A stretch of DNA of 64,000 nt from Actinomycetota bacterium (GTDB lineage Bacteria > Actinomycetota > Geothermincolia > Fen-727 > Anoxymicrobiaceae), in the NCBI GenBank assembly GCA_018831265.1, contig JAHJCO010000059.1, positions 76,708 to 140,707 of the forward strand, in the 5' to 3' direction. Positions 1 through 64,000 of the stretch are shown one piece after another (within the stretch, counting starts at the first letter, position 1; the number at the start of each line of letters is the position of its first letter). Below the pieces are notes generated by a model. That model did no database searches, had not been told where the DNA came from, and saw nothing but the letters and a program-made list of their open reading frames with translations. The position numbers and the translations under genes are program-made.

Positions 1-2584
1 AAGCCACACAGTGGGCGGGGATGCGGACATGTTCGTCACCTGGGGCTCAGCAGATACGGGGAAAGCCGTCAGCGGCGTGTCCTTCATCAAGCCCGGTACC
101 GACGCCGGCCACGCCGTCGCCGTCGGTCCGGACGGCAACCCGGTGGTGGTGGGGACGACGTCAAACGGCTCGGACCTGGACCTGTACGCGGGCAAGTTCC
201 CCGCGGCGGGCGCCGGCACCGAGCTGTGGAAGATCCAGCTCGACGGCGGTGGCAACGACGTGTTGAACGGGGTCGCGGTCGGCGCCGACGGTAACCCCGT
301 GCTGGTGGGCCGCGTTTACGAAAGCGCGTCCGGTGACGACAACATCTGGATACGGTGCGTCGACGGGCAGAACGGGACGATGGTCTGGCAGCGGACCGTC
401 GACAGCGGAAAGGGAAACGACGTCGCCGACGCCGTGGCCGTGGGGCCCGACCTCTGCCCCGTGGTGGTGGGGGAGTACAACAGCGGGAGCACCATGGACA
501 TCTGGGTGCGCAAGTACGACGGCCAGGGGAACACGCTCTGGACCAGCATCATCCCGGGCGCCGTCGGCCACGACGCCGCCACGGGCGTTGCGATCGGCCT
601 GGACGGGGACCCCGTCGTCTGCGGTTACCTGCACAACGGGGCGGACACCGACACCTGGGTGATGAAGTACGATGGGCAGAACGGGCAGTCGCGCTGGTCG
701 AGGCTCATCGACAGCGGCAAGGGCTGGGACCAGGCCTTCGGCGTGGCGATCGGGCCGGACGGCAACCCGGTGGTAAGCGGCCACTTCGAGAGCGGGACCT
801 CGTGGGACCTGTGGGTGAACAAGTTCAGCGGCGCCACGGGCGGCACGGTCTGGAACCGCCTCACCAAGGGAGGGGTCGAGTGCAGCGGGCGCTCCATCTG
901 CTGCGATGCGACCGGAAACGTGATAGTCGCCGGGTACTGCACTGTGGGCACCACAAAGGATCTGATCGTCAAGAAGTACCCACCCGGTAAGTACACTTCA
1001 ATGACCACCGTCGGGTTCAAGAAGCCGGTGGAGAAGCAGGGCCAGGCGCTCTCGGGTTTCATGGAGAAGCCGGGCGCGAAGCACAAGGGGTCGGTCATCT
1101 ACCAGCTCTCCTCGAACGGGAAGGACTGGTACTACTACTCGAACGGCTGGAAGAAGGCCGCGGGCCCGGCGCAGTCCAACAGCGCCGGCGAGGTCGACCT
1201 GAGGATCGGCGACTTCGACCAGACCGCGGCATCGAAGCTGTACCTGCAGGCGTTCCTGCAGTCGAGCGGACTGGAGCAGGTGGAGCTGGACGCGGTCACG
1301 GTCTACCTGTCTCCGCCGGTCCCCAGCGGCAACAACGACCAGTGGTACCTGGCCGAGGGTTCGACCAACTGGGGGTTCTCGACCTACATCACGGTGCTGA
1401 ACCCCAACCCGAGCGCGGTGAACGCCGAGATAACCTACATGACCGGGACCGGCGCGGTGAGCGGCGGGACGGTCACGATGCCGGCGATGAGCCAGGCGAC
1501 CATAGACCCGGCGCAGGTGGTTCCCGCCACCGACTTCTCTACCAGGGTCCGCTGCGTGGAGGGCCTGCCGATAGCGGTCGACAGAACCATGTCCTGGACC
1601 GGAACGGGCGCCGCGGCCCCCGAGAGCCACTCGTCCATCGGGGTCACCTGGCCGAGCTGCGCGTGGTGCATGCCCGAGGGCTCCAGCGCCTGGGGCTTCG
1701 AGACCTGGACGCTCGTGCAGAACCCGAACCAGATCAACGCGCAGGTCAGCATAACCTACATGATGGAGAACGAAGCCCCGGTCATGGTGAACGATACGCT
1801 CCCGCCGCTCTCCCGGAGGACCTACAGCATGAAGGATCACATCGGGGAGAAGGACGCCTCCATCAAGGTGACCAGCGACGTCCCGGTCATCCCCGAGCGT
1901 GCCATGTACCGCAACAACCGGCGTGAGGGGCACGAGTCGATCCCCTGCGAGCTGCCCGGGTACGATTACTACCTGGCCGAGGGCTCTACCGCATGGGGTT
2001 TCACCACCTACCTGCTTATCCAGAACAACAACAAGGGGACGGCGGACGTAACGGTCACCTACATGACGTCGAACGGTCCGGTGATCCAGCCGACGTTCCA
2101 GATGCCCATGAGCTCCCGGAAGACGATAAGGGTGAACGATGTGCTCCCGAACGCGGACTTCTCCATCAAGGTCAGTTGCCCCGGCACGATAATAGCCGAG
2201 CGGGCCATGTACTGGAACTCGCCCACAGGCGAGGTGTGCCACGACTCGGTGGGGACAGCCGACGCACACACAACCTACCACCTGCCCGACGGCGATACCA
2301 CCAACGGAATCGAGACCTGGACCCTGGTCCAGAATCCCAACGGGAGCGACGTACAGGTAGAGGTGCAGTACCTGACGCCGGACGGCAAGGGCAACAAGTC
2401 GTTCACCGACACCGTACCAGCCAACTCCCGAAGGACATACTCGATGGCCGACCACATCACAAACGGGCGGGCAGGCATAGTGGTTACCTCGAAGACGGCG
2501 GGCGCGAAGATCATCGTCGAGAGGTCGATGTACTCCGACGGCCGGCAGGCCGGCACCGATACCATCGGGGGTTACAGGGACTGA
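1..2584 (+). CDS. Secreted repeat protein, 5'-partial (runs off window start): ~55-aa beta-propeller-like repeats followed by 4 copies of the ~110-aa 'YLAEG' module
   Basis: Frame is open to nt 2; no signal peptide, unlike the paralogs; repeated 'GVAVGPDGNPVV.G' blocks; four modules with WYLAEGST.WGF / LVQNPN / TYMT / ERAMYWN / GHDSIG motifs; paralog of 18080-20728, 50911-53784, 60341-61921. Confidence 0.75.
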   Translation, partial: SHTVGGDADMFVTWGSADTGKAVSGVSFIKPGTDAGHAVAVGPDGNPVVVGTTSNGSDLDLYAGKFPAAGAGTELWKIQLDGGGNDVLNGVAVGADGNPVLVGRVYESASGDDNIWIRCVDGQNGTMVWQRTVDSGKGNDVADAVAVGPDLCPVVVGEYNSGSTMDIWVRKYDGQGNTLWTSIIPGAVGHDAATGVAIGLDGDPVVCGYLHNGADTDTWVMKYDGQNGQSRWSRLIDSGKGWDQAFGVAIGPDGNPVVSGHFESGTSWDLWVNKFSGATGGTVWNRLTKGGVECSGRSICCDATGNVIVAGYCTVGTTKDLIVKKYPPGKYTSMTTVGFKKPVEKQGQALSGFMEKPGAKHKGSVIYQLSSNGKDWYYYSNGWKKAAGPAQSNSAGEVDLRIGDFDQTAASKLYLQAFLQSSGLEQVELDAVTVYLSPPVPSGNNDQWYLAEGSTNWGFSTYITVLNPNPSAVNAEITYMTGTGAVSGGTVTMPAMSQATIDPAQVVPATDFSTRVRCVEGLPIAVDRTMSWTGTGAAAPESHSSIGVTWPSCAWCMPEGSSAWGFETWTLVQNPNQINAQVSITYMMENEAPVMVNDTLPPLSRRTYSMKDHIGEKDASIKVTSDVPVIPERAMYRNNRREGHESIPCELPGYDYYLAEGSTAWGFTTYLLIQNNNKGTADVTVTYMTSNGPVIQPTFQMPMSSRKTIRVNDVLPNADFSIKVSCPGTIIAERAMYWNSPTGEVCHDSVGTADAHTTYHLPDGDTTNGIETWTLVQNPNGSDVQVEVQYLTPDGKGNKSFTDTVPANSRRTYSMADHITNGRAGIVVTSKTAGAKIIVERSMYSDGRQAGTDTIGGYRD

Positions 2585-2761
2585 CCAGTCTTCCGAAGCC
2601 TGCTGGGCGGAGAAGGCCCGGTCGTCCCCTGCGGACGGCCGGGTCTTTCTCGCTCACCTTCCGACGGGGTGGAGGACGCCAACGGCCGCCCGGCAGGAAC
2701 AGCCCCGTTTCCGTCAAATCATGCCTGCAGGACTAACTCGAGAGGACGGGAGGCGGTTTCT

Positions 2762-3055
2762 ATGACACTGCTACTGGACAGCATGAGCCGGTTTGCCGAC
2801 TGGGGACCGCACATGGACTTCGACGGGGGAGGCTGGTTCTGGATGGGCATCATGATGATCGTTGGGACCCTGCTGGTGATCGCGGTGATCTACATCATCA
2901 TCAGGGCGCTCCACCAGGAGGGCGTCTTGCGGGCTCAGCCTCCGGCGGCCGGCCCGACCGAGACCCCGATGGACATCACGAAGCGGCGGCTCGCCTCGGG
3001 AGAGATAACCGAGGAGGAGTTCGAGAAGATCAAGAACCGGCTCGGGAGTCCATGA
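2762..3055 (+). CDS. SHOCT-domain membrane protein
   Basis: GGGAGG RBS; one TM helix (WFWMGIMMIVGTLLVIAVIYIII); C-terminal 'SGEITEEEFEKIKNRL' SHOCT motif. Confidence 0.65.
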   Translation: MTLLLDSMSRFADWGPHMDFDGGGWFWMGIMMIVGTLLVIAVIYIIIRALHQEGVLRAQPPAAGPTETPMDITKRRLASGEITEEEFEKIKNRLGSP

Positions 3056-3494
3056 AGCAGGTATTGATGAGCCACTCCAGGACGTCGGCGCCGGCCTCGG
3101 AGACGACGCCCGGGTAGGTCGCTAGCGGCAGGGGGGGCCCGGCGGGCGGGATCGCCTTGAGCCGTACCTTGCACGAGAACCGGCGGGAGAGGTCCATGAG
3201 GTCGGCCCTGGTCAGGTACCGACAGTAGGCCGAGGACCTGAACCAGGTCAGCCAGGGCACGATCTCTATGGTGACGGACCTGCCACCTATCTCCACGGCG
3301 ATCCTGGAGAACGGGGCCGCGGTCCCGGTAAGCAACCTCACCAGTGCGGAGCGCCCGGTGATCATCCTCTCGCCCTTCCTCTGCCCCCGCCTTACGAGCG
3401 CCCGGGCCCAGGCCGCGAGCAACCGCGACGGGCACACCGCTATCCCGGCCCTGGCAGAGCCGATCATCGCCGCCCGCTGGACACGCAAGTCCAA
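3030..3494 (-). CDS. Hypothetical protein (uncertain coding status)
   Basis: Only sizeable ORF in a 460-bp gap; no recognisable motifs; AGG/ATA-rich codon usage atypical for this genome. Confidence 0.2.
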   Translation of the reverse strand: MDLRVQRAAMIGSARAGIAVCPSRLLAAWARALVRRGQRKGERMITGRSALVRLLTGTAAPFSRIAVEIGGRSVTIEIVPWLTWFRSSAYCRYLTRADLMDLSRRFSCKVRLKAIPPAGPPLPLATYPGVVSEAGADVLEWLINTCFMDSRAGS

Positions 3495-3512
3495 GCACCT
3501 CCTCCCAGCAGA

Positions 3513-3597
3513 AGTGTAGCAAAAGGGTCAGGCACTTTTGCTACACTCTTGCCACAGGAACAGCACGTGCAAAAGGGTCAGGCACTTGTGCACATGA
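3513..3597. repeat. Two REP-like hairpins (stem ...GTAGCAAAAG / loop GGTCAGGCA / CTTTTGCTAC...)
   Basis: agtgtagcaaaag-ggtcaggca-cttttgctacact and gtgcaaaag-ggtcaggca-cttgtgcac; GTAG tetranucleotide 5' of stem. Confidence 0.8.
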
Positions 3598-3618
3598 TCA
3601 ACTGTCTGGGGTGAGAAG

Positions 3619-3981
3619 ATGGTCAGGATAATAGACCGGCCGGCCGAGGTTCTCGCGGAAGGGAACCCGCCCAAGAAGATCCTCGAGTTCGCCGGCCGGG
3701 TGAGCTCGGGTAGTAAGGATATCAGCATCGCGCTGATGAGGAGCCCGGGTGGCTGGACAGAGCCGGGACAGACGCCGGAGTTCGCAGAGTACTCGGTCGT
3801 CCTTGAAGGGATGCTGCGTGTCACCACCAGGGACGGCACTCATGACGTGCGCAAGGGACAGGCCGTGATCGTCGAGAGCGGCGAATGGGTCCAGTACGGT
3901 ACTCCGCTGCCGGAGGGTGCCGAGTACATCTCGGTATGCGTCCCCCCGTTTTCAGCCGATACAGTCCACCGCGACCCGTGA
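3619..3981 (+). CDS. Cupin-domain protein
   Basis: Small single-domain protein; two-His/Glu cupin-like beta-barrel pattern (TEPGQTPEFAEYSVVLEG...VIVESGEWVQY); flanked on both sides by REP hairpins. Confidence 0.55.
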   Translation: MVRIIDRPAEVLAEGNPPKKILEFAGRVSSGSKDISIALMRSPGGWTEPGQTPEFAEYSVVLEGMLRVTTRDGTHDVRKGQAVIVESGEWVQYGTPLPEGAEYISVCVPPFSADTVHRDP

Positions 3982-4035
3982 TGTAGCAGCAGTGTAGCAA
4001 AAGTAGCAAAAGGGTCAGGCACTTTTGCTACATCC
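3982..4035. repeat. REP-like hairpin(s), GTAGCAAAAG-GGTCAGGCA-CTTTTGCTAC
   Basis: tgtagcagcagtgtagcaaaagtagcaaaagggtcaggcacttttgctacat. Confidence 0.8.
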
Positions 4036-4045
4036 GGGTCTTTTC

Positions 4046-5998
4046 CTAGAAGAAGCGTACCGCGACCTGGGTGGAGAAGATCCAGGCGAAGGCGAGTCCC
4101 ATCAAAAGGGAGGATGAGGCGACCCCGTAGCCCCGGCGGCGGAAGAACAGCGTTAGCACCGAAGCCGGGATGAAAGCCACGAAGCCGATGACGGCGACCA
4201 CCGGCACCAGCGGGACCCTGGTGTGCGGCACAAGCCCTCCGATGAGCAGGAACGGGTTGAAGGCGAACGGGATGAAGGCGACGCCCAGACCAATGCCGCG
4301 CACCCCTGCCTCGGCCAGGACGTAGGTGACGCGTCTGCGCCGCGTCTCCAGGTCGGTCCAGCGGGGCAGCAGGAACGCGTGGAAGAAGTGACCTGATACG
4401 TACAGGTAAGCCGCCGTGACGCCCGCCAGGACCAGGAACCAGCCTATCGATATCGGGACACCCCGCGGCAGGAACAGCGCGTACGCCGTCGGCGAGTAGA
4501 GCAGGGCGAAGACCGCGAATGGGACCAGCCCGACGAACGCGACCGCCCCCGCCCCCAGGGTCTCGGGCTCTTCCTCGCCCCGCCCCCGCTTCATCCACGC
4601 GGATGGCCTGGGCCATGCGCTTGCCGGTGCCAGCTTCCATCGCCGCTCGAGCATGGCCAGCAGCACAAAGGCCGAGAGCATGACCAGCACCTGCCCCGCC
4701 GCTACGCCCGCAAGCACATCGGGGCCGAGTATCAGGGGTAGGGAAGAGAACGGGATGAAGGCGCCCAGCCCGAGCACGCCGACAAGAGGCAGCGCGGCAA
4801 GGGACGCGGCGAGATATACGAGGGTACAACCGAGCGCAACGATGCCGTAGTCCCGCTTGCGGTCCGGGGTCGGCTCAGGGGCCCACCTCTTACGGCCCTC
4901 ACCGAACGCGTGCCTGCCGGCGTACAGGCAGGCGAGCGCCACCAGCAGGAAGCCGAGCATGACCATCGCCTGGAAGAGGGCGCGCATTATGGGGGTGCGG
5001 GTCGCGGGCGCGGGCGCCTTCAGGTCGAAAGCCCGGAATATCCAGGAGTAGACCGCCGTCCAGACCGCGGGGCTGGTCATCTCGCTGAAGTGGGTGTCCT
5101 TAGTCACCACGAACTTACGGGCTGTGCCGTCCTCGAACGACCCGTAGGTACGACCCGGGACCACCCCGGGCAGACCCGCCGCCAGCGCTACCACCTTCTC
5201 CTGCTCCTCGACAGAGGTCAGCTCGTCGTTGGAGCCGATGACCAGAAGGAAGTTCGGCGGTCTGTCGGCGGTGATGGTGTCGGCGAAGTCCCTGTCGTCC
5301 ACGTCGGCCTCCGAGTGGACGTCGAAGGCATGGGAGACCGCCAGGTGCTTCCAGAGCCTGCCGATGAAGCCATCCGCGCCGCCGTACTGGCGCTCCATTG
5401 CGCTGCGGACGCTCGTCGAGCTGTAGACCGCGGCGACGGCCTTTATCTCCTCGTCAGGCTGGAGTATCCCGGCACGTGTCGATGTGACCCCACCGCGCGA
5501 GTGACCGGTGATCGCTATCCTGTCCGCGTCCACCCCCGGGAGCGAGCGTAGGTAGGTGACCGCCCCCAGGGCGTCCATGGCCTCCGAGTAGTTCTGGTCG
5601 GCGGCTCCACCGGTGCTGCCATGCCCCCGAAGGTCGATGTCGAGCACCATCACCCCGCGCCGTGCGAGCTCGCGGGCCGGCTCGAAGTAGGCCTCCTTGG
5701 ACTGGGTGAACCCGTGGCAGAAGATGACCGCCGGGGTCGGGCTCGCGACCGGGTCGTCGGGGGTGATGAGGAGCCCGCTCACCTTCCGGGCCGGTGACTC
5801 GAATCCCTCGGTGGAGATGCCCACCCGGCGGATGGAGACGTCCGGGAAGGTCAGCAGGGCGGCCCCGAGGATCCCAATCGCCGCGACGACGAGCCCGACG
5901 ACGAGCGAGACCATGGCCCGCTTCTTCAGCTTCGGAGCGGCCGCTCCTTTTCTCTGCGGTACCGCCGCGCACTCTTCCTTTGCCACATCATCCATCAA
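4046..5998 (-). CDS. Alpha/beta-hydrolase (dienelactone hydrolase/S9-like) fused to C-terminal polytopic membrane domain
   Basis: N-terminal TM anchor; 'VIFCHGF', nucleophile elbow 'GHSRGG'; C-terminal ~300 aa with ~8-9 hydrophobic helices. Confidence 0.7.
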   Translation of the reverse strand: MMDDVAKEECAAVPQRKGAAAPKLKKRAMVSLVVGLVVAAIGILGAALLTFPDVSIRRVGISTEGFESPARKVSGLLITPDDPVASPTPAVIFCHGFTQSKEAYFEPARELARRGVMVLDIDLRGHGSTGGAADQNYSEAMDALGAVTYLRSLPGVDADRIAITGHSRGGVTSTRAGILQPDEEIKAVAAVYSSTSVRSAMERQYGGADGFIGRLWKHLAVSHAFDVHSEADVDDRDFADTITADRPPNFLLVIGSNDELTSVEEQEKVVALAAGLPGVVPGRTYGSFEDGTARKFVVTKDTHFSEMTSPAVWTAVYSWIFRAFDLKAPAPATRTPIMRALFQAMVMLGFLLVALACLYAGRHAFGEGRKRWAPEPTPDRKRDYGIVALGCTLVYLAASLAALPLVGVLGLGAFIPFSSLPLILGPDVLAGVAAGQVLVMLSAFVLLAMLERRWKLAPASAWPRPSAWMKRGRGEEEPETLGAGAVAFVGLVPFAVFALLYSPTAYALFLPRGVPISIGWFLVLAGVTAAYLYVSGHFFHAFLLPRWTDLETRRRRVTYVLAEAGVRGIGLGVAFIPFAFNPFLLIGGLVPHTRVPLVPVVAVIGFVAFIPASVLTLFFRRRGYGVASSSLLMGLAFAWIFSTQVAVRFF

Positions 5999-6043
5999 GA
6001 TCCGGTACTCCCCCAGTGGGCCACGCGATCTGGATGCAAAAGG

Positions 6044-6511
6044 CTACCCGCGTTCCACCCGCTTCTTCAGGTCGCTCAGCGCCGAGTTCATGACGCGTTT
6101 GTCCACCGACTTCAGGAGACGCTTCGTGACCGGGTTCATCAGCGCCCTGGGGATGGAGTAAGAGACGTCGTAGTGGTAGGTGACCTCGGTGCGGTCGTCG
6201 TCAAGGGGCTCGAACTCGTAGTAGGAGTTGCAGTCGTCCAGGTCGCCCTCGACATAGCCCATGTCGATGCGGTCGGCCTTGTCGTCATACGAGTAGGACA
6301 GGACGTAGGATATCTTGCGCAGGATGATGTCCACCGTGTAGCGGACCTGGGTGCCCCGCTTCTTCTTGTCCCGCTTGAGCACCTCCATGGCCTCGACGCC
6401 GCCCATCCAGTCCGGGTAGGACTCGAAGTCGAGCAGGACGCTCTTTATGTCGTCCACGCCCGCGTTGATGGTGATCGAATCGGTGAGGCCCGCGCTGGTT
6501 GTATCCGCCAT
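6044..6511 (-). CDS. SRPBCC (polyketide cyclase/START-like) family protein
   Basis: ~150-aa protein with alternating beta/alpha pattern typical of Polyketide_cyc2; likely start MADTTSAG. Confidence 0.5.
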   Translation of the reverse strand: MADTTSAGLTDSITINAGVDDIKSVLLDFESYPDWMGGVEAMEVLKRDKKKRGTQVRYTVDIILRKISYVLSYSYDDKADRIDMGYVEGDLDDCNSYYEFEPLDDDRTEVTYHYDVSYSIPRALMNPVTKRLLKSVDKRVMNSALSDLKKRVERG

Positions 6512-6524
6512 CTCATCCTCCTGA

Positions 6525-6659
6525 CTAGAGTAGGGGTCAGGCACTATTCTATTCATTTCCCTGATAAGTCCGCCACCGGGGCCGTGACTTGACTGGTGCC
6601 TGACCCCTACTCTAGTCGACCCCTACTCTAGTCATGTGACTTGAATCCCGCCTGGCACC
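6525..6659. repeat. MITE/REP-like element with perfect 20-bp terminal inverted repeats (ctagagtaggggtcaggcac ... gtgcctgacccctactctag) plus partial duplicate
   Basis: Perfect TIRs at 6525-6544 and 6596-6615; shares GGGGTCAGGCAC core with other elements. Confidence 0.8.
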
Positions 6660-6714
6660 GATTTATTCAGAGTTATTAGTTATAATGCTGGGACCTCGCG
6701 AAAAGGAGACATGG

Positions 6715-7638
6715 ATGAACGCTCCCGCCGTCAGCGGGATACTGGGCCTGGTCGGGGACACCCCCGTGGTGGAGATCGCCCGGCTCAACCCCAACCCGAG
6801 GGTGCGGATACTGGCCAAGCTCGAGGGGTACAACCCGTGCAGCTCGGTCAAGGACCGCATCGCCCTCTACATGATCGAGGGCGCCGAGGAGCGGGGCGAT
6901 CTCGAGGGCGGTATGACCATCCTGGAGCCGACCAGCGGCAACACCGGCATCGGCCTGGCCATGGTCGCCTCGGTGAAGGGCTACAAGCTGAAGATAATCA
7001 TGCCCGAGACCATGAGCGTGGAGCGCCAGCAGGCCCTCAAGGCGTTCGGGGCCGAGCTGGTCCTCACCCCCGGCGAGGAGGGGATGAACGGGGCTATCGA
7101 GCTCGGGCGCATGATGGGGCGCGAGGCGAAGTACTACATGCCCGACCAGTTCACCAACCCCGATAACGTACGGGCGCACTACGAGGGGACCGGCCGCGAG
7201 CTGCTCCAGCAGACCGACAGCGTGGACATGCTGGTCGCGGGTATCGGCACCGGGGGCACCCTGATGGGTGTCTCGAGGCGGCTGCGCGAGCGCGACCCCG
7301 GGATGAAGGTGGTCGCCGTAGAGCCCTTCCCGAACTCCCGCATCCAGGGCCTGCGCAACCTGGGAGACTACATGCCGCCCATATTCGACATCTCGGTCCT
7401 CGACGAGAAGCTGAACGTCGACGACCGTTCGGCCTTCACCATGGCGCAGGCGCTGGTGAAGGACGAGGGGCTCTTCGTGGGCATCTCCTCTGGGGCGGCT
7501 ATGTGCGAGGCGAGGCACCAGGCGACAAAGATGGACGGCGGCACCATCGTGGTCGTCTTCCCGGACCGAGGCGACCGCTACCTCTCCACGGAGTGCTTCA
7601 GCCACCAGCGCAGCGACGTGCCCACCGAGGGCATCTGA
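6715..7638 (+). CDS. cysK: Cysteine synthase (O-acetylserine sulfhydrylase), PLP-dependent
   Basis: AGGAG RBS 6 nt upstream of the ATG; 'SSVKDR' PLP-lysine motif, 'TSGNTGIGLA', 'GIGTGGT' glycine-rich loop. Confidence 0.9.
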   Translation: MNAPAVSGILGLVGDTPVVEIARLNPNPRVRILAKLEGYNPCSSVKDRIALYMIEGAEERGDLEGGMTILEPTSGNTGIGLAMVASVKGYKLKIIMPETMSVERQQALKAFGAELVLTPGEEGMNGAIELGRMMGREAKYYMPDQFTNPDNVRAHYEGTGRELLQQTDSVDMLVAGIGTGGTLMGVSRRLRERDPGMKVVAVEPFPNSRIQGLRNLGDYMPPIFDISVLDEKLNVDDRSAFTMAQALVKDEGLFVGISSGAAMCEARHQATKMDGGTIVVVFPDRGDRYLSTECFSHQRSDVPTEGI

Positions 7639-7665
7639 CCGGCAGGGCCGCTCGCCCTATCCGAG

Positions 7666-7845
7666 TCAGAATTCCTCGATGGAGTCCAGCTCTTCTTCGT
7701 CCTCGACGCGGAAGTCCGCCTCGCAGGGAACCAGGAATCCGCAGTTGGAACAGACCTCACCCATCTCGGAGAGGTCGAGCTCCACGCCGCAGTTTGGACA
7801 GGCCAGCATCCCCATCAACTCCCCGCTGCTCGCCGTCCGGACCAT
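7666..7845 (-). CDS. Small Zn-ribbon protein (LysW-like pattern, acidic C-terminal tail); not in ORF track (59 aa)
   Basis: MVRTASSGELMGMLACPNCGVELDLSEMGEVCSNCGFLVPCEADFRVEDEEELDSIEEF; CPxCG...CSxCG zinc ribbon. Confidence 0.5.
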   Translation of the reverse strand: MVRTASSGELMGMLACPNCGVELDLSEMGEVCSNCGFLVPCEADFRVEDEEELDSIEEF

Positions 7846-7866
7846 TGTACTACCATCCGTGGGATC

Positions 7867-8283
7867 CTATGACCCCCGGGTGGTATCGTCCGTCTCCGCG
7901 CGGCCTTCAGCCTTCTTCAGGTCCGCCAGGGGCAAGACTGAAAAGCCGAGCTCGCCGAGGACCTCTACCGCCCGGTTGGGGTCCTCGACGGTGAAGCCGA
8001 TACGGGTCCAGCGGTCCTTCTTCGTGATGAGGAACATCTTGTCCCTCCTGTGCCTCCGGTAGTCCTTTGGGCACCAGGTCCGAAAGTCGCCGGACCCCCA
8101 GTACCGGTACTTACCGCTCCACCACGCGGGCACCCACCAGTAAACGCCCTCGATCTCAGCGAGAGGCATGGTCTTGTCCCCGCGGGGGAAGTAGTAGTCG
8201 CGAAAGGTGATCGAGTCGCCTCGGATCTCGACGAGGTTGTCTGAGTACACGGTCTCGCCCGCGGTCGATTCGGAGTCGCCCAT
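7867..8283 (-). CDS. Hypothetical protein
   Basis: ORF beginning MGDSESTAGETVYSDNL...; the longer track ORF to 8676 lacks support upstream. Confidence 0.4.
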   Translation of the reverse strand: MGDSESTAGETVYSDNLVEIRGDSITFRDYYFPRGDKTMPLAEIEGVYWWVPAWWSGKYRYWGSGDFRTWCPKDYRRHRRDKMFLITKKDRWTRIGFTVEDPNRAVEVLGELGFSVLPLADLKKAEGRAETDDTTRGS

Positions 8284-8388
8284 TTCAAACCCCCGGTGTC
8301 GAGATGATTGTACCACGGGCCCTGGACGGCCGCAGTCAGAACGATTGACCGTTTGCTTGTTTTGCTCTATCATCGTAGCAGAACAAGC

Positions 8389-9399
8389 ATGGATGAATCT
8401 GATATCTTCAAGGAAGAAGGATACGAGCTCGCCGAGCGCCTGGCGGACGACTGCTGGGGTGAGCTTCATCGCGCCGTGTACCTGCCGCACCGCCGGGAGG
8501 TTCTTTTTCGGCGGTTCCCCTCCGTTCTGGGCGAGGACCCCGACGCCTGGTCGCTCGCCGAGGCCGAGATAAAGGCCTGGGCGCGGCTGGACCATCCGGG
8601 CATCCTGCAGGCCCTGGACTGGGGACTCACCGGCTCGGGGCCGTTTCTCGCCAGCGAGATGCCGGCCGGCCTCCAACTGGCACAGTGCCTGGATTCGGGT
8701 GAGGCCCCCGGCTACGAGGAGCTCTTCGGGCCGCTACTGGAGGCGGTCGAGCACGCGCGGCGGCTGGGGGCGCTGCACCTCGGCCTGAGCCCGCGGAACG
8801 TCTGGGTCGCACGCGGCGAGGGTGCCTGTCGCGTGCAGGTCGCCGAGTTCGGCCTGTGGTACGTCTGCCGGCGGTTCCCCGACGCCCTGCCCACCGACGA
8901 CGCCTTCCTGGCTCCCGAGCAGCACGGGGAGGGGAAGGCGAGCGCTGCGAGCGACGTCTACTCGCTGGGGCTGCTGCTGGCCTCCGTGGTGGCGGGCGGA
9001 AGCGGTCCCGACCGGGCAGGGGATCGATCAGGCATCGTGGACGCCCACTTCGAAGGCCCTCCCGAGCTGGCTTCCGTGGTGGCGTGCTGCCTGTCCGAGC
9101 AGCCCCTGGCCCGCTACGCGACCGCCGGAGAGCTGGCCGGGGCGCTGGGGCTGTCAACGGAGCCGCATGAAGACGACGCAGGCGAGTGCCCGATATGCAG
9201 GCTGAAAGACGAGATCGGGGTCCGTCCCTTCGAGGGCCGTTCTACCTCAGAGGCTGGTAGATCTGAGGATAGCGATCCTCATCATGTGACGACGTTTCGT
9301 GCATCGACTTCGAAGGGTCTTCCAGGCCGCTACGCCTGGCTCATGATCGCCGCACTCGCGCTGGCTACGTTGCTGGTCTGGTGGGCCGCGTTCCGGTAG
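8389..9399 (+). CDS. Membrane-anchored protein-kinase-like pseudokinase
   Basis: Kinase fold motifs present but degenerate: HLGLSPRN (HRD Asp->Gly), EFG for DFG, no VAIK lysine or Gly-loop; APE and 'DVYSLG' retained; C-terminal TM helix. Confidence 0.6.
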   Translation: MDESDIFKEEGYELAERLADDCWGELHRAVYLPHRREVLFRRFPSVLGEDPDAWSLAEAEIKAWARLDHPGILQALDWGLTGSGPFLASEMPAGLQLAQCLDSGEAPGYEELFGPLLEAVEHARRLGALHLGLSPRNVWVARGEGACRVQVAEFGLWYVCRRFPDALPTDDAFLAPEQHGEGKASAASDVYSLGLLLASVVAGGSGPDRAGDRSGIVDAHFEGPPELASVVACCLSEQPLARYATAGELAGALGLSTEPHEDDAGECPICRLKDEIGVRPFEGRSTSEAGRSEDSDPHHVTTFRASTSKGLPGRYAWLMIAALALATLLVWWAAFR

Positions 9400-9466
9400 G
9401 GCCGCGACTCCAGTCGACGGCGCGTGTGGTGGTCTGGATCCCACCGCAGGCAGTCGAGTCTATGTC

Positions 9467-9500
9467 TACAGATAGATTGACATATCTGTTTACATATCGT
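9467..9500. promoter_or_regulatory. Putative TA promoter/operator: inverted repeat ACAGATA-N8-TATCTGT overlapping a TTGACA -35 hexamer, plus direct repeat ACATATC x2
   Basis: acagatagattgacatatctgtttacatatcg ~40 bp upstream of the antitoxin start. Confidence 0.4.
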
Positions 9501-9539
9501 AGCCTGAGTTCGAACCCACTCGGACTCGGGGAGGTCACC

Positions 9540-9797
9540 ATGGCCCAGGCAGCATGGGCGAATGTGCGAATAAAGAAGGAGACCAAGAGCATCTTGGACG
9601 AGATGGCACATGAACTGGACATCTCGCAGGGCGCGGTGATCGAGTTCGCACTCGACCGACTCAGGCGGCAGCGGATATTGGAATCAGCCGCGGCGGCTTA
9701 CGATCGTATGCGCGAGGATCCTGAGGCCGCTCAGGCCTTCGATGAGGAGATGGAAGCGTGGGACCATATTCCTGACGAAGGCTTGGAGAACGTATGA
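9540..9797 (+). CDS. RHH-type antitoxin (MazE/PemI-like)
   Basis: GGGAGG RBS; beta-strand + helix pattern 'NVRIKKETKSILDEMAHELDISQGAVIEFAL'; 4-bp ATGA overlap with the toxin gene. Confidence 0.6.
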   Translation: MAQAAWANVRIKKETKSILDEMAHELDISQGAVIEFALDRLRRQRILESAAAAYDRMREDPEAAQAFDEEMEAWDHIPDEGLENV

Positions 9798-10171
9798 CCA
9801 GGTATGGAGCCGCAAGGCCGGCCAGGCCCGACAAGGTCGAACGTGGCCAGATCTGGATTGTCGACTTCGAGCCCGTTCTTGGCAAGGAGATGAACAAGGA
9901 GAGGCCGGCGCTTGTCCTTTCATCTGATATCCTGAACTCGAGCGGCTGGCGGCTGGCAACAGTTATCCCCTTTTCAACGAAACGCATGGAAGGCAACGAA
10001 TTGCGCCTGGAGGTAAGACCGCCTCTTGGAGGCCTTCGCGAAACGAGCTTCGCCGTCTGTGACTATCTAAGGACGATTTCGCAGGCGCGCCTCATGAGCT
10101 ATCTCGGTCGCCTTCCCGCGGGATTGATCTCCGAGATCGGTGAAAGGGTTCGAATATCCCTGGAGATATAG
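9794..10171 (+). CDS. MazF/PemK-family toxin endoribonuclease
   Basis: 'GQIWIVDFEPVLGKEMNKERPALVLS' signature of PemK/MazF. Confidence 0.85.
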   Translation: MTRYGAARPARPDKVERGQIWIVDFEPVLGKEMNKERPALVLSSDILNSSGWRLATVIPFSTKRMEGNELRLEVRPPLGGLRETSFAVCDYLRTISQARLMSYLGRLPAGLISEIGERVRISLEI

Positions 10172-10247
10172 ATCGCCTCCGACCTCTCTCCTGACACGTA
10201 GGTGACCGGCCCCTGCTTCCCACAGACAAGGTGGCTGACCCGGCGTT

Positions 10248-11042
10248 TCAGATCGGCGCGCTACCCATCTTCCGGGCCTCGAAGGTGGCGAGCTCCGTGT
10301 ACCCGGCCGAGCGGACCAGCTGCAGCGCACGGTCGAAGTCGCGCCCGACGTCCTCGGGGCTGTGAGAGTCCGACCCCAGGGTGACCGGCACCTCCAGCTC
10401 GGCGGCGATACGCACGAACTCGGGCTCCGGGTACATCTCCGCGACCGGCCAGCGCAGCCCCGCCGTGTTTATCTCGTAGCACATCCCGGCCGCCTTCACC
10501 TTCTCCAGCAGGCTTCGGTAGTGGGGCCGCAGGTCGATGGATGCGCGCATGTCGAACTTCTTGGCCAGGTCGGCGTGGGCGACGATGTCGTAGAGGCCGG
10601 TCTGCACCATGGACCCGACGGCGTACAGGTATTCCGCGTAAAACTCGTCCAGGTCTATGTCGCGGTAGCGGTCCAGGTTGCGCGGGTCGTCGAATATCCA
10701 GCCGTCCAGCACGTGTACGGAGCCTATGATGTAGTCCCACGGGTAGGCTTCCATCATGACGACGCGCTCCTCCATGGTGGCCGCGTCGTAGTCGGCCTCG
10801 ATCCCCAGGCGCACGGTTATCCGCCCCGCGAAGCGCTTCTTGAGCCCCAGCACCTGCTCCACGTACAGGGGCAGCTGCTCACGTGCCATCGCCAGATCGG
10901 GGTTTTCGTCGTACAGCAGTGGCATGTGGTCCGCGATGCCGATCTCGGCGAAGCCCTTGTCGATGGCGGCCTCCACCAGCTCGTCCAGCGTCCCGCGGGC
11001 GTGACCGCAGAGCGCCGTGTGCACGTGGTAGTCGAAGATCAC
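10248..11042 (-). CDS. hisK: Histidinol-phosphatase, PHP family
   Basis: N-terminal 'DYHVHT', PHP metal ligands, HisJ/HisK-family length and motifs. Confidence 0.8.
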   Translation of the reverse strand: MIFDYHVHTALCGHARGTLDELVEAAIDKGFAEIGIADHMPLLYDENPDLAMAREQLPLYVEQVLGLKKRFAGRITVRLGIEADYDAATMEERVVMMEAYPWDYIIGSVHVLDGWIFDDPRNLDRYRDIDLDEFYAEYLYAVGSMVQTGLYDIVAHADLAKKFDMRASIDLRPHYRSLLEKVKAAGMCYEINTAGLRWPVAEMYPEPEFVRIAAELEVPVTLGSDSHSPEDVGRDFDRALQLVRSAGYTELATFEARKMGSAPI

Positions 11043-11743
11043 TCCTCGCTCCCCTCGCCTATCCTGTCTATCAACGCCCTCTTCGCTATCTCGAACTCCT
11101 CCTCGGTGAGGACCCCGCGGCCCCGCATGGCGTCCAGCCTTTCGATCTGGTCCACTATCTCCGAGTAGATCGGCGGGCGCTCCGGGGGGAGCGGCGCCAT
11201 CTCGGAGGTCGGCTGGACCTTGTTGATCTCGCGTGCCGTCTTGAGCGCCAGCTCGTCCGCGTCAAGCACAGGGGACCCCGTCCCGGCAGGATGCGCCTGC
11301 TCCAGTATGTCAGCCCGCAGCCGGTCCGGGTGCGGGACGTCGAAGAACGCCTGCCTCACAGACCCCTGCGAGTCCTGCACCAGGAGGTCTCCCATGCGCA
11401 GCAACCGCCCGAGTACGAGCTGGTAAGATGCCACGTTCTGGATGCTCGACACCGGCACCTCGCGAGAGTGGCGCCTGAGCAGGCCGGACTGGTAGATCAG
11501 CCGCCGGTTTGTGAGGACCAGGCTGGTTCGCATCCGCTCGAGCACTCGCCACAGGAAGAACAGCCAGGTCCCCAGGACCACGACCAGCCCCACTATGACC
11601 AGCCACTTCTGCGCGCCGAACCCGATCATGAGGATTATCCAGCCCGCCAGCGAGAACGTCGCGACCACACCTGAGGGTACCAGGACCCAGGGGTGGTGGC
11701 GCGTCTCGAAGACGATCTCTTCGCTTTCGCCCAGCGCGGGCAT
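11039..11743 (-). CDS. Membrane PH-domain (YdbS/bPH_2-like) protein with C-terminal SHOCT domain
   Basis: Two TM helices then 'LVLTNRRLIYQSG'; C-terminal 'GVLTEEEFEIAKRALIDRI' SHOCT; the track ORF's N-terminal extension to 11908 is unsupported. Confidence 0.55.
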   Translation of the reverse strand: MPALGESEEIVFETRHHPWVLVPSGVVATFSLAGWIILMIGFGAQKWLVIVGLVVVLGTWLFFLWRVLERMRTSLVLTNRRLIYQSGLLRRHSREVPVSSIQNVASYQLVLGRLLRMGDLLVQDSQGSVRQAFFDVPHPDRLRADILEQAHPAGTGSPVLDADELALKTAREINKVQPTSEMAPLPPERPPIYSEIVDQIERLDAMRGRGVLTEEEFEIAKRALIDRIGEGSEE

Positions 11744-11949
11744 ACTATGCTTCAAAGGGCCTCCAAGCGGTCTCGAAGAATAGTTATGCACGCCTCGCGG
11801 GTTACCCTGCCGTGAACGCGGCATCGAGGCGGTTCGTCGAAAAACAAGTGCCTTGCGCGTACACTTGGAAGTACATCGCGGAAGCGAACAAATGACAAGA
11901 AACGACACGTGCCTGGCAATAGCAATACGATGCGGGAATGAGTTCGAGG

Positions 11950-11998
11950 ACTAATACTCAGGAGCTAAAGTGCCAGGCACCTTAGCCGACAAGTATTA
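11950..11998. repeat. Palindromic element, family 2 (CTAATAC...GTGCCAGGCAC...GTATTAG)
   Basis: Near-identical copy at 53785-53824. Confidence 0.65.
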
Positions 11999-12014
11999 GC
12001 AAATACGATGCGGG

Positions 12015-13382
12015 ATGACGATGAGTACGAAGAAAAGATTGAAGAGGCTGGATGACAGCGGTGGGCCGCGGCGCCGTCCGAGGTCCAGGCCCGCCGAGCC
12101 CGGCGTCCCGCTGGAGCAGGTGGAGCCCACCGTGTACCGGAGGAAGCGCCGGCGCTGGCCGAAGATACTGCTGCTATCGGTGATAGTGCTTCTCCTCGTC
12201 TTCATCGGCCTGGGCATCTGGGGCTATGCCTGGATGAAGTCCAAGGAGTCCCGCATGCGCGAGGCCGGCGTCGCCGAGGCGCTGGACCCGGTGCGCCCCG
12301 GGCAGCCTGTCACGACACTCATCATGGGGGTCGACAAGGGAAGCGTACCCGGCGAGACCGGCAACTACCGTACCGACATCATGATGCTGGTCAGCGTCAA
12401 GCCGGGCGAGAAGAAGTCCGCGGTCATCTCCATCCCCCGCGACACCATGATCACCATACCCGGACACGGCACCCAGAAGATAAACGCCGCCAACGCCTTC
12501 GGGGGCCCACCGCTCGCCATCGAGACGGTCAGGCGGTTCACCGGCCTGGACGTCAACCACTACGTGCTGATGGACTTCGAGGGCTTCAAGGGGATAGTGG
12601 ACGCGGTCGGCGGCGTGAAGATGCACGTCGACGCGGAGATCCACGACCAGTATGCCGGCGACGTCCCCGCCGGGGACCAGGTGCTGGACGGCAACACCGC
12701 GCTCGCGTTCGTCCGCGCCCGGCACGACCCCGACTCGGTACCCGAGGGCGACCTGTCCCGTGTCGAGAACCAGCGCAAGTTCTTCCAGGCGATGCTGTCC
12801 ACCGTCTCCCACGTCCGCAACCCGTTCAAGCTCATGAAGGTGGTGGATGTCGCCTCCAAGAACATAAAGACCGACCTCACCTTCCTGCAGATGCTCTCCC
12901 TGGGCCGCAAGCTGCAGGGGGCGGGCGACCAGATGCAGATGGCCACCGTGCCCGGCACCCCGAAGTACACAAAAGGGGGCTGGTACTACATCGTCGACGA
13001 GGACGCCTTCCGGCAGATGCTGGAGACGTTCATGAGTTCGCAGGAGGTCCCGTCCCAGCCCGAGGCAGAAAGCGAATCGAGCAGCGATCAGAGGGCAGGA
13101 ATAAAGGTCGCGGTGTTGAACGGGACGGATGTCACCGGGCTCGCGGCGAAGGTCGCCGCCGAGCTCGGCAAGGCGGGTTACGGGGGGGTCAACACCGGCA
13201 ACGCCGAGGACGCGTACAGCAGGACTACTGTATACTATGCCCCGGGCGAAAGCTCGAAGGCGGGACTGGTGGCCTCGGACCTCGAGGGGGCCAGGGAGCC
13301 CGTGATCGAGGAAGGCGCCGGCGTCACCTCCGACCACGACGCGACGGTGGTCGTGGTCCTGGGCTCGGACTACAGGCACTAG
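12015..13382 (+). CDS. LCP family (LytR-CpsA-Psr) cell-envelope phosphotransferase with LytR_C domain
   Basis: N-terminal basic region + TM helix; LCP core ('RTDIMMLVSV', 'ISIPRDT'); C-terminal LytR_C. Confidence 0.85.
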   Translation: MTMSTKKRLKRLDDSGGPRRRPRSRPAEPGVPLEQVEPTVYRRKRRRWPKILLLSVIVLLLVFIGLGIWGYAWMKSKESRMREAGVAEALDPVRPGQPVTTLIMGVDKGSVPGETGNYRTDIMMLVSVKPGEKKSAVISIPRDTMITIPGHGTQKINAANAFGGPPLAIETVRRFTGLDVNHYVLMDFEGFKGIVDAVGGVKMHVDAEIHDQYAGDVPAGDQVLDGNTALAFVRARHDPDSVPEGDLSRVENQRKFFQAMLSTVSHVRNPFKLMKVVDVASKNIKTDLTFLQMLSLGRKLQGAGDQMQMATVPGTPKYTKGGWYYIVDEDAFRQMLETFMSSQEVPSQPEAESESSSDQRAGIKVAVLNGTDVTGLAAKVAAELGKAGYGGVNTGNAEDAYSRTTVYYAPGESSKAGLVASDLEGAREPVIEEGAGVTSDHDATVVVVLGSDYRH

Positions 13383-13435
13383 TACTGAGCGAAGTCCCTC
13401 CTCCACGGTCCGCTCACACCCGAAAGGTGGCACTC

Positions 13436-13882
13436 ATGGAGCAGATCAAGGTACGCGCCACGGGGCCGGAAGACCTCCAGAGGGAGATGGAGCGCTTCTT
13501 CGAGCACCTGGGACGGTGGAAGAGGCCCGTCTTCTTCTTCGAGAAGGCGTGGAAGCCGCTCTGCGACGTCTCCGAGACCGGCGTCGACCTCGTGGTGGTG
13601 GTCGAGCTTCCGGGGGTCACCCCCGAGAACGTGCACATCGAGGTCCATGGCAGCACCCTGATGCTCCGGGGCATCCGCCGGGAGCCCCCCAGCGCCCCAC
13701 GCAGGAACTATCACCTGATGGAGATAAGCTACGGCGTCTTCGAGCGCGAGATATCGCTGCCCATCGAGGTGGACGCGGACAACGCCCGCGCGGTCTTCGT
13801 GGACGGCTTCCTGGAGATACGGCTGCCGAAGGTCGCCGCGCCGCTCCGGAAGGAGGTCGATATCAATGTGCCCTCCGAGTGA
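13436..13882 (+). CDS. Hsp20/alpha-crystallin small heat-shock protein
   Basis: Alpha-crystallin domain ('DVSETGVDLVVVVELPGV...EVHGSTLMLRG','AVFVDGFLEIRLPK'). Confidence 0.85.
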   Translation: MEQIKVRATGPEDLQREMERFFEHLGRWKRPVFFFEKAWKPLCDVSETGVDLVVVVELPGVTPENVHIEVHGSTLMLRGIRREPPSAPRRNYHLMEISYGVFEREISLPIEVDADNARAVFVDGFLEIRLPKVAAPLRKEVDINVPSE

Positions 13883-16472
13883 TTCCTCCGATGACAGCAA
13901 GCCGGAGGTGCCCGCCGAGGGGAATCCTCCAGAGGAGCAACCCGCCGGGAATTCTGTGGAGGAGGCACCCGCCGGGGGGAATCCCACCGAGGAGCAGCCC
14001 ACGGTGATCGAGGCCGAGTCCGCGCCGTCCGCCGGCGAGCGGGAGGAGAGCGGAACCCCGGTCGACAAGATAGAGATCGCCTCCGAGCTCCCCATCATGC
14101 CCCTGACGGACACCGTGATATACCCGCACATCGTAGCGCCGCTGCTGGTCACCGAGGAGCCTCTGATCAAGCTGATCGACGACGCCCTGGCCGGAGACCG
14201 CATCGTCGGCGTGGTGACCGCGAAGGTCGAGGTGGAGGACGAGGTCATACCCACGCCCGAGCAGCTCTACGAGGTGGGCTCGGCCGTCGCCGTGGCGCGC
14301 ATGTTCAAGCTGCCCGACGGCAAGATGCAACTGCTGGTACAGGGCATCGCGCGCATCAGGGTCAATGAGTACTCGCAGACCCAACCGTACCTGCGCGCCT
14401 CGGTCGAGAAGCTCACCGACAGGATCGAGGACGGCGTCGAGACAGAGGGGCTGGCGCGCAACGCGCTCAACCTCTTCCGGCAGATCGTCAACCTGGCGCC
14501 CTACCTCCCCGACGAGATGTTCGTCGCCGCGATGAACGTGGGCGACCCCAACGACCTGGCCGACTTCCTGGCCGCAAACATCAACCTGGATACCAACCAG
14601 AAGCAGGAGATCCTGGAGGAGCTGGACGTAAAGGAGCGGCTGCGCAGGCTGACCGTCTTCCTCAACCACGAGGTCGAGGTCCTGGAGATAGGCTCCCGCA
14701 TACAGGACCAGGTGCAGTCCGAGCTGGGCAAGGGGCAGAGGGAGTTCTACCTGCGCGAGCAGCTCAAGGCCATCCAGAAGGAGCTGGGCGAGCTCGACGA
14801 GAAGAGCATGGAGATCAACGAGATCCGAGAGGCCATCGACGAGTCCGGCATGCCCGAGGAGGCCCGCAAGGAGGCCGAGCGAGAGCTGGACCGCCTGGCC
14901 AACATGCCCGCCGCGGCTGCGGAGTACACGGTCGCGCGCACCTACCTGGACTGGATGGTCAACCTCCCCTGGCAGAAGAGCACCGAGGACAACCTGGACG
15001 TCAAGCGCGCCGCGCGCATCCTGGACGAGGACCACTACGACCTGGAGAAGGTCAAGGAGCGCATAGTCGAGTACCTGGCGGTGCGCAACATCAAGGAGGA
15101 CACCAAGGGGCCCATCCTCTGCTTCGTAGGCCCGCCCGGGGTCGGCAAGACATCGCTGGGTCACTCCATCGCGCGCGCCCTGGGGCGCACCTTCCACCGT
15201 ATCTCGCTTGGCGGGGTGCGGGACGAGGCGGAGATCCGCGGGCACAGGCGCACCTACGTGGGGGCGCTTCCCGGGCGCATCATCCAGGGACTGCGCAAGG
15301 CCGGCACCAACAACCCGGTGTTCATGCTGGACGAGGTGGACAAGCTGGGAGTGGACTTCCGCGGGGACCCGGCCGCGGCGTTGCTGGAGGTGCTGGACCC
15401 TGAGCAGAACCACTCCTTCTCCGACCATTACCTGGACGTGGCCTTCGACCTGTCCACGGTGATGTTCATCACCACGGCGAACATCCTGTTCACCATCCCC
15501 CCGGCGCTGCTGGACCGCATGGAGGTGCTGGAGCTCCCCGGCTATACCGAGCCGGAGAAGGTGATGATCGCCAGGCAGTTCCTGGTGCCGAGGCAGGTGG
15601 AGGAGCACGGCCTGACCGGGCACGAGGTGGAGGTCGAGGACGGCGCCCTGCACGGCATCATCCGCAACTACACCCGCGAGGCCGGGGTGCGCAACCTGGA
15701 GCGCGAGATCGCCGGCACCCTGCGCAAGGTGGCGAGGAAGGTCGCCGAGGGAGAGAAGGGGCCGTTCAAGATTACCGCGGACGACCTGCACGAGATGCTG
15801 GGCCCCATCAAGTTCCGCCTGGACGTCATAGAGCAGGCGGACGAGGTGGGCGTGGCCACCGGGCTGGCCTGGACCGAGGTCGGTGGCGACGTGCTGTTCG
15901 TCGAGGCCGAGTCGTTCCCCGGCAAGGGCAACCTCTCCCTGACCGGCAAGCTGGGCGAGGTGATGCAGGAGAGCGCGCGGGCCGCCGTGACCTACGCCCG
16001 GGCGAACTCGGAAGCCCTTGGTATCTCGCCCGACTTCTTCGAGAAGAACGATATCCACATCCACGTGCCGGCGGGCGCGATTCCAAAGGACGGCCCCAGC
16101 GCGGGCGTGACCATGGCCGCGGCGCTGGTCTCGGCGGCGACCGAGAAGCCCCTGGTGAAGGACATCGCCATGACCGGCGAGGTGACGCTGCGGGGCAAGG
16201 TCCTTCCGGTGGGCGGCATCAAGGAGAAGGTCCTGGCGGCGCACAGGGCCGGCGTGAAGAAGGTGATCCTCCCCGAGGACAACGAGAAGGACCTGGAGGA
16301 GGTACCCGACTTCGTAAAGCAGGATATGCAGTTCTCCTTCGTCACCAACGTGAGCGAGGTGATCTCCGAAGTGCTGAAAGACGGGAGCAGGAGTGAGCCC
16401 GGTGGGGCGGGGAAGGGCAAGGCGGGCGGGGGAAAAGGCACCGGTGAGGCATCAGCGGGTGAAGGTGCCTAG
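13866..16472 (+). CDS. lon: ATP-dependent Lon protease
   Basis: Lon N-domain; AAA+ Walker A 'GPPGVGKTS'; protease Ser-Lys dyad 'KDGPSAGVT...K'. Confidence 0.95.
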   Translation: MCPPSDSSDDSKPEVPAEGNPPEEQPAGNSVEEAPAGGNPTEEQPTVIEAESAPSAGEREESGTPVDKIEIASELPIMPLTDTVIYPHIVAPLLVTEEPLIKLIDDALAGDRIVGVVTAKVEVEDEVIPTPEQLYEVGSAVAVARMFKLPDGKMQLLVQGIARIRVNEYSQTQPYLRASVEKLTDRIEDGVETEGLARNALNLFRQIVNLAPYLPDEMFVAAMNVGDPNDLADFLAANINLDTNQKQEILEELDVKERLRRLTVFLNHEVEVLEIGSRIQDQVQSELGKGQREFYLREQLKAIQKELGELDEKSMEINEIREAIDESGMPEEARKEAERELDRLANMPAAAAEYTVARTYLDWMVNLPWQKSTEDNLDVKRAARILDEDHYDLEKVKERIVEYLAVRNIKEDTKGPILCFVGPPGVGKTSLGHSIARALGRTFHRISLGGVRDEAEIRGHRRTYVGALPGRIIQGLRKAGTNNPVFMLDEVDKLGVDFRGDPAAALLEVLDPEQNHSFSDHYLDVAFDLSTVMFITTANILFTIPPALLDRMEVLELPGYTEPEKVMIARQFLVPRQVEEHGLTGHEVEVEDGALHGIIRNYTREAGVRNLEREIAGTLRKVARKVAEGEKGPFKITADDLHEMLGPIKFRLDVIEQADEVGVATGLAWTEVGGDVLFVEAESFPGKGNLSLTGKLGEVMQESARAAVTYARANSEALGISPDFFEKNDIHIHVPAGAIPKDGPSAGVTMAAALVSAATEKPLVKDIAMTGEVTLRGKVLPVGGIKEKVLAAHRAGVKKVILPEDNEKDLEEVPDFVKQDMQFSFVTNVSEVISEVLKDGSRSEPGGAGKGKAGGGKGTGEASAGEGA

Positions 16473-17916
16473 CGGTCCTCGGGACCGGCTGGACAGGGTC
16501 TTCAAGCCGCGCTCCGTCGCGTTCTACGGGGCGTCCAACGACCCGCTCACCATGGGGACCGGCCAGCTCGCCAACCTCATCCTCCAGGGGTACCAGGGAG
16601 CCATCTACCCTGTCCACCCCACCGAGCAGACCGTGCTGGGCCTGCCGGCCTACCCCGACATCGAGCACGTCCCGGAGACCCCCGACCTGGTGGTGATGGT
16701 CCTGCCCACCGGGATAGTGGCAAGGCTGCTGGACGACTGCGGGCGCGCGGGGGTGCGGGCGGCGGTGGTGGTGTCGGGCGGGTTCCGCGAAGTGGGTGGG
16801 CGCGGGGTGGAACTGGAGCGGGAGCTGGCCGAGGTGGTGGAGAGGCACGGGATAGCCCTCATCGGGCCGAACTGCATCGGGGTATCCAACTTCCACGTCG
16901 GTCTGAACACGACCTACTTCCCCTATCAGCAGGAGCCCGGCGGGGTGACGATCATCAGCCAGAGCGGGACCTACTCCTGCCACGTCTACGGGTTCACACG
17001 GAAGCTGGGCGTGCGCCTGAGCCATACCGTGAGCGTGGGCAACTCGCTGGCGACCGACCTCGCCGACTGCATCCGCTACTTCGCCGACGACCCCGAGACC
17101 AGGGTGATCGCGCTCTACATAGAGGGTATCCCCGAGGGGGAGAAGTTCATGGAGGCGGCGCGCTACGCGGTGGCGAGGAAACCCGTGGTGGCGCTGTACG
17201 TGGGCGGGACCGGCGCCGGGGCCCGGGCCGGGATGTCCCACACGGGCGCGATGGCGGGGGACGACGACATCTACTCCGGGATGCTGCGCCAGGCGGGCAT
17301 CCTGCGCGCATATACGATTGAGGAGATGCTGGACTGGTCCTGGGCGCTGGAGACGCAAACGCCCCCGCGGGGCAGGCGCACCTGCGTACTGACCAACTCG
17401 GGGGGCCCGGGGGCCAGCATGGCCGACACCTGCGTAAGGGCCGGGCTGGAGGTGCCGGTGCTCTCCGACGGCCTGCAGGAGAAGCTGCGCGTACACCTGC
17501 CGTTCACCGCGGCGAGCGTGAACCCGGTGGACATCACCTTCCACATGAACATCAAGGACATCTACGACCGGCTGCCCCGCCTGCTGCTGGAGAGCGGCGA
17601 GATAGACGGCATAGTGATGTACGGGGCGTTCGGCTCGATGCTGTTCCGCATGATGCAGGAGGCGATGGGGGAGCGCGTCCAGTACCCGGTGGAGCGGGTG
17701 GCGCCGATTATCCTGGAGATGGTCCAGCGGTTCACGGGCCTGCCGGGCGAGTACGGCATGCCGATCGTGATGTCATCGTTCTGGGGGCGCGACGACGAGG
17801 CCCTCGAGTACATGTCCGACCACGGCATCCCGGTGTACCCCAGCCCCGAGCGCGCGGTGATGGCCATGGCCGCCCTCTACCACCGCGGCACCGTCCTCGA
17901 CAAGGCCGTTGACTGA
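16459..17916 (+). CDS. CoA-binding acyl-CoA synthetase (NDP-forming)-family protein (alpha-domain type)
   Basis: 'VAFYGASNDP' CoA-binding Rossmann start; 'IGPNCIG', 'SQSGTYSCHVYG'; probable GTG start within the lon 3' end. Confidence 0.65.
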   Translation: MKVPSGPRDRLDRVFKPRSVAFYGASNDPLTMGTGQLANLILQGYQGAIYPVHPTEQTVLGLPAYPDIEHVPETPDLVVMVLPTGIVARLLDDCGRAGVRAAVVVSGGFREVGGRGVELERELAEVVERHGIALIGPNCIGVSNFHVGLNTTYFPYQQEPGGVTIISQSGTYSCHVYGFTRKLGVRLSHTVSVGNSLATDLADCIRYFADDPETRVIALYIEGIPEGEKFMEAARYAVARKPVVALYVGGTGAGARAGMSHTGAMAGDDDIYSGMLRQAGILRAYTIEEMLDWSWALETQTPPRGRRTCVLTNSGGPGASMADTCVRAGLEVPVLSDGLQEKLRVHLPFTAASVNPVDITFHMNIKDIYDRLPRLLLESGEIDGIVMYGAFGSMLFRMMQEAMGERVQYPVERVAPIILEMVQRFTGLPGEYGMPIVMSSFWGRDDEALEYMSDHGIPVYPSPERAVMAMAALYHRGTVLDKAVD

Positions 17917-18079
17917 AAGTCCCCGAAAGCCGGATCCAAGGTCTCACACACTGACTGGCGACTCAATATCGCCTGCAATGCTGTGCTGCACGCGGCTACG
18001 GCAGCGCTCGCTGCCTGTGGTTACCGTGCCGTCCGTTTGTGAGATGGCGCTATGAGATTGGGTCTGACCCCTCGGTGTG

Positions 18080-20728
18080 TCAGTCGCTGAAGCCACCGAT
18101 GGTCTCGGTGCCCGCGCCCCTGTCGTTCCAGTACATGGCGCGCTCGACCATTATCTTCTTGCCGGTGGAGGTGCAGTTGACCAGCACCGCCGCCCGCCCG
18201 CTGGCTATCTTGTCCGCCATGTTGTACGTCTTGCGCGAGTTGGCCGGTATTGAGTCGGTGAACGTCTGGTTGCCTGTCCCGGTGGCTGTCAGATAAGTGA
18301 TGGTTATGTTGACCGCGCTCCCGTTGGGGTTCTGCACCAGGGTCCAGGTCTCCCTGCCGTTCGATGTCTCGCCGTCCGGCAGGTAGAACGCCTGGTGGGG
18401 CGACGCCATCCCGATGGAGTCGTGGCACGCCTCGCCGGTGCCCTTGTCCCAGTACATGGCCCTCTCCGCGATGATGGGCTCGGTGCCGTGCACCTTGGTG
18501 GAGAGGTCCACCCCCGGCTTGACGTCGTTCACCCTGATGGTCTTGCGGGAGTTCGCCGGCATCTGGAAGACGTCCTGCGGGTCCGGGCCTTCGGTCGTCA
18601 TGTAGGTCACCGTCACGTCCACCGCGGTGCTGTTGGGGTTCTGGATCAGGACAAAGGTGGTGAAGCCCCACGCCGTGGTGCCCTCGGCCAGGTAGTAGTC
18701 GGTGGCCGGCGAGGTGGTCCCTATGGAGTCGTGCCCCTCGCGGCGCGAGTTGCGGTACATGGCGCGCTCAGGGATCACCGGCACGTCGGACGTCACCTTA
18801 ATCGATGCGTCCTTGGCGCCGATGTGTTCGGCCATGTTGAAGGTCTTACGCGTGCCCCCGTCCACCACCACGTCGAACTCCCGGGGGTCGGCCCCCTCTA
18901 TCATGTAGGTGATGGTGCAGTTGGCATCGGCGCTGTTGGGGTTCTGAATGAGCAGCCAGCACTCGAAGCCCCACTCCGATGAGCCTTCCGCCAGGTACCA
19001 GGTTGTGGCCGGCGCGGTCACCCCCACCGAGTTGTGGGACTCCTCGGCAACGGCTCCACCGTTTGTGCCAGCGCCGGCTCCACCGCCTGTCCACCTCATG
19101 GTGCGGTCAACCGCTATCATCTTTCCCTGGGCGCAGGACACCCTGGTGGAGAAGTCAGTGGCGCCCAGCACATCGGCCGGATTGATGGTGGTCTGGGAGT
19201 TGGCCGGCAGGTTGAAGTCCCCTCCGTCCACCGGGCCACCGGATGTCTGGTAGTCGACCGCGGCGGTGACCGCGGTGCTGTTGGGGTTCTGGATGGTTAT
19301 GTAGGTGGAGAACCCCCAGGCGGTGGTCCCCTCCGCCAGGTACCAGCTGTAGTAGTCGGTGGACATGTGCTGGGCGTACAGGTCGAGGTTGCCCACCCCG
19401 CTGTACTGCACCGGGAAAGCCATTATGGCGCCCCCGTACCCGTCCGGTATCATGTCCATCCAACCTGAGTCGTCCGCCACCCCGAATACCGCCTCCCCGT
19501 TGGTCTTCCAGCGCGCCAGGCCGCTGGAGGTGATGCTCTGCGCGTACCACTGGAGGCCCACCCGGCTGTCGTTCCAGGACACTATGGCCCCGCCGCTTCC
19601 GTCTCCACATATCTCCGGGTCTTCAATGTTCCAGTTCCCGGATACCAGCTGTACCCCTCCTGCCGTCCACTGCGCGCTTCCCGAGGAGTCAATGCGCTGG
19701 GCGTATACGGCCATCTTGGAGGGCAGCAGCCTTCCGTCCTCCCAGCTCACTATGGCCCCGCCGCTTCCGTCCGCCACTATCACCGGGTCGGACCCTGCGT
19801 GCAGCCCTACCCCCTGCGCGGTCCAGGCCGCCGCGCCCGCTGCTGTCACCCTCTGGGCACGAACATTCGAGCTGCCGACCGACCAGGACATGATGGCCCC
19901 GCCCCCCGAGTCCGGGATCATGTGCAGGTCATCGCAGTCGCCCAGGTTGCACATGAGCACGCCGTTGGCAGTCCATTTCATGTTGCCGCTGGAGTCCGCC
20001 TTCTGGCAGTAGACGTGGGTGTCGGCGCCGCTCCTCAGGTCGTCCCAGGAGAACACTGCCCCACCTGAGCCATCCGCCACCACGTTCGCGTAGCGCTGGG
20101 TCCCTGCCGCGGTGCAGACCGCCTTGCCCGCAGCTCCCCACCTGCGGGTGCCGCCGGAGTCGAGGCGCTGGGCGTATATATCGTCGGAAGCCCCGCGGGT
20201 ATCGCCCCAGGCGATTATCGCCCCACCGGAGCCATCAGTGGCTATGTCCCCGTTCAGCTGCTCGTTGGCCAGGTCGTTACTGACCAGGATACCGTTTGCC
20301 GCCCACTGGGCCACTCCGTTAGAGTTTATCCTCTGGGCATAGACGTGCTGGTTGAACAATGGACCGTCCGACCATATTATTACCGCTCCGCCGGAGCCGT
20401 CCGACACGATTGTGGGATACTCCTGCGTGCCTGCCGCGTTGCAGATGGGCACGCCGCTGGCTGCCCACTTCTTCGCCCCGCTCGCGTCTATGCGCTGTGC
20501 GTATATGTCGCTGTCGCCGGTGCGCATGTCGCCCCACACCATTATTGCGCCGCCTTGCCCGTCCGGGATCGTCTCAGGGTCCTCCTGGTCCCCGGCGGCG
20601 GTGCAGACCGCCTTGCCGTTGGTGCCCCAGCGCTGCACCGCGGCCATGGCGGAGGTTGCGGTGAGCAGGCACACCAGTAGTGCGGCCAGCGTCACGAAGA
20701 GAAGTGAACGGACGGTGAAGCGAGACAT
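18080..20728 (-). CDS. Secreted repeat protein: signal peptide, ~9 copies of a ~48-aa repeat (W..NG..VC.AAG.Q..P.IV.DGSGGAIV.W.D.R...DIYAQRI), then 4 'YLAEG' modules
   Basis: Start ATG at 20728 with AGGGGG RBS (track ORF extends to 20785); signal peptide MSRFTVRSLLFVTLAALLVCLLTATSAMA. Confidence 0.8.
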   Translation of the reverse strand: MSRFTVRSLLFVTLAALLVCLLTATSAMAAVQRWGTNGKAVCTAAGDQEDPETIPDGQGGAIMVWGDMRTGDSDIYAQRIDASGAKKWAASGVPICNAAGTQEYPTIVSDGSGGAVIIWSDGPLFNQHVYAQRINSNGVAQWAANGILVSNDLANEQLNGDIATDGSGGAIIAWGDTRGASDDIYAQRLDSGGTRRWGAAGKAVCTAAGTQRYANVVADGSGGAVFSWDDLRSGADTHVYCQKADSSGNMKWTANGVLMCNLGDCDDLHMIPDSGGGAIMSWSVGSSNVRAQRVTAAGAAAWTAQGVGLHAGSDPVIVADGSGGAIVSWEDGRLLPSKMAVYAQRIDSSGSAQWTAGGVQLVSGNWNIEDPEICGDGSGGAIVSWNDSRVGLQWYAQSITSSGLARWKTNGEAVFGVADDSGWMDMIPDGYGGAIMAFPVQYSGVGNLDLYAQHMSTDYYSWYLAEGTTAWGFSTYITIQNPNSTAVTAAVDYQTSGGPVDGGDFNLPANSQTTINPADVLGATDFSTRVSCAQGKMIAVDRTMRWTGGGAGAGTNGGAVAEESHNSVGVTAPATTWYLAEGSSEWGFECWLLIQNPNSADANCTITYMIEGADPREFDVVVDGGTRKTFNMAEHIGAKDASIKVTSDVPVIPERAMYRNSRREGHDSIGTTSPATDYYLAEGTTAWGFTTFVLIQNPNSTAVDVTVTYMTTEGPDPQDVFQMPANSRKTIRVNDVKPGVDLSTKVHGTEPIIAERAMYWDKGTGEACHDSIGMASPHQAFYLPDGETSNGRETWTLVQNPNGSAVNITITYLTATGTGNQTFTDSIPANSRKTYNMADKIASGRAAVLVNCTSTGKKIMVERAMYWNDRGAGTETIGGFSD

Positions 20729-20967
20729 CTTATACCCCCTGTTCGAAGCCTGCAGCCCTGATGGTGAATACATCACAACCGACATCTCCCCGTTTGTCTT
20801 CCTGACACAGCGATTCTACCCCTTTCCCTATCGATCTTCGCATCTTCATCACCAATTCCACCGCCTGCTCCGCCTCAGCCTATCACCTGGGACTTCCGGG
20901 GCGGGCGAGTAGGCATCAAGGTCATTGCACTTCAAATGAATTGAATCTGACCTGACCCCCGGTTGAG

Positions 20968-22224
20968 TCATTCCCAGGCGTCTGGGCGGGAGCGGATCTC
21001 GCCGCCCACGACCTCCTCGATCCCGTGATACAGGCCGGCGATTATCCCCTCGAGGTTCCGCAGGCGCTCGGAGAGCAGGTTGCGCGATACGGCGTTGAAC
21101 GCCTTCATCTCCTCGGCTATCAGCCCCGGTGTGGGTATCGGTGCCCCCCTCGGGCGCATCAGGAAAGAGGCAACCCGCAACGATGACGGCGGAGGCGGGC
21201 TCTCCCACGGTTTCAACGGGGGGATAAACAGGTGCGGGAAAGCGAGGGTCTGCGTTGGCATCGCCTCAGCGACCTCCATGAGCCCCATGAGCTTCTTGAG
21301 GGCGCTCAGCATCGCCCTGGGGTTGGAGGTCATCTTCGATGCCAGGGTATCCGCGAATAGGGTCTCGTTGTGCCCGGGGCCCTGGACGTTCATGTCGGCA
21401 AGCTCGGATTCTTCCGGCAGTGACTTCGGCTGCCCCGTCCAGATCGAGAAGGCCGTCGCGCCCCGGACCCTCTGGTAGTAGGTGAGCTGCTTCCATGGCA
21501 TGTACGGCTGGACGATTATCCCCAGCCAGAGCGGCGCCACAGGGATGACGAACAGTGGGAGCATCGCGACGAACGGGTTGTTGAGCGCTATCGCGACCGC
21601 CACGGGGAGCAGTAAGGCGACGAGCGTGACCAGAACCAGTGTCCTGGGCTTCAGGGCGATCGGTGCCTTCAGGCCGGTGTGCGCCGCGATGTGAGCCACC
21701 TGGTGGGCCATCACCACCTCGACCTCCGGGCCGCTCAGCTTCGCGTCAAGCATCTCCGGCGTGACTCCTACGGCGGGCCTGCCGCCCACCTCGAAGGTCA
21801 GCGCGTTCGCCGTCGGCATCCCGACCGGGACCACGTGCGGTGGCCTCACCCCCGCGGCGATGGCCGCCGCCTCAGCCGCCTCCTGGAACAGGTGTAGCCG
21901 GTGGCGGTCGTAGGTCGGGGTCCCGCGACTCAGTGAGCGGTACTGCTGGACCAGCGGTTTCAGGACGGCGAAGTAGTAAGCGGCGGGGAAGAGGATGGCC
22001 AGTATCCCAACGATGAGGAGTGGCTCGGCCACGACGGCCCAGCCTATGTTACTGTGCCCGTACCTTCCCGTGATCGAGCTGAGCCTGAACGCGTTGAACA
22101 CCTGGTAGCCGATGATGAGGAGTATCGGCACGAGTGGCAGCAGGGCCAGGCCGACGCGCAGCCGCGCCCTGTTCCTGTACTTCCTGAGGCTCTTCTCGAT
22201 CTGCGGCTCGAACTTCACCGGCAC
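20968..22224 (-). CDS. Membrane M48/M56-like peptidase homologue with degenerate HExxH (HQVAH)
   Basis: Several TM helices; 'VVMAHQVAHIAAH' in place of HExxH; downstream 'ETLFADTLAS' third-ligand-like region; paralog of 22254-23399. Confidence 0.5.
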   Translation of the reverse strand: MPVKFEPQIEKSLRKYRNRARLRVGLALLPLVPILLIIGYQVFNAFRLSSITGRYGHSNIGWAVVAEPLLIVGILAILFPAAYYFAVLKPLVQQYRSLSRGTPTYDRHRLHLFQEAAEAAAIAAGVRPPHVVPVGMPTANALTFEVGGRPAVGVTPEMLDAKLSGPEVEVVMAHQVAHIAAHTGLKAPIALKPRTLVLVTLVALLLPVAVAIALNNPFVAMLPLFVIPVAPLWLGIIVQPYMPWKQLTYYQRVRGATAFSIWTGQPKSLPEESELADMNVQGPGHNETLFADTLASKMTSNPRAMLSALKKLMGLMEVAEAMPTQTLAFPHLFIPPLKPWESPPPPSSLRVASFLMRPRGAPIPTPGLIAEEMKAFNAVSRNLLSERLRNLEGIIAGLYHGIEEVVGGEIRSRPDAWE

Positions 22225-22253
22225 CCCCCCGCCACCCCAACGGGCGTACTATT

Positions 22254-23399
22254 CTACAACGCGGTCCCCCCGACCGCCCGCCCGCCCCTCTCGAACGCCA
22301 TCCACCTGCCCTCTTCTATAGCTTCCAGGTTCGCGATGCGCTCGGCGACCAGCCCCTTGCCCCAGGCGGACAGTTCTTCGAGGTTGGTCGTCATGCGGGC
22401 GGCACGGCTCTGCACCGAGGCGTCGCTCCACTTGAGGCCGAGCTCGTCGCGCTGACGGCGCAGGAGATCTTGCGGCGTCTCGCTCCAGCGGTACGGCGGC
22501 ATGAACATGTGATCCAGGCCCATGTCGTTGACCGGCAGAGGGGAGTCCTTCGCGTTGTTGACCAGCGAGTCGAGCTTCTTGACAGCATCCAGCAGCGGAG
22601 CCGGCTCGCCGGTCAGGCGGACCGCGATGGAGTCCGCCAGGATGTCGTCGTGCCCGCGGGCGTTCCTTCGCTTCTTGTTGAAGAAGACCATGAGCAGGAG
22701 GGCCATCCACAGGATGAACCCCACCGCTACCGCGACCAGGGGCCTGCCGCCGCTCCCCGCCATGGGGACCGCGAACAGGGCGAGGGCGGTGTAGAGGGCG
22801 AAAAGCCCGGTGATCAGCGCGTCGGGGGTTATCGGCCCGGGGCGCGCCAGGTAGTCGCCGGCGAGAATACCGCCCAGCTCGTGGGCCATTATCGCCCCGA
22901 CCTGCGCGTACGTCAGGTCCGCCTCGAGGGCGGCGACCGTCACGCCGATCTCCGGCCCGCCATCGGCCTCGAACGCCAGGGCGTTGGGCCGATCACCCCT
23001 GATCACCTTCACCCGAGGCGCGGGTACCCCGGCCTCCTCGCTGACCTGGTCCAGCGTATTGAGAAACCGCCCGAGCTTCGCGATGTCGAAGCCCCCCGCG
23101 CCCACGGTCAGCGCGCCGAATGCGGCTCCGTCACGGATGATGGACGGGACGTAGAAGGTCACCATGCCGACGAGGAAGAGGACCAGCACCACCAGCGCGG
23201 CGATGAGGAGCGCCGTGCGCCCGCCCGTGCCCCGCACCAGCGGGCTGAACGTGGTGTTGCCGGCCGCGTAGGGTACGATGACGAGAACCATCACCAGCAC
23301 GATCATGAGCGACAGGACCGCCAGCATCGCCCGGCGGGCGAGCAGGGCCCTTCGCCGGTATCGCTTTATGGCTTGCTTCACGTCGGGATTGAGGCTCAC
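22254..23399 (-). CDS. Membrane M48/M56-like peptidase homologue with degenerate HExxH (HELGG)
   Basis: 'AIMAHELGGILAGD'; 'GHDDILADSIA'; TM helices; paralog of 20968-22224. Confidence 0.5.
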   Translation of the reverse strand: MSLNPDVKQAIKRYRRRALLARRAMLAVLSLMIVLVMVLVIVPYAAGNTTFSPLVRGTGGRTALLIAALVVLVLFLVGMVTFYVPSIIRDGAAFGALTVGAGGFDIAKLGRFLNTLDQVSEEAGVPAPRVKVIRGDRPNALAFEADGGPEIGVTVAALEADLTYAQVGAIMAHELGGILAGDYLARPGPITPDALITGLFALYTALALFAVPMAGSGGRPLVAVAVGFILWMALLLMVFFNKKRRNARGHDDILADSIAVRLTGEPAPLLDAVKKLDSLVNNAKDSPLPVNDMGLDHMFMPPYRWSETPQDLLRRQRDELGLKWSDASVQSRAARMTTNLEELSAWGKGLVAERIANLEAIEEGRWMAFERGGRAVGGTAL

Positions 23400-23417
23400 G
23401 ATATGAGTCTAACAGTT

Positions 23418-23461
23418 TCGCATCGGGGTCAGACGCCGATGCGAATGGGGTCAGGCTGGGC
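23418..23461. repeat. REP-like hairpin, variant loop (TTCGCATCGG-GGTCAGAC-GCCGATGCGAA) plus GGGGTCAGGC half-site
   Basis: Identical hairpin at 31097-31125. Confidence 0.8.
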
Positions 23462-23573
23462 CTCCATCATGGTGGAGAGCCTCACCAGCGGCAAGGAAGT
23501 CATGTGCGAGAGGGCCATGTACTGGAACTCGAGGGGAGCGGGCACGGACACCATCGGAGGGTATGCGGAATGA
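23444..23573 (+). pseudogene. C-terminal remnant of a 'YLAEG'-module protein
   Basis: Encodes ...SGKEVMCERAMYWNSRGAGTDTIGGYAE*, matching the last ~35 aa of the paralogs (ERAMYWN..GAGTDTIGG); no upstream domain or start. Confidence 0.55.
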
Positions 23574-23745
23574 AAGAAAACCTCAGCACGTCTTGTTGCA
23601 CTCGATCCGGCCATAATGAAAGAAGACCTCAGCACGTCTTGTTGCGCTCTTCGAGTCCGATCGACCTGTTGTCACAGTGCAAGAAGATGTCTGAGGTATT
23701 GTTTCATTCATCGGTGAAAGAAATGGTCTGAGGTTTTCTTTCACT
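23571..23745. repeat. AT-rich palindromic repeat cluster, family 3 (GAAAGAANACCTCAGACCATTTCTTTC and variants)
   Basis: Direct and inverted copies; same family at 30019-30093 and 56091-56207. Confidence 0.7.
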
Positions 23746-24532
23746 ACAGGTGGCTGAGGATCTTACTGAAGAAGTCCTGGGTTCGGGGGTGCTTCGGGTT
23801 GTTGAAGATCTCGGTCGGGTCGCCGTCCTCGACGACCAGTCCCTCGTCCATGAAGATCAGCCGGTCGCCGACCTCACGAGCGAACCCCATCTCGTGGGTG
23901 ACCACGATCATGGTCATCCCCTCGCGGGCCAGGTCCTGCATGGTGTCCAGGACCTCCTTGACCAGCTCGGGGTCGAGCGCGCTCGTCACCTCGTCGAACA
24001 GCATCACGTCAGGCTCCATGGCCAGCGCCCGCGCGATGGCCACGCGCTGCTGCTGGCCCCCGGAGAGATGGGCCGGGAAAGCGTCCGCCTTGTCCCCGAG
24101 CCCGACCTTCCCCAGCAGCTCGACCGCCTTGACGTTCGCCTCCTCCTGCGAGATGCCCCGTACCTTGAGCGGGGCGAGCGTCACGTTCCTGATGGCCGTG
24201 AGGTGCGGGAAGAGGTTGAAGGACTGGAAGACCATACCCACCTTCTCACGGACCTTGTTGATATCCGTGGCCCGGTGGGTCACGTCCACGCCCTCTATGT
24301 AGATGTGCCCTCGCGTGGCGTGCTCGAGCCCGTTTATACAGCGGAGCATGGTGCTCTTGCCGGACCCGCTCGGCCCCACCACGACCACCACCTGCCGGGG
24401 AAGAACCTCCAGGTCGATCCCCTTGAGCGCGTCGAAGTCGCCGAACTTCTTGTGCAGGCCCTCGATCTTTATCATGGGCTCGCCCGGCTTCAACTCCATC
24501 GGCGGCTCGTCGCCGTCGCGGTGGTCGGCCAT
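23744..24532 (-). CDS. Amino-acid ABC transporter ATP-binding protein
   Basis: Walker A 'GPSGSGKST', signature '[15 protein letters not shown]', Walker B '[11 protein letters not shown]'; ATGA overlap with the permease gene. Confidence 0.9.
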
Positions 24533-25575
24533 CAGTCTCCCTTCGCCAGCCTGTTTTCCAGGTAATGCACCCCACGCATGGCGGGGATCGTCACCAGCAG
24601 GAAGAACAGCGCCACGCCCACCAGCGGGGTCACGTTGGCGGCCTGACCCATGCCCTCTTTCCCCATCATGAACGCCTCGCCCATTCCGATGAAGGCGACC
24701 AGAGCGGTGTCCTTGGTGAGCATGATGAACTCGTTGGAAAGGGGCGGGATGACCCGCCGGACCGCCTGTGGCAGCACCACGTACCTCATGGACTGCAGGT
24801 AGGTCATGCCCAGCGACCGTGCGGCCTCCATCTGCCCCTTGTGGATGGACTCGATACCCGCCCTGTATATCTCGGCCTCGTAGGCCGAGTAGCACACCGT
24901 GAGCGCGACCACCCCCGCGGTGAACCGGCTGAAGTTCAACCCCAGGTAGCTGAGCCCGAAGTAGATGATGAAGATCTGGAGGATGAGGGGCAGGCCCCGG
25001 ATCACGTCGATGTAGATCGCGGCGAAGACCCGGAAGGTGCGTAGCCTGGATATCCTCAGCATGGCTATCAGCAGCCCGAATATGAGGATGAAAACCTCCG
25101 AGACCACGGCGAGCTTGAGGGTCGTCAGGAACCCGCGCGCCACCTCCGGCCACCACTCCTTGATGGTCTCCCAGTCGAAGAAGTCCTCGGTGAAAGCGCG
25201 CAGGCGGTCCTGCATGAAGAGCACGAACAGCCCTGCCGCCACCAGTGCCAGCCCGATTATCCCAAGGGTCTGGCCGGCCGTGGCCAGTCCCACGCCGCCC
25301 AGGTCGCTGTGGAGTATCTGCCTCTTTGCGACGCGCGCGAACACGATGGCCAGGATGGAGGCGATCACCGGGAGCCCGGAGAGCCCAACGCTCCCGAGGA
25401 CATTGCCCGCCTCGAGCTCGGTCGAGAAGACGGAGAGGAAGATGGCCACGACACCCGGGACCGAGAGCAGCCCGAGTATCCCACAGACCACGGAAGCCTT
25501 GGCCCAGCCGCTGATGTCGGGGTTCTCGAACTCCGATAGCGGCTCCGCGAACCGCCCGGCCGGCGCTTCTTCCAT
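24532..25575 (-). CDS. Amino-acid ABC transporter permease (polar amino-acid family) with extended N-terminus
   Basis: EAA-like loop, His/Glu/Gln/Arg/opine-family permease pattern; extra N-terminal TM helices. Confidence 0.85.
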
Positions 25576-25659
25576 CTACGGTGTCCTCATCTTAGAAACA
25601 TGGGCCTGCATCCGCACGGACGCAGGCCCACGAACTGCATTCAGACTACTGTTCCGCTA

Positions 25660-26448
25660 TCAGCTGGGCGGCTCCACGCCGAACCACTTCAGGTAGATCT
25701 CCTTGTAGGTGCCGTCGTCTATGACCTCTTTCAGGGCCGCGTTGACCTTGTCGAGCAGCTCGGTGTTGTCCTTGTTGACCCCTATGCCGTACTGCTCGTC
25801 GGTCTTGATCGTGGTCACGACCTTGGTCTTGCCCTCCCTCTTGGTGCAGATGTAGGCGTTGACGGGCAGGTCATTGATGATCGCGTCTATCTTGCCCTGC
25901 TCGAGCGCCTCGAACGCCACCAGGATGGTGTCGAACTTCTGGATCTCTTTGATGCCGACAGTGGGCTGGATCTCCTCGGCCTTGAACTGTCCCGTGGTGT
26001 CTATCTGGACCCCGACCACCTTGTCCTTGAGGTCCGCCTCGGACTTGATGGTCGAGTCGGAGGCGACCGCGATGGACTGGTTGCTGTCGATGTAGGGGTC
26101 CGAGAAATTGATCTCCTGCTTGCGCTCGTCGGTGATGGTCATCGCCGACATGATGATGTCGTACTTCTTGGTCTTCAGCCCCGGGATGATCCCGTCCCAG
26201 GCCGTGGAGATGACCTCGAGCTCGACGCCCATCTTCGCCGCGATCGCCTCGGCCAGCTCGACGTCGAACCCCACCGTCTTGCCGCCTTCCTTGCTCTCGA
26301 ACGGCGGGTACGATGTGTCGCTGCCCATCTGGAGCTTGCCGCTGGTGATCAGGTAGCCGGTGCTGCCGCAGCCTGCCACGAGTGGCACCGCCAGCGCGGC
26401 CACCAGCAACAGGCCGATCACGGCCTTCGCCAAACTGCTCCCCCTCAT
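25660..26448 (-). CDS. Amino-acid ABC transporter substrate-binding lipoprotein (SBP family 3)
   Basis: Lipobox 'LVAGC'; SBP_bac_3 pattern. Confidence 0.9.
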   Translation of the reverse strand: MRGSSLAKAVIGLLLVAALAVPLVAGCGSTGYLITSGKLQMGSDTSYPPFESKEGGKTVGFDVELAEAIAAKMGVELEVISTAWDGIIPGLKTKKYDIIMSAMTITDERKQEINFSDPYIDSNQSIAVASDSTIKSEADLKDKVVGVQIDTTGQFKAEEIQPTVGIKEIQKFDTILVAFEALEQGKIDAIINDLPVNAYICTKREGKTKVVTTIKTDEQYGIGVNKDNTELLDKVNAALKEVIDDGTYKEIYLKWFGVEPPS

Positions 26449-26529
26449 GCTGCCTCCTTCCTCCGCCCCCCGGAAGGGGCTTTCGACCCACGGATGCCGC
26501 CAATACGCAATCTAGAAGATTATATATGC

Positions 26530-26822
26530 GGGGTCAGGCTCAATTCAATTTCAGCGATCAAGCCGCACGACCTGTATGGTGTGAATTGAATTGTGCCTGA
26601 CCCCTAGCCTAGTCAACTTGCGGGCCGCTCGAAGTATTCAATTTCAGCGATCAAGCCGCACGACCTGTATGGTGTGAATTGAATTGTGCCTGACCCCTAG
26701 CCTAGTCAACTTGCGGGCCGCTCGAAGTATTCAATTTCAGCGATCAAGCCGCCCGATCTGTATGGTGTGAATCGAATTGTGCCTGACCCCTAGCTGAGTC
26801 ACTTGTGGCCGCTCAAGGTATT
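26530..26822. repeat. Tandem array (~93-bp unit, ~3 copies) of a MITE-like element with GGGGTCAGGC(T/A)CAATTCAATT inverted arms
   Basis: Units starting ~26581, 26674, 26767 are near-identical, including the internal segment. Confidence 0.85.
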
Positions 26823-27179
26823 GAGGTCCCTGCTCGACACCACGTCGACACCCGTGCCGAGCAGGTCGGCGAGGATGACCTGGCCTTCCTTCACCGGCGC
26901 CTCGACCGCGATAGAGGCCAGTGATTCGACTGCTTCCCGCACCAGGCGCCTGGGGATCGCCTCGGTCGAGCGTACCGGCAGGAGTGGAAGCGTCCCGTTG
27001 CGCACCGTGACGGTCGTTGTGACCACCCGGCGCGGGTCGGTGAACTCGGCCTCGGCGTACTTCTCCCCCAGCCGGCACTCCGCGCCCTTCACTTCGAGCA
27101 CCCGCCCGTCCTCCTCGACGAGCTCGAGCGGACAGCTCAGCGGGCAGTTGATGCAGGTGAACTCGTGGCTACTCCGCAT
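26799..27179 (-). CDS. DUF1667-domain protein (Cys-rich)
   Basis: 'CINCPLSCPLEL...C' N-terminal Cys cluster; operonic with two FAD oxidoreductases, as in anaerobic GlpA-like clusters. Confidence 0.65.
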   Translation of the reverse strand: MRSSHEFTCINCPLSCPLELVEEDGRVLEVKGAECRLGEKYAEAEFTDPRRVVTTTVTVRNGTLPLLPVRSTEAIPRRLVREAVESLASIAVEAPVKEGQVILADLLGTGVDVVSSRDLNTLSGHK

Positions 27180-28434
27180 CCGGGGCTACCTCCACCACGA
27201 GCTCGCGGACCCCCTCCGAACCCCCGCCCGGGACCGAGGCCGGGATCATCGCCATCTCCGGGGGGTGCACCATCTTCGCCTTCCTGCGGCCGAGGGTCTC
27301 GCCGCCGGCCTTCACCGTCATCCTGACCGCCTTCTCCGGGTGCTCCACCCGGAAGTAGAAGTCTATGTCGCGCTCGAAGGAGCGGACGAGCTGCGGGACC
27401 ACGTACTTCACGTTCCTCCCCGGCACCACCGTCACGGGGGCCTTCCTGGGCCGGCCTTCGAGCACGCGCTCGGCGGCGCCCCTGCCGGCGATCTCGGCGC
27501 TGTGAGTGACGTAATCGACAAGGTCATAGACGTTGACCACGTTGCCACAGGCGAATATCCCGTCCACCGAGGTCTCCATGCGCTCGTCCACCAGGGGTCC
27601 GGCGGTCACGGGGTCGAGCCGCAGGTCGGCCCTCTTGGAGAGCTCGTTCTCCGGGATGAGCCCGACCGAGAGCATGAGCGTGTCGCAGGGGATGTGCCGC
27701 TCGCTGCCCGGGACGGGGAGGCGTTCCCGGTCGACGGCCGCGACGGTGACGCCCTCCACCCTCCCCGGCCCGTGTATGAAGGTCACCGTGTGCGACAGGT
27801 GGAGGGGTATCTCGAAGTCGTTCAGGCACTGGACGATGTTCCTGGTCAGGCCGCCCGGGTGGTCGAGTATCTCGTAGACCCCCTCGACGGTCGCGCCCTC
27901 GAGAGTGAAGCGCCTTGCCATGATGAGGCCGATGTCACCGGAGCCGAGGATCACCACTTTCCCGCCCGGCATGAGCCCCTCTATATTTATGTACCGCTGC
28001 GCGGCGCCCGCGGTGATCACCCCGGCGGGGCGGTAGCCCGGCAGCAGCACCTGGTGCCGGGTCCTCTCCCTGCATCCCATGGCGAGTATCACCGACCTGG
28101 GCTCGATGTCGACAAGGCCGTCGCGCGAGTTCATCGCCGTTATCCTGCGGTCGGGGGCCAGGTCGAGCACTATCGTCTCCAGCATCACCTCCACGTTGGT
28201 CCGGGCGAGCTCGTCCACGTAGCGCTGCGCGTACTGCGGCCCCGTGAGCGTCTCCTTGAACACTATCGAGCCGAAGCCGTCGTGTATGCACTGGGGGAGG
28301 ATCCCGCCCAGCTCGATGTCGCGCTCGATCAGCAGGACGTCGTCCAGCCCGGCGGATGAGGCTGCAAGCGCGGCGGCCAGCCCGGCGGGGCCACCCCCGA
28401 TCACCACGCAGTCAGGCCTGCGGACCTTACTCAT
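27169..28434 (-). CDS. FAD/NAD(P)-binding pyridine-nucleotide-disulfide-type oxidoreductase
   Basis: 'VVIGGGPAGLAAA' and second Rossmann 'VVILGSGDIGL'; ATGA overlap with upstream gene. Confidence 0.8.
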   Translation of the reverse strand: MSKVRRPDCVVIGGGPAGLAAALAASSAGLDDVLLIERDIELGGILPQCIHDGFGSIVFKETLTGPQYAQRYVDELARTNVEVMLETIVLDLAPDRRITAMNSRDGLVDIEPRSVILAMGCRERTRHQVLLPGYRPAGVITAGAAQRYINIEGLMPGGKVVILGSGDIGLIMARRFTLEGATVEGVYEILDHPGGLTRNIVQCLNDFEIPLHLSHTVTFIHGPGRVEGVTVAAVDRERLPVPGSERHIPCDTLMLSVGLIPENELSKRADLRLDPVTAGPLVDERMETSVDGIFACGNVVNVYDLVDYVTHSAEIAGRGAAERVLEGRPRKAPVTVVPGRNVKYVVPQLVRSFERDIDFYFRVEHPEKAVRMTVKAGGETLGRRKAKMVHPPEMAMIPASVPGGGSEGVRELVVEVAPDAE

Positions 28435-30002
28435 ACTGCGCCCCCATCGCCGTCCCGTCGCGAGGCACCGTCGAGAAGGCACTTCGCCGGGCCGACGAAC
28501 AGCTCGGAGCCGGGGCCCTTCTTGGTTATCTCGTGCCTGGGGACGCCGAGCTCCCGGGCGAGTATCTCGCTTATCCAGGGGGTGCAGAAACCGCCCTGGC
28601 ACCTGCCCATGCCCGCCCTGGTCCGCCGCTTCACCGCGTCCATGCTCCTCGCGGGCACCACACCGTGAATCGCGTTGACCACGTCGGCTTCGGTCACCTG
28701 CTCGCAGCGGCAGACTATGTGCCCGTGCCGGCGGTCGCGCTCGATGAGCGCCTCCTGCTCCGCGCGCTCGCAGTCGGCGAACATCCTCGGGGTCGGCCTG
28801 GCCTGATTGAAGTACGCGCGTTTTACCCGCGGGATGCCCAGGTCGTGCAGGATCTGCATGACCATCTCTGCCACAGCAGGCGCGGAGGCCAGGCCGGGGG
28901 ACTGCATGCCGGCGACGTTCACGAAGCCGGCGACCTCCTTCGAGGCGCCTATGATGAAGTCCTCGTCCTCGCTCGGCGCCCGGACGCCGGAGAACATCGC
29001 GATGACCGAATCCCTGGGGAAGTCGGGGAGCAGGTAGTGAAAGCGGTCGAAGATCTCCCGTATCTCGTCGCCCGAGATCGAGGTGTCCTCCTTATCGTCG
29101 ACCTCGATGGCGGTGGGGCCGAGCTGAAGGTTTCCTTCCAGGGTCGGCATCGCGCCCCCACCCTTTGAGGTGCGCTTCTTGCGCCCTGTGATGCGGAACT
29201 CCGCCACGCTTCCCTTCACGTACTCCCTGGTCGCCTCCCGGTCGAATATCAGGGTGGCGCCCTTCCTGCCGTGGATGCGGAAGCCGCCGGCGCCCGCCAT
29301 ATCCGCTATCTCGTCCGCGTAGACGCCCGCGGCGTTGACAACTATGCCGCACTCGATCTCGCCCGCGTCCGTGACGACGGCGCGAACGGCGCCGCCCTCG
29401 GTGCGGATCCCCGTGACGCGCGTGTCCAGACACAGGCGCGCGCCGTTGAGCACCGCGTGCTCCGCCAGCGCGATCGTGAGCTTGTAGGGGCTGACGAGGC
29501 CGTAGGTCCGGTCGTGGACCCCGACTATCGCGTCGCGCGTGACGTTGGGCTCCATCCGGAATATCTCGTCGCGGTCCACCACCGTGAGCCAGGGGATTCC
29601 CTTCCTGTTCCCGCTGCGGACGATGAGCCGCGGCAGGACCCTGCGGTTCAGGAAGTCGCACAGGAACCCGGGGGAGTACCTGGCCAGTCCCTCGGGAAGC
29701 GAGCGCGGGGTGATGACTATCAACAACCCCTGCCTCCTGAAGTCCACGTTCAGGCCCGACACGAAGTCGTCGTACATCTGGTTCCCCCGGACGTTCAGCC
29801 GCTGTTTGAGGGTGCCAGATTTTTCCCCTATGCCGCTGTGCACCTCGGCGTTGTTGGCCTTGCTGGTGCCGGAGGAGACGTCGCTCTCCTTGTCCAGGAT
29901 CACCACGTCGTGCGTGTAACGGGTAAGCTCGCGCGCGATGGAGCAGCCGATGACGCCCGCTCCTATCACCACGACCCCGGCCCGCCCGGGAAGCTCGTCC
30001 AA
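28431..30002 (-). CDS. FAD-dependent oxidoreductase, GlpA (anaerobic glycerol-3-phosphate dehydrogenase)-like, with BFD-like [2Fe-2S] domain
   Basis: 'VVVIGAGVIGCSIA' DAO fold; C-terminal 'CRCEQVT...GRCQGGFC'; probable TTG start at 30002 with GGAGG RBS; the track's 30 N-terminal codons are repeat-element DNA. Confidence 0.75.
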   Translation of the reverse strand: MDELPGRAGVVVIGAGVIGCSIARELTRYTHDVVILDKESDVSSGTSKANNAEVHSGIGEKSGTLKQRLNVRGNQMYDDFVSGLNVDFRRQGLLIVITPRSLPEGLARYSPGFLCDFLNRRVLPRLIVRSGNRKGIPWLTVVDRDEIFRMEPNVTRDAIVGVHDRTYGLVSPYKLTIALAEHAVLNGARLCLDTRVTGIRTEGGAVRAVVTDAGEIECGIVVNAAGVYADEIADMAGAGGFRIHGRKGATLIFDREATREYVKGSVAEFRITGRKKRTSKGGGAMPTLEGNLQLGPTAIEVDDKEDTSISGDEIREIFDRFHYLLPDFPRDSVIAMFSGVRAPSEDEDFIIGASKEVAGFVNVAGMQSPGLASAPAVAEMVMQILHDLGIPRVKRAYFNQARPTPRMFADCERAEQEALIERDRRHGHIVCRCEQVTEADVVNAIHGVVPARSMDAVKRRTRAGMGRCQGGFCTPWISEILARELGVPRHEITKKGPGSELFVGPAKCLLDGASRRDGDGGAV

Positions 30003-30018
30003 CTCGCCGCCTCCGTCC

Positions 30019-30093
30019 GGTGAAAAAAAACCTCTGAAAAAAAACCTCAGACCATTTCTTTCACCGAAAGAATACCTCAAACTGTTTTTCACC
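30019..30093. repeat. AT-rich palindromic repeat, family 3
   Basis: ggtgaaaaaaaacctctgaaaaaaaacctcagaccatttctttcaccgaaagaatacctcaaactgtttttcacc. Confidence 0.7.
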
Positions 30094-30222
30094 GCCGACG
30101 ATCAGTCAAAAGTCCACCCCTTCTGAAGATGGAGGCTCGAGGTTTCTTCTTTGAGTGTCCGTCCAGGATGAGCGGGCACGTGTTTGTGGTATAAGGAGAC
30201 GTTTTGTAACGGGCGGTGGTAG

Positions 30223-31155
30223 ATGGCGAGAGACTTCAAGGGCTGGTTCAACGAGACCCGCAGGGCGGAGCTGATGCTGATAGGCATCACCGTCATCTGG
30301 GGGCTTACCTTCGCGCTGGTCAAGCGGTCGCTGGACGACATAGCGCCGTTCACCTTCATGGCCTGGCGGTTCATGCTGGCCGCGGCGATCATGCTCGTCC
30401 TCTGCGCGCGGAAGTGGAAGGGCCTGGACCGCCGCATCCTGGTCGCCGGCCTGCTGCTGGGGGCGCTGCTGTACGGCTCCTACGCGTTCCAGACCTTCGG
30501 GCTGCAGTACACCTCCGCGGGCAACGCCGGCTTCATCACCGGCCTCTTCATAGTATTCACGCCGCTGCTCTCCGTGCTGTTCCTGAGGCACAGGCCCGGC
30601 GCCAAGTCCCTTCTGGCGGTGGGCATAGCGCTGTGCGGGCTGTGGGTGCTCTCCGTGCAACCGAACATGGGCATCAACAAGGGGGACGCGCTGGTACTGG
30701 CGTGCGCCTTCACCTACTCGGTGCACATCATCCTGCTGGACAGGTACGTGAAGGTGCACGACCTGGCGCTGCTCACCTTAATCCAGATGGTGGTGCTGGC
30801 GGTGGCCAACACCGGCTCGGGTCTGGTGTTCGAGGAGTTCATCCTCCCCCCCAACGCCTTCGTCTGGATGACGGTCATCATCTGCGGGGCGCTGGCCAGC
30901 GCGCTGGCGTTCTACGTGCAGGGGCACGCCCAGAAGGTGCTGACCCCGGTTCGGACCTCGATGGTGCTCATCATGGAGCCGGTCTTCTCCGTGGTGTTCG
31001 GCATCATCATCCTGGGGGAGTCGCTTTCCTGGCGGGGCGCCCTCGGCAGCGGGCTGATCTTCGCCGGGATGCTGCTTACCGAGCTGCCTGACGAAATTCG
31101 CATCGGGGTCAGACGCCGATGCGAAAAAGTCAATCCTTCAGAGCCCGGTAAATAG
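30223..31155 (+). CDS. DMT-superfamily (EamA) transporter
   Basis: 10 TM helices, two EamA repeats; last ~20 codons run into REP hairpin 31097-31125. Confidence 0.8.
   Translation: MARDFKGWFNETRRAELMLIGITVIWGLTFALVKRSLDDIAPFTFMAWRFMLAAAIMLVLCARKWKGLDRRILVAGLLLGALLYGSYAFQTFGLQYTSAGNAGFITGLFIVFTPLLSVLFLRHRPGAKSLLAVGIALCGLWVLSVQPNMGINKGDALVLACAFTYSVHIILLDRYVKVHDLALLTLIQMVVLAVANTGSGLVFEEFILPPNAFVWMTVIICGALASALAFYVQGHAQKVLTPVRTSMVLIMEPVFSVVFGIIILGESLSWRGALGSGLIFAGMLLTELPDEIRIGVRRRCEKVNPSEPGK
31097..31125. repeat. REP-like hairpin TTCGCATCGG-GGTCAGAC-GCCGATGCGAA
   Basis: Identical to 23418-23446; abuts the 3' end of the RAYT gene. Confidence 0.8.
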
Positions 31156-31861
31156 TCGCAGGATGGACACCGAGGTGCCCGGCCACTCCGGCGACGCTGA
31201 AGCCGCGATCTCTAATGGCACTCCTGATAACGTCGTTCCTCGCGCCGGCGTCCTTGGTGCCCTTGAGGAGTGAGTTCAGTATCAGCGCCTGGTCTTTCAT
31301 GCTGGAGGCTTCGTGAAGCCCCGCGAGAACGTACCCGGTGAATTCTTCACGCGCCCTGGAGGGATTGTCTGAGAAGCATCCGAGAACGAAAGAGGTCGTC
31401 AGGAAGTCGGGTTCAATACAGAGGCCGGCCGTGGCTGAGTAACTGCTCCACCTCCAGTTCTCCGGGGACCCAGCCATGCCTTCCTTGACTGGATTGAGAA
31501 AGATATAGCGGAACAAGGCAAACAGGTGACGCTCGTTCTCCACTAGCGGAGAAAGAAACCTGCCCTGAACGACATGTCCAATCCTCTTGTGCTTCCATGC
31601 GAAGTACCGGCAGTAGTTTCCGTTCAGCTGCTGCATTCCCTCAGAAAGGTTGGCCTCGGGCGTTTCGATCAGAATGTGATAGTGGTTTCCCATCAGGCAG
31701 TAAGCATGGCAGTTCCAACGGAAATCGCGGATCGTGCCAGCCAGTCCCTTGATGAACACGCGACGATCTCCGTTCGTCAGAAAGATCTTCTGTTTATCGT
31801 TCCCTCGGGACATGACGTGGTAGAAAGCCCCTGGGAACAGCTGTCGCGGCTGTCGCCCCAT
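31130..31861 (-). CDS. REP-associated tyrosine transposase (RAYT; IS200/IS605 Y1 HUH family) with C-terminal HTH
   Basis: HUH motif 'GNHYHILIE'; Y1 transposase fold length; C-terminal 'LGVHPATIYRALKD' HTH; flanked by palindromes (31097-31125 and gtgtgcaagttgcacac at ~31890). Confidence 0.85.
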   Translation of the reverse strand: MGRQPRQLFPGAFYHVMSRGNDKQKIFLTNGDRRVFIKGLAGTIRDFRWNCHAYCLMGNHYHILIETPEANLSEGMQQLNGNYCRYFAWKHKRIGHVVQGRFLSPLVENERHLFALFRYIFLNPVKEGMAGSPENWRWSSYSATAGLCIEPDFLTTSFVLGCFSDNPSRAREEFTGYVLAGLHEASSMKDQALILNSLLKGTKDAGARNDVIRSAIRDRGFSVAGVAGHLGVHPATIYRALKD

Positions 31862-31973
31862 GAAGCAATTCTAGCAAGCAAAACAAGCGTGTGCAAGTTG
31901 CACACCTGAAAAGGTCACGAATAATACTCCCGCCGTGTTTTTTTCGCAACGGCGTCTGGCACCATTGCGAAAG

Positions 31974-33143
31974 TCAGATCCAGCCGCGTTTCGCCATGAA
32001 GTTCACCAGCGGACGGCCCAGGCCCGACTTGTACAGGAGCGGAAGTCGCTTCACCGAGGCCTCGTCGTTGCCGCCCTTCATCAGGGGGGCGAGCTTGCCG
32101 AACCCCAGACCCCGGTCCCGGGCCAGCAGGGCCGTCATGTGCATCTGTCCCTCCGGCAGGACGAGGTCACTCGGCCTGGATATAAGGCTCATCGCCCCGC
32201 TGGGGCAGGTGGAGACGCACAGCCCGCAGCCGATGCACCTGTCGGGGTCCACCCGCATCGACCCCTCCCGCGAGACCAGCGCCTCCATCTGGCAGCGCTC
32301 GACGCAGGTCTCGCACTCGTTGCAGAGGTCCGAGTCGATGCGGGCCTGGAAGTTGGTGTAGACGGCCTCGGCCGGCCTCTCGTGCATCTTGAGGAGCTTG
32401 AGCACCCCGCAGCAGCACGAGCAGCAGCAGCATATGTTGATTATCTCCTTGCAGTTGGTCGGTGCGAGCACCAGGCCCGCCTCCTCCGCCCGATCGAGTA
32501 TCTTCAGGGCTTCGTCGACGTCGATCTTCCTGCCTTTGCCGTAGTCGACGTAGTACCGGGCGCCGAGCCCGAAGATGAGGCAGGACTCCAGCGGCTTGTC
32601 GCAGCCCCTGTCCACGAGGTGCTGGGCCTTGCGGCAGATGCAGTCGGCGACCGCGACCTCCGTCTGCCCCTTTACCATCTCACGGACCATGTCGTAGCTG
32701 CCTATGGTCGTGGTCGCCTCGACGGCCGAGTTCACCGGCACCACCCGGAACTGCTTGACCACCGTGTCCGCGAAGTACGGGTCTATCTCCTCCGCGAGCT
32801 CGACGTACTCCCTGTCGATGCTGTCCACGTGGAACTCGTGGATCCCCACAACGAACTGGGCCGCCTGGTAGAACCTGTCCTTCCCGCTCCTCAGGCTCAG
32901 TATGAGGCCCTTGCGCGCCATGGACTCGAGCTTCTGCTCCGCTTCGGCCGCGGGGATTCCCAGGCGCTTCGCGATAGCGCCGGCGGGCTCGGGGAACTGG
33001 CGGAGCTTCATGGTCAGCTCCGCCTCCTCCGGGGTGAAGAACTTCCGGAGTATATCCAGCTCTTTTCCGGTCGGGGTCTCGGGGTAGCCCCCCGGGAGCC
33101 TGTCGAGGAACTCTCGCAGTTCGACGTAAACGGTCTCTGCCAT
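31974..33143 (-). CDS. 4Fe-4S dicluster-domain protein with poly-Cys run (CCCCSCCC) and N-terminal wHTH-like region
   Basis: 'CNECETCVERC' and 'CIGCGLCVSTCP' ferredoxin motifs; 'NICCCCSCCCG'; start MAETVYVEL; the track's extension to 33272 is unsupported. Confidence 0.65.
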   Translation of the reverse strand: MAETVYVELREFLDRLPGGYPETPTGKELDILRKFFTPEEAELTMKLRQFPEPAGAIAKRLGIPAAEAEQKLESMARKGLILSLRSGKDRFYQAAQFVVGIHEFHVDSIDREYVELAEEIDPYFADTVVKQFRVVPVNSAVEATTTIGSYDMVREMVKGQTEVAVADCICRKAQHLVDRGCDKPLESCLIFGLGARYYVDYGKGRKIDVDEALKILDRAEEAGLVLAPTNCKEIINICCCCSCCCGVLKLLKMHERPAEAVYTNFQARIDSDLCNECETCVERCQMEALVSREGSMRVDPDRCIGCGLCVSTCPSGAMSLISRPSDLVLPEGQMHMTALLARDRGLGFGKLAPLMKGGNDEASVKRLPLLYKSGLGRPLVNFMAKRGWI

Positions 33144-33238
33144 GGGATCCCCCTTAGTCTTTGCGTGGTATGCAAATATAATACATGCGAGCGGCGGAAC
33201 GCCGCCAGCATTCGTCCCGCGAACGGAGGTGCCGTCCA

Positions 33239-33993
33239 TGCGACGCAACGGTAAGTACACATCGATAGCCATAGCGCTCCTCCTGGCCGCGGCGCTCGCG
33301 GCGGGCGGCTGCGGGGAGCAACCTTCACTGGCCTACGATTCTTCCGGCGGGAACGTGGTGGTGCAGGTGGAATCCGGCGGGGGGCTGGCGCCCTTCTACC
33401 TCGACACCGTGCCTTCCTTCCGCGCCTTCGGTGACGGTCGGGTCGTGAAAGCGGCGGACGATACCAGGAACAACAGCCTGCTACTGGAAGGAACGCTGGG
33501 GGACGGCGGGGTGGAGGGCCTGCTCGAGAGCATCGAGAAGGCGGGGTTTTTCGACCTGAAGGATTCCTACCGCGACGACAGGGTGATGGACGGGGTCACC
33601 GTGAGCGTCACCGTTTCGCTGAAAGACGGGAGGAAGAAGGTAGACGTCTACATGACCGAGGTGCCGGAGTTCGCCGCCACGCTGAAGGCCGTCAATGGAT
33701 TCCCGGTCACGGGCGAACACCCCTACGTCCCTGAAGAGGGGTATCTCTACGTCACCCGGCAGAACGAGCCGCCGAAGGACCCTCGGGTCCCACCGGACGA
33801 CATCGCCGCCCTGATACCCGGGGTACAGATACTCGAGCCGGCCGATTCCGCCAACGAGCCCGTGGTGGTCCCGGGCGGGGAATTCGTGAAGATAAAGGAG
33901 TGGGAGGTGACGCAGAAGTATTCGGGCCTGGACGTGCTGTCCGGAGGGACATGGTTCAAGGTCTACCCGGTGTACGAGAAGCGCGAGTACTAG
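33239..33993 (+). CDS. Lipoprotein, function unknown
   Basis: Signal peptide with lipobox 'LAAGGC'. Confidence 0.55.
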
Positions 33994-34070
33994 CGCGTAC
34001 GGACGCCCCGCGTGTCACTGGGACGGGCGATAATGATCGGTATGAAGAGACTCACGTCCCGGGAGTGTCT

Positions 34071-37000
34071 GTGAACTTCCAGAGCAACACCCTGGTCGAG
34101 GCCATCGCCTCGCTGTGCGCGGAAGAGCCGTTGAAGCCCAAGATCATAATCGCGCCCTCCAACCGGGCCGGGAACCAGTGGCTCGAGCGCGTCGCCATGT
34201 CGGGCCGTCCGGTCCTGAACGCCGGCTCCCGGACGCTCCGGGGGCTCGCCCTCGAGCTGTCCGCTCCCCTGCTGGTCGAGCGGGGGCTGCAGCTGGTGGG
34301 AGGCATCCGCGCACAGGTTCTGATGGACAGGGCCTTCGCCCGTATCTCCCCGAAAGAGCCTTACCTGTCTCGTCTCGAGCCGGGGCCGGGCCTGGTCCGC
34401 ACCCTGCTCGGAGCCGTGAGGGACCTTCGCCTCGCCGGGCTGGATGCGGACGCCGTCGACGAGCGCGCGTTCGAGGTGAGGTCCAAGGGCGCCGAGGTGA
34501 AGGCGCTCCTCGAGGCGTTCGAATCCGTGCTGGCGGAGGGCGGCTTAACCGACTACGCAGGGTGTCTCCGCCTTGCCGTCGAGCGCGTCACCTCCGATAG
34601 AGGGCTCCCGCTCGACTCCCTTGTGGCGATCCCCGCGGACCTCGAGGAGCGCCTGGCGGGCCTCGAACGCTCTCTCTGGTCGGCGATGCCTGAGAGCAAC
34701 CGTCGCATACTCGAGGTGGACCTGCCCGGCGACCCGAGCACCGACTCCTCGCGTCGTTACATGCTGAGCTTCGCCCTGCACCCCCAGACCGCGCCCGACC
34801 CCGGGCCGGACGGCGGCGGAGTCAGGATGTTCCGCGCGGTGGGCGAGGTCAACGAGGTCCGAGAGGTCTTCAGGCGGGTCGTCGAGGAGGGCCTGCCCTT
34901 CGACGACGTCGAGGTGTTGTACACCGAACCGGCAACGTACCTCCCGCTCCTGTTCGAGCTGGCCTCCCGCCAGGCGGCCGACGGGTCCGATGAGCTCCCG
35001 GTGACCTTCCTGGAGGGCGTCCCCACCCGGTACTCGAGGCCCGGAAGGGCACTGGCCGGGTGGCTGGAGTGGGTGAGGGGGGGCGATCTCCCCCAGGGTA
35101 CGCTGGTCCGCATGGTCCACGACGGGTTGCTCGAGATACCCGCGGTCGAGGGCGGCGATCTGAGCTTCGCGAGGCTGGGCGCGATACTACGGTCGGTGGC
35201 GATCGGGGCCGGGCGCGAGAGGTACCTGGCCTCGCTGGACTCGGAGGCCCGCGCCCTGACCTCGCAGATCGTGGGGCTGGACGAGGCGGAGGAGGAAGGG
35301 CGCGACGCGCGGAGACGTATCGGCCTCTCGGAGCGCCTGGAGGGCCTGGGCGCGCTGCGCGAGCTCATCGGCGGCCTCCTCGAGGTAGTCCCTTCCACCG
35401 GTGGGCAGGCGGAGGCGCTCAGCTCCGCGTCGCTGTTCCTCGAGAGGTACGCGAGGCACTCGGGGAAGTTCGACGAGTACAGCAGGGTGATACTGCTCGA
35501 CTCGGTGGCCGAGATCGAGCGGTGCCTCCAGGACGGCGAGGTTGCCGGCTTCGAACCCTGGAGCTGGCTCGATGAGGTGATCTCCTCGATCAGCGTCGAG
35601 GGATCGGGGCCTGCCCCGGGCCGGCTGCACACGGCCCCTGTGGACAAAGGCGGTCATTCCGGCCGCGGGCACACGTTCATCGTCGGCTTCGACGAGGCCC
35701 GGTTCCCCGCCGCGGGCAGGCAGGACCCCGTTCTGCTGGATGGCGAGAGAGAGCGGCTGTCGGACGATCTGCTCACGGGAGAAGCGAGGCTCACGCGCGA
35801 GCTGGAGCAGCTGATGCTGCTGTTCGCCCGGTTGAGGGGCGAGGTGACCTTGAGCTACTGCTGCCGGAGCCTCATCGACGATCGCGAGCTGTTCCCGAGC
35901 CCGGTGCTGCTGTCCGCCTACCGCGTGCTGGAGAAGCGCGACGGCGACCAGCAGGACCTGAACGCATACTGCGGGGACCCGGTCTCTTTCGCGCCGGCGT
36001 CGCCGGAGAGCGCCATCGACACCACCGAGTGGTGGCTTTCTCTCGCGTGCGGTCGGACCGACCGGCTGGTCCCGACCGGACTGGTCGTGGCGAGTTTCGG
36101 CCACCTGGGGCGCGGGATGAGGGCGCGCGAGATGAGGGAGAGCCCGGAGTTCACCGAGTACGACGGCTACGTGCCCGAGGCCGCCTCGGAGTGCGATCCC
36201 GCGCGCGAGGGGGCGAGGCCGCTCTCGGCGTCCGCCCTCGAGGAGCTCGCGAGGTGCCCGCTGGAGTATTTCCTCCACCGTGTCCTGCGCATAGATCCGC
36301 TCGAGGAGTACGAGATCGACCCCAACGAGTGGCTGGACGCCAGGCAGGTCGGCCACTTTCTCCACGGCTGCTTCAGGATCTTCCTCGAGCGCCTGGACGA
36401 GCGGGGCGAGCGCCCGAGCCGGGACGCCCACCTCGCCGAGCTGCGGCGCCTGTTCGACGATGAGCTCGCATACTGGCGGCGCGTGGTGCCTCCACACAAC
36501 GAGGCTTCCTACAAGGCCCAGGCCAGGATGCTCGAGCGCGCCGCCTGCATCTTCCTGACGGAGGAGGAGCTGCACTGCGTCGACAGGCGGCCTGCGTACT
36601 TCGAGGTCTCGGTGGGTCGGATGCCCGACCTGCCCGGGAGGCGAGGCAACGAGATAGACACCGCCGAGCCCGTGCTTGTCTCCCTGCCGAAGGGGATGGT
36701 CTTCCGCGCCCACGGGCAGATGGACAGGGTGGACGAGCTCCCTGGCGCACCCGAGGGCCGTCGCTTCGAGGTCTGCGACTACAAGTCGGGCGGCGCCGGC
36801 CGGTACGACGTCAACGACCCGTTCGCCTGCGGCCGTCACGTGCAGAACATCCTGTATACGCTGCTCCTGCAGAGCAGGCTCGACGAGCTCTTTCCGGGCG
36901 CGCGCGTAGAGGGTTTCAGCTACTACTTCCCCAGCCTGTACGGAAGGGGTGAGCGGGTGGGATGGACCATGGATGAGCTCGAGGCGGGGGAGACGGTCCT

Positions 37001-37220
37001 CGCGGATCTCTGTGCGATGCTCGCAACCGGCTGCTTCCCGTTCACCATCAACCCGAACCTCGACCTGACCTACAGCGATTTCGTCTTCGCGTACGGCGAT
37101 GTCGCCGATGCCGCCAGGCAGGCGAGAGTCAAGGTAGATAACCTCGCCAACGAGGCGCTGCTGCCTTACCGCGAGCTGCGCGCCCGCGAGCTGGACGAGG
37201 AACAGGAAGAGGGCGAATGA
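34071..37220 (+). CDS. addB: AddB/RexB-like PD-(D/E)XK nuclease subunit (no Walker A)
   Basis: GTG start with GGGAG RBS; C-terminal RecB-type nuclease motif 'FEVCDYKSG'; ~1050 aa; immediately upstream of and overlapping the AddA-like gene. Confidence 0.7.
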   Translation: MNFQSNTLVEAIASLCAEEPLKPKIIIAPSNRAGNQWLERVAMSGRPVLNAGSRTLRGLALELSAPLLVERGLQLVGGIRAQVLMDRAFARISPKEPYLSRLEPGPGLVRTLLGAVRDLRLAGLDADAVDERAFEVRSKGAEVKALLEAFESVLAEGGLTDYAGCLRLAVERVTSDRGLPLDSLVAIPADLEERLAGLERSLWSAMPESNRRILEVDLPGDPSTDSSRRYMLSFALHPQTAPDPGPDGGGVRMFRAVGEVNEVREVFRRVVEEGLPFDDVEVLYTEPATYLPLLFELASRQAADGSDELPVTFLEGVPTRYSRPGRALAGWLEWVRGGDLPQGTLVRMVHDGLLEIPAVEGGDLSFARLGAILRSVAIGAGRERYLASLDSEARALTSQIVGLDEAEEEGRDARRRIGLSERLEGLGALRELIGGLLEVVPSTGGQAEALSSASLFLERYARHSGKFDEYSRVILLDSVAEIERCLQDGEVAGFEPWSWLDEVISSISVEGSGPAPGRLHTAPVDKGGHSGRGHTFIVGFDEARFPAAGRQDPVLLDGERERLSDDLLTGEARLTRELEQLMLLFARLRGEVTLSYCCRSLIDDRELFPSPVLLSAYRVLEKRDGDQQDLNAYCGDPVSFAPASPESAIDTTEWWLSLACGRTDRLVPTGLVVASFGHLGRGMRAREMRESPEFTEYDGYVPEAASECDPAREGARPLSASALEELARCPLEYFLHRVLRIDPLEEYEIDPNEWLDARQVGHFLHGCFRIFLERLDERGERPSRDAHLAELRRLFDDELAYWRRVVPPHNEASYKAQARMLERAACIFLTEEELHCVDRRPAYFEVSVGRMPDLPGRRGNEIDTAEPVLVSLPKGMVFRAHGQMDRVDELPGAPEGRRFEVCDYKSGGAGRYDVNDPFACGRHVQNILYTLLLQSRLDELFPGARVEGFSYYFPSLYGRGERVGWTMDELEAGETVLADLCAMLATGCFPFTINPNLDLTYSDFVFAYGDVADAARQARVKVDNLANEALLPYRELRARELDEEQEEGE

Positions 37221-40200
37221 CCGTGCAGCCCGCGAGCCAGCCACCCCCGGACCAGGACCAGCGCGACCTGATCGTCAGCGCGCTCGACCGCAACGTTGTG
37301 GTCGAAGCCGCGGCCGGAACTGGGAAGACCACCAGCATGGTGGACCGCATGGTGGCGCTGCTTCGCACGGGTGCGTGCGACGATATCCGGAGGATGGCGG
37401 CGGTGACGTTTACCCGGAAGGCCGCCTCCGAGCTGCGCGACCGCTTCAGACTTGCCCTGGAGAAGGCCGTGCGCGGGGCCGCCGGCGACGAGAGGGGGCG
37501 CCTTGCCGGGGCGCTGGACAGCATAGACCAGTGCTTCGTGGGTACGATCCACTCGTTCTGCGGCCGGCTGCTCCGCGAGCGGCCCATAGAGGCGGGGGTG
37601 GACCTCGCCTTCGAGGAGCTCGACGAGGACGCCGATATGCGCCTGCGCCAGGAGGCATGGGCGGCATATGCCGAGTCGGTGATAGGGCTCGGCCCGGGGA
37701 GCGTGATCGACGAGCTCGACGACCTCAACCTGGACCTGTCCGACCTCGCCGACACCTTCTACAGGTTCGCCGAGTACCCGGACGTGGACGACTGGCCCCT
37801 GCCTCCCGAGAGCGAAATGCTCGAGGACCTCGACGAGGCGGCAGTAGCGGTGAAGCGTTTCACGGAGCGCATGAGGAAGCTCGCCGACAGGCTGCCCAGG
37901 GAGTGCGGCTCGGACCGGCTGATGCCGCGCTACTCGAAGATGCCGAGGGTGGTATCGCACTACGAGGACCTGAGCGAACGCGCTTCCATGCTCGAGCTCA
38001 TCGACATGTTCTTCGACAAGCGCTCGGGCGCGGTGCTAAAGGAGTGGGTGCAGAAGGGCGGGTTTACCCAGGAGGAGGCGCGCTCGGAGCGCGAGGCCTG
38101 GGACGCTTTCCGCGAGGAGTTCGCCGCGCCGCTCGCCGAGGCGTGGCGGGAGCTTCGCTACCGCACGGTCATGAAGGTGATAACCGAGGCCGGGGCCGTC
38201 TACGATCGCATGAGGGCGGAGCGCGGCCAGCTCGACTTCCAGGACCTGCTGATGAAGGCGGCCGGCCTGCTCAAGGGGAGCCCTCACGTGCGCTCCTACT
38301 TCGCAGGGCGCTACTCGCACCTGCTGGTCGACGAGTTCCAGGACACCGATCCCATACAGGCGGAGGTCATGCTGCTGCTTACCGCTACCGACCCCCGCCA
38401 GGACGACTGGCGCCTGTGCGTGCCCCGCGGCGGGTCGCTGTTCGTTGTGGGGGACCCCAAGCAGTCGATATACCGGTTCCGCAGGGCAGACATCGTTACC
38501 TACAACAGGGTGAAGCGGATGATCCTGGAGGGCGACGGCGGGAAGGGCCGCGGCATCGAGGTCCGGCTGTTCGCCAACTTCCGCACGTCGGCGGCCGTCA
38601 TCCAGTGGATAGACGAAGTCTTCGCGCCCAAGGGTGACTGCACGGACAAGTCCGGCAGGCTGGTTTGCTTCCCGGAGGCGGCCTCCGAGCAGTCTCCGGC
38701 CTACGTCCGGCTGGAGGCCGGCCGGAGCGAGTCCCTTCAGGGCGAGCTGGGAGGAGTGTTCCAGTTGACCATACCCTCCGACGAGATCCTGCTCACCTCC
38801 CACCTCGTGGAGGGCGGACCGCCGACCGCGCAGGAGGCCGCGGTCCTGGCGCGCCGGTACACCAGGAGCGAGCTTGCGGCGTCCTACGAGGCGGACCTCA
38901 TCGCCCGCTACATCCGGTGGGCGATAGACGATCGCGTCACCGTTCCCCGAAGCGAGAAGGAGCTCGAGGATATCCACAGGCGCATGCCCTCGTGCGAGGA
39001 CCCGGCCGCGCTTCGGGCCGAGGACTTCCTGATCATCACGCGAAACAAGACCCACCTGAGCACCTACGGCCAGGCACTCCAGAGGTACGGCATCCCGCAC
39101 CGGGTGACGGGGGGCACTGCCCTGAACGAGGTGGAGGAGCTCCGGCTGCTGCTGACCTGCCTCCGTGCGGTGGACAGGGTCGATGATCCCGTGGCGCTGG
39201 TCGGGGCACTGCGGAGCGAGCTGTTCGGCATCAGTGACGCGGCGCTATACCGGTTCAGGAGGAACGGCGGCCGATTCAACTACAACGGCCCGGTTCCCGA
39301 GGGGCTGCCCCCCGGGGACGAGGAGGCCATCACCGACGCCTTCGACAGGCTGCGCCGGTACCGCGGCTGGGTGAAGACCATGCCACCGCTGGCCGCCTTC
39401 GAGAAGGTCGTCTCGGACCTGGGGCTGATGGTGCTGGCCGCGACCCGCGACGGCGGAGACGTCCAGGCGGGCAGCCTCGGCAAGGCGCTCGAGTTGCTCA
39501 GGGGTGACCAGCGCGCGCACTGGAGCACCTCCCACCTGGTCGATTTCCTCGCCGACCTGGTCGAGGGCGAGTTCAGCTACGACGGGGTGTCGGCACGGTC
39601 ACATGAGGTCGGGGCGGTGAGGGTGATGAACCTCCACAAGGCCAAGGGGCTGGAGTCCACGGTGGTGTTCCTCGCCGACGGCTCCGGCGAGCCCAGGTCG
39701 GGCCCGGAGATCGTCATCGACCGCGGCGGCGACCGGACGATCGGCTACATCGGAGTGTTCGGCCCGAGGTGGGGCGCCTGGTACAGGCCCCTGCTGGCGG
39801 CGCCGGGCGGCTGGGCGGACCGCCAGGCGGTCGAGAAGGAGTTCGAGGCCGCCGAGAGGCTGAGGTTGCGCTACGTGGCGGCCACCAGGGCGGGCTCGGC
39901 GATGATCGTGTGCGAGCGCGAGGACGGCAGGGCCAACGGCTCCAATCCCTGGAAGTATTTCAGGGATCACCTCGCCGGGGTGCCCGACCTGCCTGACCCG
40001 GGCCCGAGGAGCGCACCATCACGGGAGGCGCTCGACATCTCGGTGGAGGACGTGACGAAGGCTTCAGAGGAGGCGGCCGGCAGGATGCGGCGCGCAGAAG
40101 GTCCCACCTACGCGAGGCTCGCGGCCAAAGAGTACGCGCTCCGGGGAAAAGATTTTGCAAAAGGGTCAGGCACTTTTGCACCATCAACCACGGGCGGGCC

Positions 40201-40684
40201 GGAGTATGGCATCAACTGGGGCACCGCCATGCACATGCTGCTGGAGCTGGCTATGAGCCGGCCGGGCTTCGATGTCGAGGCCTGGGCGGAGAGGGTGCTG
40301 GGGGAGAACGAGATCGATCCGGGTGAGACGCCGCGGGCGGTGGAGACCGTCCGGGCGGTCACCGGATCGGCGTTGTGGGAAAGAGCCCTTGCCTCCGACC
40401 TGTGCCTGACGGAGGTCCCGTTCCACATGCTCCTCGGGGATGCGGACATCCCCACCACGATGAACGGGGCCATGGACCTGGCTTTCCGCGAGGAGGGGGG
40501 TTGGGTCATAGTGGACTACAAGACCGACAGGATAAGCGCATCGAGGAGCGAGCGGGCCCTGGCGGACGAGTACGCCCCGCAGCTCGAGCTGTACGGCCGG
40601 GCCTGGGCGGGGTGCACCGGCGAGACCGTCAAGGAGACCGGCCTGTTCTTCGTGGACAACCGTACATACCACAGGATCAGATGA
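37217..40684 (+). CDS. addA: AddA/RecB-like UvrD-family helicase with C-terminal PD-(D/E)XK nuclease
   Basis: Walker A 'AAGTGKTT', 'TFTRKAASELRDR'; C-terminal 'GWVIVDYKTDRI'. Confidence 0.85.
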   Translation: MTVQPASQPPPDQDQRDLIVSALDRNVVVEAAAGTGKTTSMVDRMVALLRTGACDDIRRMAAVTFTRKAASELRDRFRLALEKAVRGAAGDERGRLAGALDSIDQCFVGTIHSFCGRLLRERPIEAGVDLAFEELDEDADMRLRQEAWAAYAESVIGLGPGSVIDELDDLNLDLSDLADTFYRFAEYPDVDDWPLPPESEMLEDLDEAAVAVKRFTERMRKLADRLPRECGSDRLMPRYSKMPRVVSHYEDLSERASMLELIDMFFDKRSGAVLKEWVQKGGFTQEEARSEREAWDAFREEFAAPLAEAWRELRYRTVMKVITEAGAVYDRMRAERGQLDFQDLLMKAAGLLKGSPHVRSYFAGRYSHLLVDEFQDTDPIQAEVMLLLTATDPRQDDWRLCVPRGGSLFVVGDPKQSIYRFRRADIVTYNRVKRMILEGDGGKGRGIEVRLFANFRTSAAVIQWIDEVFAPKGDCTDKSGRLVCFPEAASEQSPAYVRLEAGRSESLQGELGGVFQLTIPSDEILLTSHLVEGGPPTAQEAAVLARRYTRSELAASYEADLIARYIRWAIDDRVTVPRSEKELEDIHRRMPSCEDPAALRAEDFLIITRNKTHLSTYGQALQRYGIPHRVTGGTALNEVEELRLLLTCLRAVDRVDDPVALVGALRSELFGISDAALYRFRRNGGRFNYNGPVPEGLPPGDEEAITDAFDRLRRYRGWVKTMPPLAAFEKVVSDLGLMVLAATRDGGDVQAGSLGKALELLRGDQRAHWSTSHLVDFLADLVEGEFSYDGVSARSHEVGAVRVMNLHKAKGLESTVVFLADGSGEPRSGPEIVIDRGGDRTIGYIGVFGPRWGAWYRPLLAAPGGWADRQAVEKEFEAAERLRLRYVAATRAGSAMIVCEREDGRANGSNPWKYFRDHLAGVPDLPDPGPRSAPSREALDISVEDVTKASEEAAGRMRRAEGPTYARLAAKEYALRGKDFAKGSGTFAPSTTGGPEYGINWGTAMHMLLELAMSRPGFDVEAWAERVLGENEIDPGETPRAVETVRAVTGSALWERALASDLCLTEVPFHMLLGDADIPTTMNGAMDLAFREEGGWVIVDYKTDRISASRSERALADEYAPQLELYGRAWAGCTGETVKETGLFFVDNRTYHRIR
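40156..40180. repeat. REP hairpin (TGCAAAAG-GGTCAGGCA-CTTTTGCA) embedded in frame in the AddA-like CDS
   Basis: Encodes ...DFAKGSGTFAP... in the linker before the nuclease domain. Confidence 0.75.
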
Positions 40685-41514
40685 GCGAGCACATGCTTCT
40701 GCCCGAGGTCGACTTCTGCGCCTTCGACCTGGAGACGACGGGGCTGTCCAACTTCAGCCGGATAGTGGAGGTCGGGGCGGTCCGGTTCCGCCTCGAGGCG
40801 GTGCACGACCGTTTCAGCGAGCTGGTCCACCCCGGCAGGAGCATCCCCGAGGTGGTCATCGGCATACACGGAATCACCGACACCATGGTCGCGGGGGCCG
40901 CGGCGGCGCCGGAGGTTATCGATCGGTTCTTCGAGTTCGCGGACGGGTGCGTTCTAGTCGCGCACAACGCGGCGTTCGACTCCGGGATAATGGCCACCGA
41001 GTTGCACAGGGCCGGGCTGGAGCCGCCCGAGCCCCTCATCCTCGACACCATCGCGCTGGCCAGGAGGTTCCTGCCGAGGCTGCCGAGCTACGGGCTGGGC
41101 GCCCTCTCGCGCGATCTGGGCATCGGGCGGCCCCGCAAGCACCGCGCCCTCGAGGACGCGGAGGCCTGCAGGAGGATCTTCGAGAGAACCGTGCTCTCGG
41201 TCCCGGAGTGGCAAGGCCGGCCACTGGACCTGCTGGCCGATGCCGCCGGCGGCTGCACCCTGCGCTACCGGCCGCAGGCGCCCTCCGATCTGCCCCCCGG
41301 CATGGAGGCCATCCTCGCCGCCCTCGAGAGGCGCGGTGACGTGGTGGTAGTCTACAGGGGGGGCAGCAAGGGCACCGTGCCCAGGCGACTGTCGCCGGTA
41401 TCGGTGTACTCGGCGGGGGGTCACTGCTACATGGAGGCCCGCTGCCACGTGGACAACGTGACCAAGTCTTTCAGGGTCGACCGCATCGCCAGCGTAGAGC
41501 TCTGGGAGGACTGA
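40681..41514 (+). CDS. DEDDh 3'-5' exonuclease (DnaQ-like) fused to a C-terminal WYL-like domain
   Basis: Exo I 'FDLETTG', Exo II 'LVAHNAAFD', Exo III 'HRALEDA'; C-terminal 'VVVVYRGGSKG...RLSPVSVY..HCYMEARC...SFRVDRI' WYL pattern; ATGA overlap with the AddA-like gene. Confidence 0.7.
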   Translation: MSEHMLLPEVDFCAFDLETTGLSNFSRIVEVGAVRFRLEAVHDRFSELVHPGRSIPEVVIGIHGITDTMVAGAAAAPEVIDRFFEFADGCVLVAHNAAFDSGIMATELHRAGLEPPEPLILDTIALARRFLPRLPSYGLGALSRDLGIGRPRKHRALEDAEACRRIFERTVLSVPEWQGRPLDLLADAAGGCTLRYRPQAPSDLPPGMEAILAALERRGDVVVVYRGGSKGTVPRRLSPVSVYSAGGHCYMEARCHVDNVTKSFRVDRIASVELWED

Positions 41515-41521
41515 GCTTCCC

Positions 41522-43204
41522 ATGGCCAGGATGATCCCCGAGATAGAGGTCGGCCGGTATCCCCACGGCGAGGGACTCCTCTACCGCTGGCTCAAGGGGC
41601 TGCCCGACGATTACCGCGTCTTCCACGGCGTCCACCTGCTCCGGCAGTCCGGCGGCTCGCTGAGGCGCGGAGAGGCCGACTTCGTGGTGCTCCACAAGGA
41701 CCTGGGCTTCCTGGTGATAGAGGTCAAGGGCGGCAAGGTCACCTGCCAGCCGGGTAGGGGCCGGTGGACCTCGACGGACTACCGGGGCGAGGAGCATCCG
41801 ATCAAGGACCCGTTCCTGCAGGCTGAACGCAACGTCAACGCCATCGTCGAGCGCATCAGGGACTCAGGGGTGTTCGGCCCCGGCCCGCTGAAGACCCTGC
41901 CCGTCACGGTGGGCTACTGCGTAGCCTTCCCCGACGGGGTGGCGCAGCAGAAGAACCTCCCGCTGCACGTGGTGCCGGAGGTCGTCATAGACAGCCGGGA
42001 CGCGGCCCGGATGGCCGCGCGGATCGAGGGGCTGTTCGGCGCCTGGCGAAAGAAGAGGCCCGGATCGCGCGGCTTCACCCCCCGGGAGTTCAACGACCTG
42101 TGCAACAAGGTCCTGCTCACCCGGTTCAACGTGACCGTGCCCCTGAGCGTGAGATTCGGGAGGGAGAAGGAGCGCTTCGAGTCCCTGACCGACGAGCAGT
42201 GCCGCATCCTGGAGACCGTCTCCGGCGGGAAGCGCGCCCTGTTCAGGGGATACGCGGGGACGGGCAAGACGCAGTTGCTGATGGAGAACGCCAGGCGCTT
42301 CGCCGCCGCCGCCGCCCGGGTACTGGTGGTCTGCTACAACCAGCCGCTCGCGGAACTCCTCTCACAGTGGGCCGCGAACGTCTGCGGAGCCGGAGGCGTA
42401 ACGGTCAGGCACTTCCACGGCCTCGCCGAGGAGTATGCCGGCGAGGCGGGTCTCGACTTCGATGTCCCGCCGGAGGACGAGCCGGACGCGCTGCAGGCCT
42501 TCTACGAGAGGGGATCGGCGGCCCTGCTGGAGGCGGCGCTTGCCGAGGCGCCCGGACGTTTCGATTGCGTGCTGGTGGACGAGGGCCAGGACTTCCACCT
42601 GGAGTGGCTGCGGGTGCTCTCGGAGCTGCTCGACCCGGCGGGGATGGACGTCTTCCACATCTTCTACGACGAGCAGCAGAACGTCTACGGCAAGGAGCTC
42701 GAGTTCCCCTTCGAGGCCGTGCCCTACGACCTGAGCTATCAGATGCGCAGCACCGCGAACGTCTGCGAGGTCGCCCGGAAGGCCGGCTCGGTCGATATCC
42801 GGTGCTTCCCAGACTGGGTCAAAGGTGCCCCCGTGAAGTACTTCCCCTACCGTGAACCGTCCGAGCAGGTCGCCCTGATCGAGAAGGTGGTCAGGGAGCT
42901 TCTCGACAAAGGCATCGACCCCTCACAGGTGATGGTGATCTCGTCACACCGCAGGGCCCGCTCCTGCCTGGCCGGGGTCAACCGACTGCAGGGGTACCCG
43001 CTGGTGGAGTACCGGCCCCCCGGCGAGGAGGACACCATCGCGTTCTCCAGCCTGCACCGCGCCAAGGGCCTCGAGTCGGACGTGGTGATCTTCTGTGACG
43101 TGGACGGCGGCGAGCCGTACTGCAGCCGCTCAAACCAGTACGTGGCGGTCTCGCGCGCCCGCCACCTGCTCTACATCATCCACCGCAGGGACTGGAAGCT
43201 TTGA
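41522..43204 (+). CDS. NERD-domain nuclease fused to SF1 (UvrD/DUF2075-like) helicase
   Basis: N-terminal NERD 'GEADFVVLHKDLGFLVIEVKG'; Walker A 'GYAGTGKTQ', Walker B 'VLVDEGQD'; C-terminal 'SLHRAKGLESDVVIF'. Confidence 0.75.
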   Translation: MARMIPEIEVGRYPHGEGLLYRWLKGLPDDYRVFHGVHLLRQSGGSLRRGEADFVVLHKDLGFLVIEVKGGKVTCQPGRGRWTSTDYRGEEHPIKDPFLQAERNVNAIVERIRDSGVFGPGPLKTLPVTVGYCVAFPDGVAQQKNLPLHVVPEVVIDSRDAARMAARIEGLFGAWRKKRPGSRGFTPREFNDLCNKVLLTRFNVTVPLSVRFGREKERFESLTDEQCRILETVSGGKRALFRGYAGTGKTQLLMENARRFAAAAARVLVVCYNQPLAELLSQWAANVCGAGGVTVRHFHGLAEEYAGEAGLDFDVPPEDEPDALQAFYERGSAALLEAALAEAPGRFDCVLVDEGQDFHLEWLRVLSELLDPAGMDVFHIFYDEQQNVYGKELEFPFEAVPYDLSYQMRSTANVCEVARKAGSVDIRCFPDWVKGAPVKYFPYREPSEQVALIEKVVRELLDKGIDPSQVMVISSHRRARSCLAGVNRLQGYPLVEYRPPGEEDTIAFSSLHRAKGLESDVVIFCDVDGGEPYCSRSNQYVAVSRARHLLYIIHRRDWKL

Positions 43205-43212
43205 CTAGGATA

Positions 43213-43260
43213 GGGGTCAGGCACCATTCAAGTCATTTGACTTGAATGGTGCCTGACCCC
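43213..43260. repeat. Perfect 48-bp palindrome (GGGGTCAGGCACCATTCAAGTCA tt TGACTTGAATGGTGCCTGACCCC) between convergent genes
   Basis: 23-bp perfect arms; sits between the stops of 41522-43204 (+) and 43321-44544 (-). Confidence 0.85.
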
Positions 43261-43320
43261 GGGTCTAGTCACGCGCGGGGCTGAGAGCCCCGCCTCAAAG
43301 CCCCGCCTCGACAGCCCTCT

Positions 43321-44544
43321 TTAGAACCAGTCCGTCGTCCTGACGTTGGGCTGGTAGAGCATGCCGTAGAGGTCCATCGCGTAGCGGTCGGTCATGCCGG
43401 CGAGGTAGTCGCAGACCACGCGCTCGGCAGGCTCGCTCTCGAGGTCCTCCACCAGGGGAGCGGGGAGCATGTCCGGCTTGGAGGTGAAGGTCTCGTACAG
43501 GCCGCCTAGGATCTTCTCGCCCTTGAAGATCATCCGGCTGACGATCGGGTTCAGGTAGACCTCCTCCAGCATGGCGAGCGCGAAGGCGTGCACCTGGGAG
43601 TCTATGCCCGGCGAGAACGATACCAGCGGGTCGGGCAGCCCGCGCAGGGCCTCGGGGGTCCCCGCTCCCGCCCTGCTCATCCGCGCCACGGTCTCCCTCG
43701 CCACGTCGGTGATGAGGGCATTAATCATCCCGCTTATGGCCCGCATCCGCCCGACGTCCGTTCGGCTGGCGCCCAGGTCCCAGCCGGGGTCCTCGATGGA
43801 GTCGACCATCACCCGGGCGACCTGCGCGATGAGCGGCATCTCCGAGGCCCGCTCCCCGAGCCAGTCGGCGCTGACCAGCCCGATCCTGAGCGCGTCGTCC
43901 AGGTCGTGCGTGCACCAGGCGATGGTGTCGGCGACGTTGACCACCTGGCACTCGGCCGAGGGCTGCGGGTAGGCGGAGAACTCCTCGAGCACCGGCGGCT
44001 CGTCGAACAGCGTCCTGTGCCGCGCCAGCCCCTCGCGCGTCTCCCAGCAGAGGTTAAGGCCGCGGAACGACGGGTAGCAGCGCTCGAGCCAGTCGACCAC
44101 CCGCAGGCCGTGGAGGTTGTGGTCGAAGCCGCCGCCGTCCTTCATCAGCGCGTCCAGGGCGGTCTCACCGCCGTGCCCGAACGGGGGGTGCCCGATGTCG
44201 TGCACCAGGGCGATGGCCTCGGCCAGCGTCTCGTTGAGCCCGAGCATGCGCGCCAGCGAGCGGGATATCTGCATGACCTCAATGGTGTGGGTCATGCGGG
44301 TGCGGTAGAGGTCTCCCTCGTGGGTCACGAAGACCTGGGTCTTGTACTGGAGCTTGCGGAACGAGGAGGAGTACAGGATGCGGTCGCGGTCGAGCTGGAA
44401 GCGCGGGCGCTCCGGCTGGGGCGGCTCCTCGCACGCCCTGACCCGGCCGGCCTTCGCGGGCAGGTCGGTCCCCAGGGACGCCAGGGGCGACAGCTCCCCG
44501 CGCTCGCTGTCGTCGAAGTATGATGCGCCGCGCAGATCGACCAT
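43321..44544 (-). CDS. dgt: dGTPase-family HD phosphohydrolase
   Basis: HD motif 'HDIGHPPFGH'; dGTP triphosphohydrolase-like length and motifs. Confidence 0.85.
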   Translation of the reverse strand: MVDLRGASYFDDSERGELSPLASLGTDLPAKAGRVRACEEPPQPERPRFQLDRDRILYSSSFRKLQYKTQVFVTHEGDLYRTRMTHTIEVMQISRSLARMLGLNETLAEAIALVHDIGHPPFGHGGETALDALMKDGGGFDHNLHGLRVVDWLERCYPSFRGLNLCWETREGLARHRTLFDEPPVLEEFSAYPQPSAECQVVNVADTIAWCTHDLDDALRIGLVSADWLGERASEMPLIAQVARVMVDSIEDPGWDLGASRTDVGRMRAISGMINALITDVARETVARMSRAGAGTPEALRGLPDPLVSFSPGIDSQVHAFALAMLEEVYLNPIVSRMIFKGEKILGGLYETFTSKPDMLPAPLVEDLESEPAERVVCDYLAGMTDRYAMDLYGMLYQPNVRTTDWF

Positions 44545-44546
44545 GG

Positions 44547-45857
44547 TCAGCCCCGGTCCCGGCCTTCGGAGAAGTAGTTGATGAAGAACTGGGGGTTCAG
44601 CTCCGGCGCGAAGTAATGCTTGTGCTTTATCCAGACGAAACCGTCGCTCCGGGTGATCACCGCGACGTCGATGGGACCGCCCACCGACTCGGCGGCGAAA
44701 GACATCCTGGTCCTGAACGAGGTCAGGTTGACGAGCGACTCGGCGATCTCGGACAGCTCGTTCTTGGGCAGGCCCGCTATGACGTCTATGACCGGTATCA
44801 CGTACTTCTTGCGCCGGAACGCCGCGAGCTCCCTGGGTATCTCGGCGGCCCCTTTCCGGATCGAGTCCGCCCGCTTGCGGTAGTCCTCCTTGTCGCCGGC
44901 GTCCTTCAGCTCGCCGATGAGCCCCTCGACCAGCTCCCGGTAAGCGTCGAGCGCGACGCCATACCTGTTGAACACTGTATCGTTGTAGGCGGGCTCCGCG
45001 CCTTCCATGAATGCGTTCACCATCTCGCGGCGCGCGAAGGGGATAACGGCCGCCCGCGTGCCGGAGCCCGTGCCGGACACCCGGTCCTTCTTGAAACGAA
45101 GGTGGTCGCAGACCACGCCGCCCACCAGGAACTCGACCACGGTGGGGAAGATGTCCTTCTCGCCGAAGCCGGCCACCACCACGCCGGAGAGAGTGCCGAA
45201 CTGCGGTGCGGACGGGGACTTGATGAAGATATCGAGAGCCAGCCTGTTGAGCCTGCCCGAGTACGACGGGGAGGCGGGCCAGCGCCGGAACACCTTCCTG
45301 CGGATCTCCCTGATGACCTTCCCGTACTCGCCCTCGAGTCGCTCCGGGAGGTCGGCCGGCGTGCCTGGAAGCTCCTCGGCCTTGTCCCAGACCTTCAGTA
45401 TCGCGCGAAAGGCCTTGTTTGCCGCCTCCCGCTTCTGCTCGTCGGTGGCCGCGGGGTTCTCCTCGACCAGCGAGTTGACCGCGTCACGGAGGACGTTCTT
45501 CACTAAAACGAAGCAGTCAGTGACCGTGGCGGCGAAGTAATCGCGCTGCTCGGACTCGGGGTACAGGCGCATCTCGCCGGAGAGAAAGCCCATGAAATCG
45601 TCGGCGTACTCCTCGAGCGTGTCGAAACACCCCGCGCCGAGCCTCTCCTGGTAGAGGGACACCACGGTCTCCCAGGGCACTCCCATGTGGTTGGCGCCGC
45701 CGAACATCATCACCCCGACCGGGCACTTCCTGGAAAGCGTGAATATCTTGTTGGCGGAGGTGATGACCTTCTCGTCGCGGCCCTTCTGTATGGTCACGGC
45801 GCTATCGGCGGCCAGCGCCACCGCTTCCCTGTTCATAACCACTATCTCGGCGGTCAT
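44547..45857 (-). CDS. Proteasome beta-subunit-type Ntn hydrolase homologue with large insertions
   Basis: 'TAEIVVMNREAVALAADSAVT' matches proteasome beta N-terminus (Thr1); 'GSGTGSGT' and C-terminal 'GGPIDVAVITRSDGFV' match beta-subunit motifs; 436 aa vs ~200; start ATG at 45857 with GGAGG RBS (track start 45926 lies in repeat DNA). Confidence 0.55.
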   Translation of the reverse strand: MTAEIVVMNREAVALAADSAVTIQKGRDEKVITSANKIFTLSRKCPVGVMMFGGANHMGVPWETVVSLYQERLGAGCFDTLEEYADDFMGFLSGEMRLYPESEQRDYFAATVTDCFVLVKNVLRDAVNSLVEENPAATDEQKREAANKAFRAILKVWDKAEELPGTPADLPERLEGEYGKVIREIRRKVFRRWPASPSYSGRLNRLALDIFIKSPSAPQFGTLSGVVVAGFGEKDIFPTVVEFLVGGVVCDHLRFKKDRVSGTGSGTRAAVIPFARREMVNAFMEGAEPAYNDTVFNRYGVALDAYRELVEGLIGELKDAGDKEDYRKRADSIRKGAAEIPRELAAFRRKKYVIPVIDVIAGLPKNELSEIAESLVNLTSFRTRMSFAAESVGGPIDVAVITRSDGFVWIKHKHYFAPELNPQFFINYFSEGRDRG

Positions 45858-45865
45858 GCACACCT

Positions 45866-45985
45866 CCGGGGTCAAACCTGGTTCTTTGCATTTCTTGCAT
45901 TTGGGGTCAAACCTGAGATCTTGCATACCCCTGACGACTGCAACAAGAACGTAAGAAACGCAGAATCTCAGGTTTGACCCCTAGA
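45866..45985. repeat. MITE-like element, family 4: 17-bp perfect inverted repeats GGGGTCAAACCTGAGAT ... ATCTCAGGTTTGACCCC plus extra half-copy
   Basis: IRs at ~45902-45918 and 45966-45982; half copy at ~45868. Confidence 0.75.
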
Positions 45986-46079
45986 TTATGTCACAGCCCT
46001 GTCAGGGCCGCTCCGCGCGCCCTGCCGTGGGTGTACAATCGACGTGCAGGCGATCATCGAGTGCCGGGGTTGGCGTATT

Positions 46080-46535
46080 ATGCGGCGCAGGAGTACGTCC
46101 GGGACGCTCTTCACCATAGGGTACGAGGGTCTGAGCCCTGGTGACCTGGTGAAGACACTGCGGCACAACGGTGTCGAGCTCGTCTTAGACGTCCGCCAGC
46201 GGGCCTCCAGCCGCAAGGCCGGTTTCTCCAAGTCGGTCCTGAAGTCCAACCTGGAGAAGCACGGGATAAGCTACCAGCACTTCCCCGAGCTCGGCAGCCC
46301 ACCAGACCTGCGAAAGAAGTACAACGCCGACGGTGACCGCGCCTACTTCATCCGGCACTACAGGAACTCGCTCGAGGGCAAGGGTTCCATCCTGCAGGAG
46401 TTGGCCAACCTCGCCTCGACGATGCCGGTCGCGCTGGTCTGCTACGAGGCCGACCCGGGCCATTGCCACCGCTCGATCGTGGCCTCCGAGATGGCCCGCC
46501 TGTCGACGCCCGCCCTCCAGGTCCAGGACCTGTAA
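46080..46535 (+). CDS. DUF488-family protein
   Basis: 'TLFTIGYEG...VLDVRQ...GISYQHFPELG' DUF488 pattern. Confidence 0.65.
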   Translation: MRRRSTSGTLFTIGYEGLSPGDLVKTLRHNGVELVLDVRQRASSRKAGFSKSVLKSNLEKHGISYQHFPELGSPPDLRKKYNADGDRAYFIRHYRNSLEGKGSILQELANLASTMPVALVCYEADPGHCHRSIVASEMARLSTPALQVQDL

Positions 46536-46599
46536 AGGGAGACCGGCGCCCTTGACGGAACATATTTCCAACGGGCAGTGGCTTGCAAAGGGGGTAGGA

Positions 46600-47535
46600 A
46601 TGAGACGTGGCAGGGTTACAGTGCCGGCCGCCGCCATATGCGTACTGGCGATGGTAGTGGCACTCTCCGCGGGGTGTGGCGGAGCGAATAAACCGGTCGT
46701 TTCCTCGACGACGCCTGCCAGCTCCGATCCGGGCCTGGAGGTCGCGATCCTGGGGCAGGACTTCGGGTCCGAGCAGGGGGACTCCACGGTCTCCTTCGGG
46801 GACCAGAAGACGGCCGTGCAGGACTGGACGGACACCGCCATCACGGCCATGGTCCCCAGGGACCTCAAGGCCGGCGACTACAAGGTGACCGTGACCACCT
46901 CGGGCGGGACCAGCGACCCGCTCGATTTCGAGGTGTTGAAGACCGGGACCAGCCACGCGGTCAACCCCGGCGAGATCGAGCATACCGTCCCGGTCCAGGC
47001 TATTGAGGCGTGGCTGAAGAAGAGCGGCGTCGATGCGACCGGCATGACCTTCAGTGTCTACTCCGCAAGTAAGAACGACCCGAACTGGAAGATCGACAAC
47101 GCTTACCAGGGCGGCAGCCTCTGGGGCCAGTTCCTGCTCCGCAACGTAAAGGGGAACTGGACCGTGGTCGAGGCCAAACAGGCCATCACCTCCGACGACC
47201 TGAAGAAGTACGGGGCTCCGAGCGACCTGCTCCCGTCGCCACCGACTCCCCCGACTCCGCCACAGCCGCCGAAGGAAGCCGCGGCGATTACCGCCTACCT
47301 GCAGTCGAAGGGCCAGCTGATCGACGGATGGACCTTCAGGGTTGCCAAGGTCAGCACCCAGGACCCCAACTGGGAGATCGTCACCGGGACCAGGGAAGCG
47401 ACCTCCGATAACTTCCTGGTCGTCTTCAACAACATGCTTGGCGACTGGCAGTGCCTCGCCGACCAGGGGCCGCCGTGGCCGGGAGTCGAGTTCAAGGGCG
47501 AGGCCGTCCCGAGCGACCTGAACAGCCTGCCGTAA
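46600..47535 (+). CDS. Lipoprotein with IPT/TIG-like domain and an internally duplicated ~100-aa domain
   Basis: Lipobox 'LSAGC'; internal repeat (...SKNDPNWKIDNAYQGGSLWGQFLL... / ...STQDPNWEIVTGTREATSDNFLVVF...). Confidence 0.55.
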   Translation: MRRGRVTVPAAAICVLAMVVALSAGCGGANKPVVSSTTPASSDPGLEVAILGQDFGSEQGDSTVSFGDQKTAVQDWTDTAITAMVPRDLKAGDYKVTVTTSGGTSDPLDFEVLKTGTSHAVNPGEIEHTVPVQAIEAWLKKSGVDATGMTFSVYSASKNDPNWKIDNAYQGGSLWGQFLLRNVKGNWTVVEAKQAITSDDLKKYGAPSDLLPSPPTPPTPPQPPKEAAAITAYLQSKGQLIDGWTFRVAKVSTQDPNWEIVTGTREATSDNFLVVFNNMLGDWQCLADQGPPWPGVEFKGEAVPSDLNSLP

Positions 47536-47608
47536 CCGTAGCGCGACAGGAAAGAAAAGGCCCCCGGCGTCCTCGCCGGGGGCCTTGCCTCGTGTGTCGA
47601 TCTGAGTT

Positions 47609-48328
47609 CTAGGCCTCAGGAGTGGTCGGCGGCTCAGCGGGAGGGACCGCCGGCGGAGGCGCCGCGAACTGCTCTGGAGGCATCACCGCGGTCGTGCCGG
47701 ACGCGGCCAGCAGCCAGCGGTACACATACGCGATCGAGATCATGATGATCGGGGCCGTGACGAAGACGCCGATACAGCAGGCGAGGAAGCCGAGTATCCC
47801 GAGGCCGATCATCGTAAGGAAGAAGAGGAACAGGTGCCACCAGTGGCCCTTGGTCATCTGGCCGCTCTTCTTGATGGCGTCCACCGGGCTCATCCCCTGG
47901 TCTATCACGAGGTACCCCCAGAAGTGGTACTTGACCGCCCAGTAGATGCCCGGGACGATGAGGAGGATAATGCCGCCGAGCACTATCAGGAAGTAGAGGA
48001 TGCTTCCCACCAGCATGTCCAGGAACTTCGTGTACTGCGAGTAGAGGTCCGTGAAGTCCGCCGGCTTCTGGTCGCAGGCGGTCAGTCCTATCTTCGTCTG
48101 CGCCATGTTCTGGAATACGCCCACGATGAAGGCGATTATCCCGAAGACGACCCCGAAGGTGATGACGATCCCCCTCGAGTTCACGAAGACTCCCATGTTC
48201 GTGAAGAAGTTGGGGATCGCGCCGGCGATGAAGATTATCAGCACCACCGCGATGTAGAACCCCACGTTCTCTTTGAACTGCTCCCAGCCGTACGAGACCG
48301 CGTCACCTATTCTGAAGTCCTGTTCCAT
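47609..48328 (-). CDS. Polytopic membrane protein (DUF975-like) with Pro/Ala-rich tail
   Basis: 4-6 TM helices; C-terminal 'AAPPPAVPPAEPPTTPEA'. Confidence 0.55.
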   Translation of the reverse strand: MEQDFRIGDAVSYGWEQFKENVGFYIAVVLIIFIAGAIPNFFTNMGVFVNSRGIVITFGVVFGIIAFIVGVFQNMAQTKIGLTACDQKPADFTDLYSQYTKFLDMLVGSILYFLIVLGGIILLIVPGIYWAVKYHFWGYLVIDQGMSPVDAIKKSGQMTKGHWWHLFLFFLTMIGLGILGFLACCIGVFVTAPIIMISIAYVYRWLLAASGTTAVMPPEQFAAPPPAVPPAEPPTTPEA

Positions 48329-48360
48329 GCGCTCCCCCCTTGGAGTCGGTTACCCCTACG

Positions 48361-48393
48361 ATGTAATAAAAGGGTCAGGCCCTTTTATTACAT
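48361..48393. repeat. REP hairpin ATGTAATAAAAG-GGTCAGGCC-CTTTTATTACAT
   Basis: Loop conserved, stem differs from the other copies. Confidence 0.8.
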
Positions 48394-48463
48394 CTGCTGT
48401 ACCTGTCACTGCATAGAATAATGACTTCGGGCGTCAAGCGCCAACCCCTGCTCCTGACTCCCT

Positions 48464-49501
48464 CTACTCCGATCCCGTGAGCATGCTCTCAAATACGCCC
48501 TCGCCCTGGAGGTCCACCCGCTCGCCCGCCACGCGCCCGCTGGCACCGACCCGCATGACGTGCTGCGCCCAGACGGGCTGCAGGGCCGAGGTCTCGCCGA
48601 AAGCCTGGAAGCGGAATGCCTCGATTTCCTGCCCCAGTTCCATCTCCACGTGGAGATCGGTACCGCGCCACCGTGCCTCGAAGTGCGCCCGCTTCGGTAG
48701 CCGGCGGCCCGACGGGGTGTGCTCCTGGTACTCGAGCACCCGGTGGCGCAGCAGCAGGCCGGTGACATCGAAGATGTCGGCCATGCACTCCTCGCCGCGA
48801 TAGACCAGGAGTGCGCGCATGGTCGCGTTCATGGCCCGCCGGGGCGCCTGTGCCACGGGGAAGATGAAAGTCCAATCGCCCAGAAAGAAGCGGTTCCAGT
48901 ACCAGTAGCTGAAGAGGCCCTGGAAGCGGGCGTCGGTGCGGCCCTGCTCGTGGTAACCGACCCCGCTTACGGCCACCTCGCCGCCCGGGAGAGAAAGCCG
49001 GCCCTCGACCGCGCCCCGGGGCACCATCGAGGCGTAGTGGAAATACTTTTCCGGCGCGAGCGTCCAGAGCAGGGGCCTCGCCATGAATCCGGCCCGCCCG
49101 GGAAACGGGGGCCACGGTGGAAGCAGCGGTCTGTACTCCAGGTCGAAGCCGAGGTTTCCCTGGAGCGCACGCACCCGGTACCGGCCGTCCTCGAAGGAGG
49201 CGAAGTCCTCGCCGAACGACATCCTCATGCCGGATTCGTCCGCGGAAAACTCCCCGGGGTAGTAGGCATGGGAACGGTGAGCGACAGGGCCGGGCTCGAC
49301 CACGGCCAGGGTTATTCCGGGATCCGGTCCGTTGTCGTCGTCCTCCACCGCCCCGAACATGCGGGGCATCATGATGGTCATCACGCGGTGACCGCTCTCG
49401 AACTCGCCGTCGAAGAACCACCACTGGGTGTACTCGCTCCGCCCGTCCCACTGGTACCGCTCCGCCACGTAAGGGAGTGGCTTGTACCGGCCCTCGCGCA
49501 T
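48464..49501 (-). CDS. Hypothetical protein (possibly lipocalin-like CrtC/AttH superfamily)
   Basis: 'QWWFFDGEF' near N-terminus; no catalytic motifs recognised. Confidence 0.35.
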   Translation of the reverse strand: MREGRYKPLPYVAERYQWDGRSEYTQWWFFDGEFESGHRVMTIMMPRMFGAVEDDDNGPDPGITLAVVEPGPVAHRSHAYYPGEFSADESGMRMSFGEDFASFEDGRYRVRALQGNLGFDLEYRPLLPPWPPFPGRAGFMARPLLWTLAPEKYFHYASMVPRGAVEGRLSLPGGEVAVSGVGYHEQGRTDARFQGLFSYWYWNRFFLGDWTFIFPVAQAPRRAMNATMRALLVYRGEECMADIFDVTGLLLRHRVLEYQEHTPSGRRLPKRAHFEARWRGTDLHVEMELGQEIEAFRFQAFGETSALQPVWAQHVMRVGASGRVAGERVDLQGEGVFESMLTGSE

Positions 49502-49599
49502 AGCTCTCCTTTCGTAACGGACTCGCCGCTTGAGCCCGGGCTCTCAGCCCGGGATTGTCATCGCTTGTGAAAAAAGATGGTTGAGGTGAATTCTCATGG

Positions 49600-50250
49600 T
49601 CAGATGTCCAGCGAGTAGATGTACCCCGTGACCTCTTCGCCGGGCAGCGAGTAGTCGTAGGCCGTCAGGTTGAACTCCCGCACGCGGGAGAACCCGTACC
49701 TCTCGTAGAAGTCCCACGAGAGTGTTGTGTCCGTGCCGACCGTGGTCTTGTGATAGCCCAGGGCGCGCGATTCGGCGACCCAGGCGTCCATCATCACCCT
49801 GCCGATGCCTCCGCGGTACTCCTTCTGGCTGGTGAGCATGAGCGTCTCGGTGCTGGGGCTCATCGGGTGACGGTAGGTGAACGGCAGATAGCCGACGAGC
49901 ACCCTGCGCAGGCAGGCCCTGGCGAAAGGCGTTGCCTTGGCCCGGTTCCGCCCGGCGAACCAGCGCATGAGGAACGACATGCCCGTTCCCATCATGCGCG
50001 CGGCCCGGCGGTTCTCGAACGGAAGCCCACCCACGAGTATCCCGCGGGCTTCCCCGTCCGCCTCGGCCACGTAGGTCGCCGCGCTCATGTGGTTAGCGGT
50101 GAGGATCATGTCCTCGAGCAGGGACCTGTCCGCGTGGTCGATGAGGGGCCAGAGTATGTGGTGAAATCCGCTCACGAAGGCGTCGCAGGCCCCGGCCAGG
50201 TCCCTCTCCGGCTCGAACCTCCGCACCATGTAGGTGTCCAGTGCGCTCAC
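49600..50250 (-). CDS. GNAT-family N-acetyltransferase
   Basis: Acetyl-CoA binding 'RGGIGRVMMDAW' (R/Q-x-x-G-x-G/A) motif. Confidence 0.55.
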   Translation of the reverse strand: MSALDTYMVRRFEPERDLAGACDAFVSGFHHILWPLIDHADRSLLEDMILTANHMSAATYVAEADGEARGILVGGLPFENRRAARMMGTGMSFLMRWFAGRNRAKATPFARACLRRVLVGYLPFTYRHPMSPSTETLMLTSQKEYRGGIGRVMMDAWVAESRALGYHKTTVGTDTTLSWDFYERYGFSRVREFNLTAYDYSLPGEEVTGYIYSLDI

Positions 50251-50273
50251 CTCAGCGTGCGCTCCCTATCCCG

Positions 50274-50302
50274 TGTGCAAAAGTGCCTGACCCTTTAGCA
50301 CA
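50274..50302. repeat. REP hairpin (reverse orientation) TGTGCAAAAG-TGCCTGACC-CTTTAGCACA just 3' of the tRNA
   Basis: Loop is the reverse complement of GGTCAGGCA. Confidence 0.75.
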
Positions 50303-50313
50303 TCAGGGTCGTG

Positions 50314-50390
50314 TGGAGCCCCGGGCGGGACTCGAACCCGCGACCTACGGATTAGGAATCCGTCGCTCCATCCGTCTGAGCTACCGGGGC
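50314..50390 (-). tRNA. tRNA-Arg (anticodon CCU)
   Basis: Cloverleaf: acceptor GCCCCGG/CCGGGGC, D-stem GCTC/GAGC, anticodon stem ACGGA/TCCGT with loop TTCCTAA, T-arm GCGGG-TTCGAGT-CCCGC, encoded CCA. Confidence 0.85.
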
Positions 50391-50448
50391 ATGGTTTATC
50401 CGATTGTAGCAGATGGACAGTGGCGGCTGCGGCTCCAGTGCCCCCGGA

Positions 50449-50838
50449 TCACTGCCAGGAAGTGGAGACCTTCTTGACCGACTCCATCACCAGGTTCACG
50501 GCCTTGATGTACTTCATGACGGTCTGCATATTGCCCTCGAAGAGCAGCTTCTTGGTCATGATGGCCTGCAGGGGGTCCTGCTTGCCGGCCACGACCTCCT
50601 TCCACAGCGCGTAGTCGCCGGTCAGGGTGAAGTCGCACTTCCTGTCCTCGCCGCTGACCGCCTCGAGCACGGCCCCGTCCTTCATGTGTGTCCAGAAATG
50701 GATGTCGCCGCCCTTGGCGCCCGTCGCCACGAAGTGTATCGTCGCGTCGAACCCCTTGCCGGCCCTGGGAAGCTCCTTGTCCTTGTTGACCGTGGTCTTG
50801 AGTAACTCCACCCACTCCTGGCTTCCGAACTGTGCCAT
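50449..50838 (-). CDS. SCP2 sterol-binding domain protein
   Basis: ~129 aa; 'FDATIHFVATGAKGGDIHFW...LTGDYALWKEVVAGK' SCP-2 fold pattern; GGAGGGGG RBS. Confidence 0.65.
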   Translation of the reverse strand: MAQFGSQEWVELLKTTVNKDKELPRAGKGFDATIHFVATGAKGGDIHFWTHMKDGAVLEAVSGEDRKCDFTLTGDYALWKEVVAGKQDPLQAIMTKKLLFEGNMQTVMKYIKAVNLVMESVKKVSTSWQ

Positions 50839-50910
50839 GGCGCCCCCTCCTCGGTTAGCCGCTCTACCGCCGAGGATACTATCCAATCGACCATCGGGTG
50901 TCGAGCGTCG

Positions 50911-53784
50911 TTGACCACCCAGGGGGGCGGCCCTATCATGGCGACAAGAAGCCGTACCGAGCATCCCTGGAGGAACGCCGTGAAGAGAAGCATCGCCGCC
51001 GCCCTGCTGACCGTGCTGATCTGTGCCGTCGCCGCGCCGGCGATGGTGCTGACACCGGCGATTGCGGGGCAACCGGCGGGTCCGGCCGTTCCGCGGCCCG
51101 GGCGGTACGCGCCCGGCGAGGTGCTGGTCAGGTTCAGGGAGCCGGTGGGAGCGGGGGCGGTCGAGAGCGCGCTGACGGGACTGGGGGCCAGGCGGGCGAA
51201 GCGCCTCACCGTGAGCGGCATCGAGCTGCTGGAGGTGCCGGGCGGGGTCGAGGAGGCGATCGAGGCGTTGCGGGCCTCGGGGCTCGTCTACTACGCGGAG
51301 CCGAACTACGTGCGCAGCGTCGACTTCACCCCCAACGACACCGATTTCGACAAGCAGTGGAACCTCCACGATACGACGCCGGTGGACGCCGATATTAACA
51401 TGCCCGCCGCCTGGGACATCGAGACAGGGTCGCCGGGCGTGGTGGTGGCGGTGCTGGACACCGGGATCGCCTACCGCGACGGCGGTGGCTTCCATAAGGC
51501 GACTGACCTGGACACGACCGCTTTCACCCAGGGCTATGACTTCATCAACGACGACCAGTACGCCGACGACGACCACGGACACGGCACGCACGTCGCGGGC
51601 ACCGTGGCGCAGAGCACTAACAACAACTTCAGGGTGGCCGGCGTGGCGTTCGGGTGCACACTCATGCCGGTGAAGGTGCTGGACGGCGAGGGCAGTGGCA
51701 CTGACGTCGAGCTCATCCAGGGTCTTGAGTTCGCCTCCACCCACGGGGTCGAGGTCGTGAACATGAGCCTGTCCGGCCCGGAGCCCAACGCCGCGCTCGA
51801 AGAGGCTCTGAGGCTCGCCCGGAGCCGCGGGACGCTGCTGTGCGCCTCGTCGGGAAACGACGACGACCCGCTGGTAGGGTACCCGGCGGCCTACCCTTCG
51901 TGCGTCGCGGTGGGCGCTACAAACAAGAACAAGAACAGGTCTTCGTACTCGAACTACGGCAGCGAGCTGGACGTCTGCGCCCCGGGCGGTGATGGGCACC
52001 TGTTCGCTCAAGGCATCATCCAGGAGACGTACCAGACCCTGGGTAATCCATCAAGCCCGTTCGTCGAGGTTTCGATGCAGGGCACCTCCATGGCCTGCCC
52101 CCACGTCGCGGGCGTGGCGGCCCTGGTGCGGTCCGAGCACACCACCTGGACGGTGGACGAGGTCACCGGGGCCATCAGCTCGACATGCAGGGACATCGGA
52201 GCGGCCGGCTGGGACAACGAGACCGGCTGGGGCCTCATCGACGCGGAGGCGGCCCTGCTGGCCCCCAGGCCGTCGGGGACCGGTCCCGCGATATCCTCGG
52301 TGACGCCCGACCACTCGGACACGGGGGCCGACGCGCATCTGACCATCACCGGCGCCAACTTCGCGACGCCGGCGAAGGTGGCGTTGCAGCGCGAAGGCGA
52401 GCTGGCGATCACCGGGACCGCCATCGCGGTGAGCGGCTCCACACGTATCGACTGCGACGTGGACCTCACCGGTGCCCAGGCCGGCCCATGGAACCTGGTG
52501 GTCGAGAACGACGACATGCTGGGCGACTCGCTGGACGGAGGGTTCGTGGCCGATCCTTCGATGAGTACGACCTGGTACCTGGCCGAGGGCTCGACCGCAT
52601 ACGGCTTCGAGGAGTACGTCCTCATACAGAACGCGGGCGGGACGCAGGCCAGCACTACGGTCACCTTCATGACCCCGGACGGGTCGCTGGACCCGCTGGC
52701 CGTACCGGTGCCCGCGCAGAGCAGGACCACCATCCGGGTCAACGACTTCGCATTGGACACCGACGTATCGACCAAGGTGACCTCCGATGCCGAGATAATC
52801 TGCGAGCGTTCCATGTACTGGGGCGGCAGGATCGAGGGCACGGACTGCATAGGGGTCGAGGCGCCCGCGTACTCCTGGTACCTGGCGGAGGGGACGACCG
52901 ACTACGGCTTCGACACCTACCTGCTGATACAGAACCCCCAGAGCAAAGTGGCAACCGTCTTCGTGACCTACATGACGCCGGAGGGCCCCGTCGAGAAGGC
53001 GCCTTTCGCCATGCCCCCCAACAGCCGCGAGACAATCGTGGTCTCGGAGGACCTGCCGGCCGAGGAGATGTCGTTCAAGGTGCTCTCGGACCAGAGGATC
53101 ATCGCCGAGCGTTCCATGTACTGGGACGGGATGCGCGGGGGGCACGACTCGATCGGCACCGTGACGCCGTCGGAGACCTGGTACATTGCCGAGGGCACGA
53201 CCGACTGGGGCTTCGACGAGTACGTGCTGCTGCAGAACCCGGGCTCCGAGAACGCGACCGTGACGCTCACCTACATGACGCCGGAAGGCCCGGTTCCGCA
53301 ACCGCCGGTGACGGTCGATGCGGGTACCCGTCAGACCATCCACGTGGACGACGTCCTGCCTGCCGAGGACGTCTCGGTGAGGGTGGAGTCCGACGTCGGG
53401 GTCATCGCCGAGCGCGCGATGTACTGGAACAACGGGACCGGCAAGGCCGGGCACTGCGCGATCGGGGTCCTGCAGTCCAGGCAGGAGTGTTTCCTGGCCG
53501 AGGGCACCACCGACTGGGGCTTCGACGAGTGGATACTCATCCAGAACCCGAACCCGGAGCCGGCGAACATCGGCGTCAAGTACATGACCCCGCAGGGCCC
53601 GGTGGACCGGGACGGCTTCGTGCTTGCGGGAAACAGCAGGGTTACCGTGCACGCCAACGAAGACCTGGTGCCGGCGAGCGATGCCTCGGCCTATGTCTTC
53701 TCCGACCGGCGGATAATCGCGGAGCGCTCGATGTACTGGAACGCCCGGGGCGGCGGCCACGTCTCCACCGGGATGATGAAGTAG
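50911..53784 (+). CDS. Secreted subtilisin-like serine protease (S8, with I9 propeptide) fused to IPT-like domain and 4 'YLAEG' modules
   Basis: Signal peptide; catalytic 'VLDTGI', 'HGTHVAG', 'GTSMACPH'; four C-terminal modules (WYLAEGSTAYGF..., WYLAEGTTDYGF..., WYIAEGTTDWGF..., FLAEGTTDWGF...). Confidence 0.9.
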   Translation: MTTQGGGPIMATRSRTEHPWRNAVKRSIAAALLTVLICAVAAPAMVLTPAIAGQPAGPAVPRPGRYAPGEVLVRFREPVGAGAVESALTGLGARRAKRLTVSGIELLEVPGGVEEAIEALRASGLVYYAEPNYVRSVDFTPNDTDFDKQWNLHDTTPVDADINMPAAWDIETGSPGVVVAVLDTGIAYRDGGGFHKATDLDTTAFTQGYDFINDDQYADDDHGHGTHVAGTVAQSTNNNFRVAGVAFGCTLMPVKVLDGEGSGTDVELIQGLEFASTHGVEVVNMSLSGPEPNAALEEALRLARSRGTLLCASSGNDDDPLVGYPAAYPSCVAVGATNKNKNRSSYSNYGSELDVCAPGGDGHLFAQGIIQETYQTLGNPSSPFVEVSMQGTSMACPHVAGVAALVRSEHTTWTVDEVTGAISSTCRDIGAAGWDNETGWGLIDAEAALLAPRPSGTGPAISSVTPDHSDTGADAHLTITGANFATPAKVALQREGELAITGTAIAVSGSTRIDCDVDLTGAQAGPWNLVVENDDMLGDSLDGGFVADPSMSTTWYLAEGSTAYGFEEYVLIQNAGGTQASTTVTFMTPDGSLDPLAVPVPAQSRTTIRVNDFALDTDVSTKVTSDAEIICERSMYWGGRIEGTDCIGVEAPAYSWYLAEGTTDYGFDTYLLIQNPQSKVATVFVTYMTPEGPVEKAPFAMPPNSRETIVVSEDLPAEEMSFKVLSDQRIIAERSMYWDGMRGGHDSIGTVTPSETWYIAEGTTDWGFDEYVLLQNPGSENATVTLTYMTPEGPVPQPPVTVDAGTRQTIHVDDVLPAEDVSVRVESDVGVIAERAMYWNNGTGKAGHCAIGVLQSRQECFLAEGTTDWGFDEWILIQNPNPEPANIGVKYMTPQGPVDRDGFVLAGNSRVTVHANEDLVPASDASAYVFSDRRIIAERSMYWNARGGGHVSTGMMK

Positions 53785-53824
53785 CTAATAGTTGGTGCCA
53801 GGCACCTTAGTGTAAAAGTATTAG
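53785..53824. repeat. Palindromic element, family 2 (CTAATAG..GGTGCCAGGCACC..GTATTAG)
   Basis: Copy of 11950-11998. Confidence 0.65.
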
Positions 53825-53901
53825 TCTGTCCGGTTGTCAATGGATGTTCGGGGACCGTTCCCGGGGGCTTACGTAGCCGGTAGCGGGCAGGAGGTTCCGC
53901 C

Positions 53902-54120
53902 TTGATATTGAAGATGCCATGGATAGACCGTGGCCGATGCGATCGCAAGCTGGACTGCGCGGCGGCCAGGGTGTGCCCGAGAGGGGCGCTGGAGGTCGGG
54001 CCCGAATCCGAGGAGGAGGAGGGGCGCGCCTCGGAGTATCCCCTGGTGGACCTGGAGCACTGCCGGCGGTGTGGCGATTGCGCCAAGGCCTGCCCGGAGG
54101 GCGCCGTGAAGATGGTGTAG
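53902..54120 (+). CDS. 2x[4Fe-4S] ferredoxin
   Basis: 'CDRKLDCAAARVCP' and 'CRRCGDCAKACP'; GGAGG RBS. Confidence 0.7.
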   Translation: MILKMPWIDRGRCDRKLDCAAARVCPRGALEVGPESEEEEGRASEYPLVDLEHCRRCGDCAKACPEGAVKMV

Positions 54121-54174
54121 AATGGCGCGCGTGGGAGCCGGGGCTCCCGCGACGCCGAGAGACGGGGAGGAAAG

Positions 54175-54492
54175 ATGGCCGACGTGCTGGAGATAACCGA
54201 TCAGAATTTCGAGACCGAGATCATCAATGCAGACAAGCCGGCGCTGGTGGATTTCTGGGCGCCGTGGTGCGGCCCCTGCAAGATGATGCACCCGGTCATC
54301 GAGGGCCTCAGCGACGAGATGGCAGGCAAGGCGGTCGTCGCCAGGTGCAACGTGGACGAGAACCCGGAGCTGGCCGGACGCTTCGGGGTTACCGCCATCC
54401 CTACAATCGTGTTCTTCAAGGGCGGGCAGGAGACCGACAAGGTCATTGGCGTCTGCCAGCCCGACGAGCTTCGCAAGCGCCTGGAGGCTTAG
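54175..54492 (+). CDS. trxA: Thioredoxin
   Basis: 'WAPWCGPCK' active site; 105 aa. Confidence 0.9.
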   Translation: MADVLEITDQNFETEIINADKPALVDFWAPWCGPCKMMHPVIEGLSDEMAGKAVVARCNVDENPELAGRFGVTAIPTIVFFKGGQETDKVIGVCQPDELRKRLEA

Positions 54493-54502
54493 CGGCCCGG
54501 CC

Positions 54503-55240
54503 GTGTCTGCTCTACAGATCAAGGGTTTCATACCAAGCTCGATGCTCGACTGGGAGGGCATGCTGGTCTCCACCGTCTTCCTGCCGCGCTGCAACTTCCG
54601 CTGCCCGTTCTGCCAGAACCCCGACCTCGTGCTGAATCCCTCCACCCTGGAAACGGTGCCGCTGGGAGAAGTGCTCGACTTCCTGGCCGACCGAAAGGGA
54701 TGGATAGAAGGCGTCTGCATAACCGGCGGCGAGCCCTGCCTGCAGGAGGGTCTGCCTGACCTCTGCGCCTCCCTGAAGGGCGCCGGGGTGAGGGTGAAGC
54801 TCGACACCAACGGCAGCCTGCCCGAGGCGCTCTCGGGGCTCATGGACGAGTGTCTGATCGATTACGTGGCGATGGATGTCAAGGCTCCGCTGGAGCCAGG
54901 CCCGTACCGGGTGGCCACGGGGGTGGACGACGCCGGGTTGCTGGACCGGGTGCTCGAGAGCATCGAGCTGATACGTTCGTCCGACCTGGAGAGGGAGTTC
55001 CGAACGACCGTGGTACCCATGATGCACGGCCCCGAGGAGGTGTCCCGCATCGCAAAGGGCCTGGAGGGTGAGGAGCGCTACGTGCTCCAGCACTTCAGCC
55101 CACGCGATACCCTTGACCCGCGGTTCGCGAAGTTGCGGCCTTTCACCGAGGAGGACATGGACGGGATGCTCGCTGAGGCGAGGCGTCATATACCGGGCAC
55201 GATCGTGCGGGGGGCGCCGGCGGCGCTGGACGAAGCGTGA
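54503..55240 (+). CDS. Radical-SAM glycyl-radical-enzyme activase family protein (NrdG/PflA-like)
   Basis: 'CNFRCPFCQNP' CxxxCxxC; ~245 aa; GTG start inferred. Confidence 0.65.
   Translation: MSALQIKGFIPSSMLDWEGMLVSTVFLPRCNFRCPFCQNPDLVLNPSTLETVPLGEVLDFLADRKGWIEGVCITGGEPCLQEGLPDLCASLKGAGVRVKLDTNGSLPEALSGLMDECLIDYVAMDVKAPLEPGPYRVATGVDDAGLLDRVLESIELIRSSDLEREFRTTVVPMMHGPEEVSRIAKGLEGEERYVLQHFSPRDTLDPRFAKLRPFTEEDMDGMLAEARRHIPGTIVRGAPAALDEA

Positions 55241-64000: not shown

Follow-up and report, generated by a model that had tools for sequence, protein, structure and literature searches.

Hairpins with a common core

The whole stretch of DNA analysed here, 64 kb (64,000 nucleotides) from an Actinomycetota bacterium, is referred to as the window. 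Its GC content is 65%, and its Pfam content includes DUF5719, LytR_cpsA_psr and an AddAB/AdnAB-like nuclease pair, features indicative of Actinomycetota. A first-pass annotation had described six hairpins (class 1) sharing the core AAAAG-GGTCAGGCA-CTTTT. All six were found where it had placed them, and the core is indeed common to them, with arm deviations in the copies at 3564-3596 (CTTGT) and 50274-50302 (TAAAG):

3513-3547, plus strand: class-1 hairpin AGTGTAGCAAAAG-GGTCAGGCA-CTTTTGCTACACT with a 13-bp stem; -13.9 kcal/mol, z -7.4; covariance model score 59 bits
3564(3567)-3596, plus strand: imperfect class-1 hairpin with one A.G mismatch; z only -1.85 (3562-3598); 48 bits
4003-4031 (element 3982-4031), plus strand: class-1 hairpin; covariance model score 55 bits
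40156-40180, plus strand: intragenic class-1 hairpin; covariance model score 51.5 bits
48360-48394, plus strand: class-1 variant with the loop base C (GGTCAGGCC); -14.1 kcal/mol, z -10.4
50274-50302, minus strand: class-1 hairpin with TAAAG in place of AAAAG, from folding and the covariance model

The class-1 copies occur beyond chance. Searching the whole window for the 19-mer AAAAGGGTCAGGCACTTTT with up to three mismatches returned exactly these six copies (three exact, three with one mismatch) and no match in 100 dinucleotide-preserving shuffles. The octamer GGTCAGGC was counted 24 times, the expectation being 4.9 and the shuffle maximum 12, and 17 of the 28 sites matching GGTCAG[GA]C are intergenic, which is an approximately 15-fold enrichment if intergenic DNA makes up about 9.5% of the window, as a crude gene map indicates. 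Folding of the class-1 copies as single-stranded DNA gave -6.7 to -14.1 kcal/mol, with z from -3.6 to -10.4 in five of the six. A covariance model built from 54 copies recovered the six and no seventh in the window; the six match it by construction because they all belong to the training set.

The surroundings of the copies are diverse. The left arm of the hairpin at 3513-3547 carries the TAG (3517-3519) which stops the ORF 3229-3519, an ORF without a Pfam match whose status as a real gene is doubtful. The A.G mismatch in the copy at 3564-3596 is due to its 3' half, which reads CTTGT and not CTTTT; the ATG (3619) of a cupin gene lies 23 nt downstream of the end of this hairpin. The copy at 4003-4031 separates two convergent genes, for a cupin (3619-3981) and a hydrolase (4046-5998), and its left arm is partly duplicated in front of it (TGTAGCA, TGTAGCAAAAG). 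In the GGTCAGGCC variant at 48360-48394, which is bordered by two minus-strand genes, the stem is extended to 15 bp with TCAGG as the loop, and its strand is ambiguous since the element is an almost perfect 35-nt palindrome. The gene for tRNA-Arg(CCT) (50314-50390) is located 12 nt upstream of the copy at 50274-50302 on the same strand.

The hairpin at 40156-40180 lies in frame within the ORF 37217-40684, which encodes an AddA/AdnB-like helicase-nuclease, and it is translated as FAKGSGTFA. It falls into a linker between the conserved blocks AKEYAL and GEHG.EWGT. Among 15 homologues, this linker is hypervariable in length, rich in indels and short or absent. The copy is kept in a 94% identical locus (L038) of a metagenome-assembled genome (MAG). 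Intragenic REPs have been described earlier, many of them in genes of replication and repair (Di Nocera et al. 2013, PMC3733652), and the copy described here, in frame in a repair nuclease, adds to the cases of protein linkers tolerating such repeats.

A transposase gene and further repeats with the same core

The window also contains a RAYT gene which was overlooked in the first-pass annotation. It is located between two hairpins of the GGTCAGAC type. This second subclass, with the loop GGTCAGAC, had already been proposed and proved to be real at two positions (23417-23445 and 31097-31125):

31130-31861, minus strand: RAYT/TIRYT gene, 243 aa, from tblastn, profile matches, alignment and a structural model
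31097-31125, plus strand: hairpin TTCGCATCGG-GGTCAGACG-CCGATGCGAA downstream of the RAYT gene; -14.4 kcal/mol, z -6.9
31942-31972, minus strand: hairpin TTTCGCAATGG-TGCCAGACG-CCGTTGCGAAA upstream of the RAYT gene; -9.3 kcal/mol, z -4.0
23417-23445 (element to 23456), plus strand: third copy of the RAYT-flanking hairpin, identical in sequence to 31097-31125

The gene came to light by tblastn with RAYT proteins from two other genomes (L032 and L018, see below), which matched the window at 31136-31861 on the minus strand. The protein matches Pfam PF01797 (Y1_Tnp, "Transposase IS200 like") and, with E 2.7e-19, the NCBIfam family NF047646 "REP-associated tyrosine transposase"; the score of 69.5 bits falls short of the curated cutoff (80). 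Its Y1 HUH core comprises H60-Y-H62, Y119 and WRWSS; the HUH histidines, the tyrosine and WxWSS are invariant in 34 homologues and are all kept here according to the alignment. The gene thus appears to be intact and retains all catalytic residues. The C-terminal 35 residues make up a helix-turn-helix (HTH), to which weak matches of HTH_38, HTH_23 and HTH_8 (residues 210-242) and C-terminal helices in an AlphaFold (AF2) model correspond. The structure closest to the model (pLDDT 88.6) is 4ER8_A, the E. coli TnpArep in complex with a REP hairpin (E 1.8e-8; TM 0.76, normalised to the target), and next come the TnpA proteins of IS608 and ISDra2; the match to 4ER8 at the sequence level is weak. At about 54%, the gene has a lower GC content than the window (65%).

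The hairpin at 31097-31125 starts 5 nt past the RAYT stop codon and overlaps the 3' end of the EamA ORF 30223-31155. Its core reads CTGACC on the RAYT sense strand, which is the usual downstream polarity. The hairpin at 31942-31972, 80 nt before the RAYT ATG and absent from the first-pass list, has a stem of the same family that differs by compensatory changes, and its loop TGCCAGACG is degenerate; its polarity is unassignable because the loop matches both GGTCAGACG and TGCCTGACC at 7 of 9 positions. When the two flanks were compared with the motif GGGG[AT][CG]A[CG], the downstream hairpin was found to contain GGGGTCAG, and the upstream one to match in its stems with a degenerate core. The window RAYT is flanked by the GGTCAGAC subclass and not by class-1 hairpins. 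A stem-like palindrome without the core lies in the promoter region of the gene (about 31886-31906), and a solitary GGGGTCAGGC core adjoins the third copy at 23417-23445.

A listing of core sites together with a repeat finder revealed a second class of repeats with the same core, missed in the first-pass annotation and here called TIR-type (unit TGACTAGnnTAGGGGTCAGGCACnATTCAAnTCA). In this class, the core opens an inverted repeat and has no loop position:

6522-6555 plus strand, 6585-6618 minus strand, partial duplicate 6619-6655: TIR-type repeats TGACTAGAGTAGGGGTCAGGCAC(n)ATTC..TCA
20937-20970, minus strand: degenerate TIR-type repeat GGGGGTCAGGTCAGATTCAATTCA
26520-26821: TIR-type cluster, with 26520-26556 on the plus strand and 26582-26615, 26675-26708 and 26768-26801 on the minus strand
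43202-43271: REPIN-like inverted TIR-type dimer of 70 nt with arms GGGGTCAGGCACCATTCAAGTCA; -33.7 kcal/mol, z -12
60271-60304, minus strand: TIR-type repeat TGACTGAGGAAGGGGTCAGGCGGGATTCAAGTCA

The repeats at 6522-6655 are situated in a divergent promoter region, and their single units fold weakly. The cluster at 26520-26821, upstream of an SBP_bac_3 gene, comprises three tandem 93-nt units, two of which are identical, and its plus-strand copy forms an inverted pair with the nearest minus-strand copy. The dimer lies between convergent genes. The core is thus shared in the window by the six class-1 copies, about ten TIR-type copies and the GGTCAGAC-type hairpins.

A third hairpin family, with the loop TGGTCTGAGGT, is also present in the window and looks unrelated. 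No RAYT gene was linked to the hairpins with this loop, of which one extra copy only was found among 145 loci.

Several likenesses to other signals were rejected. A sigma-54 promoter (GGCAC..TTGC) was discarded on inspection since the spacing is 2 nt, not 5. A sigma-70 or MerR-type promoter in the TGACTAG...ATTCAA repeats would have a -10 hexamer without the final T, the consensus scan was empty, and the unit is also found as a palindrome between convergent genes. Likenesses to a tRNA D- or T-loop, to helix 8 of SRP RNA and to a CsrA site are not common to the variants GGTCAGAC and GGTCAGGT.

Compensatory changes in the stems

The proposal that the distal stems differ and yet stay complementary was confirmed on a set of 54 copies from four lineages which had not been selected for pairing. 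In this set, 89.3% of stem cells are paired against 70.2% in shuffles, none of 500 shuffles reaching the observed value, although these counts by cell are inflated through shared descent inside each lineage. Sliding the partner column reduced the pairing to 33-51%. Two-sided changes were found at 8 of the 13 stem pairs, so that compensatory changes are abundant rather than absent, and the core is invariant across the 54 copies while the flanks diverge. Much of the signal consists of differences between lineages, and the independent covariation events are therefore fewer than the number of cells. One-sided changes of the G.U type are rare in the stems, and nothing in the pairing is thus specific to RNA.

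The core and its transposases in other genomes

The exact 19-mer was found at 56 loci in 185,579 species genomes. About 30 exact copies, with stems of the types tgtagc, tgtgc and tgttgc, are present in the MAG JAZDFZ01. Multiple copies were also found in two Candidatus Aveggerthella species and a further MAG of the Coriobacteriia (stems atgtga/tcacat), and in the Actinomycetes MAG nzgw108 (stems attcacc/ggtgaat). These distant lineages have an identical core, and each has its own outer stems, which are complementary. Of 19 genomes that carry the exact 19-mer beyond the three multi-copy lineages, 3 (L005, L024, L028) have a RAYT homologue within 8 kb.

At one locus of Aveggerthella (L032) and one of nzgw108 (L018), two inverted hairpins about 0.9 kb apart enclose an ORF of 248 aa with the motifs NH(V/Y)H and RYI..NP and a match to Pfam Y1_Tnp. 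Inverted class-1 hairpins likewise flank RAYT genes at L057, L060 and L146, which have the gene order amine oxidase-RAYT-TMEM175 in common. The same neighbourhood surrounds the paralogues P0005, P0010 and P0011 in three assemblies, and these are flanked by class-1 hairpins with the stems GTGTAGC, GTGC and TTGC. At L018, L057, L060 and L146, the RAYT stop codon is located in the hairpin loop; for the paralogues P0005, P0010 and P0011, it is the TGA of the loop ...GCC-TGA-CCC. The clade P0004/P0006/P0009 has its two flanking copies in direct instead of inverted orientation. Plain terminal inverted repeats that open with the core, again with the stop codon inside it, were found in Desulfuromonas (L058) and Bipolaricaulota (L059). 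The 19-nt mini-hairpin adjoins RAYT genes in Campylobacterota and Gammaproteobacteria too, and AAAAG-GGTCAGGCA-CTTTT is exact between genomes whose RAYT proteins are only 30-40% identical.

Relatives of the RAYT protein are numerous (1,573 at E <= 1e-5), have 240-300 aa and are named RayT in several sources. A metagenome scan with the RAYT protein alignment yielded 80 loci, 65 of which had enough flank to be assessed. The core GGG[AT][CG]A lies upstream of the gene at 61 of these 65 loci, mostly as GGGGTCAGGTC at -45 to -55 from the ATG; the inverted core is found at or after the stop codon at 55 and the core on both sides at 53, with a chance expectation for GGGTCAG in 200 nt of about 0.01 by our own arithmetic. 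The TGA stop falls inside CCTGACCC at 24 of the 65 loci. The conservation ends at GGGG. The hairpin scores at the 80 loci equal those of the control, the core there being a plain terminal repeat, and the embedding in a hairpin is therefore lineage-specific. Since the core is mostly a plain terminal repeat at the loci of homologues, folding may not be required for recognition.

For 8 kb of the window, an orthologous comparison could be made. A contig of JAZDFZ01 ("Actinomycetota bacterium"; L038) shows 94% identity to positions 40102-48076. The TIR-type dimer (43202-43271) is missing at the corresponding site of this contig, where other sequence takes its place (difference at 43205-43275). No clean insertion boundary was found in these 8 kb; the one clear presence/absence difference looks like a replacement.

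Origin of the hairpins

We consider it very likely that the hairpins are REP-like non-autonomous repeats of RAYT-family single-stranded DNA transposases of the TIRYT/TnpAY1 subclass 2.1 type. A recognition hairpin for a RAYT protein was one of the options offered in the first-pass annotation, and it is strongly supported by the window RAYT between GGTCAGAC hairpins, by the paralogues flanked by class-1 hairpins and by a published end motif. Judged from its sequence, the "invariant loop" of 9 nt together with the preceding G(s) is the GGGGWSAS end motif, here GGGGTCAG. In several lineages the stop codon of the transposase lies within the loop. The earlier argument that the conserved loop and the pairing reflect selection on structure holds for the pairing, where compensatory changes were found, but not for the loop as evidence at the RNA level, because the loop is mainly the conserved end motif of a transposase unit.

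Since a paralogue flanked by class-1 hairpins exists in related genomes, the class-1 hairpins of the window probably belong to an enzyme encoded outside the 64 kb, which is probably the orthologue of P0005, P0010 and P0011. It is probable that a separate RAYT paralogue acts on each stem class.

By analogy with the biochemistry of IS200/IS605 elements (IS608, ISDra2) and of TnpArep from E. coli, S. maltophilia and Marinomonas, the HUH/Tyr enzyme would bind the folded, single-stranded element, presumably at the replication fork, and would read the unpaired core together with the helix. It would then cut and rejoin the strand, so that copies could be spread or rearranged in trans. Singlets and inverted dimers would be expected to result, as would tandem arrays, duplicated arms and, now and then, a copy in frame within a gene. 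Secondary effects on transcripts, as with other REPs, are possible and would not define the family.

Arm duplications end at GGGTCAG edges in the window (3982-4012, 6606-6635) and at L013, L029 and L062. They hint at breakage beside the core, and slippage explains them equally well. A further and rather doubtful suggestion is that the TIRYT end motif was captured into a hairpin loop in these Actinomycetota and Coriobacteriia, giving rise to a distinct REP class whose enzyme reads the 9-nt loop, and perhaps cuts within it or at its edge, instead of reading a 5' tag. The exact 19-nt core across RAYT proteins of 30-40% identity and the duplications ending at GGGTCAG are compatible with such a capture. 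Rolling-circle Rep proteins, which act on a loop in this manner, provide a parallel.

We regard it as quite unlikely that the hairpins are primarily RNA elements, that is, factor-independent terminators or stabilisers of 3' ends, with only an incidental link to the RAYT genes. Some positions would suit such a role, since the copy at 4003-4031 and the dimer at 43202-43271 lie between convergent genes and the copy at 50274-50302 just after a tRNA gene. Where neighbouring genes run in the same direction, the core strand is sense 18 times and antisense 8 times, which is only suggestive (two-sided binomial p ~0.08), and REPs are generally reported to act on mRNA (PMC3733652). However, the stems are A/T-rich, and a consensus scan for a stem followed by a T-tract returned none of the family hairpins but did return a canonical terminator at 47557-47586, so that the terminator option of the first-pass annotation is not supported. 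Its third option, an RNA motif, fared no better: copies occur in both orientations, in divergent promoter regions, antisense and in frame within an ORF. In the Rfam search of the window, only the tRNA passed the gathering threshold, and nothing was returned for the hairpins at E up to 1 beyond a subthreshold miRNA model, the best match on 3400-4100 (18 bits, threshold 69, E 0.73). Moreover, G.U-type single changes are almost absent from the pairing, and a terminator needs no 9-nt loop conserved across phyla.

It is highly improbable that the core is an operator, a double-strand site for a regulator such as the HTH of a RAYT-like protein acting as a repressor, with the copies as its regulon. 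The C-terminal HTH of the RAYT protein would be in keeping with it, as would the copy at 3564-3596 before the cupin gene, the cluster at 26520-26821 before the gene of an ABC-transporter binding protein and the core-less palindrome at about 31886-31906 in the RAYT promoter region. Against this, the core is asymmetric and single and the palindromic arms are variable, which is the reverse of a dimeric operator; many copies lie between convergent genes or within an ORF, the neighbouring genes have no function in common, and the strict conservation of the HUH and Tyr residues indicates a nuclease, not a pure repressor.

Equally hard to credit is the notion that the copies are remnants of an element now extinct, or arose by local duplication and gene conversion, and have no protein partner any more: the degenerate sequences at 3564-3596, 20937-20970 and in the loop of 31942-31972 might be read in this way, as might the partial arm duplications and tandem units which suggest slippage-type events, but the RAYT ORF is intact with all its catalytic residues, the core is invariant in 54 copies despite diverging flanks, two of the 93-nt units are 100% identical and hence recently duplicated, and compensatory change maintains the pairing of the stems.

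Comparison with known systems

The assignment to RAYT-family repeats can be compared with several described systems. TIRtrons contain TIRYTs, RAYT-like genes with terminal inverted repeats instead of GTAG REPs (Di Nocera et al. 2013, PMC3733652). Many of these TIRs share GGGGWSAS, some are self-complementary and some overlap gene ends, and moderately abundant families occur as singlets, dimers and groups (PMC3733652); dispersal of the flanking repeat in the genome is optional in the published description. The window resembles this description in the protein (243 aa, within 240-300 aa and longer than classic RAYTs, HUH/Tyr core, C-terminal HTH), in a gene bounded by GGGGWSAS inverted repeats, sometimes over the 3' end of the gene, with GGGGTCAG as an exact fit, and in repeats scattered as singlets, dimers and clusters, some of them self-complementary. 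It differs in that the motif is here the loop of an 8-15 bp hairpin formed from extra outer sequence, whereas the 65 typical homologue loci start at GGGG and do not fold. Further differences are the several stem classes around one core within one genome and the hosts, which are here uncultured Actinomycetota and Coriobacteriia.

TIRYTs correspond to TnpAY1 subclass 2.1, long proteins with a C-terminal Bac_DnaA_C, HTH_23 or HTH_28-like domain (Quentin et al. 2018, PMC6006769). The flank consensus of this subclass is GGGG[AT][CG]A[CG], and no REP-like structure was reported beside its genes (PMC6006769), in contrast to the hairpins found here. Highly amplified flanking 16-mers were described for RAYT groups 2 and 3 only (Bertels et al. 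2017, PMC5581495). RAYTs have also been characterised as vertically inherited genes, each type occurring once per genome and keeping its position among relatives (Bertels et al. 2017); the observation bearing on this here is the common neighbourhood of P0005, P0010 and P0011 in three assemblies, which concerns position and not copy number. In the literature searched, we found no biochemistry of TIRYTs or subclass 2.1.

The REPtrons and REPINs of E. coli (TnpArep, 4ER8), Pseudomonas and Stenotrophomonas share with the window a homologous Y1 HUH enzyme and a RAYT gene within inverted copies of an amplified short extragenic palindrome. The inverted dimer at 43202-43271 and the intragenic copy in a repair gene are also reminiscent of REPs and REPINs. 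Single loop bases are essential for some TnpArep enzymes (Corneloup et al. 2021, PMC8266576), and the loop can thus determine recognition there as well. A canonical REP has a G/C-rich basal stem of 7-20 bp and a loop of 2-5 nt (definition in PMC6006769). The hairpins described here have a loop of 9 nt, only the variant at 48360-48394 having one of 5 nt, and their loop is conserved while their stems are variable and A/T-rich; in REPs, the stems are G/C-rich and conserved. No GTAG, GTGG or GGAG tag precedes the stem on its 5' side. The one place where GTAG is found is within the stem of the tgtagc subset, and the tgtgc, tgtga and ttcacc stems do not contain it. The protein, in addition, has an extra HTH domain.

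With the IS200/IS605 elements (IS608, ISDra2), the window shares the TnpA fold and the catalytic motifs. The subterminal hairpins of these elements are recognised as single-stranded DNA, both end hairpins are on one strand, and the whole element is mobile and multi-copy. The flanks described here are usually inverted, the gene stays at a fixed syntenic site (L057, L060, L146), and it is the short repeats that are amplified, not the gene. The Rickettsia palindromic elements are another case of a short palindromic repeat in frame in genes, where it adds a peptide to a tolerant region. Their sequences are unrelated to those of the window hairpins, no dedicated transposase is known for them, and only a single intragenic copy was seen here.

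The kind of system is thus already known, and the window provides a new example of it, not a new mechanism; the hairpin form is unusual and not unprecedented. RAYT-linked repeats account for a large share of repeated intergenic DNA in this actinobacterial lineage and in its gut Eggerthellaceae relatives, and caution is needed that such hairpins are not labelled terminators, riboswitch-like motifs or operators. With several stem classes around one core, they offer natural pairs of substrate and enzyme for TnpAY1 subclass 2.1/TIRYT, and they indicate that amplified hairpins can accompany a subclass which had been reported without REP-like structures.

Upstream region and composition of the RAYT gene

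A perfect palindrome is located between the start codon of the gene encoding the REP-associated tyrosine transposase (RAYT; 31130-31861, minus strand) and its upstream hairpin (31942-31972):

about 31886-31906, perfect palindrome GTGTGCAA-C-TTGCACAC

It resembles a class-1 stem (AAAAG/CTTTT) devoid of the conserved loop core and could be either an operator for the helix-turn-helix domain of RAYT or a hairpin remnant. The 40 nt preceding the ATG are conserved among the paralogues (..TTGCTTG..TAGAAT/TAGTAT..ATG; window 31862-31900 and loci L057, L060, L062 and L146-L148 of other genomes). The −10-like hexamer within this region ends about 7 nt from the ATG, which suggests, as judged from the sequence, that the RAYT transcript is leaderless. 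The GC content of the gene is about 54% versus 65% for the window. The codon usage of the gene is atypical for the host, to judge from the failure of a GC3-based gene caller to pick it up.

Other repeats in the window

A MITE-like unit was found in the divergent region between the minus-strand gene 44547-45926 and the following plus-strand gene:

45903-45990, MITE-like unit of 88 nt with 17-bp inverted repeats GGGGTCAAACCTGAGAT at both ends

The unit is also kept in L038, a MAG contig 94% identical to window 40102-48076, and its ends are similar to the GGGGTCAA variant found upstream of some RAYT homologues.

The hairpins of a third family, which are grouped in intergenic clusters, have stems rich in A/T around a conserved loop of 11 nt (GTGAAAG(A/T)3-TGGT(C/T)TGAGGT-(A/T)3CTTTCAC):

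23571-23599, half copy
23617-23645, half copy
23714-23744, hairpin
30021-30093, hairpin
56092-56120, hairpin
56145-56175, hairpin
56178-56206, hairpin

Beyond the window, the search of 145 loci revealed a single extra copy, in L030, and no transposase gene linked to this family was found in the window or these loci. The family core, TGGTCTGAG, is contained in a 42-bp insertion in L038 opposite window position 43304, which is missing from the window. This is the second small presence/absence difference within one intergenic region, the first being the dimer at 43202-43271.

In four large ORFs, internal repeats recur roughly every 300-310 nt and are 60-78% identical both within and between the genes:

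11-2584, internal-repeat ORF
18080-20785, minus strand, internal-repeat ORF
50911-53784, internal-repeat ORF
60329-61921, internal-repeat ORF
23470-23560, short homologous fragment, intergenic, adjoining the hairpin at 23417

Two of the four ORFs matched DUF5719.

Flanks of RAYT homologues in other genomes

Upstream of the gene of the homologue P0016 (L063-L065), there are three tandem units with a core variant that is palindromic in itself, GGGGCC(A/T)GGCCCC, and flanked by TTGTTGC direct repeats. In the clade of P0006, P0004 and P0009 (L062, L147 and L148), the gene lies between two core-bearing repeats that are direct rather than inverted. Their TTCGCA arms form direct repeats, and the inner stem has only 5 bp. 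This direct-repeat arrangement is closer to that of IS200/IS605.

Follow-up and report, generated by a model that had tools for sequence, protein, structure and literature searches.

The locus studied here raises the question of what a constant block of four C-terminal modules does in secreted proteins whose N-terminal heads differ from one protein to the next. The window, by which we mean the whole stretch of 64,000 nucleotides that was analysed, carries such a protein in gene B, and our answer is that the tail of gene B probably anchors the protein at the cell surface. Computation, including structure prediction, established the architecture and folds, the orthology of the modules by position, their fixed number of four, their strict confinement to the C-terminus, the growth into many paralogs and the variety of heads. 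The ORF of gene B spans 18080..20785 on the minus strand; with the start at 20728, whose ATG has a Shine-Dalgarno-like AGGGGG 6 nt upstream, the product has 882 aa and is 100% identical to the NCBI MAG protein KKF41_16275 (P0121). The ORF and the identical database protein bear out the limits given to the gene in a previous sequence-only reading (18080-20728), and its order of parts (signal peptide first, then repeats, then tail) can be read directly from the sequence. The features of gene B are the following.

18080..20728, minus strand: gene B, stop codon included; 882-aa secreted protein with signal peptide, predicted 8-bladed propeller and four-module ASRAH/DUF5719 tail
20639..20728, minus strand: predicted signal peptide, aa 1-30 (...TSAMA/AV), from the sequence and an AF2 N-terminal helix at residues 4-29
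19346..20629, minus strand: predicted eight-bladed beta-propeller head, aa 34-461, from blade alignment, AF2 model and PDB matches
20629-20468, 20467-20306, 20305-20141 and 20140-19976, minus strand: head blades 1-4
19975-19826, 19825-19670, 19669-19511 and 19510-19346, minus strand: head blades 5-8
19001..19345, minus strand: tail module 1, aa 462-576
18698..19000, minus strand: tail module 2, aa 577-677
18389..18697, minus strand: tail module 3, aa 678-780
18083..18388, minus strand: tail module 4, aa 781-882, reaching the C-terminus

The signal peptide (MSRFTVRSLLFVTLAALLVCLLTATSAMA up to the cleavage mark, followed by AV) is of the AxA type, the L-[AS]-[GA]-C lipobox is absent, and we assign it by its sequence features to the Sec type. 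The product would be exported by Sec and would consist of two rigid parts, head and tail, joined without a linker.

The head had been described as about nine tandem repeats of ~48 aa with a propeller-like character. Tandem repeats are indeed present, although their number and length had to be corrected: the D[GS]xGG anchors at aa 56, 110, 165, 219, 273, 320, 376 and 429 mark eight copies, with a unit of 50-55 aa (~53 aa), a blade motif W-x2-NG ... DGxGGAI-x2-W-x-D-x-R ... (D)IYAQR, and a periodicity of ~162 nt and its multiples in the DNA. The mean pairwise identity of the blades was 39.0%, against 21.0 +/- 2.6% in 50 shuffles, and lay above every shuffle; this blade alignment replaced a self-BLAST of the head, in which off-diagonal matches were absent for the real and for the shuffled sequence alike. 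The AF2 model of the head was an 8-bladed beta-propeller (pLDDT 94.2, pTM 0.91) in which most of the eight repeat units were four-stranded, and in a comparison with the PDB all top matches were propellers, the nearest solved structures being CylK, GH145-type hydrolases and PLL/PHL lectins (TM up to 0.57, query-normalised, and 10-16% identity). By model and matches, then, the head is predicted to be a beta-propeller, that is, a circular array of four-stranded blades, in agreement with the earlier description. The possibility, raised with that description, that the repeats are low-complexity artefacts was not borne out, considering the shuffles, the confidence of the model and the more than 6000 head homologs found in databases. 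None of the Pfam or NCBIfam models matched the head repeat, and the definition of a family of this size would be worthwhile.

The tail is formed by exactly four 'YLAEG' modules of ~100 aa, which start at aa 462, 577, 678 and 781 and run through the last residue; in the DNA a 112-nt core occurs in four copies spaced 303-345 nt apart, and the earlier count of exactly four is correct at both levels. The AF2 model of the four modules was a single compact body with pLDDT 93.4 and pTM 0.92, and because this pTM was obtained for four domains in one chain, the packing between domains is also confidently predicted. When compared with the PDB by Foldseek, single modules resembled TM1070 (1nc7; E 8e-7, probability 1.00, TM 0.75-0.77 target-normalised, rmsd 2.3-2.5 over 112 columns), and ASRT (2ii7-2iia) was also found with probability 1.00. 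Over both structures the TM ranged from 0.72 to 0.78 with ~20% identity, the common fold being an eight-stranded beta-sandwich. Sequence comparison gave a marginal signal in the same direction: ASRT was the best PDB match of a profile of the 16 modules of the window (E 0.035), and PF07100 (ASRT) was matched by one of the 16 (E 0.021), while the tetrad relatives P0240, P0248 and P0333 exceeded its cut-off of 25 bits with 41.8, 53.9 and 32.1 bits, respectively. DUF5719 (PF18986), with a cut-off of 26.2 bits, was matched by gene B (43.2) and by its three paralogs in the window, A (45.8), C (75.1) and D (63.4).

The hallmarks of the ASRAH superfamily are a near-invariant Asn that ends strand 2 and a conserved Trp that starts strand 1 (PMC2739507). 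The Asn (N20, in a QNPN motif) was invariant in all 16 window modules, and the first residue of strand 1 was Trp in 10, Tyr in three, Phe in one and another residue in two. The Glu/Asp of YLAEG and the Arg of ERAMYW were likewise invariant throughout the modules. Taking into account the TM1070-type fold of the models together with the Asn and the aromatic residue, both also shared by TM1070 (1NC7) and ASRT (2II7-2IIA), we place the tail modules in the ASRAH beta-sandwich superfamily. The sequence-only reading had left them unrecognised as the described domain DUF5719/ASRAH. At the strand where the ASRT-like family has the signature SHEshChhN, the window modules have GF-x-T-x-x-L-I-Q-N; the His and Cys that contact the ligand in ASRT-like proteins are thus absent from gene B, and any ligand must differ.

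The paralogs in the window allowed the modules to be compared one by one.

2..2584, plus strand: paralog A, truncated at the edge of the window; different propeller-like head, ~115-aa middle region and four-module tail at 1343-2581
50938..53784, plus strand: paralog C; signal peptide, fervidolysin-like prodomain, S8 subtilase, TIG and, at 52573-53781, a four-module tail belonging to a second subtype
60341..61921, plus strand: paralog D; signal peptide, TIG and, at 60698-61918, a four-module tail of that second subtype

Paralog A had been reported to combine a head of ~55-aa repeats with the same four-module tail. The different head and the shared tail stand, while the six visible 'GVAVGPDGNPVV' repeats measure ~52 aa. 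The tails of A and B were 61.5% identical in protein, and the heads were unrelated (best E 0.06). Module by module, the pairs A1-B1, A2-B2, A3-B3 and A4-B4 showed 63, 58, 65 and 60% identity, and all other pairs 27-47%. The same pattern was seen in 184 modules from 46 proteins, where modules at the same position were 54-60% identical, versus 29-38% across positions, and for 178 of the 184 the nearest neighbour in another protein occupied the same position. The modules therefore cluster by position, a point on which the idea of a common scaffold had been made to depend, and, as judged by these identities, each of the four positions has its ortholog in the other paralogs. The positions have diverged from one another, and each of them is kept from paralog to paralog. 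Recent gene conversion between the tails of A and B was considered and rejected, the DNA being 67.6% identical, with ~55% at third positions and a longest identical run of 18 nt.

Exactly four modules were present in 273 of 337 relatives examined, and seven had eight, arranged as 4+4. Four were counted in 43 of 43 homologs, in 94 of 102 ORFs of genome loci (several of the remainder were cut at locus ends) and in 136 of 146 cluster representatives, where seven proteins had eight, always 4+4. In two of the latter, P0240 and P0241, one tetrad is near the N-terminus and the other at the C-terminus. In 43 of 43 and 139 of 146 proteins no more than 5 aa separated the end of the tail from the C-terminus. 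The swapping of heads in front of a constant C-terminal scaffold of four copies, which had been proposed from the window, is valid far beyond it, with fixed four copies and unrelated heads.

It is relevant here that TM1070 and ASRT are tetramers, and that other ASRAH families occur as dyads or tetrads, for which homo- or hetero-tetramers binding sugar or peptidoglycan were suggested; for the superfamily as a whole sugar binding was predicted in 2009 (PMC2739507). TM1070 and ASRT are solo, ~125-aa cytoplasmic homotetramers, whereas gene B has four diverged copies in one chain, exported behind a large head; with its signal peptide and many domains it also differs from the ASRT-like solo family, defined as single-domain and cytoplasmic. 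The tail would correspond to the homotetramer formed by solo ASRAH proteins, brought into a single chain and differentiated. From these features we infer, at somewhat better than even confidence, that the tetrad is a single-chain pseudo-tetramer that binds carbohydrate and anchors exported proteins. The likeliest target would be a glycan of the cell's own wall, and by binding it the tetrad would keep the exported head at the surface of the cell. A compact rigid body (pTM 0.92) in an abundant family (7630 cluster representatives), with solo relatives that oligomerise, could also be a scaffold for self-association, an S-layer- or stalk-like lattice that displays heads by protein-protein contacts and needs no glycan. 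We regard such a lattice as improbable: there is no sign of contacts between chains, a single chain already fills the four sites that a tetramer would use, and heads of ~40 to more than 1500 aa would be hard to fit into a regular array.

The homologs of the head bear on the anchor reading as well. Propeller proteins of Bacteroidota, Krumholzibacteria and WOR-3 belong to the same 8-repeat head family (35-45% identity over 83-100% of the head) and have a T9SS (PF18962) or FlgD-Ig-like (PF13860) domain where gene B has the ASRAH tetrad. One of these two domains was carried by ~74 of the best 120 head homologs, outside the Geothermincolia lineage, and in the consensus of the aligned homologs it was C-terminal, after the propeller. 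No Pfam match to the sorting domain PF18962 was obtained in gene B, whose C-terminus is the tetrad instead. Because head homologs elsewhere carry these C-terminal domains, the tetrad appears to take the slot of a surface-attachment domain. The same observation could be taken to mean that the tetrad is not a lectin and serves at the C-terminus as a signal for sorting or attachment, which a machinery dedicated to export or ligation would recognise in analogy to T9SS or sortase, and the strict C-terminal place, the conserved final residues (consensus ...MYWNxRGAGTDTIGGYSD) and the many paralogs per genome would agree with it. We give this little credence, since the tetrad is a rigid folded domain of ~420 aa, far larger than any known sorting signal, with the fold of a small-molecule-binding family; P0240 and P0241 have one tetrad near the N-terminus; and a conserved partner gene was not found beside the orthologs.

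The distribution of the tail was consistent with a general role as an anchor. At least 517 tail loci were confirmed, and 78 of the 79 loci kept bore the label Actinomycetota, Geothermincolia, Anoxymicrobiaceae or just uncultured bacterium. One MAG had at least 12 tetrad paralogs, and across uncultured Geothermincolia the tail is found on dozens of different secreted enzymes. An N-terminal hydrophobic segment was detected in 151 of 168 Met-starting proteins. Heads in relatives include S8 and C1 proteases, glycosidases (GH5, GH39), calcineurin-like phosphoesterases, propellers, TIG arrays and a right-handed beta-helix; they range from ~40 to more than 1500 aa, and some proteins, for example L079 (460 aa), have little beyond signal peptide and tetrad. 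A Pfam census of 85 heads matched 49 families, of which the 25 commonest were listed, and single-linkage clustering merged 69 of 92 heads into a single cluster through shared domains such as TIG. Literature searches returned nothing for 'DUF5719' and only the 2009 paper for 'ASRAH', and the tail family is absent from the titles and abstracts of the four papers that were found to mention Geothermincolia.

Considering that the superfamily is predicted to bind sugar (PMC2739507), that glycosidases and a beta-helix are among the heads and that lectins and glycosidases are among the structural neighbours of the propeller, the tetrad might be a carbohydrate-binding module that recognises environmental polysaccharide and brings the head to its substrate. 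Glycosidase heads would fit that role equally well. Still, the same conserved tail is found on S8/C1 proteases, calcineurin-like phosphoesterases, TIG-only proteins and near-headless ones such as L079, almost always at the extreme C-terminus. Moreover, tail identity to B was 62-68% with different heads and 55-69% in same-head orthologs (plus one at 78%), and conservation this similar speaks for a single common partner and not for a multitude of substrates. Substrate targeting is for these reasons unlikely in our opinion, although it is the strongest of the alternatives.

Under the anchor reading, Geothermincolia would use the tetrad as a common C-terminal anchor for a large part of the secretome. 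It is conceivable, though we hold this wider proposal only tentatively and at less than even confidence, that the ASRAH tetrad is a new class of cell-surface display, a single-chain pseudo-tetrameric lectin acting in Geothermincolia as general wall anchor for exported enzymes, in which the fixed four would reflect a closed tetrameric ring inherited from cytoplasmic sensors of the TM1070/ASRT type. As a wall anchor it would do the work that SLH domains, sortase signals or the T9SS C-terminal domain do elsewhere. It would also identify the means of surface display in a deep-branching class of uncultured actinobacteria, whose surface proteome could then be read from sequence as the proteins ending in the tetrad, and would provide a structural reason for ASRAH domains in fours and a function for DUF5719, a Pfam family of thousands of members. 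A rigid tetrad of ~420 aa that tolerates so wide a range of heads is a possible display scaffold. If the tetrad were an ordinary substrate-binding module, the locus would be a case of routine domain shuffling.

Among the previously described families are the Chloroflexi tetrads (Roseiflexus, Chloroflexus, Herpetosiphon), in which secreted, amidase-fused ASRAH domains were predicted to bind peptidoglycan elements (PMC2739507). They are secreted with four tandem ASRAH domains, like gene B, but are always fused to N-acetylmuramoyl-L-alanine amidase, of which Pfam found no domain in gene B and none among the 25 commonest families of the head census; the hosts also differ, Chloroflexi in one case and Actinomycetota (Geothermincolia) in the other. 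Members of the actinomycete ASRAH dyad family carry two domains, a lipobox Cys and extensions of their own at both termini, and lie in a neighbourhood of WhiB, glycosyltransferase and inactive zincin (PMC2739507). From the taxonomy and from a profile spanning two modules, we infer that DUF5719 (PF18986) corresponds to this lipoprotein family. It shares with gene B the phylum and an extracytoplasmic location, and all four window proteins score above its cut-off; gene B differs from it by its four domains and AxA signal peptide, and the dyad neighbourhood is absent at B and its orthologs. Other Pfam matches in the window proteins (DUF1491, Agarase_CBM, THBD) were weak, with E of 0.01-0.9, and were taken as noise.

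The genomic surroundings of gene B remain to be described.

20968..22224, minus strand: M48a, M48-like membrane protein with HQVAH instead of HEXXH, a neighbour outside the tetrad system
22254..23399, minus strand: M48b, M48-like membrane protein with HELGG instead of HEXXH, a neighbour outside the tetrad system
18032..20902, no strand: variable slot, comprising gene B and 174 bp upstream, absent from the near-syntenic locus L084 (blastn)
23442..23573, plus strand: relic of a module 4, last 43 codons and stop

Gene B lies directly downstream of the two M48-like genes and in the same orientation, as had been pointed out, with coordinates that agree and gaps of 29 and 239 bp in the order M48b-M48a-B; the other neighbours are Lon, a CoA-binding protein and ABC genes. 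The Pfam M48 matches of both proteins were weak (21.7 and 29.0 bits, cut-off 20.3), and neither has an intact HEXXH zinc motif. This arrangement could suggest that gene B works with the two membrane proteins, for example as substrate or partner, all the more as an inactive zincin-like metallopeptidase is found in operons of the actinomycete dyad family (PMC2739507) and the HEXXH is degenerate in both proteins; M48-like genes were within 6 kb in two of 79 tail loci. In those two other loci, however, they are convergent with the tetrad genes, and M48 genes are missing beside the orthologs P0128 and P0134. L084, in turn, keeps both M48-like genes and has no gene B by tblastn: identity to the window is 92-98% for Lon, the CoA-binding gene, M48b and the ABC genes and 79% for M48a, the order ABC-M48b-M48a-...-CoA-binding-Lon is kept, and two small genes are in the place of gene B, which brings its own 174 bp of upstream sequence. 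With orthologs free of M48 and L084 free of B, the partnership is largely refuted and we consider it highly improbable; judged by this gene content, the link is incidental and without functional weight. No repeats were seen at the edges of the 18032-20902 insertion/deletion beyond those internal to gene B, and a promoter and terminator scan of 17800-23800 gave nothing between M48a and B, so that co-transcription is neither supported nor excluded. The relic (tblastn E 1e-13) occupies part of the spacer that separates M48b from the ABC ATPase gene, and the segment around it, 23458-23747, is absent from L084. Paralogs C and D and this relic had gone unmentioned in the sequence-only reading. The relic is 53% identical to the end of the B tail, and the window holds in total four four-module genes and one relic.

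The open reading frame of gene B spans 18080..20785 on the minus strand, and the ATG at 20728 was preferred as its start; AGGGGG lies 6 nt upstream of it. The product, of 882 aa, is identical to the NCBI MAG protein KKF41_16275 (P0121, labelled 'Actinobacteria bacterium') and has a typical signal peptide (...TSAMA, followed by AV). The sequence-only reading had counted about nine repeats of ~48 aa after it; by the D[GS]xGG anchors, located at aa 56, 110, 165, 219, 273, 320, 376, and 429, there are actually eight of ~53 aa, with units of 50-55 aa. The mean pairwise identity of these blades was 39.0%, against 21.0 ± 2.6% in 50 shuffled controls, and the DNA had a matching periodicity of ~162 nt. 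The head was modelled as an 8-bladed propeller in which most blades are four-stranded (pLDDT 94.2, pTM 0.91). It is followed by exactly four 'YLAEG' modules of ~100 aa, as had been proposed, beginning at aa 462, 577, 678, and 781, the last one extending to the final residue. The other members of the family detected in the window were the following:

2..2584, plus strand: paralog A, truncated by the window edge; four modules
50938..53784, plus strand: paralog C; fervidolysin-like prodomain, complete S8 subtilase, TIG, then four modules
60341..61921, plus strand: paralog D; TIG, then four modules
23442..23573, plus strand: module 4 relic, 43 codons of the C-terminal end plus stop, 53% identical to the end of the gene B tail

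The first reading had proposed to test whether the four module positions are orthologous across paralogs, and the modules did group by position. Between A and B, modules 1-4 shared 63, 58, 65, and 60% identity with their counterparts and 27-47% between positions. When 46 proteins (184 modules) were compared, mean identity was 54-60% within the same position versus 29-38% across positions, and the nearest neighbour in another protein occupied the same position for 178 of the 184 modules, the exceptions being in C and D. The tails of these two constitute a second subtype, 42% identical to that of gene B, whose modules are more alike among themselves and are similar to first-subtype modules at position 3. 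In both C and D a TIG domain immediately precedes this less differentiated set of four modules. The tails of A and B are 61.5% identical in protein; a recent gene conversion between them was rejected, given a DNA identity of 67.6% and a longest identical run of 18 nt. A and B are old paralogs with tails under purifying selection. Their heads are unrelated (best E 0.06). The gene B tail was about equally conserved in proteins with other heads (62-68% identity) and in its own orthologs (55-69%, plus a closer one at 78%). In the head of A (2-1342, plus strand), six ~52-aa 'GVAVGPDGNPVV' repeats are visible that weakly match the delta-60 and SBBP propeller repeat models, and ~115 aa without family match separate them from the tail.

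The number of modules was exactly four in all 43 tail-bearing homologs, in 94 of 102 ORFs of the genome loci (several others were truncated at locus ends), and in 136 of the 146 best proteins analysed among the 7630 that were found at E <= 0.001 when 1.84 billion cluster representatives were scanned. In seven proteins there were eight modules, which invariably formed two distinct tetrads (aa 59-481 and 1302-1733 in P0240); P0246, from a fragmentary gene, has no fewer than seven equal modules of 114 aa and is an exception to the rule of four. The eight-module metagenome proteins include P0240, P0241, P0333, P0248, P0254, and P0265; some of them carry one tetrad after the signal peptide and the second at the C-terminus, separated by TIG arrays. 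The tail ended 5 aa or less from the C-terminus in 43/43 and 139/146 proteins. In rare cases a further 188-412 aa come after the tetrad, which is then not C-terminal (5785-7824, plus strand, in locus L070, and the proteins P0286, P0312, P0335, and P0350); in P0350 this extension is a lipocalin-like domain.

At least 517 loci were confirmed when one genome per species was scanned, and 79 of them were kept. For all but one of these (78/79), the MAG bears the label Actinomycetota, Candidatus Geothermincolia, Candidatus Anoxymicrobiaceae, or uncultured bacterium, or in a few cases one like Acidimicrobiales or Acidimicrobium ferrooxidans; the remaining contig is labelled Planctomycetota. Up to 12 of the kept loci occurred in a single MAG. 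An N-terminal hydrophobic segment was present in 151 of 168 Met-starting tail proteins, and head length went from ~40 to >1500 aa. Pfam matches in 85 heads comprised TIG (26), S8 subtilase (9), calcineurin-like phosphoesterase (6), and Vgb-lyase-type propellers (5), together with BNR-type propellers, beta-helix, GH39, GH5, papain C1, sortilin, and NHL. This diversity and the unrelated heads of A and B agree with the head-swapping on a constant four-copy C-terminal scaffold that the first reading had seen.

Pfam assigns the modules to DUF5719 (43-75 bits, cut-off 26.2). In Foldseek searches of the PDB, single modules matched Thermotoga TM1070 (1nc7; E 8e-7, probability 1.00, TM 0.75-0.77) and ASRT, the sensory rhodopsin transducer from Anabaena (2ii7-2iia; probability 1.00), and there was no other convincing match. 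A profile of the 16 modules of the window also ranked ASRT first among all PDB sequences, with a weak E of 0.035, and relatives carrying the same tetrad exceed the Pfam ASRT cut-off. These domains belong to the 'ASRAH' superfamily defined by De Souza, Iyer and Aravind (PMC2739507), according to whom TM1070 and ASRT form tetramers in which every subunit contains a cleft, with the dimer interface forming part of its wall, and sugar or peptidoglycan binding is predicted. The window modules keep the ASRAH hallmarks, an invariant Asn after strand 2 and a strand-1 aromatic that is mostly Trp, but the solo ASRAH family's His/Cys ligand signature is missing from them. The AlphaFold2 model of the tail (pLDDT 93.4, pTM 0.92) indicates one compact body and not beads on a string, considering the high pTM for four domains in one chain.

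Computation, structure prediction included, establishes the architecture and folds, the orthology of the module positions, the constant count of four, and the C-terminal placement. On the favoured reading, the four modules would reproduce a TM1070-type tetramer inside one chain, and the tetrad would bind carbohydrate, most likely a part of the cell's own wall, and so anchor the protein to the surface. The leading alternative is that the tetrad is a carbohydrate-binding module targeting a substrate; a self-assembling scaffold is less likely.

The head of gene B offers indirect support for attachment to the surface. Its repeat matches >6000 database proteins and is covered by no model in Pfam or NCBIfam; the closest solved structures were generic propellers (CylK, GH145-type hydrolases, and PLL/PHL lectins), with TM <=0.57 normalised to the query and 10-16% identity, and they point to no particular function. 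Orthologs that match gene B over its full length, in head and tetrad alike, are 43-69% identical. Outside Geothermincolia the best head matches come from Bacteroidota, Krumholzibacteria, and WOR-3 (35-45% identity). By our own row count, ~74 of the 120 best matches have a T9SS sorting domain or an FlgD-Ig-like domain, placed after the propeller in the aligned consensus, so that this type of head is paired with lineage-specific C-terminal domains. By analogy, these partners would favour a surface-attachment role for the tetrad; that it is instead a sorting signal seems less likely.

The M48 neighbourhood had also been pointed out. The two M48-like membrane proteins are indeed upstream of gene B, M48a at 20968-22224 and M48b at 22254-23399, both on the minus strand; they are tandem M48/HtpX-like genes, 26% identical to each other. 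Their zinc motifs are degenerate (HQVAH in M48a and HELGG in M48b, versus HEXXH), so both are probably inactive. In a database of 5.8 billion proteins, M48a had no more than three homologs, itself included. The neighbourhood nevertheless has no relevance for gene B, and a functional link was rejected, decisively because the near-syntenic locus L084 (JAZDFZ010000056.1) keeps both M48-like genes without gene B. Where gene B orthologs lie on long contigs, they are flanked by quite other genes. An M48-like gene was within 6 kb in only 2 of 79 tail loci, where it and the tetrad gene are convergent. Paralog expansion, head diversity, and this irrelevance of the M48 neighbours are likewise established computationally.

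Protein identities between L084 and the window were 92-98% for the ABC genes, 92% for M48b, 79% for M48a, 95.5% for the CoA-binding protein, and 97% for Lon. In place of gene B, L084 has two small genes, for a 147-aa protein and a 215-aa NTP_transf_2 nucleotidyltransferase, and no gene B-like sequence was found in it. Compared with L084, the segment 18032-20902, made up of gene B and 174 bp upstream of it, is an insertion/deletion, and 17920-18031 is a 112-bp remnant of the small-gene region (L084 11543-11653, 94% identical); in the window, gene B has taken the place of the L084-type small genes. Gene B is therefore accessory, occupies a variable slot and has its own upstream region. The spacer that separates M48b from the ABC ATPase gene holds the module 4 relic, whose surroundings (23458-23747) are also absent from L084. 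Together with the gene B indel, this suggests that tetrad genes are gained and lost rapidly.

The DUF5719/ASRAH domain and secreted tetrads have been known since 2009. No paper was found on the tetrad as common C-terminal module of a large, varied Geothermincolia secretome, on the position-specific divergence of its four copies, or on its fusion to an unannotated 8-blade propeller family; a literature search for 'DUF5719' returned no mention, and one for 'ASRAH' only the 2009 paper.

Elsewhere in the window, a 400-aa ORF (46333-47535, plus strand) has a TIG domain and no 'YLAEG' motif in a six-frame scan; it may be a family member whose tail has been lost, or unrelated. Two large adjoining genes at 33900-40684 (plus strand) form an AddAB-like helicase-nuclease pair (PD-(D/E)XK nuclease; UvrD helicase plus PD-(D/E)XK) and are followed by a NERD/UvrD_C protein at 41522-43204; these are ordinary housekeeping genes.

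What the first reader, a model, noticed from the sequence alone, without database searches (positions are those of the whole stretch)
31130..31861. RAYT (REP-associated tyrosine transposase) gene co-resident with the REP population
The protein has the single-Tyr HUH signature 'HYHILIE' of IS200/IS605-type Y1 transposases, a C-terminal HTH, and no partner TnpB. Its 3' end abuts hairpin 31097-31125 and its 5' side carries palindrome gtgtgcaagttgcacac. The window holds more than 15 REP/MITE-like palindromes with a GGGGTCA/GGTCAGGCA core, several with a GTAG tetranucleotide 5' of the stem, as in characterised RAYT/REP pairs. This is the likely mobilising enzyme for those elements.
Basis: partly seen in the sequence, partly recalled or inferred. 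Interest (0 to 1): 0.7.

Follow-up and report, generated by a model that had tools for sequence, protein, structure and literature searches.

The report
TIRYT-type tyrosine nuclease with hairpin repeats
The gene is real and encodes a single-copy RAYT-like HUH/tyrosine DNA nuclease of the already described but biochemically untested "TIRYT" branch. Its signature DNA motif GGGGTCAG sits in the loops of about 20 small hairpin repeats scattered between the genes of this window, so the two very probably form one enzyme-plus-miniature-repeat system.

Summary
The ORF 31130-31861 (-) is a genuine 243-aa HUH/Y1 nuclease. H60-x-H62, Y119, NP and WxWSS are all intact, and it carries a C-terminal helix-turn-helix.

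It is not an IS200 TnpA: no TnpB lies next to it and no IS200 model hits it. It is also not a canonical GTAG-REP RAYT: the NCBIfam RAYT model scores 69.5 bits against a cut-off of 80.

It groups with the published TIRYT proteins (33-41% identity, E 1e-22 to 1e-32) and with subclass 2.1 of the TnpA-Y1 superfamily. The flanking repeats of that group carry GGGGWSAS.

That core is 50-fold over-represented in the window: GGGTCAGGCA occurs 13 times against 0.24 expected. It lies almost only between genes, always in the loop of a hairpin whose stem co-varies, and often as inverted doublets.

In 43 of 70 relatives from many phyla the same core flanks the gene on both sides.

The window's own cassette is low in GC. 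Its 3' hairpin is intact (31097-31125, identical copy at 23417-23445) and its 5' repeat has decayed. Its closest relatives carry the two hairpins in direct, not inverted, orientation.

Duplication scars in relatives point to a cleavage site at GGGGTCA|GG.

Verdict: known kind, a variant of moderate interest.

The parts
31130..31861 (-). TIRYT-type HUH/Y1 nuclease gene, 243 aa: HUH H60/H62, catalytic Y119, NPV and WRWSS motifs, C-terminal HTH at about residues 205-242
   Evidence: GC3 is 0.69 against about 0.9 in neighbouring genes, and GC is 0.53 against 0.65.
31097..31125 (+). 3' flanking hairpin (type A'): TTCGCATCGG-GGTCAGACG-CCGATGCGAA, starting 5 nt past the stop codon. It is the positional homologue of the 3' repeat of the closest relatives.
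   Evidence: -14.7 kcal/mol, z -5.45; alignment A4.
23417..23445 (+). Second, identical copy of the A' hairpin, followed by a further GGGGTCAGGC at 23447
31907..31922 (+). Decayed remnant of the 5' flanking repeat (ATTCGTG..ACCTTTTCA on the coding strand, core deleted)
   Evidence: alignment A3 with L089, L090, L092.
31868..31905 (-). Promoter region: palindrome GTGTGCAAGTTGCACAC (31889-31905) overlapping the -35 box, and an extended -10 TAGAAT (31873-31868) 6 nt before the ATG, which implies a leaderless mRNA. The region is conserved in relatives.
31943..31971 (+). Diverged hairpin TTCGCAA-CGGCGTCTGGCACCA-TTGCGAA, in the same orientation as the 3' hairpin
   Evidence: (z -2.1).
3514..3593 (+). 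Two type-A hairpins (3514-3546 and 3567-3593): stem GTrGCAAAAG, loop GGTCAGGCA
4003..4031 (+). Type-A hairpin preceded by a duplicated left arm (GTAGCAAAA GTAGCAAAA)
40155..40180 (+). Type-A hairpin inserted in frame (peptide ..KGSGTF..) in the linker of an AddA-like helicase-nuclease gene (37217-40684)
48360..48394 (+). Hairpin GATGTAATAAAAG-GGTCAGGCC-CTTTTATTACATC, near-identical to the hairpin flanking homologue P0002 (L097)
   Evidence: (z -8.4).
50275..50301 (-). Type-A hairpin lying 16 nt from the low-coordinate (3') end of the tRNA gene at 50317-50390
6523..6617 (.). Type-B inverted doublet (REPIN/MITE-like). Each arm is TGACTAGnnTAG-GGGTCAGGCAC-nATTCAAGTCA. A partial duplicate ending at GGGGTC lies beside it.
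   Evidence: z -8.2.
26530..26821 (.). Type-B doublet expanded into three 93-nt tandem units, two of them identical
43202..43271 (.). Type-B inverted doublet with 34-nt arms and a 2-nt spacer
   Evidence: -33.6 kcal/mol, z -10.8.
45868..45981 (.). Doublet with core GGGGTCAAACC (as in the repeats flanking homologue P0024, L093), plus an extra partial copy on its outer side
60225..60306 (-). Two degenerate units (GGGGTCAGACA and GGGGTCAGGCG) in the same orientation
20940..20975 (-). Degenerate type-B unit (GGGGTCAGGTCAGATTCAATTCA)

Best explanation
The gene encodes a single-copy, chromosomal HUH/Y1 single-strand DNA nuclease-ligase of the TIRYT branch of RAYT-like proteins (subclass 2.1 of the TnpA-Y1 superfamily), fused to a C-terminal helix-turn-helix.

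Its cognate DNA element is a short hairpin. The loop carries the family-wide core (G)GGGTCAG, and the stem may have any sequence as long as it pairs.

Proposed mechanism (inferred, not shown): when DNA is single-stranded, for example at replication forks, the enzyme recognises the loop-displayed core, with the HTH adding affinity. It cuts at or next to GGGGTCA|GG with Y119 and rejoins the ends. Over time this spreads single hairpins and inverted doublets (MITE/REPIN-like) into intergenic DNA and occasionally, in frame, into genes.

The gene's own cassette is a low-GC island of about 0.85 kb that was once bounded by two such hairpins in direct orientation. The 3' one is intact and the 5' one has lost its core, so the cassette itself is probably no longer mobile and the enzyme would act in trans.

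Which of the four loop/stem classes in the window this enzyme serves is unresolved. The classes are A, A', B and the GGGGTCAAACC type. At minimum it should serve the A' class that flanks it.
For: **Shown**
- Protein identity and intact catalytic residues.
- Fold closest to TnpA_REP 4er8 (Foldseek E 3e-7, TM-target 0.75), with IS608/ISDra2 TnpA at about 1e-4. Only 4er8 is hit by sequence or profile.
- 33-41% identity, E 1e-22 to 1e-32, to six of the seven published TIRYTs tested, against E 2e-6 (17% identity) to E. coli RAYT.
- The core GGGGTCAG fits the published TIRYT repeat consensus GGGGWSAS (PMC3733652).
- In 70 homologous loci from many phyla, 43 have the core on both flanks in inverted orientation and 14 more have it on one flank.
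- In the closer Actinomycetota-type clade, the homologues examined with both flanks in the contig (L003, L085, L086, L089, L090, L092, L093, L098) carry core-bearing repeats on both sides. In L097 the 3' repeat is cut by the contig end.
- The core 10-mer is enriched 50-fold in the window and is almost exclusively extragenic.
- Hairpins fold far better than shuffles. Stems co-vary while the loop is invariant: 8 of 10 pairs change on both sides, 90.8% of cells are paired, and 0 of 500 shuffles reach the observed values.
- Identical copies imply recent duplication: 23417 and 31097, and two 93-nt units.
- Syntenic MAG loci L003 and L085 (87-95% identical) differ by presence or absence of hairpin elements at three intergenic sites, and by a 5-nt against an approximately 105-nt interior of one doublet.

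**Inferred: cleavage position.** In distant loci, 31 of 134 full cores have extra GGGTCA copies within 64 nt on the outer side, where about 2% is expected. Of 44 such copies, 27 stop matching exactly after GGGTCA, and 17 of the 32 partial copies repeat the same outside flank.
Against: - No biochemical data exist for any TIRYT; only two papers mention the term.
- The gene-abutting A' hairpin differs in stem and in the 3' half of the loop from the dominant A and B classes. Those classes match the hairpins flanking other homologues (P0010, P0002, P0024), which suggests other paralogues elsewhere in the genome may drive them.
- The 5' repeat of the cassette is decayed.
- The hairpin units used for the covariation count were selected for having stems, which inflates that test.
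- The duplication scars could arise from replication slippage at a protein-bound site rather than from cleavage.
- Quentin et al. (PMC6006769) found no REP-like sequences near subclass 2.1 genes.
- Di Nocera et al. (PMC3733652) note that repeat families accompany TIRYT genes in only a limited number of genomes.
Confidence: 0.7

Rival explanations
1. It is a canonical RAYT/REP(IN) system as characterised in E. coli and Pseudomonas. The enzyme would recognise a GTAG-tagged REP hairpin through a guide tetranucleotide and cut 5' of it.
For: - The best NCBIfam hit is REP_Tyr_transpos (E 2.7e-19).
- The best structural match is 4er8.
- The gene is single-copy with repeats on its flanks.
- GTAG is present in four units.
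Against: - The score of 69.5 is below the curated cut-off of 80.
- Identity to E. coli RAYT is only 17%, against 33-41% to six published TIRYTs.
- The protein has an extra C-terminal HTH that canonical RAYTs lack.
- The conserved element is the loop, not the stem or a 5' tag.
- GTAG is absent from the equivalent hairpins in relatives, which have GGTGCAAAAG or TTCGCAAAGG.
- The repeat core fits GGGGWSAS, which Di Nocera et al. describe as unrelated to GTAG REPs.
Confidence: 0.08
2. It is an autonomous IS200-like insertion sequence. Two hairpins on the same strand would act as left and right ends, and the whole 0.85-kb cassette would move as single-stranded DNA without a TnpB.
For: - The window and its four closest relatives (L089, L090, L092, L098) have both flanking repeats in direct orientation on the coding strand.
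- The gene has foreign composition: GC3 0.69 against 0.9.
- The fold is shared with IS608 and ISDra2 TnpA.
Against: - There is one copy in 64 kb.
- The identical protein is seen in the same context in the only two other contigs.
- Homologue P0024 sits at one fixed locus in all 4 contigs shown (8.5-24 kb) of the 24 read that carry it.
- The family is rare on plasmids: 14 of 72,556 records.
- The 5' end is decayed in the window.
- No IS200 model hits the protein.
Confidence: 0.1
3. The hairpins are host elements unrelated to the enzyme's catalysis, such as terminators, mRNA stabilisers or protein-binding sites. The gene would then be a domesticated DNA-binding regulator that merely shares a binding motif with them.
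For: - Nearly all copies are extragenic and many lie 3' of genes.
- The protein carries an HTH.
- A palindrome overlaps its own promoter.
Against: - No Rfam family matches any of the hairpins.
- There are no T-tracts after the stems: the scan of 30900-32100 found only one terminator-like site, the promoter palindrome.
- The HUH and Tyr residues are invariant in 111 homologues, which argues for retained catalysis.
- Copies are polymorphic between near-identical genomes and include identical duplicates and an in-frame intragenic insertion.
- The breakpoint hot spot at GGGGTCA| points to cutting and joining.
Confidence: 0.1

Closest known systems
TIRYT / TIRtron (Di Nocera, De Gregorio & Rocco 2013, PMC3733652)
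   Same: - The core is a RAYT-like HUH/Y1 domain with the same N-terminal and NPV...WSS signatures.
- Identity is 33-41% to sml1152, sml4509, pca3049, dau2153, gsu2396 and tkm1558.
- The flanking repeats carry GGGGWSAS (here GGGGTCAG).
- In some genomes the flanking repeat forms a moderately abundant family arranged as singles, dimers and clusters. Some of those repeats are self-complementary.
   Different: - In the window's sub-clade the two flanking repeats are direct, not inverted. None of the 70 distant loci shows that arrangement.
- The core sits in a hairpin loop with co-varying stems.
- The protein is a short form (240-250 aa) that lacks about 40 residues between the core and the HTH.
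- The host is an uncultured Actinomycetota-like lineage.
- The window's own 5' repeat is decayed.
TnpA-Y1 subclass 2.1 (Quentin, Siguier, Chandler & Fichant 2018, PMC6006769)
   Same: It is the largest TnpA_REP-like subclass. Members have a C-terminal HTH (HTH_23, HTH_28 or Bac_DnaA_C-like), a conserved Ser motif after the catalytic Tyr, and a patchy multi-phylum distribution.
   Different: That study found no REP-like sequences near subclass 2.1 genes. Here, and in L003, L085 and L097, the gene is flanked by hairpins that also form a dispersed family. Assignment to 2.1 is by description only; the authors' HMMs were not available to me.
E. coli TnpA_REP / RAYT with REP-BIME (PDB 4ER8; Messing 2012, Ton-Hoang 2012); REPIN-RAYT systems of Pseudomonas (Bertels & Rainey 2011)
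   Same: Both share the closest solved fold, a single-copy gene flanked by its repeats, extragenic hairpins often arranged as inverted doublets, and the idea of action in trans by a domesticated transposase.
   Different: Sequence identity is 17%. RAYT has no HTH, its REP stems are conserved in sequence, and it depends on a GTAG tag. Here the NCBIfam equivalog cut-off is not reached.
IS200/IS605 TnpA (IS608, ISDra2)
   Same: Both have the HUH/Y1 fold and hairpins at both ends on the same strand, as in the window's sub-clade.
   Different: IS200/IS605 TnpA is a 130-150 aa single-domain protein, usually multi-copy and often paired with TnpB. Here there is no profile hit, a single copy and an added HTH.

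Membership tests
Y1_Tnp / HUH single-Tyr nuclease superfamily (PF01797) | Profile match above the curated cut-off | tested here: met
   34.9 bits against a cut-off of 23, E 1.8e-8, residues 14-96.
Y1_Tnp / HUH single-Tyr nuclease superfamily (PF01797) | HUH motif and a single catalytic Tyr on the following helix | tested here: met
   H60-Y-H62 and Y119 are invariant in the 111-sequence alignment. Y119 aligns with the Y of 'DYIYINPVKHG' in 4er8.
RAYT / TnpA_REP (NCBIfam NF047646 equivalog) | Score at or above the curated cut-off of 80 bits | tested here: not met
   69.5 bits, E 2.7e-19.
RAYT / TnpA_REP | RAYT-specific motifs (Y-x-x-x-NP(V/L)..G..V and W.(W/F)S) that distinguish it from IS200 TnpA | tested here: met
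   RYIFLNPVKEGM...WRWSSY. N123, P124, W138 and S139 are invariant. The same motifs are marked in Di Nocera Additional file 5.
RAYT / TnpA_REP | Gene flanked by GTAG-tagged REP hairpins that are the genome's abundant REP class | tested here: not met
   The flank is TTCGCATCGG-GGTCAGACG-CCGATGCGAA with no GTAG. It has 2 exact copies in the window, and the dominant classes have other stems.
TIRYT / TIRtron | Protein clusters with published TIRYTs rather than with RAYTs | tested here: met
   blastp gives E 2e-32 to 8e-22 against six TIRYTs, and 2e-6 to 1.5e-9 against three RAYTs.
TIRYT / TIRtron | Flanking repeats carry the GGGGWSAS motif | tested here: met
   The 3' hairpin loop reads GGGGTCAG. 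The same core flanks 43 of 70 distant homologues on both sides and all closer ones examined.
TIRYT / TIRtron | The two flanking repeats are terminal INVERTED repeats | tested here: not met
   In the window the 3' hairpin and the upstream hairpin 31943-31971 are in the same orientation, and the positional 5' repeat is decayed. L089, L090, L092 and L098 are direct. L003, L085, L093 and L097 are inverted.
TnpA-Y1 subclass 2.1 | C-terminal HTH_23, HTH_28 or Bac_DnaA_C-like domain | tested here: inconclusive
   HTH_38 and HTH_23 hits have E about 1e-3 but fall below the cut-offs. The model shows a three-helix C-terminus with pLDDT 77-87. There is a weak profile hit to the DeoR HTH, E 0.11. The subclass HMMs were not available.
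IS200/IS605 TnpA | Match to an IS200-type TnpA model, length of about 130-150 aa, and multi-copy or partnered with TnpB | tested here: not met
   No NCBIfam IS200 model hits at E<=1. The protein is 243 aa, present as a single copy, with EamA and Fer4 neighbours.
REPIN-RAYT system (Bertels & Rainey) | Flanking 16-mers are among the most abundant in the genome; vertical inheritance | not testable with these tools
   Only 64 kb of the genome is available. The metagenome scan for the A' 29-mer found nothing.
Any of the above | Sequence-specific cleavage and joining of the hairpin DNA | not testable with these tools
   This needs biochemistry. The only indirect evidence is the breakpoint clustering after GGGGTCA.

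The most novel reading that the evidence does not exclude
TIRYT enzymes may work more like origin-nicking Rep proteins than like IS200/RAYT enzymes. They would read a conserved nonamer-like core (GGGGTCAGG) displayed in a hairpin loop, or at the repeat edge, and nick exactly at GGGGTCA|GG, whereas IS200/RAYT enzymes cut at a guide-specified site outside the hairpin.

The recurrent tandem arrays of [outside flank + GGGGTCA] next to the repeats in many phyla would be the first, purely genomic, mapping of the cleavage site of this untested family.

In addition, the window's sub-clade, with two same-strand hairpins, may represent the still-autonomous, IS200-like ancestor state of TIRtrons.
Probability: 0.3. 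Interest if true: 0.6.

Novelty: new variant of a known kind. Interest (0 to 1): 0.42.

Why it matters
RAYT-like genes with a C-terminal HTH form the largest RAYT-like subclass (14.9% of strains in PMC6006769), yet none has been studied biochemically. The last survey reported no associated repeats for them.

This window and its relatives give a clean case where the family's GGGGWSAS core is displayed in hairpin loops and has spread as a REP-like population. That includes MITE-like doublets and an in-frame insertion in a DNA-repair gene.

Together with the breakpoint hot spot after GGGGTCA, this supplies concrete substrates and a predicted cut site for a first in-vitro test. It also extends REP-type genome structuring to an uncultured high-GC Actinomycetota-like lineage.

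It does not overturn current ideas; it fills in a known but neglected branch.

Tried and rejected
- **Genome-wide REP census.** Not possible. The identical protein occurs only on two 7-kb Logan contigs, which end 32 nt past the gene.
- **Metagenome scan for the A' 29-mer.** 0 hits. The type-A 23-mer gave only 5 short contigs, none carrying a TIRYT gene.
- **Literature search by motif string.** Only unrelated primer matches.
- **GC skew, to relate hairpin orientation to the replication strand.** No usable signal in 64 kb. Single type-A/A' units are 8 on the + strand and 1 on the - strand, but I could not interpret this.
- **Filled against empty site comparison, L003 against L085.** It shows presence or absence, but the surrounding intergenic DNA has diverged too far to read exact insertion boundaries or target duplications.
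- **Palindrome 31889-31905 as a REP or 'empty' hairpin.** Rejected. It aligns with the conserved -35 region of the relatives' promoters.
- **GTAG as a functional tag.** Rejected as unsupported.
- **Known RNA families.** Rfam finds only a tRNA.
- **Plasmid carriage as a sign of mobility.** Rare: 14 records, mostly large non-mobilisable replicons.
Full report
**1. The observation**

The ORF at 31130-31861 on the minus strand is real: 243 aa, ATG start. It contains GNHYHILIETP. A public gene call of the identical protein starts 16 residues later (P0001). The longer start is correct, because M-R--R----GAFYHV is conserved across homologues.

- Pfam Y1_Tnp matches above its cut-off: 34.9 against 23 bits.
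- The only NCBIfam hit is REP_Tyr_transpos, at 69.5 bits, below its cut-off of 80. No IS200 TnpA model appears even at E<=1.
- The only solved relative by sequence or profile is E. coli TnpA_REP, 4er8 (E 0.007 single sequence, 1.2e-4 profile).
- An AlphaFold model built on 111 homologues (pLDDT 88.6) matches 4er8 best (Foldseek E 3e-7, TM-target 0.75). IS608 and ISDra2 TnpA follow at about 1e-4.
- H60, H62, Y119, N123, P124, W138 and S139 are invariant in the family and present here.
- The C-terminus (residues about 205-242) is three helices. The HTH_38 and HTH_23 hits are sub-threshold.
- The neighbours are an EamA transporter and a 4Fe-4S protein. There is no TnpB and no second copy in the window.

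**2. The repeats**

Motif counts are well above chance:

| Motif | Observed | Expected |
|---|---|---|
| GGGGTCA | 36 | 15.1 |
| GGGTCAGGCA | 13 | 0.24 (maximum 2 in 100 shuffles) |

Of 26 GGGTCAG sites, 21 lie in or at the edge of the roughly 7% of the window that my rough GC3-based gene map leaves non-coding.

Every unit is a hairpin with the core in the loop. The stems fall into classes:

- **A:** GT(G/A)GCAAAAG / CTTTTGC(C/T)AC. Sites 3514, 3567, 4003, 40155 and 50275. The hairpin at 48360 is a GTAATAAAAG variant with compensatory changes.
- **A':** TTCGCATCG / CGATGCGAA with loop GGGGTCAGACGC. Sites 23417 and 31097, which are identical.
- **B:** TGACTAGnnTAG / nATTCAAGTCA, mostly as inverted doublets. 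Sites 6523-6617, 26530-26821 and 43202-43271, with degenerate units at 20940 and 60225-60306.
- **GGGGTCAAACC doublet:** 45868-45981.

The hairpins fold far better than shuffled sequence, with z from -5 to -11 for the strong ones. In an alignment of 13 A/A' units from the window and two related MAG loci, 8 of 10 stem pairs change on both sides. The loop GGGTCAG is invariant, 90.8% of cells are paired, and 0 of 500 shuffles reach the observed values. I chose those units for having stems, so the test is generous.

Rfam finds nothing but a tRNA.

GTAG occurs in only four units. It lies inside the stem or directly before GGGG, and it is not conserved in relatives.

**3. Evidence from elsewhere**

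More than 1,500 homologues exist. The nearest are 49-58% identical, short forms of 240-255 aa, from Actinomycetota-type MAGs and metagenomes.

In MAG GCA_018824995.1 (L003; 51% identity; unrelated gene neighbourhood) the gene is flanked by two type-A hairpins in inverted orientation. The stop codon lies in the loop of the 3' one. L085, L097 and L093 are similar, each with its own stem and loop variant.

In 70 more distant loci (36-42% identity) spanning Nitrospirota, Proteobacteria, Bipolaricaulota, Acidobacteriota, Thermotogae, Patescibacteria and others:

- 43 carry GGGTCA(A/G)G on both flanks in inverted orientation. The upstream copy is typically 45-55 nt before the ATG, and its reverse complement lies just past the stop.
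- 14 more carry it on one flank.

This settles that the core belongs to the enzyme family.

**4. What is known**

This is the arrangement that Di Nocera et al. 2013 named TIRtron/TIRYT. They described RAYT-like genes flanked by terminal inverted repeats that share GGGGWSAS and are unrelated to GTAG REPs. In a few species the repeats form moderately abundant families of singles, dimers and clusters (PMC3733652).

Quentin et al. 2018 place most TIRYTs in subclass 2.1 of the TnpA-Y1 superfamily. That subclass is marked by a C-terminal HTH_23, HTH_28 or DnaA_C-like domain. They state that no REP-like sequences were found near those genes (PMC6006769).

Only these two works use the term. I found no biochemistry for the family.

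Using the sequences in Di Nocera's Additional file 5, the window protein gives E 2e-32 to 8e-22 (32-41% identity over the whole core) against six TIRYTs. Against three canonical RAYTs it gives 2e-6 to 1.5e-9.

In Bertels et al. 2017 only RAYT Groups 2 and 3 are strongly linked to REPINs (PMC5581495). I could not map this protein onto their groups.

**5. The window's own cassette**

The gene is a compositional island: GC 0.53-0.56 against 0.65, and GC3 0.69 against about 0.9.

*3' side.* The A' hairpin at 31097-31125 begins 5 nt after the stop. It is the positional homologue of the 3' repeat TTCGCAAAGG-TGCCTGACCCC-TTTTTCGCA of the closest relatives (alignment A4).

*5' side.*
- The position where L089, L090 and L092 carry the same repeat holds only a remnant with the core deleted (31907-31922; alignment A3).
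- A conserved TAGAAT ends 6 nt before the ATG, which implies a leaderless mRNA.
- A further diverged hairpin lies at 31943-31971, in the same orientation as the 3' one.

*Orientation.* In the window and in L089, L090, L092 and L098, both flanking repeats have TGCCTGACCC on the coding strand. They are therefore direct, as in IS200/IS605 ends, and not inverted. None of the 70 distant loci shows that arrangement.

**6. Signs of activity**

- There are identical copies: the two A' hairpins, and two 93-nt units at 26543-26728.
- One type-A hairpin is inserted in frame (..KGSGTF..). It lies between the helicase and nuclease domains of an AddA-like gene.
- Syntenic loci L003 and L085 (87-95% identical) differ by presence or absence of hairpin elements at three intergenic sites. 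They also differ in the interior length of a type-B doublet, 5 nt against about 105 nt.
- Assemblies break at the hairpins.

Against self-mobility of the gene:
- single copy;
- fixed context in independent samples;
- rare on plasmids.

**7. Mechanism**

*Shown:* an intact HUH/Y1 catalytic set, an added HTH, and a family-wide DNA core that here is always presented in a hairpin loop with free stem sequence.

*Inferred:* recognition of the loop-displayed core in single-stranded DNA, Tyr-mediated cleavage and rejoining, and spread of hairpins and doublets in trans.

The candidate cut site comes from scars in the distant loci.

- 31 of 134 full cores have extra GGGTCA copies within 64 nt on the outer side. 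About 2% is expected, and the inner side shows 14 of 134.
- Of 44 such copies, 27 stop matching the full repeat exactly after GGGTCA. The distribution is bimodal: 0 nt of further match in 27 cases, at least 12 nt in 8.
- 17 of the 32 partial copies repeat the same outside flank.

Similar junctions occur in the window and a close relative:
- 6600: GACTAGAGTAGGGGTC|GACTAGAGTAGGGGTCAGG;
- the outer partial copy at 45868;
- the L089 3' flank.

This points to GGGGTCA|GG, but slippage at a bound site is not excluded.

**8. What remains open**

The hairpin that abuts this gene (A') is the minority class in the window. Classes A and 48360, and the GGGGTCAAACC core, resemble the hairpins flanking other homologues (P0010, P0002, P0024). 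The genome may therefore hold further TIRYT paralogues, each with its own class. Alternatively, one enzyme that reads only the loop core could serve all classes.

**9. Verdict**

Relative to what is described, three things vary:
- the short protein form;
- the loop-displayed core with co-varying stems and a REP-like population;
- the direct orientation of the flanking hairpins in this sub-clade.

Interest is moderate. This is a useful, well-defined entry point to an unstudied but already named family.

Noticed in passing
L005-L084 (e.g. L005 ~9965 -, L009 ~9954 +, L011 both ends, L074, L075, L076, L080): Short tandem arrays of [a few nt of outside flank + GGGGTCA] lie directly outside the terminal repeats of distant TIRYT genes. 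Of 44 extra copies, 27 end exactly after GGGTCA, and many are followed by C or CA. This reads as a cleavage or rejoining hot spot. I did not find it described in the two TIRYT papers.
   Followed up: partly
window 40155-40180, within 37217-40684 (+): A type-A hairpin sits in frame (peptide RGKDFAKGSGTFAPS) in the linker between the UvrD_C and PD-(D/E)XK domains of an AddA-like helicase-nuclease. Di Nocera et al. noted that intragenic REPs often lie in replication and repair genes.
   Followed up: partly
window 23571-23743, 30018-30093, 56092-56206; L003 15466-15548: This is a separate hairpin repeat family, TGAAAGAAAnnGGTCTGAGGTTTTCTTTCA, often in tandem or clusters. It lacks the GGGGTCAG core. 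One cluster lies about 1 kb from the TIRYT gene. It is present in L003 and absent at the orthologous site in L085.
   Followed up: no
window 26543-26821: Three tandem 93-nt units, two of them 100% identical, each carry one type-B arm. This looks like a recent local amplification of half a doublet.
   Followed up: no
window 31868-31873 and 31859-31861; alignment A3: A conserved extended -10 box (TAGAAT or TAGTAT) ends 6 nt before the ATG in the window and five relatives. This implies a leaderless transcript for this TIRYT sub-clade.
   Followed up: partly
window 30223-31155 (+) against 31130-31861 (-): The EamA transporter ORF reads through the 3' hairpin and overlaps the TIRYT gene's 3' end by 26 nt. 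Its last ~20 codons (..EIRIGVRRRCEKVNPSEPGK) are probably a tail created by the hairpin insertion.
   Followed up: no
window 50317-50390 (-) and 50275-50301: A tRNA gene has a type-A hairpin 16 nt from its 3' end.
   Followed up: no
L001, L002, L097 (contig ends): Short-read contigs carrying the identical or related gene end 10-32 nt past the stop codon, inside or at the flanking hairpin. This is consistent with assembly breaks at a multi-copy repeat.
   Followed up: no
window 11-2584, 18080-20785, 50911-53784, 60329-61921: Several large ORFs are built from diverged modules of about 303-321 nt (about 100 aa) with the recurring motif ..AEGST.WGF.T....QNPN.. / ..ERSMYW... Loci L003 and L085 encode DUF5719/TIG proteins nearby. 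This looks like a paralogous family of repeat-domain surface proteins.
   Followed up: no
L086 ~8650-8790 and 9560-9630: Homologue P0016 is flanked by repeats whose core is the perfect palindrome GGGGCCAGGCCCC, which departs from GGGGWSAS at position 5. The upstream side holds tandem copies and an assembly gap.
   Followed up: no

Follow-up and report, generated by a model that had tools for sequence, protein, structure and literature searches.

Does a locus of an uncultured actinobacterium in which two further nuclease genes directly follow addB and addA serve the processing of broken DNA ends, or is it a defence module against foreign DNA? Four co-directional genes on the + strand, all of them intact, span positions 34071-43204 of the window, by which we mean the whole analysed stretch of 64 kb. 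The first-pass annotation had described overlapping or abutting junctions between them, and direct reading of the sequence confirmed both the reading frames and the overlaps. The addA ATG at 37217 overlaps the addB stop codon (TGA, 37218-37220) in an ATGA (37217-37220), and a second ATGA (40681-40684) joins the gene 3 ATG at 40681 to the addA stop codon (40682-40684). Both overlaps are consistent with translational coupling. Only the gap between gene 3, ending at 41514, and gene 4, starting at 41522, had to be corrected from 8 to 7 nt (41515-41521). Since L007, a locus with about 92% identity from an independently named MAG, displays the same gene order, an assembly chimera is unlikely. Comparison with L007 yields dN/dS values of 0.08-0.23 across the four genes, indicating purifying selection on all of them. 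The domains assigned earlier to the four products agree with the Pfam results.

Gene 1 (34071-37220, + strand, 1049 aa) encodes an AddB-like subunit. Its only Pfam match is a C-terminal PDDEXK_1 domain (residues 718-992, 5.3e-22), a RecB-family PD-(D/E)XK nuclease with the DYKS motif intact at residue 903. No helicase domain of Pfam was matched, and the Walker A motif is absent from the N-terminal domain in all five orthologs inspected. The NCBIfam addB/rexB models match weakly and over the nuclease part only (about 26 bits, cut-offs 486-904), and a PDB sequence search gave no match. The GTG start at 34071 is backed by ortholog N-termini and a GGGAG ribosome-binding site, and it is favoured over an alternative start at 33900 by a promoter motif lying downstream of the latter. 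Gene 2 (37217-40684, + strand, 1155 aa) encodes an AddA-like SF1A helicase-nuclease with UvrD-helicase (4.4e-50), UvrD_C and PDDEXK_1 domains and intact catalytic motifs (Walker A at residue 31, DEFQD at 372, DYKT at 1100). Its best solved relative is AddA of B. subtilis (3U44_A, 3.2e-36), and its scores against the NCBIfam addA models (212-225 bits) are under the equivalog cut-offs of 708-861. The AddA family is very large, comprising at least 120 homolog clusters at 47-54% identity. Many of these clusters carry the JGI name 'helicase/nuclease subunit A'.

The pair resembles B. subtilis AddAB (PDB 3U44/3U4Q) in the order addB then addA, in the UvrD-type motor and C-terminal RecB nuclease of AddA, and in an AddB with a C-terminal PD-(D/E)XK nuclease and no working motor. 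It differs in that both subunits score far under the NCBIfam equivalog cut-offs. Furthermore, Bacillus AddB retains Walker A, whereas the window AddB lacks it entirely. In the Bacillus cluster, whose order we take to be addB-addA-sbcD-sbcC, a second nuclease/ATPase pair likewise lies downstream of addA in the same direction, but the window has DEDDh-WYL and NERD-SF1 genes there instead of sbcD and sbcC; the L010 locus has sbcDC followed by the NERD-helicase. Mycobacterial AdnAB is likewise an actinobacterial end-resection helicase-nuclease, and a TGTCR...TAnnnT promoter motif with equal spacing lies upstream of it. Both of its subunits are UvrD-type motors, in contrast to gene 1 with neither a helicase match in Pfam nor Walker A.

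Gene 3 (40681-41514, + strand, 277 aa) joins a DEDDh 3'-5' exonuclease (RNase_T, 1.9e-30) to a C-terminal WYL domain (2.2e-11), both exceeding the Pfam gathering score. Its ATG start is backed by homolog N-termini, D16, E18, D100, H154 and D159 are invariant in 38 homologs, and dN/dS against L007 is 0.077. In the AF2 model (pLDDT 89.6) the N-terminal domain resembles the PolC exonuclease, DnaQ, the exonuclease domain of DinG and ExoX. PADLOC matches are to Cas-associated DEDDh and WYL models and to PDC-S48. A literature search for DEDDh-exonuclease::WYL fusion proteins found no description of them. The gene shares its WYL domain with the sensors PafBC and PIF1-WYL of Thermotoga elfii but has it joined to a DEDDh exonuclease and lacks an HTH domain; it is therefore not a transcription factor. 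According to a passage in PMC6789036 that cites the work, the WYL domain of T. elfii PIF1 helicase has affinity for single-stranded DNA and boosts the activity of the enzyme fused to it.

Gene 4 (41522-43204, + strand, 560 aa) encodes a NERD nuclease of the PD-(D/E)XK type (Pfam, 1.9e-12) with an SF1 helicase (UvrD_C_2 and P-loop helicase matches). Across 59 homologs its nuclease D/E/K residues and helicase Walker A/B motifs are conserved, with no variation at D53, G246, K249, T250, D353 or E354 and at least 90% conservation at E67 and K69. The closest folds to its AF2 model (pLDDT 93) are SLFN11/14, UvrD, Upf1 and Dna2. Like Nhi, the protein combines an N-terminal nuclease and an SF1 helicase in a single polypeptide, and it had been labelled Nhi-like/DUF2075. 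This label has to be dropped, as the PADLOC Nhi model matches only the P-loop (residues 222-271, E=2.8e-4, 17.7 bits) and PF09848 is unmatched in the Pfam search. Moreover, its nuclease is a NERD domain, and the gene is part of an operon, while Nhi stands alone. At profile level it belongs to the PADLOC RTasNERD-Hel family (2.1e-55; C3a187 NERD+UvrD, 4.5e-29), that is, the UG34 reverse transcriptase-associated NERD-helicases of 'cluster 485' with N-terminal NERD and C-terminal helicase (PMC9226505).

On the opposite strand, just beyond the segment covered by the first-pass annotation, a gene with HD and HD_assoc domains (43321-44544, - strand) encodes a dGTP triphosphohydrolase-like protein. 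Its likeness to Dgt-family dGTPases, housekeeping and anti-phage alike, extends to the TIGR01353 subfamily model, which it passes, and the PADLOC dGTPase model (1.8e-91). It remains below the cut-offs of both the ordinary dGTPase equivalog NF002326 (363.8 bits, cut-off 390) and the anti-phage model NF041026 (240, cut-off 400), the ordinary model scoring higher. It also differs from that family in its regular pairing with the NERD-helicase, adjacent or nearly so in the window, L007, L008, L009, L010, L012 and the P0126 locus. Between the convergent gene 4 and HD gene, direct reading reveals a perfect palindrome with a 23-bp stem (43213-43260; inverted repeat I1). As one of the copies of a REP-like repeat, it has an arm, GGGGTCAGGCACCATTC, that is present 10 times in the window, where 0.31 would be expected. 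A terminator scan did not call it and no T-run follows the stem 3', but the palindrome is likely the 3' end of the operon, with a putative terminator role.

The housekeeping backbone around addBA (Pkinase, PHP, bPH_2/SHOCT, LytR, Lon, CoA ligase, M48, BPD_transp_1, SBP_bac_3, EamA) matches that of relatives, with synteny exceeding 25 kb. Within it, addBA forms the conserved core, and genes 3-4 and HD make up a patchily distributed accessory trio in Geothermincolia-like genomes. In L099 and L100, the closest relatives by AddA, both AddA and EamA resemble the window's proteins more than those of L009 do; these two loci have EamA...addB-addA in the same backbone and lack the trio, and L100 carries a PIN-FitA toxin-antitoxin pair in its place. 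Such an absence from orthologous loci had been named beforehand as one half of what would speak against a composite module. Loci that have accessory genes beside end-processing genes show three arrangements: addB-addA-g3-g4-(HD), shared by the window and L007; g3-g4-(HD)-addB-addA, in L008, L009, L012 and the P0126 locus; and, in L010, sbcD-sbcC-g4-HD. The view of genes 3-4 as add-ons to an AddAB locus is thus borne out by their recurrence beside addBA, in two arrangements, and beside sbcDC. The four-gene operon, on the other hand, is not how they are generally organised: four other lineages keep genes 3-4 as a unit of their own, with an HD gene on the opposite strand between it and addBA, and the single-operon fusion was encountered only in the window, in L007 and in a single protein pair from the database. 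The spacing between genes 3 and 4 is 7-67 nt in every locus possessing both. Over the same divergence, gene 4 and HD retain 64-66% identity, compared with 42-46% for addBA.

A promoter motif of the mycobacterial RecA-NDp/PafBC type, TGTCACTGGGACGGGCGATAAT, lies 37 nt before the addB start codon (34013-34034, + strand) and reads TGTCAC-N10-GATAAT. In a pattern scan with TGTCR-N11-KANNAT it was the sole match in the 64-kb window. TGTCAC-N10-TAnnAT is also found upstream of addB in L007, L009 and L012, and in variant form in L008, so that the motif is kept in five loci whose flanking sequence is otherwise unalignable. It also precedes the HD gene in L012 and L009, and sbcD in L010. In the alignment of eight regions, invariance is limited to GTCA, a single G and, within the -10 hexamer, its A and T. 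Hexamers and spacing agree with the published mycobacterial consensus tTGTCRgtg-8nt-TAnnnT (PMC5656591), except that the window -10 hexamer has G instead of T as its first base. In mycobacteria adnA, the analogue of AddAB, is under exclusive PafBC control (PMC8682763). No RecA-NDp-like motif was found upstream of addB in L099 and L100. Where genes 3-4 take the commoner arrangement, the promoter region is their own and has no TGTCAC element, so damage control of these two genes would be specific to the lineage of the window. Because of this damage-type motif, the very large AddA family and the conserved backbone, addBA looks like the ordinary AddAB orthologue of the lineage, contrary to the earlier suggestion of an alternative to the canonical recBCD-analogue locus.

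The main alternative is that genes 3-4 and the HD dGTPase form an anti-phage or anti-plasmid cassette in a variable spot beside housekeeping addBA. Under this reading, degradation of foreign DNA would fall to the NERD-helicase and the DEDDh exonuclease, and the dGTPase would drain the dNTP pool; fusion to the operon would be incidental or would give the cassette access to AddAB activity on ends or single strands of invading linear DNA. PADLOC defence models match all three proteins, L099 and L100 have no trio at the corresponding backbone position, which in L100 is taken by the toxin-antitoxin pair, and in L098 gene 4 stands alone, flanked by transposases. Most distant gene-4 relatives (25-36% identity) adjoin defence rather than repair genes, including those of BREX and DISARM: among 80 of them, neighbour clusters comprise DruE (15 loci), BrxC (5) and PglX (3), DrmB (5) and DrmA (4), and TmtA-like genes (6). 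L084 is located amid GmrSD and a type III restriction-modification system, and 22 relatives are on viral or proviral contigs.

This link to defence is indirect, however, passing through distant relatives. In the clade to which gene 4 of the window belongs (53-78% identity), no member was seen beside DruE, BREX, DISARM or reverse transcriptase genes, the only partners observed being HD, DEDDh(-WYL), addBA or sbcDC. The backbone that surrounds the trio is a stable housekeeping one, and the 38 window ORFs scanned against Pfam include no restriction, toxin-antitoxin, integrase or reverse transcriptase genes and no DruE, BrxC or DrmA, in contrast to the loci of RTasNERD-Hel and of the Druantia, BREX and DISARM NERD-SF1 proteins. 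The HD gene fails the curated anti-phage model, gene 4 does not match Nhi, a damage-type motif precedes HD and sbcDC-g4-HD, and addBA diverges faster than gene 4 and HD. We regard the cassette as rather unlikely.

It is improbable that genes 3 and 4 are merely an independent, general-purpose DnaQ-like exonuclease and helicase, brought near addBA by chance in a slowly rearranging region and compacted into an ATGA overlap after local rearrangement: solitary DEDDh-WYL homologs in unrelated contexts (Planctomycetota, a deltaproteobacterium), L013 and L014 (42% identity to gene 4) without HD or addAB within 10 kb, an Anoxymicrobium gene-3 homolog without WYL, and the long synteny, through which linkage could be inherited and not selected, would fit, but the linkage to end-processing genes outlasts three rearrangements, in one of which sbcDC takes the place of addBA as partner, the g3-g4 gap stays short wherever both genes occur, and similar pairings recur at about 32-34% identity in the distant lineages L016 (AdnAB-like), L031 (AddAB-like) and L048 (SbcCD-like).

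We therefore favour, at a little under even confidence, a damage-inducible end-processing operon in which ordinary AddAB is extended by two accessory genes. Damage control is preferred because the addB motif is unique in the window, conserved in five loci, shared with HD and sbcD promoters and in accord with the mycobacterial consensus, and because adnA is governed exclusively by PafBC. End processing is preferred because the accessory genes stay with end-processing genes in all three arrangements, as do a few distant gene-4 relatives, because genes 3-4 are under purifying selection and gene 4 and HD have retained higher identity than addBA, and because HD fits the ordinary dGTPase model better and marks of a defence island were not seen nearby; for gene 3, the ability of WYL domains to bind single-stranded DNA, as cited for PIF1, points the same way. 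Against it count the patchiness of the trio, the transposases around gene 4 in L098, the defence and viral surroundings of most distant relatives, the TGTCAC-less promoter region of genes 3-4 elsewhere and the motif-less addB of L099 and L100.

In such an operon, DNA damage would switch on the promoter at 34013-34034, and a single polycistronic mRNA, ending probably at the REP hairpin (43213-43260), would encode AddB, AddA, the DEDDh-WYL exonuclease and the NERD-SF1 helicase-nuclease. AddAB, presumably the enzyme that ordinarily resects double-strand breaks in the lineage and built from one motor and two nucleases, would unwind and resect broken ends. The DEDDh enzyme would trim 3' single-stranded tails or blocked 3' ends, its WYL domain possibly binding or sensing single-stranded nucleic acid, and the NERD-helicase may cooperate as a second helicase and endonuclease for ends, flaps or branched substrates. 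Genes 3-4 would thereby parallel the second end-processing pair of the B. subtilis addB-addA-sbcD-sbcC cluster, added to the operon in the window's species and kept by relatives as a separate neighbouring unit. Rather than a new kind of system, the locus offers a testable hypothesis on repair versus defence.

Four plus-strand genes are packed end to end with overlaps, an arrangement proposed by the first-pass annotation and borne out by predicted ORFs, by reading of the junctions and by Pfam domains. They are addB (34071-37220; PDDEXK_1), addA (37217-40684; UvrD-helicase, UvrD_C and PDDEXK_1), gene 3 (40681-41514; RNase_T and WYL) and gene 4 (41522-43204; NERD and SF1 helicase domains). As read from the sequence, addB and addA overlap by a 4-nt ATGA, an ATGA overlap also joins addA to gene 3, and the spacer from gene 3 to gene 4 is 7 nt, correcting the gap of 8 nt given at first. 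For two of the ORFs, longer versions starting at 33900 and 40375 were rejected on the basis of homolog N-termini and promoter position. Catalytic motifs are intact in all four genes, and comparison with L007, a relative about 92% identical to the window, yielded dN/dS values of 0.08-0.23, indicative of purifying selection. The same gene order occurs in L007, whose MAG bears a different name, which makes an assembly artefact unlikely. Between 33 and 46.5 kb, a generic sigma-70 promoter scan found nothing, and a scan for intrinsic terminators returned five hits (4.1 expected by chance), none of them at an operon boundary.

The product of addA combines a UvrD-type SF1A motor with a C-terminal RecB-family nuclease (Walker A at residue 31, DEFQD at 372, DYKT at 1100), and among solved structures in the PDB its closest match is B. 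subtilis AddA (3U44); PDB sequence searches with genes 1 (addB) and 4 gave nothing useful. The addB gene, directly upstream of addA, encodes a non-motor N-terminal domain followed by a C-terminal PD-(D/E)XK nuclease (PDDEXK_1 at 5.3e-22; DYKS at 903), with no helicase motifs. AdnAB enzymes carry a UvrD-type motor and a nuclease in both subunits. This identity was ruled out, gene 1 having neither a helicase Pfam hit nor a Walker A motif, and no AdnB chain was present among the PDB matches to gene 2. The enzyme is predicted to be AddAB-like (one motor, two nucleases) rather than AdnAB-like because gene 1 has only the C-terminal nuclease, Walker A ([AG]xxxxGK[ST]) being found in none of five AddB orthologs. 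Bacillus-type AddB possesses a Walker A motif, and around its nuclease four cysteines, with CxxCx5C spacing, hold an Fe-S cluster. The window protein, in contrast, is devoid of Walker A and differs in cysteine spacing: cysteines 729, 836, 981 and 988 are conserved among close orthologs, with C-x6-C at the C-terminal end. Both subunits score far under the curated NCBIfam equivalog cut-offs (for AddA, 225.4 bits vs 860.75 on addA_alphas and 212.4 vs 707.65 on addA_Gpos). They represent a divergent AddAB clade, whose AddA is neither of the two curated equivalogs. The family of gene 2 is very large, with no fewer than 120 clusters that show 47-54% identity; JGI names many of these helicase/nuclease subunit A.

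Gene 3 encodes a protein with all three exonuclease motifs of the DEDDh type (ExoI DxE, ExoII NxxxD, ExoIII Hx4D), residues D16, E18, N96, D100, H154 and D159 being invariant in 38 homologs. The fold of its N-terminal domain resembles the PolC exonuclease, DnaQ, the exonuclease domain of DinG and ExoX, and the protein is predicted to be a catalytically intact DEDDh exonuclease. A WYL domain occupies the C-terminal part (PF13280, residues 209-274, 44 bits against a cut-off of 21.8), with Y225 invariant and the FRxDRI motif conserved. DEDDh-WYL homologs of other phyla stand alone, no full-length DEDDh-WYL protein was found on viral contigs, and our literature search found no paper describing one, nor any that connects AddAB to NERD helicases. 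On a Planctomycetota contig (L003/L004, 12367-15641, minus strand), a stand-alone DEDDh-WYL gene lies about 1.5 kb from two genes, one for a DUF790 protein and one for a helicase of XPB-like type (XPB_DRD/ERCC3_RAD25_C). The two resemble the archaeal XPB-Bax1 helicase-nuclease pair, in what is a single case. The gene 3 homolog of Candidatus Anoxymicrobium japonicum (L097, 9358-9978) is 206 aa long and has no WYL domain, yet it lies 22 nt upstream of the NERD-helicase gene.

Gene 4 retains a conserved D...ExK nuclease site and the full set of SF1 motifs. Its high-confidence structural model resembles SLFN11/14, UvrD, Upf1 and Dna2, all SF1 helicases, of which SLFN11/14 and Dna2 also carry a nuclease domain. 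The label "Nhi-like/DUF2075", attached to this gene from sequence alone, had to be abandoned: the PADLOC Nhi model matches only residues 222-271 (E=2.8e-4, 17.7 bits). Gene 4 belongs instead to the RT-associated NERD-helicase family (PADLOC PDLC03813, RTasNERD-Hel, 2.1e-55), which is sometimes linked to UG34 reverse transcriptases, as a partner in only 7 of 17 UG34 members. A DRT/UG34 system was ruled out, no RT domain being present in the neighbouring ORFs scanned from 28.4 to 49.5 kb. A scan of genome contigs with gene 4 returned only six loci.

To a wider view of the family belong 80 metagenomic gene 4 relatives (25-36% identity), whose neighbours were clustered without bias and annotated by one representative per cluster. 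DruE recurs at 15 loci, BrxC at five (with PglX at three), DrmB at five (with DrmA at four) and a TmtA-like protein at six. NERD-SF1 helicases are in this identity range recurrent immediate neighbours of DruE (Druantia), BrxC/PglX (BREX) or DrmA/DrmB (DISARM) (L017, L025, L029, L032, L035, L037, L044, L047, L059 and others; L018, L019, L024; L066, L071, L073, L081). A minority adjoin end-processing genes, namely AddB/AddA-like (L031), AdnAB-like (L016) and SbcCD-like (L048) ones. Neither DEDDh-WYL nor the dGTPase-like HD gene found next to gene 4 in the window (43321-44544, minus strand; hereafter HD) occurs beside any of the 80, and relatives at 42% identity lack both HD and addAB in their vicinity. 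Such partners are also missing from the viral or proviral contigs that carry 22 relatives; the best of these is 44% identical, so that no close relative of gene 4 was found on viral contigs. The company which the distant relatives keep, together with the PADLOC matches, speaks for genes 3, 4 and HD being a defence cassette that merely sits next to addB-addA, or perhaps makes use of it. DruE, BrxC/PglX and DrmA/DrmB are absent from the window and from all loci of its clade.

HD scores 240.6 bits on the anti-phage dGTPase model NF041026, below the cut-off of 400, and 363.8 bits on the ordinary dGTPase model NF002326 (cut-off 390). The PADLOC dGTPase HMM matches it at 1.8e-91 and does not separate the ordinary from the anti-phage kind. 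HD thus fits the ordinary dGTPase model better, which counts for a role in repair. So does the slow evolution of gene 4 and HD. Horizontal transfer or recombination of genes 3, 4 and HD was probed through sliding identity and dS against L007: dS is 0.07-0.08 over gene 4 and HD (41522-44544) vs 0.17-0.20 in addB, addA and gene 3, a drop that could reflect recent recombination of this segment or else a very pronounced codon bias, GC3 being about 0.9 there. A 459-aa ORF (44547-45926, minus strand), without Pfam, NCBIfam or PADLOC match, ends 2 nt before the HD start and is therefore probably co-transcribed with HD. Among clade loci L007-L012, tblastn matched it only in L007 (96.5% identity).

A putative damage-type promoter, TGTCACTGGGACGGGCGATAAT, is located at 34013-34034, 37 nt upstream of the addB start. 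It reads TGTCAC-N10-GATAAT, its -10 hexamer beginning with G, and is the single match to a relaxed form of the pattern in 64 kb. TGTCAC-N10-TAnnAT also precedes addB in the clade loci L007, L009 and L012, and a variant of it does so in L008. Upstream of HD the motif is perfect in L012 (13501-13522, minus strand) and has one mismatch, cGTCAC, in L009 (about 13085-13106, minus strand); in L010 it precedes a gene string sbcD-sbcC-NERD-helicase-HD (4141-4162, plus strand). When eight such regions were aligned, invariance was confined to GTCA, a single G, and two bases of the -10 hexamer, its A and its T. The mycobacterial RecA-NDp consensus, tTGTCRgtg-8nt-TAnnnT (PMC5656591), agrees with the motif in hexamer and in spacing. 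This motif is the target of PafBC (PMC6789036, PMC8223512), and adnA of mycobacteria is under exclusive PafBC control (PMC8682763). No HTH-WYL regulator was detected among 38 window ORFs scanned against Pfam. We ruled out that TGTCAC-N10-(-10) is merely the general promoter form of the lineage, given its rarity in the window and its absence before gene 3 in L009. We infer from sequence that the operon would be induced by DNA damage, as we do promoter function, co-transcription and every enzymatic activity of the four genes. Because the motif precedes HD in L012 and L009 and the sbcD-sbcC-NERD-helicase-HD string in L010, it suggests a candidate damage regulon which would include a dNTP triphosphohydrolase.

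Next, we compared gene arrangement across around a dozen loci belonging to the clade of the window, within which gene 4 shows 53-78% identity. Genes 3 and 4 lie side by side, separated by 7-67 nt, in the window, L007, L008, L009, L012, the P0126 locus and L097. HD is adjacent or nearly adjacent to gene 4 wherever the sequence is long enough, except in L098, where gene 4 stands alone among transposase genes. In six of eight informative loci, the addB-addA pair is no more than a few kb away. Four lineages share the order [EamA]-gene 3-gene 4-(HD, opposite strand)-addB-addA, genes 3 and 4 having a promoter region of their own that lacks the TGTCAC element, and L010 has sbcD-sbcC-gene 4-HD behind the RecA-NDp-type motif. 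A gene 3/gene 4 pair 78-81% identical to that of the window apparently lies on one 3.6-kb contig. Of the loci examined at the DNA level, just two, the window and L007, show addB-addA-gene 3-gene 4 as one unit; as gene order differs between lineages, the four-gene operon appears to be a lineage-specific fusion, probably derived, and the fusion appears to have placed genes 3 and 4 under the addB-addA promoter. The view of genes 3 and 4 as add-ons linked to end processing is upheld, while addB-addA, previously suspected of being an alternative to the canonical locus, looks like the canonical enzyme of the lineage.

Comparison with relatives indicates that the three genes 3, 4 and HD are accessory, and their patchiness again favours a defence cassette. 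L099 and L100 share the window's backbone and have EamA...Cyclase-addB-addA; their AddA is 53% identical to the window's (46% in L009) and their EamA 65-67% (58% in L009), and none of the three genes occurs within 10 kb. Because L100 carries a FitA-like/PIN toxin-antitoxin pair (5421-6087) between EamA and Cyclase-addB-addA, where other lineages carry the three genes, this interval may be a variable spot.

The surroundings are those of a stable chromosomal region. Window proteins are identical to entries of an 'Actinobacteria bacterium' MAG, and of the named relatives, Candidatus Geothermincolia, Anoxymicrobiaceae and Anoxymicrobium japonicum come closest. G+C content is about 65%, the composition profile shows no island signature, and the backbone (Pkinase, PHP, bPH_2/SHOCT, LytR, Lon, CoA ligase, M48, BPD_transp_1, SBP_bac_3, EamA) matches relatives L001/L009, L097, L099 and L100. 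The locus is therefore part of the core chromosome and cannot be recognised as lying in a defence island. Its only mobile feature is a gene for a REP-associated tyrosine transposase homolog (31130-31861, minus strand; NF047646, 69.5 bits against a cut-off of 80), within a segment of about 880 bp (31095-31975) that is absent from L007 and represents an insertion. The arm of a REP-like palindrome, GGGGTCAGGCACCATTC, occurs ten times in the window against 0.31 expected, the repeats lying at 6533-6607, 26530-26790, 31951-31967, 43213-43260 and 60277-60293; one of them forms the hairpin that closes the operon. Several large DUF5719 and/or TIG proteins, one fused to a subtilase, are also encoded in the window (11-2584, plus; 18080-20785, minus; 46333-47535, 50911-53784 and 60329-61921, plus). 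Genes of this type are present in L100 and flank the 42%-identity gene 4 relatives (L013, L014) as well.

We tentatively favour a damage-inducible composite end-processing operon. Besides the traits of gene 4 and HD, this reading draws on the stable core location, on the damage-type promoter common to addB-addA, HD and sbcDC, and on adjacency to three kinds of end-processing enzyme, repeated across rearrangements. Weighed against these points, the defence cassette seems to us the unlikelier account, albeit one to be taken seriously. It is doubtful that genes 3 and 4 have no functional link to addB-addA. Similarly improbable, in our estimate, is a previously undescribed three-gene accessory system (DEDDh-WYL, NERD-SF1, HD) within a RecA-NDp-type damage regulon of deep-branching Actinomycetota, mechanistically coupled to AddAB or SbcCD and serving back-up resection or repair-coupled immunity against linear invading DNA. 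One possibility under such a system is that the WYL domain senses single-stranded DNA made by AddAB and in this way steers both the nucleases and the depletion of dNTPs.

The locus generates hypotheses and does not overturn current understanding. If it is indeed a damage-inducible end-processing operon, RecA-NDp/PafBC-type promoters, known from mycobacteria and Streptomyces, would reach deep-branching uncultured Actinomycetota, and there an AddAB-type enzyme rather than AdnAB, with a dNTP triphosphohydrolase and sbcDC as candidate members of the regulon. The DEDDh-WYL fusion would offer a simple model for WYL modulating an enzyme instead of a transcription factor. Finally, the NERD-helicase family of Druantia, BREX and DISARM neighbourhoods would gain a testable role in DNA-end processing, which bears on the exchange of parts between defence helicase-nucleases and repair enzymes.
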